From: Micrococcus luteus NCTC 2665
GTDB taxonomy: Bacteria; Actinomycetota; Actinomycetes; Actinomycetales; Micrococcaceae
Length of the DNA: 32,000 nt
NCBI RefSeq assembly: GCF_000023205.1
Contig: NC_012803.1
Span: 2,100,001-2,132,000 of the forward strand
Direction: 5' to 3'
Shown piece after piece: positions 1-32,000 of this stretch. Below the pieces are notes generated by a model. The model made no database searches. It was given only the letters and a program-made list of their open reading frames with translations, and was not told the origin of the DNA. The position numbers were made by a program, and so were the translations under genes. Positions within the stretch are counted from its first letter, which is position 1; each line of letters begins with the position of its first letter.

Positions 1-923
1 CGCTGCTGGACGAGACGCGGGACGCCGTCGTCGGCCTGGCCGAGACGCTCGCCGCCGTACTGCCGGTGACCGTGCTCGCCCACCCGCGCGACGCCGGGGC
101 GGCGCGGCTGGTGCCCCCGGAGGTGGACCTGCTGCGCGCGCCCGTGGGCTCGCCGCTGCTGGGCCGCACCGGGCCGAGCTTCGTCCGGCGCCCCGAGGGC
201 CTGGCCGCCGTCGCCTGGCGCAGCGCCGCGGGCCTGACCGGGACCGGGCCGCTCGACGGAGCGGCCGCGACGGCCGTGGCGGAGGCGGCGGGACTGCCGC
301 TGCTCACGCCCCTGCTGTGCGCCCCGCGCGGGGCCTGGGTGACCGACGGCGAGGGGACGGCCGTGGTGGCCGCGGACCCCTTGCTGGACGGGCGGATCAA
401 CGGCGCGTGGACCCCCGGCCAGGTGGCCGCCGAGTTCGCCGCCCTGCTGGGGATCACCCGGGTGCTGTGGCTGCCGCCGGCACCGCGGCCGGACACCGGG
501 CCGTGGGGCGGGCCCGGCCACCTGGCCTCGTGGGTGCGGCTGCGGGGCGACGGCGAGGCCGCCGTGCACTGGCGCGGCGACCGGTTCCACCCCGAGCACC
601 CCTACGCCGCGGCGGTGCTGCGCTTCCTGCAGGGCGCCGACGACGCCGCCGGACGGCCCCTGCGCGTGCGCACGGTGACCGGGGCGGCGCAGCCCGCCGC
701 GTACGACCCGGCCGAGCGGGGCCCCCGCTCCCTCCTGGACACTCTGCCGCTGGGCGCGGCGGTGCTGCGCCCGGCGTTCGAGGACGCCGCGGGCGAGGAG
801 GCCGCGGCCGCCGCGTGTGCGGCACTGCACCCGGGGCTGCCCCAGCTGTCGTTCCCCGCCCCGCCGCTGCTGCGGCTGGCCGGCGCGCTCAACGACCTGG
901 TGCTGCTCCAGCCTCGCCCGTGA
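1..923 (+). CDS. Agmatine deiminase / PAD_porph-family protein, 5'-partial (runs off left edge), active-site motifs apparently degenerate
   Basis: The frame of ORF 66..923 stays open back to base 3 (LLDETRDAVVGLAETLAAVLPVTVL...). The blocks GPSFV, VTDGEGTAVV, LGITRVLWLP, GPGHLASW, DAAGRPLRVRTV and C-terminal AGALNDLVLLQP occur in the same order as agmatine deiminase motifs recalled from memory (RDxGPxF, DGeGT, kviWL, TDGHvD, GGGiHCiTQQxP). GC3 is high in this frame. Confidence 0.45.
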   Translation, partial: LLDETRDAVVGLAETLAAVLPVTVLAHPRDAGAARLVPPEVDLLRAPVGSPLLGRTGPSFVRRPEGLAAVAWRSAAGLTGTGPLDGAAATAVAEAAGLPLLTPLLCAPRGAWVTDGEGTAVVAADPLLDGRINGAWTPGQVAAEFAALLGITRVLWLPPAPRPDTGPWGGPGHLASWVRLRGDGEAAVHWRGDRFHPEHPYAAAVLRFLQGADDAAGRPLRVRTVTGAAQPAAYDPAERGPRSLLDTLPLGAAVLRPAFEDAAGEEAAAAACAALHPGLPQLSFPAPPLLRLAGALNDLVLLQPRP

Positions 924-2205
924 CCTCGTCCGCCGCGGGGCCGTCCTCGTCTCCACCGTCCGCCGGGGCGCGGTCCTCGTCTCCACCGTCCGCCGGGGCG
1001 CGGTCCTCGTCTCCCCCGTGCGCGTCGGACCGCCAGGCCGCCGGGCGCAGCCGTTCCAGGAGCGAGGACTGACGGCGCTCCATGCCCTTCAGATCCGAGG
1101 CGATGAGCGCGTTGATCCAGCGGGCGTTCGGGTCGGCGTCGATCAGCACGGCCTTGGCCAACAGCGTGCAGGGCAGCGCGAGGATGGCGCCGAGCGGGCC
1201 CAGGACCCAGGCCCAGAAGAGCAGGGAGAGGAAGCTGACGGTGGGGATCACGCCGATCGCGTCGCCGGCCACCTTGGGCTGGATCACGGACTGCAGCACG
1301 AAGTTCAGCACCGAGTAGCTGACCACCACCCACAGGAAGTCGGACCAGCCGCCCGCCGCCAGGCCCAGGACGGCCGGCGGCAGCAGGCCGATGATGAAGC
1401 CGACGTTCGGGACGTAGTTGGTGAGGAAGCTGAGCACGCCCCACACGAGCGCGAGTGGGACGCCGATCAGCATGAGGGCGATCACGTCCAGCACCGCCAC
1501 GATCAGGCCGAACACCGTGGTGACCACCCAGTAGCGGCGCACGCCCTGGGCGAACTCGACCAGGGCGTGGCCGAACTCATGGCGGGCGGTGCTGAGCAGG
1601 CGGACGCGGCGTTCGACGTCCATCGAGTCCATCGCCAGGAAGAACATGCCCATGATCACGGTGACGAGCAGGCCGAAGACCGCGTAGACGTTCGTGGCGA
1701 TCTTCGTGACGGCGCTGACGGCCGTCCCGGTCACGGCGCTCATGTCGATCGAGGCCAGCTGCTGGGACACCATGTCCGGGGTCACGCCGCGCTCGCTGAG
1801 CCAGTGCGAGACGTCCAGGACGATCTGCTGGAAGCGGTCCGTGTACTTCGGCAGCTCCGCCACCAGCTCGAGGCCGGACCACACCATCATGCCCCCGAAC
1901 ACGCCCATCACCGCGACGATCAGCAGGACGGTGGTGGTGGCGCCGAGCACGGGGTGCAGGCCCCGGCGGATGAGCCAGGCCTGCAGCGGGTAGGCCACGA
2001 TCACGAGGTTCAGCCCCAGGAAGACGGGCGCCGCGATGGAGGCGATCCCCTGGAAGAACTGCACCACCAGCACCAGGCCCGCGAGCGTCAGGACGATCAC
2101 CAGCATGCGCGGCCACATGCGGTGGGGGCGGCGGATGTCCCAGTCGGAGGCGGGGCTGGACGAGGCGGGCGGCGGGGTCACCCCCGCGGGCTGTGCGGCG
2201 CTCAC
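889..2205 (-). CDS. AI-2E family transporter (PerM/UPF0118-like membrane protein)
   Basis: 438-aa ORF with a GTG start. Multi-pass hydrophobic profile and a conserved C-terminal block (VIPTVSFLSLLFWAWVLGPLGAILALPCTLLAKAVL) typical of AI-2E/PerM permeases. The hydrophilic C-terminal tail carries 3x GGDEDRAPAD. Confidence 0.8.
   Translation of the reverse strand: MSAAQPAGVTPPPASSSPASDWDIRRPHRMWPRMLVIVLTLAGLVLVVQFFQGIASIAAPVFLGLNLVIVAYPLQAWLIRRGLHPVLGATTTVLLIVAVMGVFGGMMVWSGLELVAELPKYTDRFQQIVLDVSHWLSERGVTPDMVSQQLASIDMSAVTGTAVSAVTKIATNVYAVFGLLVTVIMGMFFLAMDSMDVERRVRLLSTARHEFGHALVEFAQGVRRYWVVTTVFGLIVAVLDVIALMLIGVPLALVWGVLSFLTNYVPNVGFIIGLLPPAVLGLAAGGWSDFLWVVVSYSVLNFVLQSVIQPKVAGDAIGVIPTVSFLSLLFWAWVLGPLGAILALPCTLLAKAVLIDADPNARWINALIASDLKGMERRQSSLLERLRPAAWRSDAHGGDEDRAPADGGDEDRAPADGGDEDGPAADEVTGEAGAAPGR
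941..1030. repeat. 30-bp tandem repeat, about 2.5 copies, in-frame inside the 3' end of the AI-2E gene
   Basis: 941-970 and 971-1000 differ at 1 of 30 positions (c/cgtcctcgtctccaccgtccgccggggcg versus cggtcctcg...). The third copy (1001-) keeps the first ~14 nt. On the minus strand it encodes GGDEDRAPAD GGDEDRAPAD GGDEDGPAAD. Confidence 0.9.
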
Positions 2206-2254
2206 GCGGGCAGTCTATGCGCGGGCCGGACGGGGTAGGGTCGGGACCAGTCCA

Positions 2255-2350
2255 CATCGACAGGGGAGCGCCCGCGCGGCGCTGAGAGTGCGGTCCGCCG
2301 CAGACCCTCGAACCTGCTCCGGTCCGCACCGGCGAAGGAAGTCGAGTCTC
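2255..2350 (+). promoter_or_regulatory. TPP (THI-box) riboswitch
   Basis: acaGGGGAGCgcccgcgcggcGCTGAGAgtgcggtccgccgcagACCCtcGAACCTGctCCGGtccgcACCGGCGaAGGAAgtcga matches the conserved THI-box core (GGGGNGC ... CUGAGA ... ACCC..GAACCUG..CNGG....CCNGCG.AGGGAA). A P1-like pairing TCGAC (about 2257) with GTCGA (about 2341) closes it. It sits in the 5' leader of a thiamine-type ABC transporter operon. Confidence 0.85.
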
Positions 2351-2423
2351 CCGGTCGACGTCGTCCCGGGATTCCGGTGGCGGCCTCGTCCCGGCCCCTC
2401 TGCCGTCCCAGAGGAGAACCGCC

Positions 2424-3491
2424 ATGTCCCGCACCCCGCACCGCGCCCTCGCCGCCCTCTCGGTGGCCGCCCTCGCCCTCACCGGCTGTTCGGTGTCCGG
2501 CTCGTCCGGCGACGGGGCGTCGTCGTCCGCCTCCGGGGCCGGCGGCGGCGAGCCGACGACGGTGACGATCATGACGCACGACTCGTTCAACCTGCCCCAG
2601 GAGCTCGTCCAGAAGTTCGAGCAGGAGTCCGGCTACACCCTGAAGACCACGGCCCCCGGCGACGCCGGCAGCGTGGTGAACCAGCTCCTGCTGGCCAAGG
2701 ACGAGCCCACCGTGGACGGCGTCTACGGCGTGGAGGACCACTCGGCGCACCGCCTCGTCCGCGAGGGCGTCGTCGCCGCCTACACACCGAAGGACCTGCC
2801 CGCCTCCGCGCAGGACCGGATGGTGGAGGACCGCATGACCCCGGTGGACCAGGGCCAGGTGTGCTTCAACACGGATCCGGCGTGGTTCACCGACCACGAC
2901 GTCGAGGCCCCCACCTCGATCGACCAGCTCGACGACCCCGAGTACGCGAAGCTGACGGTCGCCACCTCCCCCGTGGCCTCCTCCCCCGGCCTGGCGCTGC
3001 TCGCGGCCACCACGGAGAAGTACGGCGACGACGGCTGGCAGGACTGGTGGCAGGGCCTGATGGAGAACGGCGGCAAGGTCGCCGACAGCTGGTCCGACGC
3101 CTACAACTCGGACTTCTCCGGCGGCGAGGGCAAGGGTCAGTTCCCGGTGGTGCTCTCCTACTCCTCCTCCCCCGCGTTCGCCCCCGAGACCGAGGTGATC
3201 GAGGACTCCTGCACCCCGCAGGTCGAGTACGCCGGCGTGCTCGAGGGCGCGAAGAACCCCGAGGGCGCGCAGGCGTTCGTGGACTTCCTGCTCACCGAGG
3301 AGGTCCAGTCCGCCCTGCCCGAGTCGATGTACATGTACCCGATCGACGAGTCAGTGCAGCTGCCCGAGGAGTGGGCGCAGAACGCGCCGCTCGTCGAGGA
3401 CGCCATCACCCCGGACCCCGCCCGCATCGACGAGCGCCGCGAGGACCTGCTGAAGGAGTGGACCGCCCTGTCCGAGGCCTCCCGGCGCTGA
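2424..3491 (+). CDS. thiB: Thiamine ABC transporter substrate-binding lipoprotein
   Basis: 355 aa with a GAGGAG SD. Signal peptide with lipobox LALTGC. Periplasmic binding-protein-like sequence lying directly downstream of the TPP riboswitch. First gene of an SBP / double-permease / ATPase operon (ThiBPQ architecture). Confidence 0.75.
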   Translation: MSRTPHRALAALSVAALALTGCSVSGSSGDGASSSASGAGGGEPTTVTIMTHDSFNLPQELVQKFEQESGYTLKTTAPGDAGSVVNQLLLAKDEPTVDGVYGVEDHSAHRLVREGVVAAYTPKDLPASAQDRMVEDRMTPVDQGQVCFNTDPAWFTDHDVEAPTSIDQLDDPEYAKLTVATSPVASSPGLALLAATTEKYGDDGWQDWWQGLMENGGKVADSWSDAYNSDFSGGEGKGQFPVVLSYSSSPAFAPETEVIEDSCTPQVEYAGVLEGAKNPEGAQAFVDFLLTEEVQSALPESMYMYPIDESVQLPEEWAQNAPLVEDAITPDPARIDERREDLLKEWTALSEASRR

Positions 3492-5221
3492 TGTCCGCGC
3501 TCACCGAGGTCGCGGCCCCCGGCACGGACCTGCCGCGCCGGCGGGCCCGCGGCCGGGGGGACGGGCTCGGCCCGTGGTGGCTGGTGGCCGCCGTCCTGCC
3601 GGTCGCCTTCCTGCTCGTCTTCTTCGCGTGGCCCGTGGCGGCCATGCTCTGGCGCGGGATCGGCGGCGACGCGGACGCGTTCACCGGCGCCGTGGACCTC
3701 ACCGCCTTCGGGGAGACCCTCGCCCGCGAGCGCACGTGGCGCATCCTCGGCCAGACGCTCGGGATGGCCGCCGCCGGAACGGTGGTCTCCGTGGCGCTCG
3801 GCCTGCCGACCGCGTTCGTGCTGCACCGGCGTCGCGTCCCGGGGCGGGCCGTGCTCCGCGCCCTCGTGCTCGTGCCGTTCGTGCTGCCCACGGTGGTGGT
3901 CGGCGTCGCGTTCCGCGCCCTGCTCGCCCCCGGCGGACCGCTGGGCTTCACCGGGCTGGACCAGACGACCACCGCCGTCGTGCTGGCCATGGTCTTCTTC
4001 AACGTGTCCGTGGTGGTGCGCCAGGTGGGCGCGCTGTGGAACGCGCTGGACCCGCGCCAGACCGAGGCCGCCCGCACCCTGGGCGCCTCGCCGTGGTGGG
4101 CGTTCCGCACCGTGACGCTGCCCCAGCTCGCCCCGGCGATCGCCGCGAGCGCGGCGCTGGTGTTCCTGTTCTGCGCGTCCGCGTTCGGCATCGTCCAGAC
4201 GCTCGGCCGGCCCGGCTACGGCACGCTCGAGTCGGAGATCTGGGTGCAGACCTCCGTCTACCTGGACCTGCGGACCGCGGCGGTGTTCTCCGTGCTGCAG
4301 TTCGCGGTGGTGCTGGCCGCCGTCGTGGTCTCCGGCGTGACGGCGGCGCGCACCCAGCGGGCGCTGCGCCTGCGGGAGACGCCGCCGGCCCGGCTCACGC
4401 GCGCGGACGCGGTCCCGGTGGCCGTGATGCTCGCGGTGGTGGCGCTCGTGGTGGCGCCGATCCTGACGCTCGTGGTGCGCTCCTTCCACACCCGCCACGG
4501 CTGGGGGCTGGGCAACTACGAGCTGCTCTCCACGAGCGCGGGCAGCGGGTTCGTGGGCGGGTCGACGCCGGCGCAGGCGCTCGAACAGTCCCTGCGGGTG
4601 GCCGTGGACGCCACGCTCGTGACGCTCGTGGTGGCCGTGCCGCTGGCCCTGCTGCTGACCCGGCCCTTCCGCTCACGCGCGGCGCTGGCGGCCCAGCGGG
4701 CCCTCGACGGCGCCCTGCTCCTGCCGCTCGGGGTGTCCGCGGTGACCGTGGGCTTCGGCTTCGTCGTGTCCCTGCGGGCCACGTTCCCGGAGCTGGCGGC
4801 CTCGGGCGTGCTCGTGCCGCTGGCCCAGGCGGTGGTGGCGCTGCCGCTCGCGGTGCGGGCGCTCGTGCCCGTGCTCGCGGCGGTGGATCCGCGGCTGCGG
4901 GAGGCCGCGCGCACCCTCGGGGCGGGCCCGTGGCGGGTGCTGGCCACCGTGGACGGCCCGTTCCTCGCCCGCGGCGTGGGCGTGGCCGCGGGCTTCGCGT
5001 TCGCGGTGTCCCTGGGCGAGTTCGGGGCCACGAGCTTCCTGGCGAGCCCGTCCGCGCCCACCCTGCCGGTGCTGATCGCCCGGCTGCTGGGCCGGCCGGG
5101 CGCGGACAACTACGGGATGGCGCTCGCGGCGGCCACGGTGCTGGCCGTGCTGAGCGCCGGGATCATGCTGGTGTGCGAGCGGCTGCGCCCCCGGGGCCCG
5201 GCCGGGGCGGGAGGTCTCTGA
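3491..5221 (+). CDS. thiP: Thiamine ABC transporter permease (two fused permease domains)
   Basis: Starts at the ATG overlapping the thiB stop (ATGA). 576 aa (MSALTEVAAPG...). It has two repeated ABC-permease halves, each with an EAA-like loop (TEAARTLGASPWWAFRTVTLP and REAARTLGAGPWRVLATVDGP). The upstream part of track ORF 2036.. is a shadow. Confidence 0.8.
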   Translation: MSALTEVAAPGTDLPRRRARGRGDGLGPWWLVAAVLPVAFLLVFFAWPVAAMLWRGIGGDADAFTGAVDLTAFGETLARERTWRILGQTLGMAAAGTVVSVALGLPTAFVLHRRRVPGRAVLRALVLVPFVLPTVVVGVAFRALLAPGGPLGFTGLDQTTTAVVLAMVFFNVSVVVRQVGALWNALDPRQTEAARTLGASPWWAFRTVTLPQLAPAIAASAALVFLFCASAFGIVQTLGRPGYGTLESEIWVQTSVYLDLRTAAVFSVLQFAVVLAAVVVSGVTAARTQRALRLRETPPARLTRADAVPVAVMLAVVALVVAPILTLVVRSFHTRHGWGLGNYELLSTSAGSGFVGGSTPAQALEQSLRVAVDATLVTLVVAVPLALLLTRPFRSRAALAAQRALDGALLLPLGVSAVTVGFGFVVSLRATFPELAASGVLVPLAQAVVALPLAVRALVPVLAAVDPRLREAARTLGAGPWRVLATVDGPFLARGVGVAAGFAFAVSLGEFGATSFLASPSAPTLPVLIARLLGRPGADNYGMALAAATVLAVLSAGIMLVCERLRPRGPAGAGGL

Positions 5222-5922
5222 TGACGCCGACGGCGACGGGGGCCTCCCTCCGGCTGCGGGACGTGGCGATCCGCTATCCGGACGGCTCCACCCCCGTGCG
5301 GGGGACGGACCTGGACGTGGCCGCCGGGGAGATCGTGGCGCTCGTGGGCGCCTCCGGCTCGGGCAAGTCCACCATCCTGCGCGGGATCGCCGGGCTCGAG
5401 GACGTCGTGGCGGGCACGGTGGAGCTCGACGGGCGGGACGTGGCCGCGGTGCCGACGCACCGCCGGGGCGTGGGGATGGTGTTCCAGGACGGGCAGCTGT
5501 TCCCGCACCGGACCGTGGGCCGGAACGTGGCGTACGGTCTCGAGTCCGCCGGCTGGGACCGGGCCCGGCGGCGGGCACGCGTGGCCGAGCTGCTGGACCT
5601 GGTGGGCCTGACCGAGCTCCAGGACCGGCCCGTGCAGCGGCTCTCCGGCGGGCAGGCCCAGCGCGTGGCGCTGGCCCGGTCGCTGGCCCCGGCCCCGCGG
5701 GTGCTCCTGCTGGACGAGCCGCTGTCCGCGCTCGACGCGGACCTGCGCCGGCGCCTGGCCGAGGACATCCGGACGGTGCTGCGGGCAGCGGGGACGACCG
5801 GCGTCGTCGTCACCCACGACCTCGCGGAGGCGGCGGTGATGGCCGACCGCACCGTGCGCCTGGGCGCGGGCGGACGCATCGCGGCGGAGGAGGACGGCCC
5901 GGCGGTAGCCTCTCAGGCATGA
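5221..5922 (+). CDS. thiQ: Thiamine ABC transporter ATP-binding protein
   Basis: ATGA overlap with the permease stop. 233 aa. Walker A GASGSGKST, signature LSGGQAQRVALAR, Walker B LLLDEPLSALD. Confidence 0.85.
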   Translation: MTPTATGASLRLRDVAIRYPDGSTPVRGTDLDVAAGEIVALVGASGSGKSTILRGIAGLEDVVAGTVELDGRDVAAVPTHRRGVGMVFQDGQLFPHRTVGRNVAYGLESAGWDRARRRARVAELLDLVGLTELQDRPVQRLSGGQAQRVALARSLAPAPRVLLLDEPLSALDADLRRRLAEDIRTVLRAAGTTGVVVTHDLAEAAVMADRTVRLGAGGRIAAEEDGPAVASQA

Positions 5923-6425
5923 CCCCGCCCGCACCCCGCCCCCGGCTGACCGCCCAGGACGTGGTGGACGCCGCCGTCGGGATCCTGCAGGACTTCGGCA
6001 TGGGCGACCTGTCCATGCGGCGCGTGGCCGCGGTGCTGGGCGTGCAGGCCTCCGCGCTGTACTGGCACGTGCCGGACAAGCAGTCGCTGCTGGCGCGGGT
6101 GGCGGACCGGATCGTCGCCGAGGCGGAGGAGACCGTGCGCGCCCGCCGCGTCACGGACCTGGCGGGCCGCGCCGAGGCCGCGGAGGCCGCCCTGCTGCGG
6201 CACCGGGACGGGGCGGACGTGGTGCTCTCCGCCCTCGCGCTCGGGCTGGGCGGCCTCGGCCTGCACCGTCTGCTCACCGAGGCGGCGGACACCCCGGAGG
6301 ACGGGGAGCGGGCCCTGGCGCTGCTGCTGGGCACCGTGTCCCTGCGGCAGCAGCGCGCGCAGGCGCAGGCGCTCGGCGTGCCGACCGGCCCGGACGTGCA
6401 GCGGCACCGCACGGACCCGCTCTGA
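5919..6425 (+). CDS. TetR family transcriptional regulator
   Basis: 168 aa. ATGA overlap with the thiQ stop. N-terminal HTH block AAVGILQDFGMGDLSMRRVAAVLGVQASALYWHVPDKQSLL is typical of TetR_N. Confidence 0.8.
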   Translation: MTPPAPRPRLTAQDVVDAAVGILQDFGMGDLSMRRVAAVLGVQASALYWHVPDKQSLLARVADRIVAEAEETVRARRVTDLAGRAEAAEAALLRHRDGADVVLSALALGLGGLGLHRLLTEAADTPEDGERALALLLGTVSLRQQRAQAQALGVPTGPDVQRHRTDPL

Positions 6426-6631
6426 GCCCCCGTCCGGCGCCGCCGCGCGGGAGGCCGAGGAGAGGAGACCTGCCTCCTCACAGGTGCGCTCGGTAAGGTC
6501 GGGCGGACAGGTCGGGACGGGTCGTCCCCTTCGTTCAGGGCGATCCCGCCCGACCGCCGCAGGACCAGCATGGCCCGCCGGACCCGGCTCACAGCGTCGG
6601 CGCGGTCTCCTTCGACACAGCCGGCGAAGCC

Positions 6632-7984
6632 ATGGGAGCACGGATCAACCACCCGCGGACGGTCGTGGACCGGACGCTGCATCACGACGTCGAGGCCGCG
6701 CACCCCGCGGCGCTCGTCGACGTGGGCTGGGACTTCCGTGGTCCGGGCGCCAAGGGGGAGGAGCAGCACCGTCCCCTGCGCGTGGTCCGTGCGCGCCGGC
6801 CTCGGGGCGCCCCGCGGGACCGCAACGACGTCGACCTCACGCGCACCGGCCCCGTCGTCCCACGCCCCGCCCCGCCGCGCACCCGGATCCGCCGGGACGG
6901 CGTCCGCGTGGTGGCCAGCCCGCTGGCCATGCTGCCCGGCGTGGACCACGGCCCCGCCCTCCGCCTGGACCTGCACCCGACGACGGGGGGCATCGTCTAC
7001 GTGGCCCGCGAGCTCGAGCTGCGCGAGCTCGGCGACGACGTCCGCGGCCAGGTCTACACCGGCATGATCGGCACGGCGCACCTGAGCGCCTTCTGGTCCA
7101 CCGTCACGGTCGAGCTGCCGCCGGAGCGCCCGGTGATCGTGCGGCTGCGCTCGGACCGGGACGCCGAGCTGCTCGCCCTGCTCGAGGTCCTCGCCCCCGT
7201 GGACACGCGCGTGGTCTCCTACCGGCTCGACGAGTCCCCCGTGGGCACGCAGCGCTCCAGCTACCTGCTGCCGGACGTGGACCCGGAGACGGTCGCCCAG
7301 ACGGGTGCGGCCCGGATCCCGCTCGAGGCCGTCGAGGCCGCCCAGGAGGAGGAGGACGCGCTGCGCCGCTCCTCCGGCGTCTTCCTCTCCCGCCGCCGCA
7401 CGGACCGCTTCCTGCGCCGCAACCTGCCCGGGGTGACCCACAGCCTCACGTTCACGGACGAGGCGGACGTGACGGACGTGTACGTGGACGGCTCCGTGCT
7501 GCGCGGCTCCCGCATCGGCGGGGCGGCCGCCGTCGCCGGACCGAACATGTGGGCCGTGCAGGCCGTGGCCGGGGCCACGATGCCGCTCGAGGTGGAACTC
7601 GAGGCCCTCGTGCTGGGGCACGTGATCTGCGCGTGGGCGGGCACCCCCGGCGGCCGGGTCACCATCCACTCGGACTCGCGCGCCGCGCTGGCCATGCTCA
7701 ACGCCGCCCGCCGCGAGCGGCTCACCCTCGGCGGCGCCCGGGGCGAGCGCATCCGCCGCACCCTGCGGCGCCTGCTGGCCGCCGTCGACCTGGCGCAGGC
7801 CGCGGACGTCCAGGTGGACACCACGTGGGTCAAGGGCCACGTGGGCGTGCACGGCAACGAACTGGCCGACGACCTCGCCCGGGCCGCCGCCCGCCACGCC
7901 AGCGTCGGCACCCCCGAGGGGGACCTGCCCGAGCGGATGGGGCAGCTGATCCAGCTCCGCGTCGAGGATGACGCCACCGGCTGA
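6632..7984 (+). CDS. Protein with unknown ~270-aa N-terminal region fused to a C-terminal RNase H (type 1) domain
   Basis: 450-aa ORF with uniformly high GC3 along its whole length. The C-terminal ~170 aa carry the DEDD pattern of RNase HI: VYVDGS, EVELEAL, IHSDS, VKGHVGVHGNELADDLA. I do not recognise the N-terminal part. Confidence 0.7.
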   Translation: MGARINHPRTVVDRTLHHDVEAAHPAALVDVGWDFRGPGAKGEEQHRPLRVVRARRPRGAPRDRNDVDLTRTGPVVPRPAPPRTRIRRDGVRVVASPLAMLPGVDHGPALRLDLHPTTGGIVYVARELELRELGDDVRGQVYTGMIGTAHLSAFWSTVTVELPPERPVIVRLRSDRDAELLALLEVLAPVDTRVVSYRLDESPVGTQRSSYLLPDVDPETVAQTGAARIPLEAVEAAQEEEDALRRSSGVFLSRRRTDRFLRRNLPGVTHSLTFTDEADVTDVYVDGSVLRGSRIGGAAAVAGPNMWAVQAVAGATMPLEVELEALVLGHVICAWAGTPGGRVTIHSDSRAALAMLNAARRERLTLGGARGERIRRTLRRLLAAVDLAQAADVQVDTTWVKGHVGVHGNELADDLARAAARHASVGTPEGDLPERMGQLIQLRVEDDATG

Positions 7985-8033
7985 CCCCGGCCCCCGATTC
8001 CCCGTCCTCCGCCCCAGCCTCTAAGGTGGGGCT

Positions 8034-9488
8034 GTGGAAGCGACAGTGGAACAGATCACAGCGGCCATCACGGCCCTGAACGACAAGTACTGGTACGTCG
8101 TGATGGCGCTGCTCTTCGTGGCCGGGGTGTGGTTCACCATCCGGACCGTGGGCGTGCAGGTGCGCATGCTCCCGGAGATGCTGCGGTCGGTGACGGCCAA
8201 GTCCCAGACCGGGTTCGAGAACGACGGCGTGAGCCCGTTCCGCGCCTTCACCATCTCGGCGGCCTCGCGCGTGGGCACCGGCAACGTGGCCGGCGTGGCG
8301 ATCGCGATCGTGATCGGCGGCCCGGGCGCGGTGTTCTGGATGTGGCTGCTGGCGATCCTCGGCGGCGCCACCGCCTTCGTCGAGTCCACGCTGGCCCAGC
8401 TGTACAAGCAGAAGGGCGCGGACGGCTACTTCGGCGGCCCCGCGTACTACATCCGCGACGGCCTGGGCGCGAAGTGGCTGGCGGCCGTGTTCGCCGTCGC
8501 CATCACCGTGACCTACGGCTTCGTGTTCAACGCCGTGCAGTCCAACTCGATCTCCGAGTCCGTGCAGGCCAACTGGGGCGCGTCCTCCACCACCGCGTGG
8601 ATCGTGGGCCTGGGCCTGGCCGTCCTCACCGGCCTCGTGATCTTCGGCGGCGTGCGCCGACTCTCGGCCGTGACCAACGTGCTGGTCCCCGCGATGGCCA
8701 CGTTCTACATCCTCCTGGCCCTGATCGTGATGGTCGTCAACATCACCGAGGTCCCGGGCATGATCGCGCTGATCGTGGGCCACGCCTTCGGCCTGCGCGA
8801 GGTCGCGGGCGCCGCCGTCGGCATGACGATGGTGATGCAGGGCGTGCGTCGCGGCATGTTCTCCAACGAGGCCGGCATGGGCTCCGCCCCGAACGCCGCC
8901 GCCACCGCGGCCGTCTCCCACCCGGCCAAGCAGGGCTTCGTGCAGTCCCTGGGCGTCTACTTCGACACCCTGATCGTGTGCTCGGCCACCGCGTTCATCA
9001 TCCTGCTCTCCAACCCGGCCTACGGGCGCGGGGAGGCGCTCGGCATGCAGGTGACCCAGGGTGCGCTCCAGCAGGCCGTGGGCGCGTGGGCCGGCCCGGC
9101 CCTGACGGTCATCATCTTCTTCCTGGCCTGGTCCTCCGTGCTGGGCAACACCTACTACGGAGAGGCCAACATCCGGTACCTGGCCGGCCGCCACGCGGGT
9201 CGGGCCATCACCGTGTTCCGCGTGCTCGTGCTGGTGTGCGTGGTCGGCGGCGCGCTGGGCTCCGTGGCGCTGGTGTGGAACCTCGCGGACACGTTCGCGG
9301 CCCTCATGGCGACCATCAACCTCGTGGCGATCATCCCGCTGGGCGGGCTGGCCGTGAAGCTGCTCCGGGACTACGAGCGCAAGCTCAAGGCGGGCATGGA
9401 TCCGGGCTTCCACATCTCCGACCTGCCCGAGGCGCGGAACGTGGCCCTCTGGCGGGACGAGCCGAAGACCTCCCCGCTCGAGGACTGA
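8034..9488 (+). CDS. Alanine/glycine:cation symporter (AGCS family)
   Basis: 484 aa with multiple TM segments. The block GVSPFRAFTISAASRVGTGNVAGVAIAIVIGGPGAVFWMW is characteristic of sodium:alanine symporters. GTG start; a nearby GTG at 8046 is an alternative. Confidence 0.85.
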   Translation: MEATVEQITAAITALNDKYWYVVMALLFVAGVWFTIRTVGVQVRMLPEMLRSVTAKSQTGFENDGVSPFRAFTISAASRVGTGNVAGVAIAIVIGGPGAVFWMWLLAILGGATAFVESTLAQLYKQKGADGYFGGPAYYIRDGLGAKWLAAVFAVAITVTYGFVFNAVQSNSISESVQANWGASSTTAWIVGLGLAVLTGLVIFGGVRRLSAVTNVLVPAMATFYILLALIVMVVNITEVPGMIALIVGHAFGLREVAGAAVGMTMVMQGVRRGMFSNEAGMGSAPNAAATAAVSHPAKQGFVQSLGVYFDTLIVCSATAFIILLSNPAYGRGEALGMQVTQGALQQAVGAWAGPALTVIIFFLAWSSVLGNTYYGEANIRYLAGRHAGRAITVFRVLVLVCVVGGALGSVALVWNLADTFAALMATINLVAIIPLGGLAVKLLRDYERKLKAGMDPGFHISDLPEARNVALWRDEPKTSPLED

Positions 9489-9510
9489 CGCCCCCGCCCT
9501 CCCGCGCGTT

Positions 9511-9575
9511 TCGAGGCGGGATATCGACCCCATCCGGCTGCCGCGGGCGGCCGTGGGGTGGATATCCCGCCTCGA
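9511..9575. terminator. 65-nt near-perfect palindromic hairpin downstream of the symporter gene
   Basis: TCGAGGCGGGATATCGACCCCA (9511-9532) pairs with TGGGGTGGATATCCCGCCTCGA (9554-9575) with one mismatch. The inner loop is also largely self-complementary. There is no T-tract. Confidence 0.35.
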
Positions 9576-9682
9576 TGCATGAGGAGGCGCGGTCTGGACA
9601 CCGTGCGGGGGTCGGGGCCTAGGTTGAGGCGCACCCGACCGGCCACACCCGAGCGGCCGGCACGACGTCCGAGGAGGACACC

Positions 9683-10072
9683 ATGGGCATCCTCTCCAGC
9701 ATCACCCGCACTCTCGGCGGCGGCCGCTCCAGCCGTCCCACGATCGGTGCGCACGACGGCCGGTCCCCCGGCTTCGGGCGGCAGGCCCGCACTCAGGGAC
9801 GCCGGTCCAGCGGCCTGGGCGGTGCCCTCCTGGGCACGCTCGGCGGTCTGGCGCTGCGTGAGCTCTCGCGCCGCGGCGCCGGGGGCACGACGCGCGGGCG
9901 CGGCTCCGGTGCGTACCGCGGCGGTTTCGGACCCTCGGCCCGGTCCACGGGCGGACTCGGCACCGGTCTGTTGGGCGGGCTGCTCGGCGGGGCCCTCGCC
10001 TCCCGCGGCCGGTCCGGTGCCGTCGGCCGACGCACGGCGGGTGGCCGCCGGACCATGGGCGGCGGCTTCTGA
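9683..10072 (+). CDS. Small Gly/Arg-rich hypothetical protein
   Basis: 129 aa. Strong SD GAGGAGGA 4 nt before the ATG. GC3 is mostly high. A strong hairpin follows. The sequence is low-complexity (RG/GG repeats) and I recognise no family. Confidence 0.5.
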   Translation: MGILSSITRTLGGGRSSRPTIGAHDGRSPGFGRQARTQGRRSSGLGGALLGTLGGLALRELSRRGAGGTTRGRGSGAYRGGFGPSARSTGGLGTGLLGGLLGGALASRGRSGAVGRRTAGGRRTMGGGF

Positions 10073-10127
10073 CCGCTGCGCGGGCGCGGAGTCGTCGCTG
10101 AACGGCATCACCGCGGAGCGGACACAA

Positions 10128-10167
10128 CCACGGGGCGGGCACCGACGGATCGGTGCCCGCCCCGTGG
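10128..10167. terminator. Bidirectional stem-loop terminator between convergent small genes
   Basis: Perfect 18-bp stem: CCACGGGGCGGGCACCGA, loop cgga, TCGGTGCCCGCCCCGTGG. It lies between the stop at 10072 (+) and the stop at 10199 (-). Confidence 0.6.
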
Positions 10168-10198
10168 TCGTGGCGTGCCCAGGCGTCTGCGCCGCGGC

Positions 10199-10453
10199 TC
10201 AGCCGAGACCGGCGACGCGGCCCAGGATGAACAGCAGGACGCCGATGACCACGAGGGCGATGATCAGCCCGAGCACGATCTTGCCGGCCGAGCGCTCGCC
10301 GGTCTGCTCCACGTCCATGCCCGGGTTGTCCGGGCCGACGCCTGCACCCTCGGCTGGGGGCGTGTCGCCGTCGAACGCGACGCCGGAGGTCTCGTCCGTC
10401 GCCTCGCGTGCGCGCCGGGCGTCCTGGGGGTCGGGGGTGTGCGGGGTGGCCAT
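10199..10453 (-). CDS. Small membrane-anchored hypothetical protein
   Basis: I chose the internal ATG (MATPHTPDPQD...) because GAGAGGAA lies 6 nt upstream of it. Acidic N-terminal region followed by one C-terminal TM helix (IVLGLIIALVVIGVLLFILG). Confidence 0.55.
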   Translation of the reverse strand: MATPHTPDPQDARRAREATDETSGVAFDGDTPPAEGAGVGPDNPGMDVEQTGERSAGKIVLGLIIALVVIGVLLFILGRVAGLG

Positions 10454-10554
10454 GGCCGGTTCCTCTCGTCTCGCCGGCACGGGTGCGTGCCGCTGGCCCT
10501 CACGCTAGGCCCGGGGCAGGGGGTCCTGACCAGGGCGAGGCGACGCCCGCCCCC

Positions 10555-10613
10555 AGCGCTTTCGTGGCCGAAACGGCGCGCCCCGAGCCGCTTTCGTTGA
10601 CGAAACGGCGCCC
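10555..10613. repeat. Tandem pair of a ~25-nt motif CGCTTTCGT-N5-AAACGGCGC (family shared with 28016-28080)
   Basis: aGCGCTTTCGTGGCCGAAACGGCGCGCC followed by aGCCGCTTTCGTTGACGAAACGGCGCCC. Each has a TTTCG/CGAAA inverted core. Confidence 0.8.
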
Positions 10614-10720
10614 TCCGCGACGTCCGCGCCGCCGCGACGGATCCCGTCACACTCTTGATCGTTGGACGTCCAAGCAATAGCGTGATCGGCGTCACGTCCC
10701 CGCCGTCCGGAGGAGCCCCC

Positions 10721-11869
10721 ATGCCCGAGGCCTACATCATCGACGCCGTCCGCACCCCCGTGGGTCGCCGAGGGAAGGGGCTCGCCGGCGTGCATCCCCT
10801 CGATCTGGCGGCCGCGCCGCTGCGCGAGCTCGTCGCCCGCCAGGACATCGACTCGGCCGAGTACGACGAGGTCATCCTCGGCTGCATCGACCAGCTCGGC
10901 CCGCAGGCCATGGACGTGGCGCGCAACGCCTGGCTCGCGGCCGGGCTCTCCGAGGACGTCCCCGGCACCACGGTCGAACGCCAGTGCGGCTCCGGCCAGC
11001 AGGCGGTCCACTACGCCGCGCAGGCCGTCATGAGCGGGACGGCGGACCTCGTCGTCGCCGGCGGCGTGCAGTCCATGAGCGCGATCCCGCTCTCCCGGTC
11101 CAACACGGCCGCCCGCGAGCTCGGCTTCCCCGACCCGTTCACCGGCTCCGAGTCCTGGGCCGCCCGCTACGGGGACGAGGAGATCTCCCAGTTCCGCGGG
11201 GCCGAGATGATGGCCCGGCACTGGAACCTGGACCGTGACGCCCTGGAGGCGTTCGCGGTGCGCTCCCACGAGCGCGCGCTCGCCGCCCAGGCCGACGGTC
11301 GCTTCGACCGCGAGATCCTACCCCTCGCCGGCCTCACCGCGGACGAGGGCCCCCGCACCCCGGACGCCGCGAAGATCGCCTCGCTCGACCCGATCGTCCC
11401 CGGCGGGCTGCACACCGCGGCCACCGCGTCCCAGATGTCCGACGGCGCGGCCGCCCTCCTGCTCGCCTCCGAGGAGGCCGTGCGCCGCCACGGCCTCACC
11501 CCGCGAGCCCGCATCCACCACCTCTCCGCCCGCGGCGCCGACCCCGTGATGATGCTCTCCGCCCCGATCCCGGCGACGGCGTACGCGCTCGACCGCATGG
11601 GTCTGACCATCGACGACATGGACCTCGTGGAGATCAACGAGGCGTTCGCCGCCGTCGTGCTGGCCTGGCTGACCGAGACCGGCGCGGACCCGGCGAAGGT
11701 CAACGTCAACGGCGGGGCGATCGCCCTGGGCCACCCCATCGGCGCCACCGGTGCCCGCCTGATGACCTCCCTGCTGCACGAGCTCGAGCGCAGCGGCGGC
11801 CGCTACGGCCTGCAGACCATGTGCGAGGGCGGCGGCCAGGCCAACGTCACCGTGATCGAACGTCTCTGA
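10721..11869 (+). CDS. Acetyl-CoA C-acyltransferase (thiolase)
   Basis: Start at the ATG after GGAGGAG (MPEAYIIDAVRTPVGRRGKG). Active-site blocks VERQCGSGQQAV, NGGAIALGHPIGATGARL and CEGGGQANVTVIE. Confidence 0.9.
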   Translation: MPEAYIIDAVRTPVGRRGKGLAGVHPLDLAAAPLRELVARQDIDSAEYDEVILGCIDQLGPQAMDVARNAWLAAGLSEDVPGTTVERQCGSGQQAVHYAAQAVMSGTADLVVAGGVQSMSAIPLSRSNTAARELGFPDPFTGSESWAARYGDEEISQFRGAEMMARHWNLDRDALEAFAVRSHERALAAQADGRFDREILPLAGLTADEGPRTPDAAKIASLDPIVPGGLHTAATASQMSDGAAALLLASEEAVRRHGLTPRARIHHLSARGADPVMMLSAPIPATAYALDRMGLTIDDMDLVEINEAFAAVVLAWLTETGADPAKVNVNGGAIALGHPIGATGARLMTSLLHELERSGGRYGLQTMCEGGGQANVTVIERL

Positions 11870-11889
11870 CCCATCCCCCGGAGGTTCCC

Positions 11890-13491
11890 ATGCCAGACCA
11901 GATCACCCACCCCACCGACGCCGCCGCCCACCTCTCCCCCGCCCCGGAGGACACGATCGGCCGCGTGTTCGCACGCGCGGTCGCCCGCTCCCCGCAGGCC
12001 GTCGCCCTGCGCTTCGAGGATCGCGACTGGACCTACGCCCAGCTCCGGGACGGAGCGCACCGCGTGGCCCGCCGCCTCCAGGACACCGGCCTGCCGGCCG
12101 GCACCCGGGTGGCCGCCTACGCCACCAACTCGGACGCCTACGCGCTGCTCTTCCTGGCCTGCGTCACGGCCGGCTACGTGCACGTGCCCGTGAACTTCGC
12201 GCTCAAGGGCGGCGAGCTCGCGCACGCCCTCGAGGACTCCGGCGCGGAGCTGCTCGTGGCCGACGCCGGCATGCTCGAGCGCGTCGACCAGGTCCGGGCC
12301 GAGGGCCGCGCGTCGGCTCTGCGGCACGTGTGGACCATGCTCCCCGCCGGCCACGCCGAGCCCTCCGTGCTTCAGACCGCCCAGGACGAGACGCTGGACG
12401 CCGCCGCCCCGGAGGCGGAGGTGTCGGCCACCGACCTGGCCCAGCTGCTCTACACCTCCGGCACCACCTCCACCCCCAAGGGCGCCATGATGTCCCACCG
12501 GGCGCTCGTGGCGGAGTACCTCTCCTCGATCATCGCGCTGGACTTCACGGCCGAGGACCGCCCCCTGGTGGCCATGCCGCTGTACCACTCGGCCGCGATG
12601 CACGTGTTCCTGCTCCCCTACCTGAGCCTCGGGGCCACGGTGCGCCTGCTGGCCGCCCCGGACATCCCCCGGATGCTCGAGCTCGTGGAGACCGAGCACA
12701 TCGGCTCCCTGTTCCTGGCGCCTACCGTCTGGGTGCCGCTGGCGAACCACCCGGGCCTGGCCACGCGCGACCTCTCCTCGCTGCGCAAAGCCCAGTACGG
12801 GGCCTCGATCATGCCGGTGACCGTGCTGCAGCGCCTGCGCCAGAGCCAGCCGGGCATCGGCTTCTACAACTGCTTCGGCCAGTCCGAGCTGGGCCCGCTG
12901 TGCACCGTGCTGCGCCCCGAGGAGCACGACGCGCGGCCGGCCTCATGCGGCCGCCCCGTGTTCCACGTGGAGGCGCGGGTGATGACGGCCGACGGCGCCC
13001 CCGCCGCGCCCGGCGAGCCCGGCGAGATCCAGTACCGCTCGCCGCAGCTGCTCTCCGGCTACTGGAACCGTCCCGATGCCACCGCGGACGCCTTCACCGA
13101 CGACGGCTGGTTCCGCTCCGGCGACCAGGTCACCCAGGACGCGGCCGGCTACATCCAGGTGGTGGACCGCATCAAGGACGTCATCAACACGGGCGGCGTG
13201 CTGGTCGCCCCGCGCGAGGTCGAGGACGCGATCTACGAGCTCGACGAGGTGGCCGAGGTCGCCGTCATCGGCCTGCCGGACGAGCGCTGGATCGAGGCGG
13301 TGACCGCCGTCGTCGTGCTCAAGGAGGGCGCCGAGCTGACCGCGGAGACCGTGCGCACCCACGTGAAGGAGCGCCTGGCGGGCTTCAAGGTGCCCAAGCG
13401 CGTGGACTTCGTGGCGGAGCTGCCGCGGAACCAGTCGGGCAAGCTCCTCAAGCGCGCGCTGCGCGCCGAGCGCACGCAGGAGGCCCGGTGA
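11890..13491 (+). CDS. Acyl-CoA synthetase / AMP-dependent ligase
   Basis: Start MPDQITHP after GGAGG. AMP-binding motif LLYTSGTTSTPKGAM; also GYWNRPDAT, FRSGD and PRNQSGKLLKRAL. Confidence 0.9.
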   Translation: MPDQITHPTDAAAHLSPAPEDTIGRVFARAVARSPQAVALRFEDRDWTYAQLRDGAHRVARRLQDTGLPAGTRVAAYATNSDAYALLFLACVTAGYVHVPVNFALKGGELAHALEDSGAELLVADAGMLERVDQVRAEGRASALRHVWTMLPAGHAEPSVLQTAQDETLDAAAPEAEVSATDLAQLLYTSGTTSTPKGAMMSHRALVAEYLSSIIALDFTAEDRPLVAMPLYHSAAMHVFLLPYLSLGATVRLLAAPDIPRMLELVETEHIGSLFLAPTVWVPLANHPGLATRDLSSLRKAQYGASIMPVTVLQRLRQSQPGIGFYNCFGQSELGPLCTVLRPEEHDARPASCGRPVFHVEARVMTADGAPAAPGEPGEIQYRSPQLLSGYWNRPDATADAFTDDGWFRSGDQVTQDAAGYIQVVDRIKDVINTGGVLVAPREVEDAIYELDEVAEVAVIGLPDERWIEAVTAVVVLKEGAELTAETVRTHVKERLAGFKVPKRVDFVAELPRNQSGKLLKRALRAERTQEAR

Positions 13492-14690
13492 CGCGCAGGC
13501 AGAAGCCGACGTACGACGTCGTCACGCCCCTGGACGTCGACTACCTGGACGCGTTCGGGGAGGCCACGGACGAGGACCGCACTCACTGGGACCGCGCCCG
13601 TGCCTACGGCCGGGAGGTGCTCGAGCGGATCGACGGGCACTGGGACCGGGCGGAGTACCCGTTGGACCTGGTGGCGCGGGCGGGTGAGCTGGACCTGCTC
13701 ACGGACGGGCTGGAGGTGCCGGGGCACGCGGTGATGTCCCCGTTGGCGGCTGGCCTGGTGGCGATGGAGATCTCCCGGGCGGACGGGTCGATGGCGGCCG
13801 CGGCGGCGGTGCAGGGCGGGCTCGTGCTGCGCGCCCTGGTGCACTGCGCCGGCCCGGAGCAGAAGGAGCGGTACCTCGCGCCGGTGGCGCGCGGCACGCT
13901 GCCGGGCGGGTTCGCGCTCACGGAGCCGCTGCACGGCTCGGACTCGGTGTCCCTCGAGACGTCCGCGCGGCCCGACGGCGCCGGCGGCTGGGTGCTGAAC
14001 GGCGCCAAGAAGTGGATCGGCAACGGGGCCGCCGGAGGCATCACGATCGTGTGGGCGCGCGACACCGAGGACGGGCAGGTCAAGGGGTTCGTGGTGGAGC
14101 AGTCCACGCCCGGATACGAGGCCGAGGTGATCACGGGCAAGGGCGCGCTGCGGGCGATCCACCAGGCCGAGATCACGCTGACCGACGTGCGGGTGGGCGA
14201 CGACGCGCGGCTGCCGGGCGTGGCGACGTTCAAAGACGCCGCGCGCGTGCTGGTGGCCACCCGCGTGAACGTGGGCTGGTCCGCGCTGGGCCACGCCACG
14301 GCGATGTTCGAGGCCGCGCTGGCGTACGCCCGGCAGCGCGAGCAGTTCGGCAAGCCGCTGGGAGCGCACCAGATGGTGCAGGAGCGGCTCGCGCAGATGC
14401 TGGACGAGGTGACCGCGATGCAGACCCGTTGCGTGGCCGTGGCCCGTCTGCAGGCGGCCGGGCGGCTGCGTGACGAGCAGGCCTCCCTGCTGAAGTACGC
14501 CTGCACCCGGGGCGCGCGGCGGGTCGCGCAGATCGCCCGGGACATGCTCGGCGGCAACGGCATCCTCCTGGAGCACCGGGTGATGCGGCACTTCGCCGAC
14601 GTCGAGGCGCTGCACACCTACGAGGGCACCGAGTCCGTGCAGGCGTTGATCCTCGGCCGGGACCTGACGGGGTACAGCGCGTTCGCGTGA
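13488..14690 (+). CDS. Acyl-CoA dehydrogenase (glutaryl-CoA-dehydrogenase-like)
   Basis: GTG start overlapping the upstream stop (GTGA), with GGAGG 5 nt upstream. 400 aa. Blocks LTEPLHGSDS, KKWIGNG, QFGKPLGAHQMVQERLAQM and HTYEGTESVQALILGRDLTG. Confidence 0.85.
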   Translation: MTRRQKPTYDVVTPLDVDYLDAFGEATDEDRTHWDRARAYGREVLERIDGHWDRAEYPLDLVARAGELDLLTDGLEVPGHAVMSPLAAGLVAMEISRADGSMAAAAAVQGGLVLRALVHCAGPEQKERYLAPVARGTLPGGFALTEPLHGSDSVSLETSARPDGAGGWVLNGAKKWIGNGAAGGITIVWARDTEDGQVKGFVVEQSTPGYEAEVITGKGALRAIHQAEITLTDVRVGDDARLPGVATFKDAARVLVATRVNVGWSALGHATAMFEAALAYARQREQFGKPLGAHQMVQERLAQMLDEVTAMQTRCVAVARLQAAGRLRDEQASLLKYACTRGARRVAQIARDMLGGNGILLEHRVMRHFADVEALHTYEGTESVQALILGRDLTGYSAFA

Positions 14691-14751
14691 GCCCCGGCCG
14701 GCCGCTCTCGTGCCCGGCACCCGCCCCCACCTTCCGACCCCAGGAGCTGAC

Positions 14752-15552
14752 ATGACCACCGCACCCACCCCTTCTTCCTCCGACGACGCCCCCGCCGTCC
14801 TCGTCGAGACGCGGCCCGGCGTCGTGCGGCTGACGCTGAACCGGCCGGCGAAGGGCAACGCGCTCGGACTGACGATGGCGCGCGAGGTGCTCGCGGCGAT
14901 CGCCGCGGCCGAGGCGGACGAGTCCGTGCACGTGCTCACGCTGACCGGCGCGGGGCGGATCTTCTGCGGCGGCGGGGACGTCCAGGCCATGGCCGCCGCG
15001 CCCGCCGGGCCGGAGCGGCGCGCGATGATCCAGGAGCTCGGCGAGGCGGCGGGCGAGGTCGCGGTGGCGCTGACGGGCTCTCGCCTGCTGGTGCTGGCCG
15101 GCGTCAACGGGACGGCCGCCGGGGCGGGGCTCGGGCTCATGCTGGGCGGCGACGTCGTGCTGGTGCGCGAGGATGCGCAGCTGGTGACGGCGTTCTCCGC
15201 GCTCGGGATGACCCCGGACACGGGCGTGTCCTATTGGCTGCCGCGGGCGCTCGGGCCGGTGCGCGCGACGCAGCTGCTGCTCGGCGGGCGGCGCCTGAAC
15301 GGGGCCGAGGCCGTCGCGTGGGGCCTGGCGACCGAGGCGGTGGCCGGGGACGCGTTCGCGGCGCGTCTGGCGGCGCTCGAGGACGAGCTGGTGGCCGGTC
15401 CGGCACACACCTACGGGCCGACCAAGGCGCTGGCGCGCGGGGCCGACGTCGAGGCGCTGCGCGCGCATGTGCGGCAGGAGGCGGCGTCGATCGCGGCGGC
15501 GTCCGAGCACCCGGAGGCTGTGCGGCGGGTGGAGGCGTTCGCGGGCCGGTGA
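14752..15552 (+). CDS. Enoyl-CoA hydratase/isomerase family protein
   Basis: Start MTTAPTP after CAGGAG. Crotonase blocks VVRLTLNRPAKGNAL and LTGAGRIFCGGGDV. Confidence 0.85.
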   Translation: MTTAPTPSSSDDAPAVLVETRPGVVRLTLNRPAKGNALGLTMAREVLAAIAAAEADESVHVLTLTGAGRIFCGGGDVQAMAAAPAGPERRAMIQELGEAAGEVAVALTGSRLLVLAGVNGTAAGAGLGLMLGGDVVLVREDAQLVTAFSALGMTPDTGVSYWLPRALGPVRATQLLLGGRRLNGAEAVAWGLATEAVAGDAFAARLAALEDELVAGPAHTYGPTKALARGADVEALRAHVRQEAASIAAASEHPEAVRRVEAFAGR

Positions 15553-15642
15553 GGGGCGGGCCGCGGCCCAGGCCGCCAGTGGCCAGGCCGGCGGCGCGCC
15601 TCCACCGGGCCGACCCCGGTCAGGCGCGCGAGGGCGTGGAGG

Positions 15643-15852
15643 TCACTTGAACATCTTCAGGACGTCGCCCAGGCCGACCGTGGTGCGCCGGTAGACGGCG
15701 TTGTAGGCGGCGCGCTTCGGATCTCGCAGCCAGCCCATCCCCTTGCGGCCGTAGCCGGGGATGACCTTGCGCTTGATCGCACGCTTGGCGCGGCCCGTGG
15801 TGCGGGCCTTGATGGACTTCTTCAGGCTGGGCTTGCGGAGACCAATCTTCAT
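15643..15852 (-). CDS. Small highly basic hypothetical protein (69 aa)
   Basis: MKIGLRKPSLKKSIKARTTGRAKRAIKRKVIPGYGRKGMGWLRDPKRAAYNAVYRRTTVGLGDVLKMFK. GC3 is very high in this frame and low in the overlapping frame of ORF 15620..16681. Confidence 0.7.
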   Translation of the reverse strand: MKIGLRKPSLKKSIKARTTGRAKRAIKRKVIPGYGRKGMGWLRDPKRAAYNAVYRRTTVGLGDVLKMFK

Positions 15853-15899
15853 GGGGCGAGCGTACTGGGTGGGGTGGACGGGGTGAGGGGGTCAGCGGA

Positions 15900-16914
15900 C
15901 ACCGGATCCGCAGCACCTGGCCGGGGTGGAGGACTGTGCTCAGCGTGGGCCCGTTCAGGCTGAGCAGCTGAGCGAGCGGCACGCCGGTGGCGCGGGAGAT
16001 CGCGGACCAGCCGCCCGGGACGGCGTAGGCCACCGCGATCCCGCTCAGCGTCTGCCCCGCCTGGACGGTCACGGTCCGGGCGCCGGTGGCGCGGTCCGCC
16101 GCGAGGCGCACCAGCTGCGCGTCGACGCTCAGGCCCTGGGCGCGGGGGTGGATCCGGTCCGCGCGGAAGTCGGTGACGTACCGCGAGGCCGCCTCCCAGT
16201 CCGTCACCGCCACCCGGCCCGGGTAGCGGGCAGCGAGGTCGCGCATGGCCTGCTCAGTGAAGGCCCTCCAGGCGACCGGCCCGGACGCGGTGACCAGCAC
16301 GAGCTCCCGATCCGGGCCGACCAGGTCCATGGCCTGGCGGGCCTGGGCGGCGGCCGTGCCGCCGGTGTTCACGCCCAGACCGAGCACGACGATGTCCCTC
16401 AGCCGGCCGGCGGCCTTGAGCTGCCCGAGGCGGGTGAGGCCCTCGGCGAAGGTGCGGTCCTCCTTAGCGTCCACGGTGATCCCCGGCATCTCCAGGTTCA
16501 TCAGCGAGGTGGATCCCAGTGCGCTCGAGTCCCCGACGACGGTCACGCGTGGCCCCTGCGCCGAGACCGGCATGGGGCCGGAGTAGGTGGTCCCGGTCCG
16601 TGCGGTGGCCGCCGTGTGGATGGAGGAGGCCGGAACCACGATCGCCTGCCCCGCGGCGGAGGGGCATCGTGGACGTGGCACCGTTGGCGGCCAGCAGGCC
16701 GGCGAGCGTCACGCCCAGGCGCGGGGCCTGGAACGCCCACGTGTCCCCTGCCTCGGCCAGATAGGTGCCGGTGCGCAGGCCGTGGAGGCGGTCACCACCG
16801 TAGACGTGGGCTCGGGGGTCGTGACGGCGGCGGCCGGCGTGGCCGTCAGGCGCCGGCGAGGAGCGAGGCCAGCGCGCGGACGGCGAGGAGACGGACAGGG
16901 CGGCGAACGGTCAT
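15900..16914 (-). pseudogene. Secreted LysM - SGNH(OatA-type) - LysM protein gene, disrupted by at least 2 frame breaks and lacking an in-frame stop after the last domain
   Basis: Signal peptide MTVRRPVRLLAVRALASLLAGA starts at 16914 and then hits TGA. LysM-1 (TYLAEAGDTWAFQAPRLGVTLAGLLAANGATSTMPL) is in a second frame. Its end (AGQAIVVPA), the SGNH-like domain (VTVVGDSS...VVLGLGVNT...VTDWE...DRIHP) and LysM-2 (TVTVQAGQTLSGIA...LNGPTLSTVLHPGQVLRIR) are in a third frame (ORF 15620..16681). Confidence 0.6.
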
Positions 16915-16965
16915 GGTCGTGTTCTCGCTGACGAGGCCGCGATCCGACGCGAGTGTAGGGCGGGC

Positions 16966-18207
16966 TCACGATCGCGCGGCCGCCACCGCCTGGGGCCATC
17001 CGCCGAACCGGGTGGCCACGGTGATGTAGCTGGGCGCTCCATTGGCGGCCTGCCAGGACGTGTAGAGCGTGCTGGAACTCGACCCGGTCTCAGTCAGGAA
17101 ACGCCGCATCCACTCGGTGAGCTGCTCGTCGCTGTACCCGGTGTTCTTCCTGGCGTTGGGCAGTCCCCCGGCGGCGGCCACCAGGTCGCCCCACTGCAGA
17201 CCCGCGCGGCGCTGCAGGGTGGTCGCGCTGGGGCACCGGTGCTCCTTGGCCCACGCCGAGTACCGTCCCGACGACAGCGTCGGCCCGAGGTCTTCGATGG
17301 CCCGCCGCACGACATCGATTGCCGACGCGGCGTCGTCGCCCTCGTCGGTCTTGGCCTTCCACTGCCGCCGCTCGAAGACCCCACCGGTCACCCCAGGGAT
17401 GAGCTCCCGGGTGGCGGCCATGCGCAGAGCCGTGTGGCGGAGGTTCTCGAAGGACACGTCCAGACGGTTGCGGATCAACGCATCCGACGGCATGCCCTCC
17501 CGCTCTTGAAGCCACGCCACGAACTCGAGATGGGTGACGGGGCCGTCCGGTGCCGAGAATGCCTCCACGGCCGCAGCCCACAGATCGTCGGTCGTGTATC
17601 TGGACTCCCGTGGCACCGGTTCCGCCTGACGGATTCCAGCGGCGGCGAGTGCTGCGTTCCACCGACCGAACCGGATGGCGACGGTCTGGTGCCCGGGGAC
17701 TCCCCGAGTCCTGGCCCACGCCGTATAGCCGGCCGCCGTCGTCTGCCCGGTCTCGGCGTGGAATTGCCGCAGGAGGTCGAGCAGTTCCTCCTCCGTGGCT
17801 CGCATCGCCGTGGTCCGGCGCCGCGGGTTGGCGCGGTGCAGGTCCGCGCGCTTGCCGAGCAGCTCAGCAACCTGTTCCTCAGCGACACCGAATTTACGGG
17901 CGGCCACCTCCAGACCCACCCCGCGGTTCGACTCAGACCACGCTCGCAGGCCGGCCCGGAGCAAGCTGCGCTCCTCCTGCGCGACAATCCTCCGGTACTC
18001 CTTCAGCTCCGGGACCGTAACCTCGGACTTCCCGTTGATGATCTGCCGGACCGCCTCGCGGGTGACACCCCATTTCTTCCCGATTGCGTCCAGCGTGGCG
18101 CCGCGGGCATAGTCCACGACCATGCTGGTGGTCCGGTCCACCGGAGCGACGTCGCTCCGTCTCACCAGCCCCTCGATCAGACGGCGGCGTGCGGTCGGGA
18201 GGGTCAC
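16966..18207 (-). CDS. HTH protein with four homing-endonuclease-associated (HNH_repeat-type) repeats, no nuclease domain
   Basis: 413 aa. GTG start overlaps the stop of the upstream DUF262/DUF1524 gene (GTGA). Two HTH-like segments (ATLDAIGKKWGVTREAVRQIINGK and GLEVAARKFGVAEEQVAELLGKR). Four ~60-aa repeats end in Y..WA....P...T....FG.W..A...AG (for example YTAWARTRGVPGHQTVAIRFGRWNAALAAAG and YTSWQAANGAPSYITVATRFGGWPQAVAAA). Confidence 0.7.
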   Translation of the reverse strand: MTLPTARRRLIEGLVRRSDVAPVDRTTSMVVDYARGATLDAIGKKWGVTREAVRQIINGKSEVTVPELKEYRRIVAQEERSLLRAGLRAWSESNRGVGLEVAARKFGVAEEQVAELLGKRADLHRANPRRRTTAMRATEEELLDLLRQFHAETGQTTAAGYTAWARTRGVPGHQTVAIRFGRWNAALAAAGIRQAEPVPRESRYTTDDLWAAAVEAFSAPDGPVTHLEFVAWLQEREGMPSDALIRNRLDVSFENLRHTALRMAATRELIPGVTGGVFERRQWKAKTDEGDDAASAIDVVRRAIEDLGPTLSSGRYSAWAKEHRCPSATTLQRRAGLQWGDLVAAAGGLPNARKNTGYSDEQLTEWMRRFLTETGSSSSTLYTSWQAANGAPSYITVATRFGGWPQAVAAARS

Positions 18208-19976
18208 AGCGCGAACCTCTCGAGGGCGCGTTCCACGAGACGGGCCGTCCGCGCCTCGATGTCAGCCGAGGTCCACGTCTCCTTCTCGGCGAGCTCGGCG
18301 TTCAGCGCGAGTCCGTTCCGGTATCCGATGGCCCGCCCTTGCTGGTCGGTACGGTCTCGCTTCCGCTGGAAGGACTGGTTGCCGAGGGTGGAGTTGAAGC
18401 CGGTGATGGTGAGGTTGCCGAGCGTGTGCACGAACCGGCTCTGGGCCTCCGCCGCCGCCTCCGGTCCGCCCAGCGCGTCCACCCATTCCTGCGGGAGGTT
18501 CTCCCCCTGGGGGAGGATGTGCTCAATCGTCCAGACGAACGTCTTGCCGGACTGCGCCCACAGGTCCACCCGGGTCTCCTTGGTCATCGCGTCTTCGGCC
18601 AGCGCGGCCAGCAGGAAGCGGGTCACATCACGGTTCTCCTCGTACACGGGGCCCTCGAGCCGCTCACGGAAGGTCGCATCGCTGGCCGAGGCGGCCACGA
18701 GTGACCCGCGCACGATGGAGGGCAGCTGATCGGGCTCGCTGCCGGCCACCTCGTCGATCACGTCCATGAACAGGCGCGGCAGCGCGTAGGTCGCCGGGAA
18801 GCCGGTCAGGTTGCGTCGCACGAAGAAGCTGACCAGCAGGCGGGCGACGGCGGCCAGATCCTCTTCACTCCAGCCCGCCTTCTCCTGGCGCACCATCAGC
18901 CACATCATCAGCACGTAGGAGGGAGCAGCCTGGGCACGGCGCAGGGCGGCCAGCTCCCGGTCGAGGCTGGTCGGCGCCTCCACGTCCCCGACGCCCGCGA
19001 TGCGCCCGTACACCTGGGCGGCACGCTCCAAGGAGCGCACAGTCCCCTCGAGGTCCTGGTCCAGGAGGGACTCGTAGATGCGGATGAGGTTCTTCTTGGT
19101 GGCGACGGGCGCCAGCTTGACCGGGGGCAGGTCACCGCGGAAGGCGTTGTAGAAGTGGCGGAGGAACCGTTCATGAGTGGCATAGGAGTCCCCGAGATGG
19201 GCGAGGGTTTCGTTCCACAGCTCGAAGGCCTCCTCGACCTCCATCCCTGCCTTCTGCTCCGCCCCCGCCAGGAAGCTGTTCTTGATCAGGTCCACCGGGG
19301 TCAAGGGGACACCGCGGTTGTTGAGCGACTCGAAGAGCACGAACGCGTCGGCCGCGCTGGAAACCTCGATGTTCACGATCAGCGCGCGCCGGGCGGCGGC
19401 CAGGACGGAAAGCGCCGTCGCGCTCACCGGCTCCCCGCGTTCCTCGGCGAGCTCGGTGATGGCTGCGCGGAAGAACCAGAACGCCTTGGCCACTTTCCGG
19501 GAGGGGTAATACGCCTTCTTCTCGGACTTCACCGGCAGGCCGGCATCCTCGAGCATCGCGTGGTAGTCGGCGCGGTTGGCGCCCTGGACCTGAGGGGTCA
19601 GTCGGGGCGCCTTCTCCTCGTCCCGGACGAGCTCACGGCGCAGCGTCATCACCTCGAAGTGAGCGTCCTCGTCCAAGTCCTCGGCGTCCTTCAGGTGCGA
19701 GTGGACGGCCGCCAGCAGGATGGTCAGGGTGGTCAGGCGCTGCTGGCCGTCGATGACCTCCAGAACGGGGCCACTGAGGGAATCCTTGGTCCGGCTGAGG
19801 GTGATGATGGTCCCCAGGAAGTGCTCGTGGTCCGACTCCACCAGGTCGGCGAAGAGCGACTCCCACTGCGCACGGTGCCAGGAGTATTCGCGCTGGTAAG
19901 GCGGGACGACGTAGTGGGCCTTCATGTGGCTGCTGAACAGCTCATGCACGTGGCGAGCCTTGGCGGAGTTGATCAT
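18204..19976 (-). CDS. GmrSD-like DUF262/DUF1524 protein (putative type IV, modification-dependent, restriction endonuclease)
   Basis: Start at MINSAKARHV (aa 204 of track ORF 18204..20585) with AAGGGA upstream. DUF262 motifs YQREYSW and EVIDGQQRLTTLTILL. C-terminal DUF1524 His-Me finger region WTIEHILPQ ... HTLGNLTITGFNSTLGNQSFQRKRD. Confidence 0.8.
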   Translation of the reverse strand: MINSAKARHVHELFSSHMKAHYVVPPYQREYSWHRAQWESLFADLVESDHEHFLGTIITLSRTKDSLSGPVLEVIDGQQRLTTLTILLAAVHSHLKDAEDLDEDAHFEVMTLRRELVRDEEKAPRLTPQVQGANRADYHAMLEDAGLPVKSEKKAYYPSRKVAKAFWFFRAAITELAEERGEPVSATALSVLAAARRALIVNIEVSSAADAFVLFESLNNRGVPLTPVDLIKNSFLAGAEQKAGMEVEEAFELWNETLAHLGDSYATHERFLRHFYNAFRGDLPPVKLAPVATKKNLIRIYESLLDQDLEGTVRSLERAAQVYGRIAGVGDVEAPTSLDRELAALRRAQAAPSYVLMMWLMVRQEKAGWSEEDLAAVARLLVSFFVRRNLTGFPATYALPRLFMDVIDEVAGSEPDQLPSIVRGSLVAASASDATFRERLEGPVYEENRDVTRFLLAALAEDAMTKETRVDLWAQSGKTFVWTIEHILPQGENLPQEWVDALGGPEAAAEAQSRFVHTLGNLTITGFNSTLGNQSFQRKRDRTDQQGRAIGYRNGLALNAELAEKETWTSADIEARTARLVERALERFAL

Positions 19977-20120
19977 GCTGTGGATCCCTTGTGACGGTGG
20001 CCACGTCAAGCGGGTGCGGTGTCCTCCCTTCCTGGTCAGTCGCCCCTTAGGATCGAGAGGCTGACCACGCCCGGCCGATGCCTCAAGCGGGCGCCGCCCC
20101 CTCACCGGAGAGGAGACCCC

Positions 20121-21057
20121 ATGCCGTTGCCGGATTCCCGCTGGCATGCGGTCTCGCCGTCCCCGTTCGAGCATGAGCAGCAGGGCCTGGACATCCTCCG
20201 CCAGATCCTCCCGGACGAGTCCCCCTTCCACGTGTGGACCAACTTCGAGTTCCCGGACGAGGACGGCCAGTGGCATGAGGTGGACGCGCTCGTCCTGGCA
20301 CGCACTCAGCTGATCCTGCTGGAGCTGAAGTACTACTCCGGCACGCTCACGGGCACGGGCCTGCGCTGGGAACGCCCGGGCCACGCCCCGCAGCGATCCC
20401 CCCTGGCCGGCGCCAAGAAGAAGGCGGAACGGTTCCGGAGCCTCCTGGAGCGCACCCTCAAGGCCGCCGAGCCGGGGGCGGCGCGCCAGCGCATCATCCC
20501 GTACGTGGACTACGCGGTGTTCCTCCACCACCCTCGGTTCCGCAACGCGATGGCGCCGACGGACTCCGGCCGGCGTCGTCCTCACCGGTCGCGCGCAGGA
20601 CGCGCTGGCCGACCACCGCGAAGCCGAGGGGTATACGGCGGCCGCAGATCACACGGTCCTCGCATCGACCGCCGACGACCTCCGCTGGTGGACGTGGGGA
20701 GGCGCGGGGGCCAACGCGCTCCTGGTCGCCGCGCTCGAGCAGGTTGCACCGGAGCTGCTGGGCGAAAAGCTCCGATTCGACAACTTCTCCCTCAGGTTGC
20801 GCGGCGACGTCGATGCGGCATCGCTCGGAAGAGCCCTGCGCCAGGCGACGTCGAATTTCGGAGGTGACCTGGCCGGCGTCGACCCGCTAGTCGATGACGC
20901 CGCGGTACGGGGTCTGAAGTTCCACGAGATGCTGCCCTTGGACCTCGCCCGCGCGACACTGGCGGCGCGGCTGGCCGACCATACTGGCGTCGCTCGGGTG
21001 CTGGAACGCCCCGTCCAGATGTTGCGCACCGCAGAGGACGGAAGGATGTGGGGATGA
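20121..21057 (+). pseudogene. NERD-domain protein with a +1 frame switch near 20570 (frameshifted gene or assembly indel)
   Basis: SD GGAGAGGAG. The N-terminal 150 aa are NERD-like (FEHEQQGLDILRQIL...VWTNFEF...GQWHEVDALVLARTQLILLELKYYSG). After ...APTDSG the frame turns Arg-rich with low GC3. The +1 frame carries high-GC3 protein-like sequence (GVVLTGRAQDAL...LRWWTWGGAGANALLVAALEQV...) to the TGA at 21055-21057, with no start codon of its own before 20797. Confidence 0.6.
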
Positions 21058-21058
21058 G

Positions 21059-21379
21059 ATGAACAAACACGACGAGACCCTGGCCCAGCTGCGCGAGTTC
21101 GTCGCCGAACGTGACTGGGCCCGGTTCCACACCCCGGCCAGCCTCGCCAAGTCCATCAGCATCGAGGCCGCAGAGCTGCTCGAGCACTTCCAGTGGACGG
21201 AGGACGGCGCGGACATGGCTGAGGTGCAGGACGAGCTGGCGGACGTGCTGACCTACGCGTTCATGTTCGCGGACCAGATGGGCTGGGACGTGGATGAGAT
21301 CATCCAGGCCAAGCTGGTGAAGACGCGGGTCAAGCACCCGGTGCCGACAGGCGGGGACGAGGAGGCGACGTCGTCATGA
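21059..21379 (+). CDS. MazG-like nucleotide pyrophosphohydrolase (small all-alpha NTP-PPase)
   Basis: 106 aa. LREFVAERDWARFHTPASLAKSISIEAAELLEHFQW ... DELADVLTYAFMFADQMGWDVDEII.AKL matches the MazG-like / dCTP-pyrophosphatase-like pattern (EF..eR.W..fH.P..La..i..Ea.EL.E.FqW ... E.aDvl.Y). The ATG lies 1 nt after the upstream stop. Confidence 0.8.
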   Translation: MNKHDETLAQLREFVAERDWARFHTPASLAKSISIEAAELLEHFQWTEDGADMAEVQDELADVLTYAFMFADQMGWDVDEIIQAKLVKTRVKHPVPTGGDEEATSS

Positions 21380-23328
21380 CCGACCACAACCCCGGGTACA
21401 CACTGGAACGCCTGCCGTTCAAGGGCGCCCTTCCCCCCGAGCAGGAGAAGAACGCGCGCATGCGGGACTGGCCCGCCGTGTACGTGATCGACAATGAGAA
21501 GCAGGTCTACGTCGGCGAGACGACGAATGTCGTCGCCCGACGAGGACAGCACCACATGGACCCGCGCAAGGCTCGCCTGACGACGATGCGCGTGGTGCTT
21601 CATGACGAGTTCAACAAGTCCGCCGCCCTGGACCTGGAGCGCTACCTCATCCAGATGCTCAGCGGCGACGGCGCCCGCGAGGTCCTGAACCGCAACGCCG
21701 GCATGACGGAGTCGGACTACTACGACCGCACGCGCTACCAGGAGATGTTCGCTGCCATCTTCGAGCGGCTGCGGGCAGAGAAGGTGTTCAGCCGCTCCCG
21801 CGAGCAGATCCTCAACAGCACCCTGTTCAAGCTCTCGCCCTTCAAGGTGCTCACGCCGGAGCAGGAGGCATCGCTGCGGCACATCATCCAGCTGCTCGTC
21901 GCCGATGACGACGTCGATCGCGGCCCGCTCGTCATTCAGGGCGGCCCCGGCACCGGCAAGACGGTGGTGGGCGTGTTCCTGGCGAAACTGCTCGTGGACC
22001 TCGCGAACCTCACGGAGGAGGACGTCGAGGTGGACCTCAGCTCCGACCACGACTTCTTCGACCTGTTCACCCACGCCAACCGGAACGCCCTGCTGCGCAG
22101 CACCGAGGGCCGTGGTCTGCGCATCGGGATCGTCGTACCGCAGCAGTCCCTCCGCCAGTCCCTCAAGCGTGTCTTCCGCCGGACGCCGGGGCTGCACCCG
22201 TCCATGGTGCTGTCCGTGTGGAACGTCGGAGACGCCGAGGAGCGCTACGACATCCTGATCGTTGACGAGGCCCACCGCCTCGGTCTGCGCTCGGCGCAGT
22301 CCAACGGCAGTTTGAACAACAAGTACACGGCCATCAACCAGCGCCTCTTCGGCGACGACGACGTCTCCCACACCCAGCTCGACTGGATCACCCAGCAGGC
22401 CAGGGACGTCGTCCTGCTCGTGGACCCGCGCCAGACGGTGCGTCCGGCCGACCTCGACGCCGCGACGATGGACGCCCTCCTCGCGCGGGCGCACGCCGAA
22501 CACCGTCACCACGCGCTGGTGTCACAGCTCCGCGTCAAGGCGTCCGACTCGTACGTCGACTTCTTCGGCAAGCTCCTCCGGGGCGAGCACCCTCCGGCCC
22601 CGGACCTGGGCGAGTACGACCTGCGCTTGTTCACGGACTTCGGCGCGATGCGCGAGGCGATCCGTGCGCGCGACACCGAGTTCACCCTCGCCCGTCTTGC
22701 CGCCGGGTTTGCTTGGAAGTGGCAGAGCAAGGGCTTCCGCAAGGATCCGTCGAAGCCGGACTGGGACATCGAGCTCGACGGGGTACGGATGCCGTGGAAC
22801 GTCGCCGACACCGACTGGGTCGACTCCCCCGGCTCACTCGACGAGATCGGCTCCATCCACACCCTCCAGGGGTATGACCTCAACTACGCCGGCGTCGTCA
22901 TCGGTCCGGACCTGCAGTGGGACGACACGGCCCAGCGGGTGGTCTTCTCCCGTGCCGACTATGCGGACACGGGCGGCAAGAAGAACAACGGCTACCTCAG
23001 CCGCACCTACTCGGACGAGGACCTGCGCGAGTACGTCATCAACATCTACAACGTGCTCCTGACCCGCGGCGTCCGCGGGACCTACCTGTACGTGGTGGAC
23101 CCCGACCTGCACGAGCAGTTCGCCCGCTGGTTCCCGGGCATCGACGAACCCGACGTGACGTCAGCGCCCTTCGGCGTCCCTCCGGGTGGCCGCCCGGGCG
23201 AGGTCCTGCGCGCCGTCGATGTCGGCTACACGGCGGAGGCCGAGTTCATCGCCTCGACGGACGACCTCGAGCAGGCCCGTCGTCGTGCTGAGGAACTCCG
23301 CCGTTCCCGGAAGCGGACCCGGGAGTGA
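21376..23328 (+). CDS. GIY-YIG-like nuclease domain fused to a DUF2075 (Schlafen-type SF1) helicase/ATPase (COG3410 architecture)
   Basis: 650 aa. ATGA overlap with the MazG-like stop. N-terminus VYVIDNEKQVYVGETTNVVARRGQH...LERYL...NRNAG resembles GIY-YIG. Walker A QGGPGTGKT and Walker B ILIVDEAHRL. C-terminal IHTLQGYDLNYAGVVIG and NVLLTRGVRGTYLYVVD are typical of DUF2075. Confidence 0.8.
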   Translation: MTDHNPGYTLERLPFKGALPPEQEKNARMRDWPAVYVIDNEKQVYVGETTNVVARRGQHHMDPRKARLTTMRVVLHDEFNKSAALDLERYLIQMLSGDGAREVLNRNAGMTESDYYDRTRYQEMFAAIFERLRAEKVFSRSREQILNSTLFKLSPFKVLTPEQEASLRHIIQLLVADDDVDRGPLVIQGGPGTGKTVVGVFLAKLLVDLANLTEEDVEVDLSSDHDFFDLFTHANRNALLRSTEGRGLRIGIVVPQQSLRQSLKRVFRRTPGLHPSMVLSVWNVGDAEERYDILIVDEAHRLGLRSAQSNGSLNNKYTAINQRLFGDDDVSHTQLDWITQQARDVVLLVDPRQTVRPADLDAATMDALLARAHAEHRHHALVSQLRVKASDSYVDFFGKLLRGEHPPAPDLGEYDLRLFTDFGAMREAIRARDTEFTLARLAAGFAWKWQSKGFRKDPSKPDWDIELDGVRMPWNVADTDWVDSPGSLDEIGSIHTLQGYDLNYAGVVIGPDLQWDDTAQRVVFSRADYADTGGKKNNGYLSRTYSDEDLREYVINIYNVLLTRGVRGTYLYVVDPDLHEQFARWFPGIDEPDVTSAPFGVPPGGRPGEVLRAVDVGYTAEAEFIASTDDLEQARRRAEELRRSRKRTRE

Positions 23329-23350
23329 CAGCCCCTACCCTCGGGAATCT

Positions 23351-23409
23351 TCTGCGCACCTGACCCTTCTGACCCGGCCACGGCCGCCGAGAAGGGTCAG
23401 ATGCGCAGA
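23351..23409. terminator. Long hairpin (20-bp stem, 19-nt loop) right after the DUF2075 gene
   Basis: TCTGCGCACCTGACCCTTCT (23351-23370) pairs with AGAAGGGTCAGATGCGCAGA (23390-23409) with one mismatch. It starts 23 nt after the stop at 23328. Confidence 0.45.
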
Positions 23410-23525
23410 CGATCCCTGACACACGGCACCACCGCCCCCCCACGCGGCAAATACACAACACTTGCCTTGCGTATCTCACTGAGGTGTGCCTTACTGGTTC
23501 TCGGACCCCCGCCGGAAGGACCCCC

Positions 23526-24353
23526 ATGGCCCACGCCTCCACGCACCCCGCCCATCCGCTGCCGCCCGTGGCGCCCCGTCGTCTGCTGCTGGCCCAGCGG
23601 CTGCTCCGCGGCGAGGGCTCCGTCGAGGTCACGGCCTTCCGCGCCGGCGAGACGCTCACCACGGCCGTCCACGGCGTGAGCGCGGACGGCCGCCTCGTGG
23701 TCGCCCACGTCCCCAACCTCCTCGGTTCGCTCGGCGCGTTCCACACGCCCGCGCCGCTGGACGTGCGCGTGGACGTCCTGCGCGACGCCCTGGACCTCAC
23801 GGTCCCCACCCGCCTGGCGTCCGTGCATCTGCTCGGCACCCTGCGCTGGTGCCGGGACTCGGCCGAGGTCGCGGAGCTGGGGCTGCGCGGTCGCGTCGCG
23901 GACCTCGTGGCCGACGTCGGCCCGCGGGTGCGCGTGGGCGTCGTCGAGACCCAGCGGATCCTGTTGCACGACGTCGACGGCGTCGCCGTGTTCTGCCGCC
24001 ACACCCTGCCGCTCACGTCGCGCGGACTGGTCGACCAGGCCGAGCTCGCAGACCTGGCGGACGACGTGCTGGGCACCGCCCCCGAGGTGCTCGCGGACCT
24101 GGCCGACGCCGTCGCCCTGGGCCTGCTGCCGGGCGAGAGCACCCCGTTGCAGGTCGGCACCGCACCCCTGTCCGAGTCCCCCGCCCACGCCCTCGACGCG
24201 GACGAAGCCGGGGTGACCCTGCTGCGCGTCCGCGATGGCGAGAGCACCGCGGTGCACGTGGCCCTGCCCGGCGCGGGTCGGCTCGACCACAGCCCGCGGC
24301 ACGCCTGGCGGCGACTGCTGGACGCGATCCCGGCGCGGGTCGCCCGCCCCTGA
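23526..24353 (+). CDS. Hypothetical protein
   Basis: Start MAHASTHP after GGAAGGA (aa 15 of track ORF 23484..24353). High GC3 and ordinary amino-acid composition. There is a vague resemblance to DUF2470/PPOX-like actinobacterial proteins that I cannot substantiate. Confidence 0.5.
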   Translation: MAHASTHPAHPLPPVAPRRLLLAQRLLRGEGSVEVTAFRAGETLTTAVHGVSADGRLVVAHVPNLLGSLGAFHTPAPLDVRVDVLRDALDLTVPTRLASVHLLGTLRWCRDSAEVAELGLRGRVADLVADVGPRVRVGVVETQRILLHDVDGVAVFCRHTLPLTSRGLVDQAELADLADDVLGTAPEVLADLADAVALGLLPGESTPLQVGTAPLSESPAHALDADEAGVTLLRVRDGESTAVHVALPGAGRLDHSPRHAWRRLLDAIPARVARP

Positions 24354-24362
24354 GGGGCGGCG

Positions 24363-24637
24363 TCAGTCGATCGTGTAGGTGGCGCAGGTGGCCACGTCCG
24401 TGACCTCGATGCCCTCGGCGGTGCAGGCGAGGTCGGCGTTGTACGTGCACTCGAGGCGGTGGCACGCACCGACGGTCGAGGTGCCCTCGGTCACCGGGCG
24501 GCGGACGTCCAGCTGGACGAAGGTGCCGCAGCCGGGCGTGCGGTCGGAGCCGGCGACGGTGATGGCCAGGGCGTTGCAGGACGACTGGGCGTTGAAGGCG
24601 CAGGCGCGGCGGCGCAGGTGCGGACGGCGGTGGTCAT
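24363..24637 (-). pseudogene. Small Cys-rich protein (~91 aa, 10 Cys) whose SD-ATG is out of frame with the body
   Basis: GGGAGGAtcacgccATG (ATG at 24637) opens MTTAVRTCAAA. The high-GC3 body (ACAFNAQSSCNALAITVAGSDRTPGCGTFVQLDV...ACHRLECTYNADLACTAEGIEVTDVATCATYTID*) is in another frame. The junction lies in a GCC/GCG run near 24600-24610. The span is 275 nt, not a multiple of 3. Confidence 0.5.
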
Positions 24638-24782
24638 GGCGTGATCCTCCCGGTTCGGGCCCGCCCCGGGATGGGGCGGCGCTGCTGGAATCGAGATTAC
24701 TCCGGCCCGCGAATAGCACAAGAGGGGTGAGCCTTAGTCGATAGACGATTAGCGCAAATGGATTTTGCGCATTGTCGCGTGT

Positions 24783-24790
24783 CCTATGGG
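24783..24790. repeat. Target-site duplication, left copy (CCTATGGG)
   Basis: Identical 8-mer at 26277-26284, immediately outside the other IR. ISL3 elements typically generate 8-bp duplications. Confidence 0.85.
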
Positions 24791-24812
24791 GGCTCTTCCC
24801 AGTTGAGCGTGG
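24791..24812. repeat. IS left inverted repeat (IRL)
   Basis: GGCTCTTCCCAGTTGAGCGTGG; the reverse complement of 26255-26276 is GGCTCTTCACACTTGAGCGTGG. Confidence 0.9.
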
Positions 24813-24896
24813 GGGTGTCGTGAGTCAAGGGCCCGTGCCCTTGCAAGAGGATGGATTTTGCGAAGAATCTAACCTCGATCACGAAGGACACGAGCC

Positions 24897-26270
24897 ATGT
24901 CCCAGCGTACGCGCGCTGCCTTGCCCCTGCCTGCCCACGCCGCTGCCGAGCACCACGTCCGTGCGGCGGCATCGGTGGTGTTCAACCTGGAGGGATACAC
25001 CGTCCTTCAGGCCCTCGACCGGCCACTGGGAGGTAGGCGTGTCGTTGTGGCCGCCGATGCCGCCGAGGGGGCCTGCCCGGGCTGCGGGGTGTTCTCGGGC
25101 CGGGTGCACCAGCGGGTCCGCCAGTCCGTGAAGGACATCCCTGTCGGTGGGGACCTGTTGGAGTTGGTTGTCGTCAAGCCCAGGTTCCTGTGCGCCGAGG
25201 GGGCCTGCCCGCGCCGGACCTTCACGCAGACCACGGACCAGTTGCCGGCCCGGGCCCGGTGTACCACCCGGTTGCGGGAGGCCGTGGTGGCCGCGGTGCT
25301 GGACTCCGGCCGGGCCACCGCGGAAGCCGCCAACGCGCATGGCCTGGCGTGGGGCACCGTCAACGCCGCCATCCTGGGCCACACCATGGTCTTGCCGGAG
25401 GTCGACAAGGTGCCGGTGCGGGCGCTGGGCATCGACGAGCACCGGTTCGCCACCGCCAAGTGGTTCAAACACCCCGACACGGCCGTCTGGTGCCGGGTCG
25501 AGCCGTGGATGAGCACCTTTGTCGTCGCCGACACCGGGCACGTGCTCGGCGTCGTCGACGGACGGTCTTCCCGCAACGTCACCGCCTGGCTGGCCGAACG
25601 CTCCGAAGCCTGGCTGGATCGGCTCGAGGTGGTCGCCATCGATCCCTCGGCCACGTTCCGCACCGCGATCCGCAAGGTGCTGCCGACCGTGGACATCAGC
25701 GTGGACCACTTCCACCTGGTCAAGCTCGGCAACCAGATGCTCACCGAGGTCCGCCAACGCGTGGTGCGCGAAGTCCTGGGCCGGCGGGGCCGCAAGCAGG
25801 ATGCCGTGTGGGCTCACCGGATGTTGCTGCTGCGGGCCGGGGACCGACTCACCGAGGCCGGCCTGCGCCGACTCGAGCACGTCCTGGACGACGATGCCTA
25901 TGAGCAGGTCGCCGCCGCCTGGGCGGTCAAGGAGCACCTGCGGCGGATCCTGAACGCCCCCACCGTCGCAGCGGCCCAGAACGCCCGGATCGACTTCGAG
26001 CTGACCGTAGCCGCCGCAGGACTGCCGGAGGCTGACAGGCTCTCGGCCACCGTGGGGAAGTGGTGGGTCGAGATCAAGGTGTTCATCCGCACCCGAGTCA
26101 CGAACGCCCGCACCGAGGCGGCCAACACGGCCATCAAACAGGTCAAGCGCACCGGCCGCGGGTTCCGCAACCAGACCAACTACCAGTCACGTATTCTGGC
26201 CAGGAGCTTCCGACGGACACGCCGACGCTCCCAGATCCACCCTCGAGCAGGACTCCACGCTCAAGTGTGA
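24897..26270 (+). CDS. ISL3 family transposase
   Basis: 457 aa. N-terminal zinc finger CPGCG...H; LGIDEHRF; VVAIDPSATFRTAI; VDHFHLVKLGNQMLTEVRQRV; C-terminal NARTEAANTAIKQVKRTGRGFRNQTNYQSRIL. Confidence 0.9.
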   Translation: MSQRTRAALPLPAHAAAEHHVRAAASVVFNLEGYTVLQALDRPLGGRRVVVAADAAEGACPGCGVFSGRVHQRVRQSVKDIPVGGDLLELVVVKPRFLCAEGACPRRTFTQTTDQLPARARCTTRLREAVVAAVLDSGRATAEAANAHGLAWGTVNAAILGHTMVLPEVDKVPVRALGIDEHRFATAKWFKHPDTAVWCRVEPWMSTFVVADTGHVLGVVDGRSSRNVTAWLAERSEAWLDRLEVVAIDPSATFRTAIRKVLPTVDISVDHFHLVKLGNQMLTEVRQRVVREVLGRRGRKQDAVWAHRMLLLRAGDRLTEAGLRRLEHVLDDDAYEQVAAAWAVKEHLRRILNAPTVAAAQNARIDFELTVAAAGLPEADRLSATVGKWWVEIKVFIRTRVTNARTEAANTAIKQVKRTGRGFRNQTNYQSRILARSFRRTRRRSQIHPRAGLHAQV

Positions 26271-26276
26271 AGAGCC
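26255..26276. repeat. IS right inverted repeat (IRR)
   Basis: CCACGCTCAAGTGTGAAGAGCC; overlaps the transposase stop (26268-26270). Confidence 0.9.
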
Positions 26277-26284
26277 CCTATGGG
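26277..26284. repeat. Target-site duplication, right copy (CCTATGGG)
   Basis: See the left copy at 24783-24790. Confidence 0.85.
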
Positions 26285-26287
26285 CCG

Positions 26288-27946
26288 ATGTCGCACCTGA
26301 CCGCCCACCCCGCCGTCACCGCCCGGTCACGTCCGCGTCTCCGCCCCTGCCACCCTGCACGGGTGACCTCGCACACTGACCCCGCGCACCCGGCCGCCCA
26401 CCCCGTCTCCCGCCGCACCCTCCTCGGCGGGGCGGGCTTCGTCGTCGCCTCCGCGGCGCTGCTGTCCACGCCAGCCGGCACCGCCCACGCGGCCACCGGC
26501 CCCACGCCGTTCACGCTCGGCGTCGCCTCGGGCGACCCGTGGCCCGACGGCGCGGTCCTGTGGACCCGCCTGGCCGTGGACCCCCTCGCGCTCGACGGCC
26601 TCGGCGGCATGCCGGACCAGTCGTTCAGGGTGGAGTACCGGGTGGCCACGGACGAGGGCTTCCACAAGGTCGTCCGGTCGGGCGCCGTCACCACGGACCG
26701 CACGCAGGGCTACGCGGTGCACGTCACGCTCACCGGTCTGCGCCCCGGCACCGAGTACTTCTACCGGTTCCGCGCGCTCGGCCACCTCTCGCGCGTCGGC
26801 CGCACGGTCACCGCGCCCGCCCGCGGCTCGAACCCGAGCCGCCTCACCATGACGGTCGCCTCGTGCGCCAACTGGGAGCACGGCTACTTCACCGCCTACG
26901 GCCACATGGCCGCCGAGCGTCCCGACCTCATGGTCCACCTGGGCGACTACTACTACGAGATCATGCCGTACGGGTACCCGGTCTCCTCGGGCGTCCCACG
27001 CGCCCACAGGAACGGGGAGTCCCGCACCCTCGCCCAGTACCGGGCCCGCATGGCGCAGTACAAGACGGACCCGCACCTGCAGGACGCGCACGCCGCCGCC
27101 CCGTGGCTCGTGATCTTCGACGACCACGAGCTCGAGAACAACTGGGCGGACGAGACCCCGGAGATCTGGGACCCGAACTTCCTCGCGCGCCGCGCCGCCG
27201 CGTTCCAGGCGTACTACGAGAACATGCCGCTCCGCGCGTCGTCCGTGCCCCGCGGCATCGACATGCAGCTCTACCGCCGCGTCCAGTGGGGCGACCTCGC
27301 CACGTTCCACCTCCTGGACACGCGCCAATACCGCTCGGACCAGGCCAACCTGGACCTGGTGAAGGTCGTCGACGCCGACGCACGGGACCCGCGGCGCACC
27401 ATCACGGGCGCGGCGCAGGAGGCGTGGCTGCGCGAGGGCTTCGAGACCTCGGTCGCCCGCTGGGACCTCATCACGCAGCAGGTGCCGTTCGTGCAGTACG
27501 ACCGCTCCTCCGGCCCGCTCCTGTGGGGCGACATGGACTCATGGGACGGCTACGTCGCCTCGCGCGACCGCGTGGTCAGCGCGTGGACCGCGGCGGGCGT
27601 CCGCAACCCCGTGGTGCTCACCGGTGACATCCACGAGGCCTTCGCCTCGGACATCAAGCGGGACTTCAACGACCTCTCCTCGGAGTCCGTGGGCGTCGAG
27701 CTCATCACCACGTCGATCACCTCGGGCGGCGACGGCTCGGACGCCGCCGCGGAGGCGCTCGCGTGGAACCCGCACATCAAGTTCAACAACGACCTGCGCG
27801 GCTACCTCCGCGTGGACCTCTCCGCCCACATGCTCGAGGCCCGCTTCCGCGTGGTCGACTACGTGAGCGAGCTGGGCTCGTCGGTGCGCACGCGCGCGGT
27901 CTTCGGCGTCGGCGACGGCGAGCATCGGCTCCACCGGATCGCCTGA
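26288..27946 (+). CDS. phoD: Alkaline phosphatase D family protein (PhoD), Tat-exported
   Basis: Twin-arginine signal VSRRTLLGGAGFVVASAALL...AHA. PhoD blocks FTLGVASGDPWPDGAVLWTRL, TEYFYRF, ASCANWEHGYF, HLGDYYYE, FDDHELENNW and VLTGDIHEAF. The first in-frame ATG is at 26288; GTG at 26363 is an alternative start. Confidence 0.85.
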   Translation: MSHLTAHPAVTARSRPRLRPCHPARVTSHTDPAHPAAHPVSRRTLLGGAGFVVASAALLSTPAGTAHAATGPTPFTLGVASGDPWPDGAVLWTRLAVDPLALDGLGGMPDQSFRVEYRVATDEGFHKVVRSGAVTTDRTQGYAVHVTLTGLRPGTEYFYRFRALGHLSRVGRTVTAPARGSNPSRLTMTVASCANWEHGYFTAYGHMAAERPDLMVHLGDYYYEIMPYGYPVSSGVPRAHRNGESRTLAQYRARMAQYKTDPHLQDAHAAAPWLVIFDDHELENNWADETPEIWDPNFLARRAAAFQAYYENMPLRASSVPRGIDMQLYRRVQWGDLATFHLLDTRQYRSDQANLDLVKVVDADARDPRRTITGAAQEAWLREGFETSVARWDLITQQVPFVQYDRSSGPLLWGDMDSWDGYVASRDRVVSAWTAAGVRNPVVLTGDIHEAFASDIKRDFNDLSSESVGVELITTSITSGGDGSDAAAEALAWNPHIKFNNDLRGYLRVDLSAHMLEARFRVVDYVSELGSSVRTRAVFGVGDGEHRLHRIA

Positions 27947-28015
27947 GGCGAGGGGCCGTCGTCGGGCGCGCCGCGGCCGCTGTCGCCGCAACGCGCCGGG
28001 CGCGAACAGCGGGGC

Positions 28016-28080
28016 GCGCGCCGTTTCCCGAACGAAAGCGGTGCGACATGCCGCCGTTTCCCGAACGAAAGTGCTTGGCG
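28016..28080. repeat. Tandem pair of the CGCTTTCGT-N5-AAACGGCGC motif in inverted orientation (family shared with 10555-10613)
   Basis: GCGCGCCGTTTCCCGAACGAAAGCGgtgcg followed by atGCCGCCGTTTCCCGAACGAAAGTGc. The reverse complement of the first copy is CGCTTTCGTTCGGGAAACGGCGCGC, compared with CGCTTTCGTGGCCGAAACGGCGCGC at 10557. Confidence 0.8.
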
Positions 28081-28096
28081 GGGCGGGGTCAGCCGT

Positions 28097-29050
28097 TCAG
28101 CCGGCGAGGCCCAGCAGCCGCAGCTGGTCGGCGTACTTGCGCATCCCAGCCTCCACGGCCTGCGGGTTCTGTGCGTACCAGTCCAGGTGGGTCTGTCGCA
28201 GCTGCTCGGCCGGGACGGTCTGTCCGGCCACGGTCCAGTCCTCGGTCGGCTCGGCGTCGAGGTCGAGGGCCTCGACCACGACCGCCTCGAGGGGCGCGCG
28301 CACCCCGCCGAGGAGCACGCGGGAGGCGGGCACGGGCTGGACGGCGACGTCGCCCGGCAGGTGCTCGGCCGCGCGCTCGGCCACGCGGGTCAGCAGCGTG
28401 TTGGTCGGGTGGTTCACGGTGTAGAAGCCGACGCCCCGCTCCGCCGCCACCAGATCCGCCATGGACAGCGTCCCCTTCGCCTCCTCCCGCGCCCGCAGCG
28501 CCTGCACGGACGCGGCCGCGGCCTCGCGGATCGCCGCCGGCGCCACCTCCCGACGACGGCCCGTCGCCGCCTCGGGCAGCACGCGCAGATCGTGGTACGG
28601 CACGACGGGCGGGTCCTCCCCCGGCCGCTCGGCCGCCCCGGGCGCGACCTTCCAGTTGCGGAGGGTGACCTGCCAGGGGAAGCGCGAGACGTCGTACACC
28701 ACGGGGATCCGCACCACGGCGGCGTCCTTCGGCAGCCGGGCCACGAGCTGGTCCGTGCCGATGGGCATGCCCCGGTAGTCGTGCGGGATCGGCTGGGTGA
28801 CGAGCGCCTTCACGCGGGGCAGCAGCCGCTCCAGGTGCTCGACCTCGTCCGGCTGGACCTCGAAGGCGGGCGGCACGCGGACGCTCACCAGGTCCGCCCC
28901 GTGCAGCGGTGTGCCGGGCTCCCCGCCGAGGAGCCGCCGATACGACTCGCCCTGGCAGTTGCCCCACACCAGCAGCAGGTCGCCCTCGGGCAGGTCCTCG
29001 AGCCCGTAGAAGTGCCCGTAGTGCCGACGTCGTCCCTCGTCTTCCTGCAC
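28097..29050 (-). CDS. WcbI-like polysaccharide biosynthesis protein (putative)
   Basis: GTG start (VQEDEGRRRHYGHFYGL...) 7 nt after GGAGAGAGGA and 17 nt after the upstream stop. 317 aa. The N-terminal LLLVWGNCQGESYRRLL resembles the GNCQ motif I associate with WcbI-family proteins. The rest of track ORF 28097..29923 is a shadow. Confidence 0.45.
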   Translation of the reverse strand: MQEDEGRRRHYGHFYGLEDLPEGDLLLVWGNCQGESYRRLLGGEPGTPLHGADLVSVRVPPAFEVQPDEVEHLERLLPRVKALVTQPIPHDYRGMPIGTDQLVARLPKDAAVVRIPVVYDVSRFPWQVTLRNWKVAPGAAERPGEDPPVVPYHDLRVLPEAATGRRREVAPAAIREAAAASVQALRAREEAKGTLSMADLVAAERGVGFYTVNHPTNTLLTRVAERAAEHLPGDVAVQPVPASRVLLGGVRAPLEAVVVEALDLDAEPTEDWTVAGQTVPAEQLRQTHLDWYAQNPQAVEAGMRKYADQLRLLGLAG

Positions 29051-29067
29051 GCCTGCGTCCTCTCTCC

Positions 29068-29994
29068 TCAGCCGTCCTCGCGACGGATCCAGTCGACACC
29101 CGTCTTCCCGAACCACCAGGCCAGGAACGCGCAGAGCGCCGCGATGCCCATGCCCACGGTGGCGTCCGAGCCGCGCCCGTCCCCCAGGTACTCCATGATC
29201 ACCGAGATGCTCGCCACGAAGAACAGTGCGGCGCCCAGCGCGATCCCCACCATGGCCGTGCCCGCGAGCTTCCACCCCACGCCGCCCCCGCGCGTGGCCG
29301 GTGCCCCGGACGCCGGGACGGGTGCCGGCGACGGCGGCGCCCACCGGTGCGCGCCCGCCGGCGGCACGGACGGCTCCGTGTCGTGGCGCCGGCGCAGGGA
29401 CTCCGGGATGATCGGCTCGTCCGGGGCGGGCGGTGCCGCCTCGCTCCAGAGCCGGCGCACGGTGCCCCACCCGCTCTGACGCGCGAGCGCCAGCACCACC
29501 TCGGCGGTCCGCACGGCCTCGGACCCGGCGCCGGCCGGGTGTCCGCCGTCGGGGATGCCGAGGGCCTGGGCCGCGGTCGCGATCCGGGGCGGGGCGACGT
29601 CCGGGCGGAGACGGCCCACCAGGGCCAGGGCGTCGCGCCACTCGTGCTCCTGCGGCGTCCCGCCGGTCGCTCGGGTGGCCGCCTCGTAGGCGCCCCGGTC
29701 CCGGTCCGCCCCGGACGCCACGAACGGCAGGTGCTCCCCCAGCAGGTCGAGCTGGGCGGCCACCTCGGGCCACTCCGGCGCGTCGGCGACGGCGGCCTCG
29801 TCCACCCCGTGCAGCTGAGTGTGCAGGCGGGAGAACGACGTCGGCCCGGTCGGCGGGCGCACGGGCCACCGTTCGGCGGCGACGATCTCGCCGCCGCGCA
29901 CGAGGGCCATGTCCACGGCGCACACGGACGCCGGGTCGGCCCCCGCGGTGTGGATCTCCACGGCCACGAAGTCCAGCTCGTCCAGCTCGTTCAT
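29068..29994 (-). CDS. DEDDh (DnaQ-like) 3'-5' exonuclease-fold protein with degenerate catalytic motifs, Pro-rich linker and two C-terminal TM helices
   Basis: Start MNELDELDFVAV after GGGAGGA (aa 99 of the track ORF). The N-terminal ~180 aa follow the exonuclease pattern (FVAVEIHTAG...HGVDEAAVADAPEWPEVAAQL...), but Exo I reads E-I-H instead of D-x-E. The C-terminus has LAGTAMVGIALGAALFFVASISVIM and VGMGIAALCAFLAWWF. Confidence 0.55.
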   Translation of the reverse strand: MNELDELDFVAVEIHTAGADPASVCAVDMALVRGGEIVAAERWPVRPPTGPTSFSRLHTQLHGVDEAAVADAPEWPEVAAQLDLLGEHLPFVASGADRDRGAYEAATRATGGTPQEHEWRDALALVGRLRPDVAPPRIATAAQALGIPDGGHPAGAGSEAVRTAEVVLALARQSGWGTVRRLWSEAAPPAPDEPIIPESLRRRHDTEPSVPPAGAHRWAPPSPAPVPASGAPATRGGGVGWKLAGTAMVGIALGAALFFVASISVIMEYLGDGRGSDATVGMGIAALCAFLAWWFGKTGVDWIRREDG

Positions 29995-30059
29995 CGGTCC
30001 TCCCGTGTTCCGTCCTGTCCGCGATTGTGCCAGCCCCGCCCCGCAGGGCACCGGCCCGC

Positions 30060-31439
30060 TCAGCCCCAGCCGCCCCACCACGCCTCGAGGTCCGGCACGG
30101 CGGCCACGGGCGCCCAGCCCAACCGGGAGACGGGCACCCGCCACACCCGCGCCGTCCCGCCCCGCCGGCGCCGCCACCGTGCCCGCGCGCACGTCAGCAC
30201 GGCGAGCACGTCGCGCGCGCCCCGCTCGCCCGGCTCGCCCAGCACCTCCACGCGCTCGACGCCGGCCCGTTCCAGGCGCAGCAGCCACGCGGCGACGGCG
30301 TCCGCGTCAGGCCGGGCTCCGGCCGTGGCGGGCCGCAGCGGCACGTGCACGTCCACGGACCAGTCGGGCACCGACCGCACGGCGTCGAGGTCGCCGCGCG
30401 CCGGCGTCGACGGCAGGTCCTGGGCCGCCGCCGCGCCGCCGCCGGGCTCGCCCAGCAGCCGCACGCGGGGGTCACCGAGCGCCCGCGCCGCCGCCTCGTC
30501 GAGGCCGCCCACGACGCCGACCCGCGCCCCCGGTGCCGCGCACAGCACGGCGTCCACCGCCACCACGGCCGCCGCCGCGCCGTCCGCGCCCTCCGGCACC
30601 CGCACGCGCGCCTCGACCCGCAGCGGGCCGGCCAGGGACAGGCCGTGGCCGCGGGCCGTCGTCGCGGGGATGCGGGAGGCCAGCACGAGCGCCTCGCGGG
30701 CCTTCACCCGGGCGGCCTCGGCGGCGTCGCCGCGTCCGCCGAAGTCGGCGCCAGCCTGCCACGCCACGGCGTCCGGCGCGTGGCGCAGGGCCGCCCCCAC
30801 GCGCCACAGCCGGTGCGCCAGCTCCCAGTCCTCCCCGCCGTAGCCCACGAACGCGGGGTCGAAGCCGCCGGCGTCCTCGTAGACCTCGCGCGCCACCGTG
30901 AGCACGGCCGAGATGACGTACCGGTAGCCGGTGGAGTCGGCGCGGCGCAGGTCGTCCGTGGCGCGGTACCCGTCACCCAGCCAGGCCGGCTCGGCCAGGC
31001 GGGAGTCCGCGGGCACCTCGTCCCCGGGCCGCCATCCGTCCGCCCAGGCCCGCTCCAGCCAGGCCTCGGCGAGGTGCCGCCGCCGGCCCACCACCGCGGC
31101 GTCCCGGGGCGCCTCGGCCACCGCCGCCAGCGCCGCGTTGAGGTACCCGGGTTCGGGGAGCATGTCCCCGTCGAGGAAGGCGAGCACGTCGCCGTCGGCC
31201 GCCTCCGCCCCGAGCGCCCGGGCCGCCGAGGCGCGGAACCCGCGGTCCTGCTGGCGCACGGTCACCACGTCGAACGGCAGGCCCGGGTCCACCCGGGGCG
31301 GGACGGGCGAGCCGTCGTCGGCCACCACGAGCTGCAGCCCGCCGGTCAGGCCGCGCTGGGCTGCGAGCGCGGCCATGAGCCGGTCGAGGTCCGCCTGGGC
31401 CCGGTAGTAGGGCACCACCACGGAGACGGCGGCGCTCAC
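30060..31439 (-). CDS. Glycosyltransferase family 2 protein
   Basis: GTG start overlapping the upstream stop (GTGA). VSVVVPYYRAQADLDRLMAALAAQ, LQLVVADDGSP, FLDGDMLPEPGY (DxD) and GYGGEDWELAHRLWRVG. Confidence 0.75.
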   Translation of the reverse strand: MSAAVSVVVPYYRAQADLDRLMAALAAQRGLTGGLQLVVADDGSPVPPRVDPGLPFDVVTVRQQDRGFRASAARALGAEAADGDVLAFLDGDMLPEPGYLNAALAAVAEAPRDAAVVGRRRHLAEAWLERAWADGWRPGDEVPADSRLAEPAWLGDGYRATDDLRRADSTGYRYVISAVLTVAREVYEDAGGFDPAFVGYGGEDWELAHRLWRVGAALRHAPDAVAWQAGADFGGRGDAAEAARVKAREALVLASRIPATTARGHGLSLAGPLRVEARVRVPEGADGAAAAVVAVDAVLCAAPGARVGVVGGLDEAAARALGDPRVRLLGEPGGGAAAAQDLPSTPARGDLDAVRSVPDWSVDVHVPLRPATAGARPDADAVAAWLLRLERAGVERVEVLGEPGERGARDVLAVLTCARARWRRRRGGTARVWRVPVSRLGWAPVAAVPDLEAWWGGWG

Positions 31440-32000
31440 GTCCACCTGTGCACGCGGCGGAGCACGTCGAACAGCATCCGCGCGCAGTCCTCGGCCCCGG
31501 GCGAGAGGTCCACGGCGGGGTCGAGCCACGTGCGCTCGGGGTCCTCGACCGCCTCGGCGATCGCCTCGGCCATCGCGAAGGCCGGCGACCCGTTCGGGTG
31601 CACGAGCCGCAGGGTGCCCGGGCGCAGGCGCTCCATCTCCTCCGTGTAGCGGCCGGCGGAGGCGATGGGCCGCCGCCCCACCGAGGTCCACGCCGCCGGG
31701 ACCCGGACGCGGACACGTTGCGGTGCGCCGCGAACGGGATGCCCGCCGAGAGCAGGGCCGCGTCCGCGAACTCGTCCGGCACGAACCCGGAGACGCGGAA
31801 CTCCAGGCCGCGCGCCTCGGCGTCGCGGGTCAGCTCCGCCACGAGGCCGTCATGCCCGATGCTGACGGGTCCGAGCGCCGTCAGCCGGCGCGGCGCCCCG
31901 GAGTCCGGACCCCACTGGCGGTGCAGCTCGGTGAGGGCCTCCAGGGCGAGGGCGTGCCCCTTGCCCGGGTAGACGAAGCCGAAGAGCACGAGGTCCTGGT
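31436..32000 (-). pseudogene. Glycosyltransferase family 4 (GT1-type) gene, 5'-partial at the window edge, with a frame break near 31700
   Basis: Upstream frame: ...LVLFGFVYPGKGHALALEAL...GFVPDEFADAALLSAGIPFAAHRNVSASGS. Downstream frame: AAWTSVGRRPIASAGRYTEEMERLRPGTLRLV...RRVHRWT*. The junction in ggGTCCCGGcgg would be restored to SGSLAAW by one added base. Confidence 0.6.

What the first reader, a model, noticed from the sequence alone, without database searches (positions are those of the whole stretch)
16966..23409. Lower-GC accessory island made only of nuclease, NTPase and DNA-binding genes: a likely anti-phage defence island
What the sequence shows:
- Five consecutive genes lie in two divergent operons sharing a 144-bp control region (19977-20120).
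- Every gene junction is translationally coupled: GTGA at 18204-18207, a 1-nt gap at 21057/21059, and ATGA at 21376-21379.
- The segment is visibly less GC-rich than its surroundings. One 60-nt line I counted at 21061 has 39 G+C, whereas flanking metabolic genes look well above 70%.
- It is bracketed by a decayed LysM gene on the left, and by a 20-bp-stem hairpin and then an IS on the right.

Established knowledge: DUF262/DUF1524 (GmrSD/BrxU-type), NERD, GIY-YIG, MazG-type NTP pyrophosphatases and DUF2075/Schlafen-type helicases are all folds recurrently found in bacterial immune loci, and defence genes cluster in islands.

Inference: this is a horizontally acquired defence island holding one recognisable type IV restriction-like module with an odd partner, plus one module I cannot assign to any named system.
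Basis: partly seen in the sequence, partly recalled or inferred. Interest (0 to 1): 0.8.

Follow-up and report, generated by a model that had tools for sequence, protein, structure and literature searches.

The report
Defence hotspot with deleted BREX scar
This stretch of a Micrococcus-type chromosome is an anti-phage defence hotspot. It holds one recognisable restriction-type enzyme with a rare partner, the leftover stump of a roughly 17-kb BREX defence system that was deleted, and a widely conserved but unnamed two-gene nuclease-helicase module that is a good candidate for a new defence system.

Summary
The coordinates, the three gene junctions, the 144-bp divergent spacer, the lower GC (68.1% against 74.5%) and the hairpin are all real. 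The defence reading is largely right. Three points are wrong.

1. The "NERD gene" is not a gene. Bases 20121-20572 are codons 1-150 of pglW. Bases 20573-21057 are about the last 161 codons of brxHI, joined out of frame. A relative with 85% DNA identity carries the same GmrSD gene facing an intact pglW-pglX-pglY-pglZ, and its homology to the window stops at base 20572. About 17 kb of a type 2 BREX system was deleted.

2. The block is not one acquired island. MazG plus GIY-YIG/DUF2075 is an older resident, about as diverged as the flanking core genes in a sister species. The slot just upstream holds a type III R-M in two related lineages.

3. The LysM ORF is open, and no att repeats, integrase or credible tRNA flank the block.

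The intact parts are a HEC-06-type GmrSD enzyme coupled to a rare HTH/HNH-repeat protein, and the MazG-like plus GIY-YIG/SF1B-helicase pair. That pair is linked in 81 of 84 loci and recurs on Bacillus plasmids. It is Nhi-like in architecture, and I found it neither named nor tested.

The parts
16966..18207 (-). Gene A, 413 aa. It has an N-terminal sigma-70-region-4-like HTH and, by my reading of the sequence, about four homing-endonuclease-associated repeats (Pfam matched two stretches). It is translationally coupled to the GmrSD gene (GTGA overlap).
   Evidence: - Pfam HNH_repeat PF18780, E 1.8e-17, plus weak HTH/Sigma70_r4 hits. No PADLOC hit.
- Only 4 protein clusters in 5.8 billion proteins.
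- A 39%-identical relative lies directly upstream of a GmrSD gene of the same subfamily.
- The model is all-helical and has no PDB fold match.
18204..19976 (-). Gene B, 590 aa. GmrSD-family (DUF262 + DUF1524) type IV restriction-like enzyme of the HEC-06 type.
   Evidence: - Pfam GmrSD_N 1.3e-35 and GmrSD_C 9.4e-19.
- PADLOC Orf5 2.4e-74 and HEC-06 1.3e-70, both over almost the full length.
- The DGQQR and EHILP motifs are visible in the translation. Their equivalents are essential in HEC-06.
- The N-terminal 281 aa are 92% identical to the GmrSD gene that faces an intact BREX-2 in L119.
19977..20120 (.). 144-bp divergent spacer between the GmrSD gene and pglW'. It has a conserved TAGGAT (20048-20053, -10-like) and the RBS GGAGAGGAG (20107-20115).
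   Evidence: Sequence. The alignment to L119 is 85% identical with conserved blocks. No sigma-70 consensus promoter was found, so the promoter assignment is inference.
20121..20572 (+). pglW': the first 150 codons (NERD nuclease domain) of the type 2 BREX kinase PglW. The ORF then continues out of frame to a stop at 20865-20867, which gives the 248-aa "NERD protein" call.
   Evidence: - PADLOC PglW, positions 3-144 of 1403, E 1.5e-45. NCBIfam BREX_PglW, positions 2-142 of 1391, E 4.6e-45.
- 86% identical to residues 1-148 of a 1435-aa PglW, P0128. Most strong hits are proteins of about 1350-1470 aa matched at their N-terminus.
- Homology to L119 ends at 20572.
20573..21057 (+). 'brxHI: about the last 161 codons of the type 2 BREX helicase BrxHI, in frame +1 relative to pglW'. 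The deletion junction lies between 20572 and 20573.
   Evidence: - PADLOC BrxHI, positions 555-694 of 698, E 1.9e-23.
- 43% identical to residues 556-695 of the 702-aa helicase that follows brxD in an annotated BREX-2 locus, E 1e-21.
- Frame analysis.
21059..21379 (+). Gene D, 106 aa. MazG-like / DCTPP1-like all-alpha NTP pyrophosphohydrolase.
   Evidence: - Pfam MazG-like 6.6e-18.
- PDB 4qgp 9.5e-16 and dCTP pyrophosphatase 1 1.5e-10.
- E36, E39, E59 and D62 are at least 95% conserved in 70 distinct partner sequences.
- It lies directly upstream of the DUF2075 gene in 81 of 84 loci.
21376..23328 (+). Gene E, 650 aa. N-terminal GIY-YIG nuclease plus a DUF2075/Schlafen-type SF1B helicase. ATGA overlap with gene D.
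   Evidence: - Pfam SLFN-g3_helicase 1.9e-66 and GIY-YIG 6.8e-4.
- Invariant across 21 homologues: GIY-YIG residues Y36, Y45, G47, R55, H59, E88, N105; Walker A G189-T196; Walker B D297/E298.
- Foldseek matches RecD, Upf1, Dna2, SLFN11 and Dda.
- More than 3200 homologues.
23341..23419 (+). Long imperfect hairpin directly after gene E. Probably a U-tail-less terminator, and possibly a recombination point.
   Evidence: - 30-nt arms, 87% complementary. dG -56.5, z -9.4. Unique in the window.
- In L033 the stretch 23276-23413, which includes the hairpin arms, appears on both sides of a 4.6-kb insertion.

Best explanation
The segment is a chromosomal defence hotspot assembled in layers. It is not one five-gene island. 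It has three layers.

(1) Type IV-like module. Genes B and A form a two-gene unit. B is a GmrSD-family enzyme of the HEC-06 type. It has a ParB/DUF262 NTPase domain with the DGQQR motif and a DUF1524 HNH nuclease domain with the EHILP motif. By analogy with characterised relatives, it should cut modified phage DNA. A is a rare all-helical DNA-binding protein with an HTH and HNH repeats. I infer that it acts as a DNA-binding accessory or regulator of B.

(2) Deleted BREX. A complete type 2 BREX (Pgl) system once stood divergently next to B. A single deletion of about 17 kb, running from pglW codon 151 to about brxHI codon 555, removed it. What remains is an out-of-frame pglW'/'brxHI chimera that cannot provide BREX function.

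(3) Unnamed two-gene cassette. Genes D and E are self-contained and translationally coupled. I infer that E is the effector: an ATP-driven SF1B helicase carrying a GIY-YIG nuclease that attacks phage DNA or replication intermediates, as the Nhi nuclease-helicase does. I infer that D hydrolyses dNTPs, possibly modified dCTP or dUTP analogues, either starving phage replication or preventing protective base modification.

Shown: the gene structures, the domain identities, the scar, the D-E linkage and the variable context. Inferred: all biochemical activities and the defence phenotype.
For: Scar:
- PglW and BrxHI profile matches map to the extreme N-terminal and C-terminal profile positions.
- The frames switch at about 20572.
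- Pairwise alignments to an annotated BREX-2 locus support both assignments.
- P0128 is a 1435-aa PglW, 86% identical over residues 1-148.
- Its contig L119 shows GmrSD, a 143-bp spacer, then pglW-pglX-pglY-pglZ. DNA homology to the window (85.4%) ends exactly at 20572.

Genes B and A:
- B matches HEC-06 and Orf5 over its full length. HEC-06 is experimentally validated, and its DGQQR and HNH motifs are essential.
- The A/GmrSD pairing recurs at 39% and 29% identity.

Genes D and E:
- MazG lies directly upstream in 81 of 84 loci.
- The pairing holds on Bacillus plasmids at 27% (E) and 40% (D) identity.
- It persists with changed order or orientation in IMG/VR contigs.
- Catalytic residues are conserved in both proteins.
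- E has an SF1B fold.

Context of D-E:
- Neighbours vary: 100 of 149 neighbour ORFs are singletons.
- Defence genes recur nearby: CRISPR-Cas, type III R-M, GmrSD, HipBA, PLD-helicase-DUF3427, SIR2, Mokosh, Vsr/C5-MTase and PD-Lambda-1.

Layering:
- L019 orthologue identities are NaAla 82%, WcbI 82%, MazG 80% and E 72%.
- L033 (E 97% identical) and L022 have a type III R-M in the slot where the scar lies. Homology between L033 and the window begins at the MazG start.
Against: - No experiment exists for any of these genes.
- D and E have no significant full-length PADLOC match. There are only weak partial hits to PDC-S41, PDC-S14, AbiO and Nhi.
- D-E neighbours also include housekeeping genes such as rpoA, dnaE, TetR regulators and dehydrogenases.
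- D-E appears vertically stable within Micrococcus. That is equally compatible with a repair or housekeeping role.
- The right-hand breakpoint of the deletion was not seen in an intact relative, because only the first 15.3 kb of the 21.3-kb L119 contig could be read. The size of about 17 kb and the single-event claim are therefore estimates.
- The role of gene A is pure inference. One relative of A lies next to a DUF6361 gene rather than a GmrSD gene, on a short contig.
Confidence: 0.8

Rival explanations
1. First reader's model. Five intact genes form two operons: a GmrSD module, and a three-gene NERD-MazG-GIY-YIG/DUF2075 module. The whole block was acquired together as one island.
For: - A Pfam NERD hit exists.
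- The 1-nt gap to the MazG start looks like coupling.
- Stand-alone NERD proteins are among the commonest neighbours of D-E elsewhere, in 5-6 of 25 loci.
Against: - The ORF that starts at 20121 does not reach 21057. The frames differ.
- The N-terminal part scores 154 bits against BREX_PglW and 53 bits against NERD. It is 86% identical to the N-terminus of a 1435-aa PglW.
- The 3' part is the BrxHI C-terminus.
- tblastn with the pglW' fragment found nothing next to D-E in the other D-E loci held when one search was run.
- NERD neighbours elsewhere sit at varying positions and on varying strands.
Confidence: 0.03
2. D-E is not an immune system. It is an accessory DNA-repair or nucleotide-pool-sanitising pair, in which a GIY-YIG/helicase processes lesions and MazG removes non-canonical dNTPs. 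It merely sits in a variable region.
For: - DCTPP1/MazG enzymes are classic house-cleaning enzymes (established knowledge).
- GIY-YIG occurs in UvrC (established knowledge).
- D-E is retained at a syntenic position in two Micrococcus species, at core-like divergence.
- Some neighbours are housekeeping genes. NUDIX hydrolases recur nearby.
Against: - Context is highly variable.
- The pair lies immediately next to CRISPR-Cas, type III R-M, BREX-2, GmrSD, PLD-DUF3427, SIR2 and Mokosh genes.
- It occurs on Bacillus megaplasmids beside HNH endonucleases and a zeta toxin.
- The nuclease + DUF2075 architecture is that of the validated defence proteins Nhi and Nhi-like.
Confidence: 0.22
3. D-E is not autonomous. 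It is an auxiliary effector of methylation-based systems (BREX-2, type III R-M) encoded directly upstream, and it works only with them.
For: - D starts 1 nt after the brxHI stop in the window.
- D follows the type III Res gene by 24-40 nt in L022 and L033.
Against: - Most D-E loci have no such system upstream: L019, L025, L018, the 25 metagenomic loci and the Bacillus plasmids.
- D-E stays intact and identical across strains after the BREX deletion.
Confidence: 0.1
4. The pglW'/'brxHI chimera is a domesticated, functional gene, for example a stand-alone NERD nuclease driven by the old pglW promoter, rather than inert debris.
For: - The NERD domain, including a D...ELK motif visible in the translation, is complete. 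Its start codon and RBS are intact.
- The -10-like box is conserved with L119.
- The ORF is identical in all strains seen.
Against: - The strains are about 100% identical over the whole 10 kb, so conservation says nothing about selection.
- 98 of the 248 residues are out-of-frame read-through of brxHI sequence.
Confidence: 0.15

Closest known systems
HEC-06 (GmrSD-like single-protein defence; Payne et al., bioRxiv 10.1101/2024.01.29.577857). More broadly, GmrSD, BrxU and SspE type IV enzymes.
   Same: - B has DUF262 + DUF1524 architecture.
- It matches the HEC-06 profile over its full length (E 1.3e-70).
- The DGQQR and E-H-x-x-P motifs are present.
- It neighbours a BREX system, as BrxU does (PMC8565348; PMC12839542).
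   Different: - B is translationally coupled to a 413-aa HTH/HNH-repeat protein. I did not find this partner in what I read on HEC-06, BrxU or GmrSD.
- The host is an actinobacterium.
- The associated BREX was type 2, not type 1.
- Substrate and activity are untested.
Type 2 BREX / Pgl system (pglW, pglX, pglY, pglZ, brxD, brxHI)
   Same: - The two remnants are the 5' end of the first gene and the 3' end of the last gene, in the right order and orientation.
- An 85%-identical relative has the intact pglW-pglX-pglY-pglZ at the same place.
   Different: Four whole genes and most of two others are missing. The two ends are fused out of frame. It is a scar, not a system.
Nhi (Staphylococcus nuclease-helicase immunity, Bari et al.) and Nhi-like (Millman et al. 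2022)
   Same: Both have an N-terminal nuclease fused to a DUF2075 SF1B helicase. The structural neighbours are the same: Dda, Upf1 and Dna2.
   Different: - The nuclease is GIY-YIG, not PD-(D/E)xK.
- Similarity to the PADLOC Nhi and AbiO profiles is limited to the P-loop region (E about 1e-5).
- It is almost always paired with a MazG-like pyrophosphatase, whereas Nhi is a single gene.
DCTPP1 / RS21-C6 and MazG-like all-alpha NTP pyrophosphatases
   Same: D shares the fold family and the EXXE...EXXD metal-binding motifs.
   Different: D is a 106-aa stand-alone protein genetically locked to a nuclease-helicase. MazG domains have been predicted in defence but not validated (PMC13092281).

Membership tests
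GmrSD-family type IV restriction enzyme (HEC-06 type) | N-terminal DUF262/ParB-like domain with the DGQQR motif | tested here: met
   Pfam GmrSD_N E 1.3e-35. IDGQQRLTT is present in the translation.
GmrSD-family type IV restriction enzyme (HEC-06 type) | C-terminal DUF1524 HNH nuclease domain with the (D/E)H motif | tested here: met
   Pfam GmrSD_C E 9.4e-19. TIEHILPQ and the downstream LGNLTITGFNSTLGN are present.
GmrSD-family type IV restriction enzyme (HEC-06 type) | Full-length profile match to a validated member | tested here: met
   PADLOC HEC-06 PDLC04155, residues 9-585 against profile positions 11-555 of 562, E 1.3e-70.
GmrSD-family type IV restriction enzyme (HEC-06 type) | NTP-stimulated cleavage of modified DNA, and phage resistance | not testable with these tools
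   Needs biochemistry and plaque assays.
Type 2 BREX (Pgl) | Complete set of pglW, pglX, pglY/brxC, pglZ, brxD and brxHI | tested here: not met
   Only pglW codons 1-150 and about the last 161 brxHI codons remain. No pglX, pglY, pglZ or brxD lies between 19977 and 21058.
Type 2 BREX (Pgl) | Descent from an intact system at this site | tested here: met
   L119 has the same GmrSD gene (92% aa identity) facing an intact pglW-pglX-pglY-pglZ. Homology to the window ends at 20572.
Nhi / Nhi-like nuclease-helicase | DUF2075 SF1B helicase domain | tested here: met
   Pfam PF09848 E 1.9e-66. Foldseek finds RecD, Upf1, Dna2 and Dda.
Nhi / Nhi-like nuclease-helicase | N-terminal PD-(D/E)xK nuclease | tested here: not met
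   The N-terminus is GIY-YIG, with invariant Y36, Y45, R55, E88 and N105.
Nhi / Nhi-like nuclease-helicase | Sequence-profile membership | tested here: not met
   PADLOC Nhi E 5.3e-5 and AbiO E 1.4e-5, covering only residues 158-206.
Nhi / Nhi-like nuclease-helicase | Single-gene system | tested here: not met
   A MazG-like gene is directly upstream in 81 of 84 loci.
MazG-like / DCTPP1-like NTP pyrophosphohydrolase | All-alpha MazG fold with EXXE...EXXD metal-binding motifs | tested here: met
   Pfam MazG-like 6.6e-18. PDB DCTPP1 1.5e-10. E36, E39, E59 and D62 are at least 95% conserved.
Stand-alone NERD nuclease gene | A complete ORF whose product is a NERD protein ending at its own stop | tested here: not met
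   The NERD domain is the PglW N-terminus. The rest of the 248-aa ORF is out-of-frame brxHI sequence.
Horizontally acquired genomic island | Atypical composition | tested here: met
   68.1% against 74.5% GC, with lower GC3. The difference is modest, and part of it comes from GC1 and GC2 (amino-acid composition).
Horizontally acquired genomic island | Integrase, a tRNA target, or flanking direct repeats | tested here: not met
   There are no repeats beyond chance-level 14-27-mers and no integrase. The only tRNA call is a 95-nt prediction inside a CDS.
Horizontally acquired genomic island | Presence or absence varies among relatives | tested here: inconclusive
   All contigs with the identical ECH protein carry the block. 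L033 (97%), L022 and L019 have different content around D-E. No relative lacking D-E at this site was seen.

The most novel reading that the evidence does not exclude
The MazG-like pyrophosphatase plus GIY-YIG/DUF2075 SF1B nuclease-helicase pair is an undescribed two-gene anti-phage system found in at least two phyla (Actinomycetota and Bacillota). In it, a DCTPP1-like enzyme acts on the dNTP pool, for example by destroying modified dCTP or dUTP analogues or by depleting dNTPs. It works together with a translocating GIY-YIG nuclease that degrades phage DNA. Separately, GmrSD enzymes of the HEC-06 type may use a dedicated HTH/HNH-repeat DNA-binding partner.
Probability: 0.4. Interest if true: 0.7.

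Novelty: new variant of a known kind. Interest (0 to 1): 0.55.

Why it matters
1. It gives a base-resolved example of how a large defence system is lost. A deletion of about 17 kb removed BREX-2, with the junction at 20572|20573 and a near relative that still carries the intact system. Automated annotation reports the scar as a "NERD domain protein".

2. It shows a chromosomal slot where different methylation-based systems (BREX-2, type III R-M) replace one another next to a stable neighbour. This bears on how defence hotspots turn over.

3. It isolates a tightly linked cassette, found in Actinomycetota and Bacillota, that joins a nucleotide pyrophosphatase to a Schlafen-type nuclease-helicase. 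No tool or paper I could search names it. MazG domains have been predicted in defence but never validated. DUF2075/Schlafen helicases restrict viruses in both bacteria (Nhi) and humans. The pair is therefore a concrete, cheap target for a plaque-assay test.

Tried and rejected
- The search for homologous proteins with the concatenated pglW'/'brxHI peptide returned only 3 short NERD hits. The word index was too insensitive. The exhaustive HMMER search then found the 1435-aa relative.
- The genome-contig scan with protein E alone gave one locus, Haematomicrobium.
The right-hand breakpoint therefore could not be seen in an intact relative.
- P0002 (E 85% identical) has only 294 nt upstream of MazG, and that stretch is unrelated to brxHI.
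- The promoter scan found nothing, and the terminator-like hits were at chance level.
- The direct-repeat search found no att-like flanks.
- Rfam has no match in the island.
- The predicted structure of gene A has locally fair confidence but pTM 0.31 and no PDB match with E below 0.2. The only hints are local similarity to sigma region 4.
- I considered a simple sequencing frameshift in a stand-alone NERD gene and rejected it. Five independent assemblies are identical across the region. The downstream frame is BrxHI, not NERD-family sequence.
- I considered and rejected the idea that NERD is a regular third partner of D-E. NERD neighbours elsewhere are unrelated to pglW' and vary in position.
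- I could not establish which system the PADLOC family "Orf5", the best hit of B, belongs to.
- DefenseFinder could not be run.

Full report
CONTEXT

The window is about 73% GC. Over bases 14700-24800 it is identical, apart from one 1-nt indel at 24608, to the complete genomes LS483396.1 and CP007437.1 (2.5 Mb each) and to several draft assemblies. From memory these are Micrococcus luteus. The tools show only that the closest named relatives of gene E are "Micrococcus sp." and other Micrococcales.

Gene order around the finding is:
- Na/Ala symporter
- thiolase, acyl-CoA ligase, acyl-CoA dehydrogenase, enoyl-CoA hydratase
- LysM protein
- gene A, gene B
- the pglW'/'brxHI scar
- gene D, gene E
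- a 275-aa hypothetical protein, a DUF1540 protein, an ISL3 transposase, PhoD, WcbI

CHECK OF THE OBSERVATION

The following are as described:
- ORF coordinates and the three junctions: GTGA at 18204-18207, a 1-nt gap at 21058, and ATGA at 21376-21379.
- The 144-bp spacer at 19977-20120.
- All the named Pfam domains.
- Composition. GC is 68.1% for 16966-23328 against 74.5% elsewhere, and this is the lowest 6.4-kb stretch in the window. GC3 is 0.81-0.93 against 0.95-0.98 in neighbouring core genes. The shift is modest, and part of it comes from first and second codon positions.
- The hairpin: 30-nt arms at 23341-23370 and 23390-23419, dG -56.5 kcal/mol, z = -9.4. It is unique in the window and has no U-tail.

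The following do not hold:
- The LysM ORF is open (339-353 codons). Its DNA is the same as in strains where gene callers report an intact 339-aa LysM protein.
- The IS is 1.5 kb away, beyond two genes.
- There are no att-like repeats, no integrase and no credible tRNA.
- There are not five genes.

THE "NERD GENE" IS A BREX-2 DELETION SCAR

Frame analysis:
- Codon-position GC shows coding in frame 0 from 20121 to about 20560 and in frame +1 from there to 21057.
- The ORF that starts at 20121 ends out of frame at 20867.

The frame-0 part is the PglW N-terminus:
- It matches PADLOC PglW at profile positions 3-144 of 1403 (E 1.5e-45).
- It matches the NCBIfam equivalog BREX_PglW at positions 2-142 of 1391 (E 4.6e-45, 154 bits). 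Pfam NERD gives only 53 bits.

The frame +1 part is the BrxHI C-terminus:
- It matches PADLOC BrxHI at positions 555-694 of 698 (E 1.9e-23).
- It aligns at 43% identity to residues 556-695 of the 702-aa helicase that follows brxD in an annotated Streptomyces BREX-2 locus.

An exhaustive HMMER search with residues 1-148 found 1146 relatives. Most strong hits are proteins of about 1350-1470 aa matched at their N-termini. The best is P0128, 1435 aa and 86% identical.

The contig of P0128, L119, carries the following:
- a GmrSD gene, 92% identical to B over 281 aa
- a 143-bp spacer
- PglW (NERD + kinase)
- PglX (1179 aa)
- PglY (1254 aa)
- PglZ

DNA homology between L119 and the window is 85.4% over window 19123-20572. 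It stops at 20572, after which the two sequences are unrelated. The junction therefore lies between 20572 and 20573. PglW residues 1-150 are kept, and BrxHI resumes at about codon 555.

Using gene lengths from L119 and the Streptomyces locus, about 17 kb was lost. This is an estimate, because the 3' third of the L119 contig could not be retrieved. The composition and order of type 2 BREX follow PMC12839542.

All strains seen that carry identical B, E or ECH proteins carry the same scar.

MODULE 1: GmrSD PLUS PARTNER

Gene B:
- It matches the experimentally validated GmrSD-like defence protein HEC-06 over almost its full length (E 1.3e-70). It also matches a PADLOC family called Orf5 (E 2.4e-74).
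- It contains the DGQQR and EHILP motifs. Their equivalents are essential in HEC-06.

Gene A:
- It has a sigma-region-4-like HTH and, by my reading of the sequence, about four homing-endonuclease-associated repeats. Pfam matched two stretches.
- It is rare, with four clusters in 5.8 billion proteins.
- A 39%-identical relative sits directly upstream of a GmrSD of the same subfamily, which is 29% identical to B over its full length and has an extra DNA_binding_1 domain.
- A 59% relative lies beside a DUF6361 gene on a short contig.
- The predicted structure of A is all-helical, has low global confidence, and has no PDB analogue.
- The recurrence of the pair at low identity and the GTGA overlap argue for a functional unit. 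The role of A, as a DNA-binding accessory or regulator, is inference.

MODULE 2: MazG-LIKE PLUS GIY-YIG/DUF2075

Gene E:
- It has more than 3200 homologues, mostly in Actinomycetota.
- GIY-YIG residues (Y36, Y45, G47, R55, H59, E88, N105) are invariant across 21 homologues, as are Walker A and Walker B.
- The AlphaFold model (mean pLDDT 78.8) matches SF1B helicases: RecD, RecD2, Upf1, Dna2, SLFN11, SLFN14 and Dda.

Gene D:
- It resembles DCTPP1/RS21-C6 and an archaeal-type pyrophosphatase.
- Its EXXE...EXXD residues are at least 95% conserved in 70 distinct partner sequences.

Linkage of D and E:
- A MazG-like ORF lies directly upstream of the E homologue in 81 of 84 loci with room for it. E identity in these loci goes down to 45%.
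- The pair recurs on Bacillus mycoides and B. thuringiensis megaplasmids, with E at about 27% and D at 40% identity.
- In 6 of 8 IMG/VR contigs a MazG-like gene lies within 2 kb of a 25-35% E homologue, but with changed order or orientation.
- Co-occurrence that does not depend on gene order is good evidence of a functional link.

No constant third gene:
- Of 149 neighbour ORFs from 25 loci, 100 are singletons.
- The commonest family appears in only 5-6 loci, at varying positions.

Recurrent neighbours are defence-related:
- type I-U/I-G-like CRISPR-Cas and PLD-helicase-DUF3427
- HipBA
- type III R-M, a pair of DUF262 genes, and an AlbA_2/HATPase_c_4 protein
- a SIR2_2 giant protein, Mokosh MkoA/MkoC, Vsr with C5-methyltransferases, type IV enzymes, PD-Lambda-1, PDC-S07 and PDC-S48

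Housekeeping neighbours also occur.

PADLOC has no full-length model for D or E. I found no paper that combines DUF2075 with MazG or "pyrophosphohydrolase". The closest described systems are Nhi and Nhi-like, which have a nuclease plus DUF2075 in a single gene. A 2019 survey noted GIY-YIG/DUF2075 fusions near defence genes. MazG domains have been predicted in defence but not validated.

LAYERED ORIGIN

- In a sister species (L019, 72.7% GC), D-E lies between the same Na/Ala symporter and WcbI genes. Amino-acid identities are symporter 82%, WcbI 82%, MazG 80% and E 72%. D-E is therefore about as old at this location as the flanking genes. A, B, the scar and the beta-oxidation operon are absent there.
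- In L033 (E 97% identical), homology to the window starts at the MazG start. A type III R-M (Mod + Res) occupies the slot of the scar.
- L022 (69%) has a type III R-M in the same slot, plus a divergent pair of DUF262 genes.
- In L033 the hairpin region is also present on both sides of a 4.6-kb insertion.
- The picture is a stable D-E anchor with a turnover slot upstream and a second variable point at the hairpin.

MECHANISM (INFERRED)

- B restricts modified DNA, as other GmrSD enzymes do. A helps bind DNA or regulates B.
- BREX-2 is non-functional.
- E translocates on and cuts phage DNA.
- D manipulates the dNTP pool.
- None of this has been tested.

VERDICT

The defence-island reading is largely right. 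The island holds two intact two-gene modules and one scar, rather than five genes. It is a layered hotspot rather than a single acquisition. The scar is well proven and ordinary in kind. The D-E pair is the part worth following up.

Noticed in passing
window 2252-2357 (+): A TPP riboswitch (Rfam RF00059, 59.9 bits, above the gathering score) lies upstream of the ORF that starts near 2424.
   Followed up: no
window 24608: This is the only difference from five public assemblies across 10.1 kb. The window lacks one T (GCGCGGCGG against GCGCTGGCGG). The site is in the N-terminal part of the DUF1540 gene region (24363-24719, minus strand), so the ORF start differs from the 91-aa product annotated elsewhere.
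   Followed up: partly
window 24183-24277 (-): ARAGORN calls a 95-nt tRNA-Glu(ctc) inside the 275-aa hypothetical gene (23526-24353). The length and location suggest a false positive.
   Followed up: no
window 24897-26270 (+): An ISL3-family transposase abuts or overlaps the start of phoD (26267). Several metagenomic contigs end about here, as expected for a repeated element.
   Followed up: no
L033 6554-6623 and 11213-11350, against window 23276-23416: In a 97% relative, a 4.6-kb insertion (a zinc alcohol dehydrogenase and a GAF/PucR regulator) sits just after gene E. The hairpin-containing stretch is present on both sides of it. The hairpin may therefore be a recombination or insertion hotspot.
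   Followed up: partly
window 15982-16094; L003 4706-4719: The LysM ORF contains 14-nt exact direct repeats 99 nt apart. Assembly CABC01000106 differs from the window in exactly this region. This is repeat-mediated length variation in a low-complexity part of the protein.
   Followed up: no
L029 1953-4526: The GmrSD gene next to the distant gene-A relative carries an extra C-terminal DNA_binding_1 (methylated-DNA methyltransferase-type) domain. This fusion might hint at what the HEC-06-type enzymes sense.
   Followed up: no
L056, L063, L074, L093, L104 (NUDIX); L048, L064, L066, L074, L077 (NERD): Small NUDIX hydrolases and stand-alone NERD proteins recur within about 4 kb of the MazG/DUF2075 pair in 5 of 25 loci each, at varying positions. 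PLD-helicase-DUF3427 recurs in L018, L056 and L074.
   Followed up: partly
L124, L125, L126 (IMG/VR contigs): In viral-labelled contigs the MazG-like gene lies downstream of, or convergent with, the DUF2075 gene instead of upstream. I did not check whether these contigs are true phages or mis-called prophage or host DNA.
   Followed up: no
L032 457-1689: The 59% relative of gene A is next to a DUF6361 protein rather than a GmrSD gene. The contig is only 3.8 kb, so the wider context is unknown.
   Followed up: no

What the first reader, a model, noticed from the sequence alone, without database searches (positions are those of the whole stretch)
16966..19976. GmrSD-like DUF262/DUF1524 enzyme translationally coupled to a nuclease-less HTH plus 4x homing-endonuclease-repeat protein
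What the sequence shows:
- The 591-aa DUF262/DUF1524 gene (DGQQRLTT ... EHILPQ ... HTLGNLTI) ends in a GTGA overlap with a 413-aa gene.
- That partner has two HTH-like segments and four ~60-aa repeats of the Y..WA...P...T..RFG.W..A..AG type.
- It contains no HNH or other catalytic motif that I can find.

Established knowledge: GmrSD/BrxU-type enzymes normally work as single polypeptides against modified DNA. The repeat type seen here is normally appended to HNH homing endonucleases, presumably as a DNA-binding module.

Inference: the partner may be a detached DNA-recognition or regulatory subunit that targets or restrains the nuclease, giving a two-component variant of a type IV restriction enzyme.
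Basis: partly seen in the sequence, partly recalled or inferred. Interest (0 to 1): 0.65.

Follow-up and report, generated by a model that had tools for sequence, protein, structure and literature searches.

The report
GmrSD nuclease with sigma-like HTH companion
An ordinary single-chain GmrSD-type anti-phage nuclease is co-transcribed with a member of an uncharacterised, nuclease-free DNA-binding protein family that turns up beside many different defence systems, so it looks like a defence-island accessory (probably a regulator) rather than a dedicated second subunit of the nuclease.

Summary
On the minus strand, a 590-aa GmrSD_N/GmrSD_C enzyme (18204-19976) ends in a GTGA overlap with a 413-aa protein (16966-18207). 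That partner has a sigma-70 region-4.2-like HTH, a second HTH and four PF18780 "HNH_repeat" units (three clear, one degenerate). It has no nuclease: none of 45 family members has a nuclease domain, and the AlphaFold model is all-alpha.

The "two-component type IV enzyme" reading is only partly supported.
- The GmrSD matches, end to end, the models of HEC-06, a validated single-gene defence.
- The GmrSD has thousands of actinobacterial relatives. The partner family has only about 50-70 clusters.
- Partner homologues sit beside GmrSD in two lineages, in opposite gene orders.
- They also sit beside McrBC-like genes, an Mrr/SNF2 methylase operon, SoFic, Azaca ZacA and an HTH-M78 protein. In four loci no defence neighbour was found.

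In a 98.8%-identical relative, the pair flanks an intact Pgl/BREX type 2 system. In the window only 151 codons of pglW remain.

Most likely the GmrSD is autonomous, and the partner is an undescribed DNA-binding defence-island accessory, probably a regulator. This is a new variant of a known kind, of moderate interest.

The parts
18204..19976 (-). GmrSD-family (DUF262/DUF1524) type IV restriction-like enzyme, 590 aa, HEC-06/'Orf5' type
   Evidence: Pfam GmrSD_N 1.3e-35 and GmrSD_C 9.4e-19. PADLOC Orf5 2.4e-74 and HEC-06 1.3e-70, both full length. DGQQR and EHILPQ/HTLGN motifs are present in the translation. At least 2803 relatives.
16966..18207 (-). 413-aa nuclease-free partner: sigma-4.2-like HTH, second HTH and four PF18780 repeats
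   Evidence: HNH_repeat 1.8e-17. Family of about 47 full-length cluster representatives. No nuclease domain in 45 of 45 members. AlphaFold model pLDDT 92.8, all-alpha. pN/pS 0.30 against L010.
18204..18207 (-). GTGA stop/start overlap (likely translational coupling); GAGAGG Shine-Dalgarno-like hexamer 8 nt upstream
   Evidence: Read directly from the sequence. The GTG start is supported by N-terminal residues conserved in P0002 and P0003.
18034..18102 (-). HTH1 (aa 36-58), a near copy of region 4.2 of actinobacterial principal sigma factors
   Evidence: The family profile hits SigA/RpoD/HrdB region 4 chains. hhalign gives 96% probability and 57% identity over 23 aa against the M. tuberculosis SigA region 4.2 sequence. 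Sigma70_r4 in 39 of 45 members.
17839..17919 (-). HTH2 (aa 97-123), ending at the family-invariant His124
   Evidence: Helices 99-106 and 110-123 in the model. Conserved L..AA..LG....V...LGRR..RH pattern, with H124 invariant in 45 sequences.
17629..17799 (-). HNH_repeat R1 (aa 137-193)
   Evidence: Pfam match at aa 138-192. R1 against R4 z=21 and against R3 z=11. Single-repeat model has four helices, pLDDT 90.
17419..17598 (-). Degenerate repeat R2 (aa 204-263)
   Evidence: Weakly similar to R1 only (z=4.3). Same helical pattern in the model.
17161..17337 (-). HNH_repeat R3 (aa 291-349)
   Evidence: z=11 to R1 and z=7.3 to R4.
16969..17139 (-). HNH_repeat R4 (aa 357-413)
   Evidence: z=21 to R1.
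19977..20120 (.). Divergent intergenic region between GmrSD and the pglW remnant; contains two CCCGCTTGA(G/C)G direct repeats 77 nt apart (-35-like TTGA on the GmrSD strand)
   Evidence: Direct repeat family D1. The region is conserved in L010, with 5 differences in 144 nt. No function was tested.
20121..20572 (+). 5' remnant (about 151 codons, NERD domain) of pglW, the kinase of a Pgl/BREX type 2 system
   Evidence: PADLOC PglW 2.1e-45 and Pfam NERD. tblastn of the L010 PglW matches aa 1-163 only. DNA homology to L010 ends at 20572.
16953..20572 (.). 3.6-kb conserved cassette (partner, GmrSD, intergenic region, pglW 5' end), 98.8% identical to L010-L013 where those contigs cover it, with unrelated flanks
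   Evidence: blastn. Breakpoint sequences were inspected.

Best explanation
The locus is a small defence operon inside a low-GC island.

Shown:
- The first gene encodes a complete single-chain GmrSD-family enzyme of the HEC-06 type, with all NTPase (DGQQR) and His-Me nuclease motifs.
- The second gene encodes an all-helical, nuclease-free protein built from DNA-binding-type modules. These are an HTH almost identical to region 4.2 of the housekeeping sigma factor, a second HTH, and four PF18780 four-helix repeats.
- This protein belongs to a distinct, conserved family. Its members lie next to many unrelated defence effectors, usually on the same strand and closely spaced.

Inferred:
- The GmrSD works on its own as a modification-dependent nuclease, as BrxU and HEC-06 do.
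- The partner is a defence-island accessory that binds DNA. Most probably it is a transcription regulator of the adjacent effector operon, comparable in role (not in fold) to BrxR/CapW-type regulators or R-M controller proteins.
- The sigma-4.2-like recognition helix (TRE[RA]VRQI) probably contacts -35-like TTGAC sites. The repeat array may extend the DNA footprint or act as a sensor or interaction module.
- The GTGA overlap sets its synthesis in proportion to the nuclease.
For: - GmrSD domains and motifs, and full-length matches to HEC-06/Orf5 models.
- HEC-06 is active as a single gene and depends on its DGQQR and EH motifs (bioRxiv 10.1101/2024.01.29.577857).
- Partner family: about 47 full-length cluster representatives. 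HNH_repeat in 45 of 45 and Sigma70_r4 in 39 of 45, with no nuclease. All-alpha model at pLDDT 92.8.
- HTH1 resembles SigA region 4.2.
- Seven of eleven informative contexts have known or candidate defence genes immediately adjacent:
  - GmrSD, twice
  - McrB/McrC-like
  - C5-MTase, HATPase and Mrr/SNF2 operon
  - SoFic
  - ZacA
  - Hhe/PDC-S37, DEDDh and HTH-M78
- The partner is the upstream gene in four of these contexts (L002, L016, L039, L007). Spacings are tight: a 17-nt overlap in L007, abutting genes in L037, 78 nt in L002 and 108 nt in L016.
- The pair survives as a unit where the neighbouring Pgl system was lost.
- pN/pS is 0.30 for the partner.
- The GmrSD family vastly outnumbers the partner family.
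Against: - No binding site, regulon or interaction was tested. No operator-like k-mer is shared among upstream regions of 12 loci.
- A 413-aa, six-module protein is large for a simple repressor.
- In the window it lies downstream of, and is translationally coupled to, the nuclease. That arrangement is more typical of a subunit or antitoxin than of a regulator.
- Four family members have no identifiable defence neighbour.
- Structure searches gave no significant match for the repeat. The best were TetR-type HTH domains at TM about 0.56-0.6 with E>1, so DNA binding by the repeats is unproven.
- Only 11 contexts were sampled, and several come from related Brachybacterium-like lineages.
Confidence: 0.45

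Rival explanations
1. Two-component type IV enzyme. The partner binds the GmrSD physically. It acts either as a detached DNA-recognition subunit that directs the nuclease to particular DNA, or as an inhibitor (immunity protein) that restrains it until infection.
For: - A 4-nt overlap with a Shine-Dalgarno-like site, implying coupled synthesis.
- The pair is inherited as a unit with different flanks.
- A second, diverged partner/GmrSD pair exists (39% and 29% identity) in the reverse order.
- Further neighbours are type IV-like nucleases: McrBC-like and Mrr/SNF2.
Against: - HEC-06-type GmrSDs defend alone.
- More than 100 GmrSD orthologue clusters at 57-60% identity compare with two partner clusters at that distance, and one of those two (P0002) is not next to a GmrSD.
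- The partner also accompanies non-nuclease effectors (SoFic, Azaca, M78) and occurs where no defence neighbour was found.
- No GmrSD/HNH_repeat fusion appeared among the families listed for 116 relatives or in the domain lists of the 120 best GmrSD hits.
Confidence: 0.2
2. Independent defence or anti-mobile-element protein. The partner is a self-contained DNA-binding factor, for example one that occludes or silences -35-like promoter sites on incoming DNA. It shares an operon with the GmrSD only because defence genes cluster.
For: - Variable neighbours, and occurrence without any identified defence neighbour.
- Tandem paralogues in a phage-like region.
- A housekeeping-sigma-like recognition helix.
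Against: - No effector or enzymatic domain.
- The tight same-strand coupling to diverse effectors in five loci is more than loose island clustering.
Confidence: 0.2
3. Decayed homing endonuclease. The partner is the DNA-binding remnant of an HNH homing endonuclease that inserted next to the GmrSD and lost its nuclease.
For: The Pfam name of PF18780. A weak structural hit to a phage protein annotated 'Endonuclease'.
Against: - The same full-length nuclease-free architecture is conserved in about 47 clusters at 27-60% identity, with invariant residues.
- pN/pS is 0.30.
- The ORF is intact.
- There are no close phage or plasmid relatives.
Confidence: 0.05

Closest known systems
HEC-06 (PADLOC) GmrSD-like single-gene defence; more broadly GmrSD, BrxU and SspE type IV enzymes
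   Same: DUF262 (DGQQR) plus DUF1524 (EH...N His-Me finger) in one roughly 590-aa chain. End-to-end match to HEC-06 models at 1e-70. In the near-identical relative L010 it lies beside a BREX type 2/Pgl system, as BrxU lies within a BREX island (PMC8565348 listed).
   Different: It is followed by a translationally coupled HTH/HNH_repeat gene. Sequence matches to solved SspE and DUF262 structures cover little more than the N-terminal domain. In the window the Pgl system is reduced to a pglW stub.
BrxR/CapW-type regulators of defence islands, and controller (C) proteins of restriction-modification systems
   Same: HTH proteins encoded next to many unrelated defence systems, on the same strand and often first in the operon. 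This describes what the partner may work like; it is an inference from gene context and my own knowledge of those families.
   Different: No WYL/WCX domain and no Xre-type C-protein fold. Instead it has a sigma-4.2-like HTH, a second HTH and four PF18780 repeats. It is much larger. In the window it is downstream of the nuclease.
PF18780 'homing endonuclease associated repeat' proteins
   Same: Carries three clear repeat units and one degenerate unit. NCBI names relatives 'homing endonuclease associated repeat-containing protein' or 'sigma factor-like helix-turn-helix DNA-binding protein'.
   Different: No HNH or other nuclease in this protein, in the 45 full-length relatives, or among the common co-domains of 71 more distant ones.
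Region 4.2 of principal sigma factors (SigA/HrdB/RpoD)
   Same: The family consensus TLxEIGxxxGVTRERVRQI matches M. tuberculosis SigA [20 protein letters not shown].
   Different: Only this one HTH is shared. The window protein, P0004 and nearly all relatives have no region 2 or 3, and no NCBIfam sigma model is passed. It is not a sigma factor.

Membership tests
GmrSD family (type IV restriction, DUF262/DUF1524) | N-terminal DUF262 domain with the DGQQR nucleotide-hydrolysis motif | tested here: met
   GmrSD_N 1.3e-35 at aa 11-235. VIDGQQRLTT is present in the translation.
GmrSD family (type IV restriction, DUF262/DUF1524) | C-terminal DUF1524 His-Me finger nuclease motif ((D/E)H ... N) | tested here: met
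   GmrSD_C 9.4e-19 at aa 432-582. EHILPQ and HTLGNLT are present. The corresponding EH motif is essential in HEC-06.
GmrSD family (type IV restriction, DUF262/DUF1524) | Both domains in one polypeptide, joined by a helical linker | tested here: met
   590 aa. Aligns at residues 9-585 to positions 11-555 of the 562-position HEC-06 model.
GmrSD family (type IV restriction, DUF262/DUF1524) | Cleavage that depends on modified DNA, and phage restriction | not testable with these tools
   Needs enzymology or plaque assays.
BrxU (BREX-embedded GmrSD) | Located in or next to a BREX/Pgl system | tested here: inconclusive
   The 98.8%-identical relative L010 lies divergent to pglW, pglX and pglY. In the window only a 151-codon pglW stub remains. 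No BrxU model appeared among the 25 best PADLOC hits of 35.
HNH homing endonuclease | A catalytic HNH/His-Me (or other nuclease) domain | tested here: not met
   No nuclease Pfam hit in the partner or in 45 relatives. The model has no beta strands.
PF18780 HNH_repeat-containing proteins | One or more PF18780 repeat units above the gathering score | tested here: met
   63.8 bits against a cut-off of 26. Repeat statistics.
Sigma-70 family sigma factors | Region 2 (core binding and -10 recognition) together with region 4 | tested here: not met
   Only a region-4.2-like HTH is present. No NCBIfam sigma model passes its cut-off: best 16.5 bits for the window protein and 26.6 bits against a cut-off of 42.9 for P0004. 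No Sigma70_r2 in the family.
BrxR/CapW WYL-type defence regulators | wHTH plus WYL ligand-sensing domain | tested here: not met
   No WYL domain in the Pfam scans. The resemblance is in gene context only.

The most novel reading that the evidence does not exclude
The partner may be a mimic of region 4 of the housekeeping sigma factor that works as an infection sensor or decoy. Actinophages encode WhiB-like proteins, and Wbl proteins bind SigA region 4 (PMC6954389, PMC13013590). A free-standing copy of the SigA 4.2 HTH could capture such phage factors, or occupy -35 elements on phage DNA. It could thereby license or release the adjacent effector, whether GmrSD, McrBC, SoFic, Azaca or another. 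That would explain why one companion serves many unrelated effectors.

Nothing here tests this. The H516/P517 WhiB1-contact motif of SigA has no aligned counterpart after HTH1 (one search covers only the HTH). An invariant His124 follows HTH2.
Probability: 0.07. Interest if true: 0.85.

Novelty: new variant of a known kind. Interest (0 to 1): 0.45.

Why it matters
- The GmrSD itself is routine.
- The companion is not. It belongs to a conserved, uncharacterised actinobacterial family on which I found no functional literature. The only paper mentioning PF18780 is a structure-modelling survey.
- The family combines a near copy of the housekeeping sigma factor's -35-reading helix with repeats so far known only by a homing-endonuclease label. 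It sits beside at least six different kinds of defence system.
- If it is a regulator or sensor, it would be a new BrxR-like hub for defence islands in high-GC Gram-positive bacteria.
- It would also give PF18780 a function outside homing endonucleases.
- The locus also records a Pgl/BREX type 2 system being replaced while its GmrSD side-arm was kept.

Tried and rejected
- **Word-index searches for partner homologues** found only 4-6 clusters. The second, with the 45-sequence profile, was saturated by common words and added little.
- **Genome and metagenome scans** were swamped by sigma-factor HTH patterns. They gave two Brachybacterium loci and two short contigs. One search failed for lack of conserved columns.
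- **Viral-contig scan** returned mostly bare HTH matches. The phage and plasmid tblastn searches found only single-repeat-length hits, so the family is not obviously phage- or plasmid-borne.
- **Shared operator among upstream regions of 12 loci**: nothing beyond chance.
- **Promoter consensus scan**: none found.
- **Foldseek** of the full model against PDB and BFVD, and of a single repeat against PDB: no significant match, only weak HTH-type similarities.
- **Context of GmrSD orthologues**: the plasmid search gave two distant hits and the viral scan none. Absence of the partner next to orthologues therefore rests on family-size counts, not direct inspection.
- **Cryptic nuclease** was rejected on domain scans and the all-alpha fold.
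- **True sigma factor** was rejected because region 2 is absent.
- **A fused-chain AlphaFold run** as a substitute for a multimer was not attempted. With only three paired sequences it would not be informative.
Full report
**1. What is there**

Window 16966-19976 carries two minus-strand genes.

The upstream gene (18204-19976, 590 aa) has Pfam GmrSD_N (1.3e-35) and GmrSD_C (9.4e-19). It shows the DGQQR, EHILPQ and HTLGN motifs. It matches the PADLOC models 'Orf5' (2.4e-74) and HEC-06 (1.3e-70) end to end.

Its TGA overlaps the GTG of a 413-aa gene (16966-18207) in the sequence CTGTGACC. A GAGAGG hexamer lies 8 nt upstream. The GTG start is real: the residues between it and the first internal Met (MT..ARRR.IE) are conserved in homologues at 56-59% identity.

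**2. Anatomy of the partner**

- Pfam finds PF18780 HNH_repeat (1.8e-17) and sub-threshold HTH matches at aa 29-58.
- Self-comparison shows three clearly related repeats (R1 137-193, R3 291-349, R4 357-413; z of 7-21 against shuffles). A fourth unit, R2 (204-263), is degenerate.
- AlphaFold2 on a 45-sequence family alignment gives pLDDT 92.8. The chain has 26 helices and no beta strands. This rules out HNH, GIY-YIG, PD-(D/E)xK and LAGLIDADG catalytic folds.
- Each repeat is a four-helix unit.
- HTH1 is strikingly close to region 4.2 of actinobacterial principal sigma factors. The family consensus is TLxEIGxxxGVTRERVRQI; M. tuberculosis SigA has [20 protein letters not shown]. The profile hits SigA, HrdB and RpoD chains in the PDB, and hhalign gives 96% probability.
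- It is not a sigma factor. Region 2 is missing and no NCBIfam sigma model is passed.
- Foldseek found nothing significant for the whole protein or for one repeat. The best were TetR-type HTH domains at TM about 0.56-0.6 with E>1.

**3. The family**

An exhaustive HMMER search of 1.84 billion representatives gave 3804 hits at E<=1e-3 and 69 at E<=1e-30. About 47 of these cover the whole architecture and are 403-975 aa long.

Of 45 such members, all 45 have HNH_repeat and 39 have Sigma70_r4. None has a nuclease domain.

Among 71 more distant hits, the 25 most common co-domains are all HTH types.

NCBI calls members 'homing endonuclease associated repeat-containing protein' or 'sigma factor-like helix-turn-helix DNA-binding protein', in Brachybacterium and Schaalia.

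I found no functional literature.

**4. Is the partner tied to GmrSD?**

| Locus or protein | Neighbours of the partner homologue |
|---|---|
| Window, and P0001 at 98% identity | GmrSD then partner, 4-nt overlap |
| P0004 (39% identity) | Partner, then 78 nt, then an 857-aa GmrSD carrying an extra MGMT-like DNA_binding_1 domain. The two GmrSDs are 29% identical |
| P0016 | Partner, then McrB-like AAA_5 and McrC |
| P0008 | C5-methylase, HATPase, Mrr_cat/SNF2 helicase (PADLOC mREase_IV 2e-34), a 202-aa ORF, then partner; Vsr follows on the opposite strand |
| P0005 | Divergent AAA_23 ATPase; partner, then Fic (PADLOC SoFic 1e-60) |
| P0002 (59% identity) | Divergent DUF6361 (PADLOC ZacA of Azaca, 6e-106) |
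| Brachybacterium phenoliresistens L007 | PDC-S37/Hhe-like helicase-nuclease, an unknown ORF and a DEDDh-BRCT exonuclease upstream; partner overlaps an HTH-Peptidase_M78 gene |
| B. hainanense L006 | PTS genes, CPBP protease, chaperone-like protein, HAD hydrolase |
| L038 | No defence neighbour identified |
| Schaalia L040 | No defence neighbour identified |
| L014 | Phage-like region with a tandem paralogue |

So 7 of 11 contexts have defence genes adjacent. Four of these are type IV-like nucleases, but only two are GmrSD.

Under an assumed 10% background, 7 of 11 would have a probability of about 2e-5. That background is my assumption and was not measured. Some of the loci also come from related lineages.

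Seen from the other side, the GmrSD has at least 2803 relatives (clusters at 90% identity, E<=1e-30). More than 100 are at 57-60% identity, in Georgenia, Janibacter, Micrococcus, Arthrobacter, Gordonia, Corynebacterium and others. At that distance the partner has two clusters. Most orthologous GmrSDs therefore probably lack it.

**5. Local history**

blastn shows that window 16953-20572 is 98.8% identical to metagenomic contigs L010-L013 where those contigs cover it. The flanks on both sides are unrelated.

In L010 and L011 the pair lies divergent to an intact pglW (1436 aa), pglX and pglY. This is a Pgl/BREX type 2 system.

In the window only the first 151 or so codons of pglW survive (20121-20572). 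They are followed by:
- a MazG-like gene;
- a GIY-YIG/Schlafen-helicase gene;
- an unknown ORF;
- an ISL3 transposase.

All of this lies within a lower-GC stretch (roughly 17000-23500) between housekeeping genes.

Between the window and L010, pN/pS is 0.30 for the partner (21 differences) and 0.50 for the GmrSD (10 differences). Both genes are intact and the partner looks constrained, although the counts are small.

**6. Interpretation**

The GmrSD is an ordinary member of a validated single-gene defence type. HEC-06 needs only its own DGQQR and EH motifs (bioRxiv 10.1101/2024.01.29.577857). BrxU is the BREX-associated precedent (PMC8565348, listed).

The partner is best read as a defence-island accessory that binds DNA. 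It is most likely a regulator of the adjacent effector operon. Its role would be analogous to BrxR/CapW or R-M C-proteins, but its architecture is different and undescribed (confidence 0.45).

So does an independent DNA-binding defence protein (0.2). A decayed homing endonuclease is unlikely (0.05).

A speculative but attractive reading is a SigA region-4 mimic that senses phage factors targeting sigma, such as WhiB-like proteins (PMC6954389 and PMC13013590). I put this at 0.07.

**7. Verdict**

- Novelty: a new variant of a known kind. The nuclease is known; its companion belongs to an uncharacterised family.
- Interest: 0.45.

Noticed in passing
window 20121-20603 (+): A truncated pglW: NERD domain only, about 151-163 of 1436 codons. 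DNA homology to the intact Pgl/BREX type 2 locus in L010 stops at 20572, and no pglX, pglY or pglZ remains in the window. This looks like replacement of a Pgl system by other cargo.
   Followed up: yes
window 21059-23328 (+): A MazG-like pyrophosphohydrolase (106 aa) overlaps by ATGA a 650-aa protein with a weak GIY-YIG match and a Schlafen group 3/DUF2075 helicase domain (1.9e-66). This may be a two-gene defence candidate; PADLOC gave only weak hits (PDC-S41, PDC-S14).
   Followed up: partly
window 23484-26270: An unknown 289-aa ORF with no Pfam hit is followed by an ISL3-family transposase (24897-26270). Together with the lower GC content (0.65-0.70 against 0.74-0.78) from roughly 17000 to 23500, this marks a mobile defence island between ECH/LysM genes and a PhoD phosphatase gene.
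   Followed up: partly
window 20006-20026 and 20083-20103: Two copies of TCAAGCGGG (CCCGCTTGA on the GmrSD strand, containing a -35-like TTGA) lie 77 nt apart in the GmrSD/pglW intergenic region. They could be promoters or binding sites for the sigma-4.2-like HTH. This was not tested.
   Followed up: no
window 24183-24277 (-): ARAGORN calls a 95-nt tRNA-Glu(ctc) inside the unknown ORF. The length is unusual and this is probably a false positive. It was not checked with Rfam.
   Followed up: no
L002 1953-4526: The GmrSD next to the P0004 partner homologue carries an extra C-terminal DNA_binding_1 (MGMT/alkyltransferase-like) domain. This fusion hints at sensing of alkylated or modified bases.
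   Followed up: no
L006 and L007 (Brachybacterium hainanense and B. phenoliresistens): The partner homologue sits at what looks like the same chromosomal site in both species, upstream of an H+-pyrophosphatase gene. The genes immediately around it differ: defence genes in L007, and CPBP, chaperone-like and HAD genes in L006. The site looks like a variable hotspot.
   Followed up: partly
L014 8001-10858: Two tandem paralogues of the partner family (429 and 468 aa) lie in a region with a GH25 lysin, a PG_binding_1 protein and many ORFs of unknown function. This may be a prophage.
   Followed up: no
partner protein residues S91, H124, D208, R281, W90/164/183/283/319 (window 16966-18207): These residues are invariant across 45 family members that are only 27-60% identical. 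The polar ones (Ser, His, Asp, Arg) are unexplained for a purely DNA-binding helical protein.
   Followed up: no

Follow-up and report, generated by a model that had tools for sequence, protein, structure and literature searches.

What kind of unit lies at positions 20121-23328 of Micrococcus luteus NCTC 2665, within the 32,000-nucleotide stretch analyzed here (hereafter, the window)? At first sight, three genes on the same strand encode, in order, a protein with a NERD-type N-terminus, a MazG-like protein and a GIY-YIG-DUF2075 helicase, and a preliminary description of the locus took them for one three-gene defence system that has no name. The features on which that proposal drew were all found by direct reading. 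The strong Shine-Dalgarno sequence GGAGAGGAG lies on the plus strand at 20107-20115, 5 nt before the ATG at 20121; the TGA at 21055-21057 is followed by the ATG at 21059, and an ATGA overlap at 21376-21379 couples the last two genes. The protein segments HEVDALVL...LILLELKYYSG, LRWWTWGGAGANALL, GGPGTGKT and IVDEAHRL are also present.

We then analyzed the supposed first gene. Its NERD N-terminus was confirmed (Pfam PF08378, 6e-14), but a single gene spanning 20121-21057 was not, because frame 0 from 20121 stops at 20865-20867, whereas LRWWTWGG is encoded in frame +1, to which the TGA at 21055 also belongs. The ORF that is actually encoded (20121-20867, plus strand) has 248 aa, comprising 150 aa of NERD and an out-of-frame Arg/Pro-rich tail of ~98 aa. 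The segment at 20121-20572 (plus strand) is a 5' remnant of pglW, codons 1-150, which encodes the NERD nuclease domain of PglW, the kinase of BREX type 2. It matched the PADLOC PglW profile at positions 3-156 of 1403 (1.1e-46) and the NCBIfam BREX_PglW profile at positions 2-142 of 1391, where it scored 153.9 bits against a cut-off of 990, and it showed 84-86% identity to residues 1-151 of a 1435-aa PglW (P0124). The C-terminal region, previously described as unrecognised, proved to come from BrxHI, the helicase of BREX type 2, and to be its C-terminal domain: the segment at 20573-21057 (plus strand) is a 3' remnant of brxHI that holds its last ~161 codons, with the Lhr-like C-terminal domain and the stop TGA at 21055-21057. 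This segment matched the PADLOC BrxHI profile at positions 548-694 of 698 (3.1e-23) and was assigned to BrxHI by NCBIfam as well. It showed 74% identity to residues 560-722 of BrxHI (725 aa) from the relative L109 and 49% to residues 547-708 of the 712-aa protein P0153.

The two tracts of homology meet or overlap at 20566-20572, with a frame shift of +1. DNA homology to the relative L092, which covers the GmrSD gene, the intergenic region and pglW, breaks at 20572, and brxHI homology to L109 begins at 20566. Consistent results were obtained by exhaustive HMMER searches, in which the N-terminal half matched the N-termini of ~1350-1470-aa proteins, and the C-terminal half matched the C-terminus of a 712-aa helicase together with shorter proteins, many of which are probably fragments. 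In addition, an identical GGAGAGGAG precedes the intact pglW of L092 in the DNA alignment; it serves pglW as a ribosome-binding site and does not belong to a three-gene operon.

Region 20121-21057 is thus almost certainly the deletion scar of a type 2 BREX/Pgl system, in which pglW codon ~150 has been joined out of frame to brxHI codon ~560. Intact type 2 BREX/Pgl systems occupy the same site in L092 and L109. The ancestor carried a complete pglW-pglX-pglY-pglZ-brxD-brxHI, flanked by the MazG gene on one side and a divergent GmrSD gene on the other, and a single internal deletion of about 17 kb removed most of it, leaving the 248-aa ORF, in which NERD is followed by a meaningless tail, and an untranslated end of brxHI. 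When the six BREX-2 proteins were compared with the 32-kb window by tblastn, only PglW 1-151 and BrxHI 560-722 were found, and PglX, PglY, PglZ and BrxD from L092 and L109 gave no match. Full-length PglW (about 1400 aa, with NERD, kinases, wHTHs and iSTAND) is not present, as the 1435-aa PglW matches 20121-20573 only; nor is the full-length BrxHI SF2 helicase, of which only residues 560-722 of 725 are encoded, in a frame different from that of the pglW part. The window resembles a BREX type 2 locus in having a true pglW 5' end, a true brxHI 3' end and a flanking GmrSD gene, a typical BREX auxiliary, but with about 150 and about 161 surviving codons it holds a remnant and not a system. The loss of a whole type 2 BREX system through one internal deletion is ordinary biology, but a useful example.

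Could the three genes nevertheless form one system, if gene 1 were restored by repair of a sequencing error or by programmed +1 frameshifting? Besides the shared strand, tight spacing and strong Shine-Dalgarno sequence, it might be argued that the same sequence is found in a second assembly, the metagenome contig L089, which carries an identical 248-aa ORF (P0121). However, L089 is 99.6% identical to the window over 6.9 kb, and represents the same lineage, not a second independent occurrence. Two further proteins, P0130 and P0198, are likewise fusions of a PglW N-terminus with a BrxHI C-terminus, but their junctions lie at PglW residues ~109 and ~340. Because these junctions differ from that of the scar, the two proteins represent independent deletions and not a family, and they suggest that pglW'-'brxHI fusion is a recurrent route of BREX loss. 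Homology to intact pglW and brxHI also ends abruptly at 20566-20572. Above all, we surveyed 80 loci that harbor relatives of the last two genes, and a homologue of NERD/PglW-N or BrxHI-C accompanied them in none. We therefore regard the three-gene system as refuted, and rescue of gene 1 as scarcely credible; the operon-like appearance of the trio is an accident of the BREX deletion. For annotation, this serves as a warning that ORFs combining NERD with an 'unknown C-terminus' can be fusion stumps.

In contrast to the NERD gene, the MazG-like and GIY-YIG-helicase genes (21059-23328) constitute, with near certainty, a conserved two-gene unit. Among the 80 actinobacterial loci, the MazG-like gene is next to the helicase gene in 77, directly upstream on the same strand in 76 and downstream in one (L072), and the MazG stop and helicase start overlap in 71 of those 76. 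Thus, of the co-occurrence anticipated among MazG-like, COG3410-type and NERD genes, only that between the first two was found, and their adjacency (76 of 80 loci) is far beyond chance. No neighbours other than the pair genes themselves are conserved across the 80 loci, and a search begun from MazG homologues likewise leads to the helicase. The pair also occurs in Bacillota, on plasmids of Lactiplantibacillus, Ligilactobacillus and Bacillus; for megaplasmids of the B. cereus group, the MazG-like protein had 101 matching records and the helicase 100, with the two genes adjacent in about 50 of the 60 listed. Single matches were found in MAGs labelled Fimbriimonadales and Comamonadaceae, and hardly any phage genome carries the pair. 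Four loci (L072, L101, L102 and L116) have the two genes in inverted order.

A long hairpin with 30-nt arms (23341-23419, plus strand; inverted repeat, 87% complementary) follows 13 nt after the helicase stop. Its folding energy is -56.5 kcal/mol (z = -9.4), it also aligns in the relative L090, and it is probably the terminator of the pair. The pair is an autonomous bicistron with translational coupling and a strong hairpin at its end, and in NCTC 2665 it is now probably read through from the orphaned pglW promoter. No model of a named system in PADLOC v2 covers both proteins, so that the claimed lack of a name holds for the pair, but not for the NERD gene, which consists of fragments of the named BREX type 2.

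The first gene of the pair (21059-21379, plus strand) encodes, as had been proposed, a 106-aa MazG-like protein, an all-alpha NTP pyrophosphohydrolase related to DCTPP1/RS21-C6. It matched Pfam PF12643 with an E-value of 6.6e-18 (65.2 bits, cut-off 27), PDB sequence matches included 4qgp (9.5e-16) and DCTPP1 (1.5e-10), and no PADLOC v2 family matched it. Seven residues, E36, E39, E59, D62, W20, W46 and Y66, are invariant across 22 family members, and the EXXE...EXXD metal-binding motif is formed by E36-A-A-E39 and E59-L-A-D62. The protein belongs to the same all-alpha MazG fold family as DCTPP1/RS21-C6 (XTP3TPA) and the archaeal pyrophosphatase 4qgp; its EXXE...EXXD motif aligns with that of DCTPP1, as do W20, W46 and Y66 with W47, W73 and Y102. 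These conserved aromatic residues presumably have the roles described in the structural literature on RS21-C6. However, identity to DCTPP1 is only about 35-45% over ~90 residues, and no coupling to a nuclease-helicase gene, as found for the MazG-like gene, is known for DCTPP1. Both the substrate of the MazG-like protein and the target of the nuclease are predicted here solely from the homology to DCTPP1 and from the neighbouring genes.

The second gene (21376-23328, plus strand) encodes a 650-aa protein with a GIY-YIG nuclease at about aa 33-110 and an SF1B helicase of the DUF2075/SLFN group 3 at about aa 185-575, in agreement with the preliminary description. The helicase matched SLFN-g3_helicase/DUF2075 (Pfam PF09848) with an E-value of 1.9e-66 and 225 bits. 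For GIY-YIG, the whole protein scored 20.3 bits, below the Pfam cut-off of 22.6, but the isolated N-domain scored 24.2 bits, above it, and PF01541 matched all 15 of the 15 family members tested. The GIY-YIG motifs V35-Y36-V37 and Y45-V46-G47 are spaced by 10 residues, and Y36, Y45, G47, R55, H59, E88, N105, Walker A G189-T196, E298 and R564 are invariant in the family, including the Walker A, Walker B and motif VI residues. An AF2 model (pLDDT 88) places strands at residues 34-39, 43-49 and 70-76 and helices at 52-60 and 81-98; as modelled, the N-domain combines the motifs, the catalytic Arg/Glu/Asn and the beta-beta-alpha-beta-alpha core of the GIY-YIG superfamily. Foldseek matches of the protein included RecD, RecD2, SLFN11, Dna2, Upf1 and Dda. 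The protein shares PF09848 with the helicase domain of the eukaryotic Schlafen group III (SLFN11, SLFN5 and SLFN13), and SLFN11 and SLFN14 are among its top structural matches, but it lacks the Schlafen (AlbA_2) RNase domain. It is this RNase domain, and not a DUF2075-type helicase, that defines the bacterial Schlafen defence systems of 2025-2026. Matches to PADLOC v2 were weak and at the domain level only (PDC-S14, PDC-S41, AbiO and Nhi).

Nhi and Nhi-like (Millman et al. 2022) are validated defence proteins with a nuclease plus DUF2075 architecture. As in Nhi (SERP2475, Staphylococcus epidermidis) and Nhi-like, the second protein of the pair combines an N-terminal nuclease and a DUF2075/SF1B helicase core in a single chain; the core has intact ATPase motifs (PF09848, with fold matches to RecD, Dda and Upf1), and the predicted structural homologues of Nhi, namely Dda, Upf1 and Dna2, are among its Foldseek matches. 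However, its nuclease is GIY-YIG, whereas that of Nhi is PD-(D/E)XK, for which no match was found in the N-domain. The PADLOC Nhi profile matched only residues 158-203, the Walker A region (5.3e-5, 20 bits), and reached at most 33 bits, again partially, in relatives of the helicase. Moreover, one gene suffices for the action of Nhi, whereas translational coupling to a MazG-like pyrophosphatase is the nearly constant arrangement for this helicase. Lutz et al. (2019, PMC6765204) previously reported DUF2075 NTPases adjoining DUF3427 enzymes, as well as the existence of GIY-YIG-DUF2075 fusions, without mention of a MazG-like partner or of the pair as a unit.

The surroundings of the pair are variable. 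Divergent from the scar, a GmrSD-family type IV restriction enzyme is encoded on the minus strand at 18207-19976 (GmrSD_N 1.3e-35, GmrSD_C 9.4e-19; the product matches PADLOC Orf5/HEC-06/mREase_IV), and directly downstream of it is a gene for an HTH plus HNH-repeat protein (16969-18207, minus strand; PF18780 HNH_repeat, 1.8e-17). Both belong to an inserted islet and not to the pair: blastn of the relative L091 against the window showed 15853-21071 to be an insertion relative to L091. This stretch is a defence islet that varies, whereas the pair downstream of it is constant; in L091, only ~140 bp separate the MazG gene from an enoyl-CoA hydratase gene and a small ORF. The same GmrSD gene flanks the intact pglW in L092, and a relative of the HTH/HNH-repeat protein is encoded between brxHI and the MazG gene in L109. 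In Micrococcus, the slot upstream of the pair contains GmrSD with type III R-M (L093 and L085), BREX type 2 (L092 and L109) or nothing.

We also considered the possibility that the pair is not autonomous, but an accessory layer of neighbouring restriction systems that depend on or are based on modification (GmrSD, DUF3427 enzymes, type III R-M or BREX), which, for example, removes modified dNTPs released by their nucleases and is inert alone. In the window, 1 nt separates the brxHI stop from the MazG start codon, and in L093 the distance from the end of a type III res gene to the MazG gene is 38 nt. On an L. plantarum plasmid, NUDIX, DUF3427-enzyme, MazG and helicase genes form one same-strand block, and a PLD-SF2-DUF3427 type IV enzyme (cluster 4) is encoded no more than one gene away from the pair in 9 of the 80 loci, which recalls the DUF2075 neighbourhood of the modification-dependent DUF3427 (McaZI-group) enzymes. 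However, the window itself has GmrSD and the BREX scar as neighbours and no DUF3427 enzyme, the partner system varies by locus, and no restriction-type gene lies beside the pair in most of the 80 loci, nor in L091, L081, L105 and L107. The pair is also intact in the window despite the BREX deletion. An accessory role therefore seems improbable, and we return to the pair as an autonomous unit.

What might this unit do? We propose that the ATP-driven helicase would track along foreign or aberrant DNA while the GIY-YIG domain cuts it, as in the Nhi nuclease-helicase, and that the MazG-like partner would hydrolyse dCTP-type nucleotides, probably 5-modified dCTP. Phages that build modified-cytosine DNA might thereby be starved, or nucleotides salvaged from degraded modified DNA might be kept out of the host chromosome. 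We give this combination of cutting and dNTP hydrolysis an even chance. That the pair serves in anti-phage defence at all is plausible, with about equal weight for and against, and the pair is a reasonable candidate for a new anti-phage module; for the explanation as a whole, comprising the BREX scar, the conserved pair and its proposed working, the balance tips slightly in favor. More tentatively, and with rather less confidence than in a defence role as such, the pair could be an undescribed, widespread anti-phage system of Actinomycetota chromosomes and Bacillota plasmids. Pool enzyme and nuclease-helicase would then act as one unit, which either destroys the modified dCTP of phages or prevents self-restriction via salvaged modified nucleotides while degrading the invader, and the NUDIX and DUF3427-enzyme pairs would be a parallel design. 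In the literature, a defence role of MazG domains has been predicted only and never validated. If the pair is defensive, a nucleotide-pool enzyme would be an obligate partner of an Nhi-type nuclease-helicase, pool sanitation would be linked to modification-dependent restriction, and the helicase domain shared with human Schlafens would gain a bacterial context.

Restriction genes of type IV, type III or BREX are frequent around the pair, but many other neighbours are housekeeping genes, including most of those immediately beside it in the 80 loci (for example, genes for TetR regulators, ABC transporters and dehydrogenases). Given that control genes 7-10 kb away include defence genes as well, the enrichment near the pair is suggestive only. 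This introduces the alternative that the pair is a housekeeping genome-maintenance operon, in which the pyrophosphatase cleans non-canonical dNTPs and the helicase-nuclease processes damaged or stalled DNA, with GIY-YIG used as in UvrC or Slx1, and that defence genes gather at a permissive integration hotspot. DCTPP1-type proteins are classical house-cleaning enzymes, and homologues of the MazG-like protein are annotated as 'dCTP diphosphatase'. The pair occupies the same, syntenic chromosomal site across Micrococcus relatives (69-97% identity), the relationships among the helicases are mostly congruent with taxonomy, and in many loci all neighbours are housekeeping genes, as in Aeromicrobium, where the context is purely housekeeping. 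With its stable site and taxonomy-congruent relatedness, the pair looks more like a stable accessory operon or a housekeeping one than like a defence system that moves fast. However, we consider this alternative rather unlikely, since the pair is also found on mobilizable Bacillota plasmids beside R-M, HNH and McrBC-like genes, type IV restriction enzymes are repeatedly adjacent to it, and the architecture of the helicase protein matches the validated Nhi and Nhi-like. In addition, some of the nearest helicase relatives cross genera, as seen among Rothia, Arthrobacter, Rathayibacter and Brevibacterium (71-75%), between Rhodococcus and Cryobacterium, and in the Fimbriimonadales MAG.

Direct reading of the region confirmed the coordinates and motifs of the preliminary description, which had proposed three tightly coupled genes as a candidate defence system. 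The SD sequence GGAGAGGAG (20107-20115) lies upstream of the ATG at 20121 that starts the first gene, a TGA at 21055-21057 is followed by the ATG of the MazG-like gene at 21059, and this gene and the helicase gene overlap in an ATGA at 21376-21379. The first gene (20121-21057), however, is not the single open reading frame that it had been taken for. It consists of two frames: frame 0 runs for 248 aa from 20121 to a stop at 20865-20867, and both the LRWWTWGGAGANALL segment and the TGA at 21055 are in frame +1. We joined both frames and scanned the resulting product with the PADLOC profiles. Residues 5-160 matched the first 156 positions of the 1403-position PglW profile (1.1e-46), and residues 144-300 matched the BrxHI profile (698 positions) over its final 150 positions (3.1e-23), so that the C-terminal region previously called unrecognised corresponds to the BrxHI C-terminus. 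The NCBIfam BREX_PglW equivalog was covered at positions 2-142 of 1391, with a score of 153.9 bits (cut-off 990).

With the repaired 311-aa chimera as query, a word-indexed search for homologues gave only three matches and was replaced by an exhaustive HMMER search over 1.84 billion representative sequences. The HMMER matches covered one half of the chimera or the other. Proteins of about 1350-1470 aa aligned by their N-termini to the N half, with P0124 (1435 aa, 84-86% identity over residues 1-151) as the best match. The C half corresponded to the C-terminal part (residues 547-708) of P0153, a 712-aa helicase, and to the C-termini of shorter proteins, many of which are probably fragments. One apparent junction-spanning protein, P0123, was discarded; by alignment it is a C-terminal piece of BrxHI whose extension is spurious and of low identity.

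The contig carrying P0124 (L092) encodes GmrSD on the minus strand, followed by pglW, pglX, pglY and pglZ. Its DNA aligns with the window from within GmrSD, via the intergenic region and the same SD sequence, into pglW, and the alignment ends abruptly at 20572. Another relative, L109, has the gene order pglY, pglZ, brxD, brxHI, HNH-repeat gene, MazG-like gene and helicase gene; homology between its brxHI and the window starts at 20566 and extends to 21044-21054 (71% at the DNA level; 74% protein identity over residues 560-722 of 725). Given that tblastn with all six BREX type 2 proteins against the entire window yielded nothing beyond the pglW and brxHI fragments, about 17 kb must have been removed in one event, comprising PglW residues 152-1435, PglX, PglY, PglZ, BrxD and BrxHI residues 1-559, with an out-of-frame junction at 20566-20572. 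L089, an independent metagenome contig (99.6% identity over 6.9 kb), has the same scar, and therefore it is not an assembly error of the window's record. A sequencing-error frameshift was rejected, because L089 shares the sequence and the homology breakpoints coincide with the frame change; programmed frameshifting was also considered and rejected. A 2026 survey of BREX systems describes PglW with an N-terminal NERD-REase, BrxHI with an Lhr-like C-terminal domain and GmrSD as a common BREX auxiliary, and the domains of the two scar halves and the adjacent GmrSD agree with it. The first gene is thus almost certainly a BREX type 2 deletion scar, which is ordinary biology.

In two other metagenomic proteins, P0130 (187 aa) and P0198 (467 aa), the N-terminus of PglW, up to residue ~109 and ~340, respectively, is fused in frame to the final ~80-125 residues of BrxHI. 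Their junctions differ, each stemming from its own deletion of a whole type 2 BREX system, and this suggests a recurrent route of BREX-2 loss.

We also examined co-occurrence in 80 loci fetched using an alignment of helicase homologues, with contigs restricted to one genome per species. These loci are mostly from Micrococcales, with some Propionibacteriales, one Rhodococcus and one Fimbriimonadales MAG. Neither the PglW N-fragment nor the BrxHI C-fragment was matched in any of the 80, which refutes the three-gene system. The MazG-like protein of the window, by tblastn, matched 78 of the 80 loci; its gene lies immediately upstream of the helicase gene on the same strand in 76, and downstream in one (L072). 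In 71 of the 76 upstream cases the MazG stop overlaps a helicase start, usually by 14 nt, and by 4 nt (ATGA) in seven loci, as in the window. Clustering of the flanking ORFs gave no further conserved neighbour, the next commonest cluster occurring in 12 loci. Two loci have the helicase without a MazG-like gene: in L028 the upstream gene (7222-9633) encodes an SF2 helicase with a fused sigma-70 domain and is accompanied by an HD-domain gene, and in L077 the upstream gene encodes a GNAT acetyltransferase.

When MazG homologues labelled Comamonadaceae and Aeromicrobium were taken as the starting point, the helicase was again found. In Bacillota, where the helicases are 26-28% identical, the pair was found again: on a Bacillus mycoides plasmid; on a mobilizable Lactiplantibacillus plantarum plasmid with NUDIX, PLD-SF2-DUF3427, MazG-like and GIY-YIG-DUF2075 genes in one block; and on a Ligilactobacillus salivarius megaplasmid, in inverted order, beside type I R-M genes and an integrase. 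B. cereus-group megaplasmids gave 101 records with a match to the MazG-like protein and 100 with a match to the helicase; of the 60 listed, about 50 have the two as same-strand neighbours, separated by 23-181 nt. Inverted order was also seen in two IMG/VR contigs. Because the association persists where the gene order is inverted and is shared by different phyla, it is strong evidence of functional linkage, and we have very little doubt that the two genes form a real, conserved and unnamed unit. A phage-borne origin was rejected, only two IMG/VR contigs and four GenBank phage records having been found.

Both proteins belong to the families that had been proposed. The product of the MazG-like gene (21059-21379) matched the Pfam MazG-like profile at 65 bits, and by sequence, among solved structures, it is closest to the pyrophosphatase 4qgp (9.5e-16) and to DCTPP1/RS21-C6 (1.5e-10). 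Close relatives of this protein carry the annotation Micrococcus luteus. E36, E39, E59 and D62 (EXXE...EXXD), with W20, W46 and Y66, are invariant in all 22 aligned family members, which include Bacillota and viral-contig sequences. Their aligned counterparts in DCTPP1 are, in order, E63, E66, E95, D98, W47, W73 and Y102, which we take from the RS21-C6 literature to bind metal and 5-methyl-dCTP. The product of the helicase gene (21376-23328) matched DUF2075 (PF09848) at 225 bits, and its isolated N-domain exceeded the GIY-YIG threshold, as it did in 15 of 15 members tested. Sequence matches of this domain in the PDB, all weak, were exclusively to GIY-YIG nucleases (I-TevI, T4 endonuclease II, SLX1 and UvrC), and Y36, Y45, G47, R55, H59, E88 and N105 are invariant in the family. 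Since a PDB sequence search with the helicase family yielded only a Walker A match, to HelD, structure prediction and Foldseek were required. The AlphaFold2 model (pLDDT 88, pTM 0.85) matched the SF1B helicases RecD, RecD2, SLFN11, Dna2, Upf1 and Dda. A hairpin at 23341-23419 follows the helicase stop codon (-56.5 kcal/mol, z = -9.4). In the 73% GC DNA of the window, the promoter and terminator scans were uninformative: the sigma-70 scan found no promoters and the U-tract scan gave matches no better than shuffles.

Nhi and Millman's Nhi-like protein both combine a nuclease with DUF2075. The present family shares this architecture, although its nuclease differs, and Dda, Upf1 and Dna2, predicted structural homologues of Nhi, are also among the matches of our model. 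Membership of Nhi by sequence failed, the PADLOC Nhi profile giving partial matches of at most 33 bits. PADLOC has no model for the MazG-like partner, and the pair matches no named system in PADLOC v2. Neither protein has a specific NCBIfam model, and in the literature that could be searched, no paper was found on DUF2075 together with MazG, or on Schlafen with GIY-YIG. DefensePredictor places MazG domains among its predicted, unvalidated defence domains. The most suitable reading of the pair is a variation on the nuclease-helicase theme of Nhi, to which a nucleotide-pool partner has been added.

Lutz et al. 2019 (PMC6765204) reported that DUF3427 fusions restrict T4gt and that DUF2075 NTPases lie beside them. 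In our set, a PLD-SF2-DUF3427 type IV enzyme is at most one gene from the pair in nine of the 80 loci (Microbacterium, Arthrobacter, Pseudoclavibacter, Nocardioides and one MAG), and Dcm, Vsr, Z1, NUDIX, NERD and PD-Lambda-1-like genes also occur nearby; that the pair is an accessory dependent on neighbouring restriction systems seems to us improbable. A census of near and far neighbours gave a suggestive contrast, to which we attach no statistic since the counts are per family and not per protein: 180 PADLOC families were matched near the pair versus 91 far from it, but the controls, 7-10 kb away, themselves include defence genes. Among the top-25 families, type IV enzymes, Dcm/Vsr/Z1, PD-Lambda-1 and NERD appeared in the near set only. 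Also against a defence role, most neighbours are housekeeping genes and helicase relatedness mostly tracks taxonomy. We give the pair an even chance of being a defence unit, and regard a housekeeping role in repair and sanitation as possible, though rather unlikely. A NUDIX pyrophosphohydrolase gene coupled with a PLD-SF2-DUF3427 type IV enzyme gene lies directly beside the pair in L103 (the L. plantarum plasmid, 1285-6680) and, among the 80 loci, in L056, L007 and L037, so that one block contains two couples of parallel design, each an NTP pyrophosphatase with a nuclease/helicase.

Among Micrococcus relatives, the chromosomal position of the pair is constant, while the contents of the slot directly upstream differ. 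This slot holds GmrSD and type III R-M in L093 and L085, BREX type 2 in L092 and L109, and GmrSD, an HNH-repeat protein and the BREX scar in the window and L089. In L091 (helicase 83% identical), the MazG gene is separated by ~140 bp from an enoyl-CoA hydratase gene and a small ORF, and 15853-21071 of the window is therefore an insertion relative to L091. L113 and L114 were considered as strains carrying the same MazG protein and lacking BREX and were set aside; L113 shows the L109 arrangement on a shorter contig (99.97% identity). On the minus strand of the window (16969-19976), the gene after GmrSD, with no gap between the two, encodes a 413-aa HTH and HNH-repeat (PF18780) protein, and a related HNH-repeat/sigma70_r4 protein lies between brxHI and the MazG gene in L109; it may be a conserved GmrSD/BREX accessory. 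At the left edge of the inserted islet (15643-15891 and 15894-16681, minus strand), a small ORF that is conserved in L081, L091 and L093 (62-69 aa) and matched nothing in Pfam overlaps with a long ORF in a different frame, whose sole domain is a LysM motif (15905-16069).

The downstream flank is also variable, since a HipB/HipA toxin-antitoxin pair directly follows the helicase gene in L081 (8518-9923; helicase 72% identical). Downstream of the hairpin, the window has a 289-aa ORF (23484-24350) that matched nothing in Pfam, PADLOC or NCBIfam and has a 275-aa counterpart in the same place in L093. An ISL3-family transposase (24897-26270; DDE_Tnp_ISL3, 1e-57), absent from the close relative L093, lies between this ORF and a PhoD phosphatase gene. 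The longest PhoD ORF (26060-27946) overlaps the 3' end of the transposase, and thus the true PhoD start is probably later.
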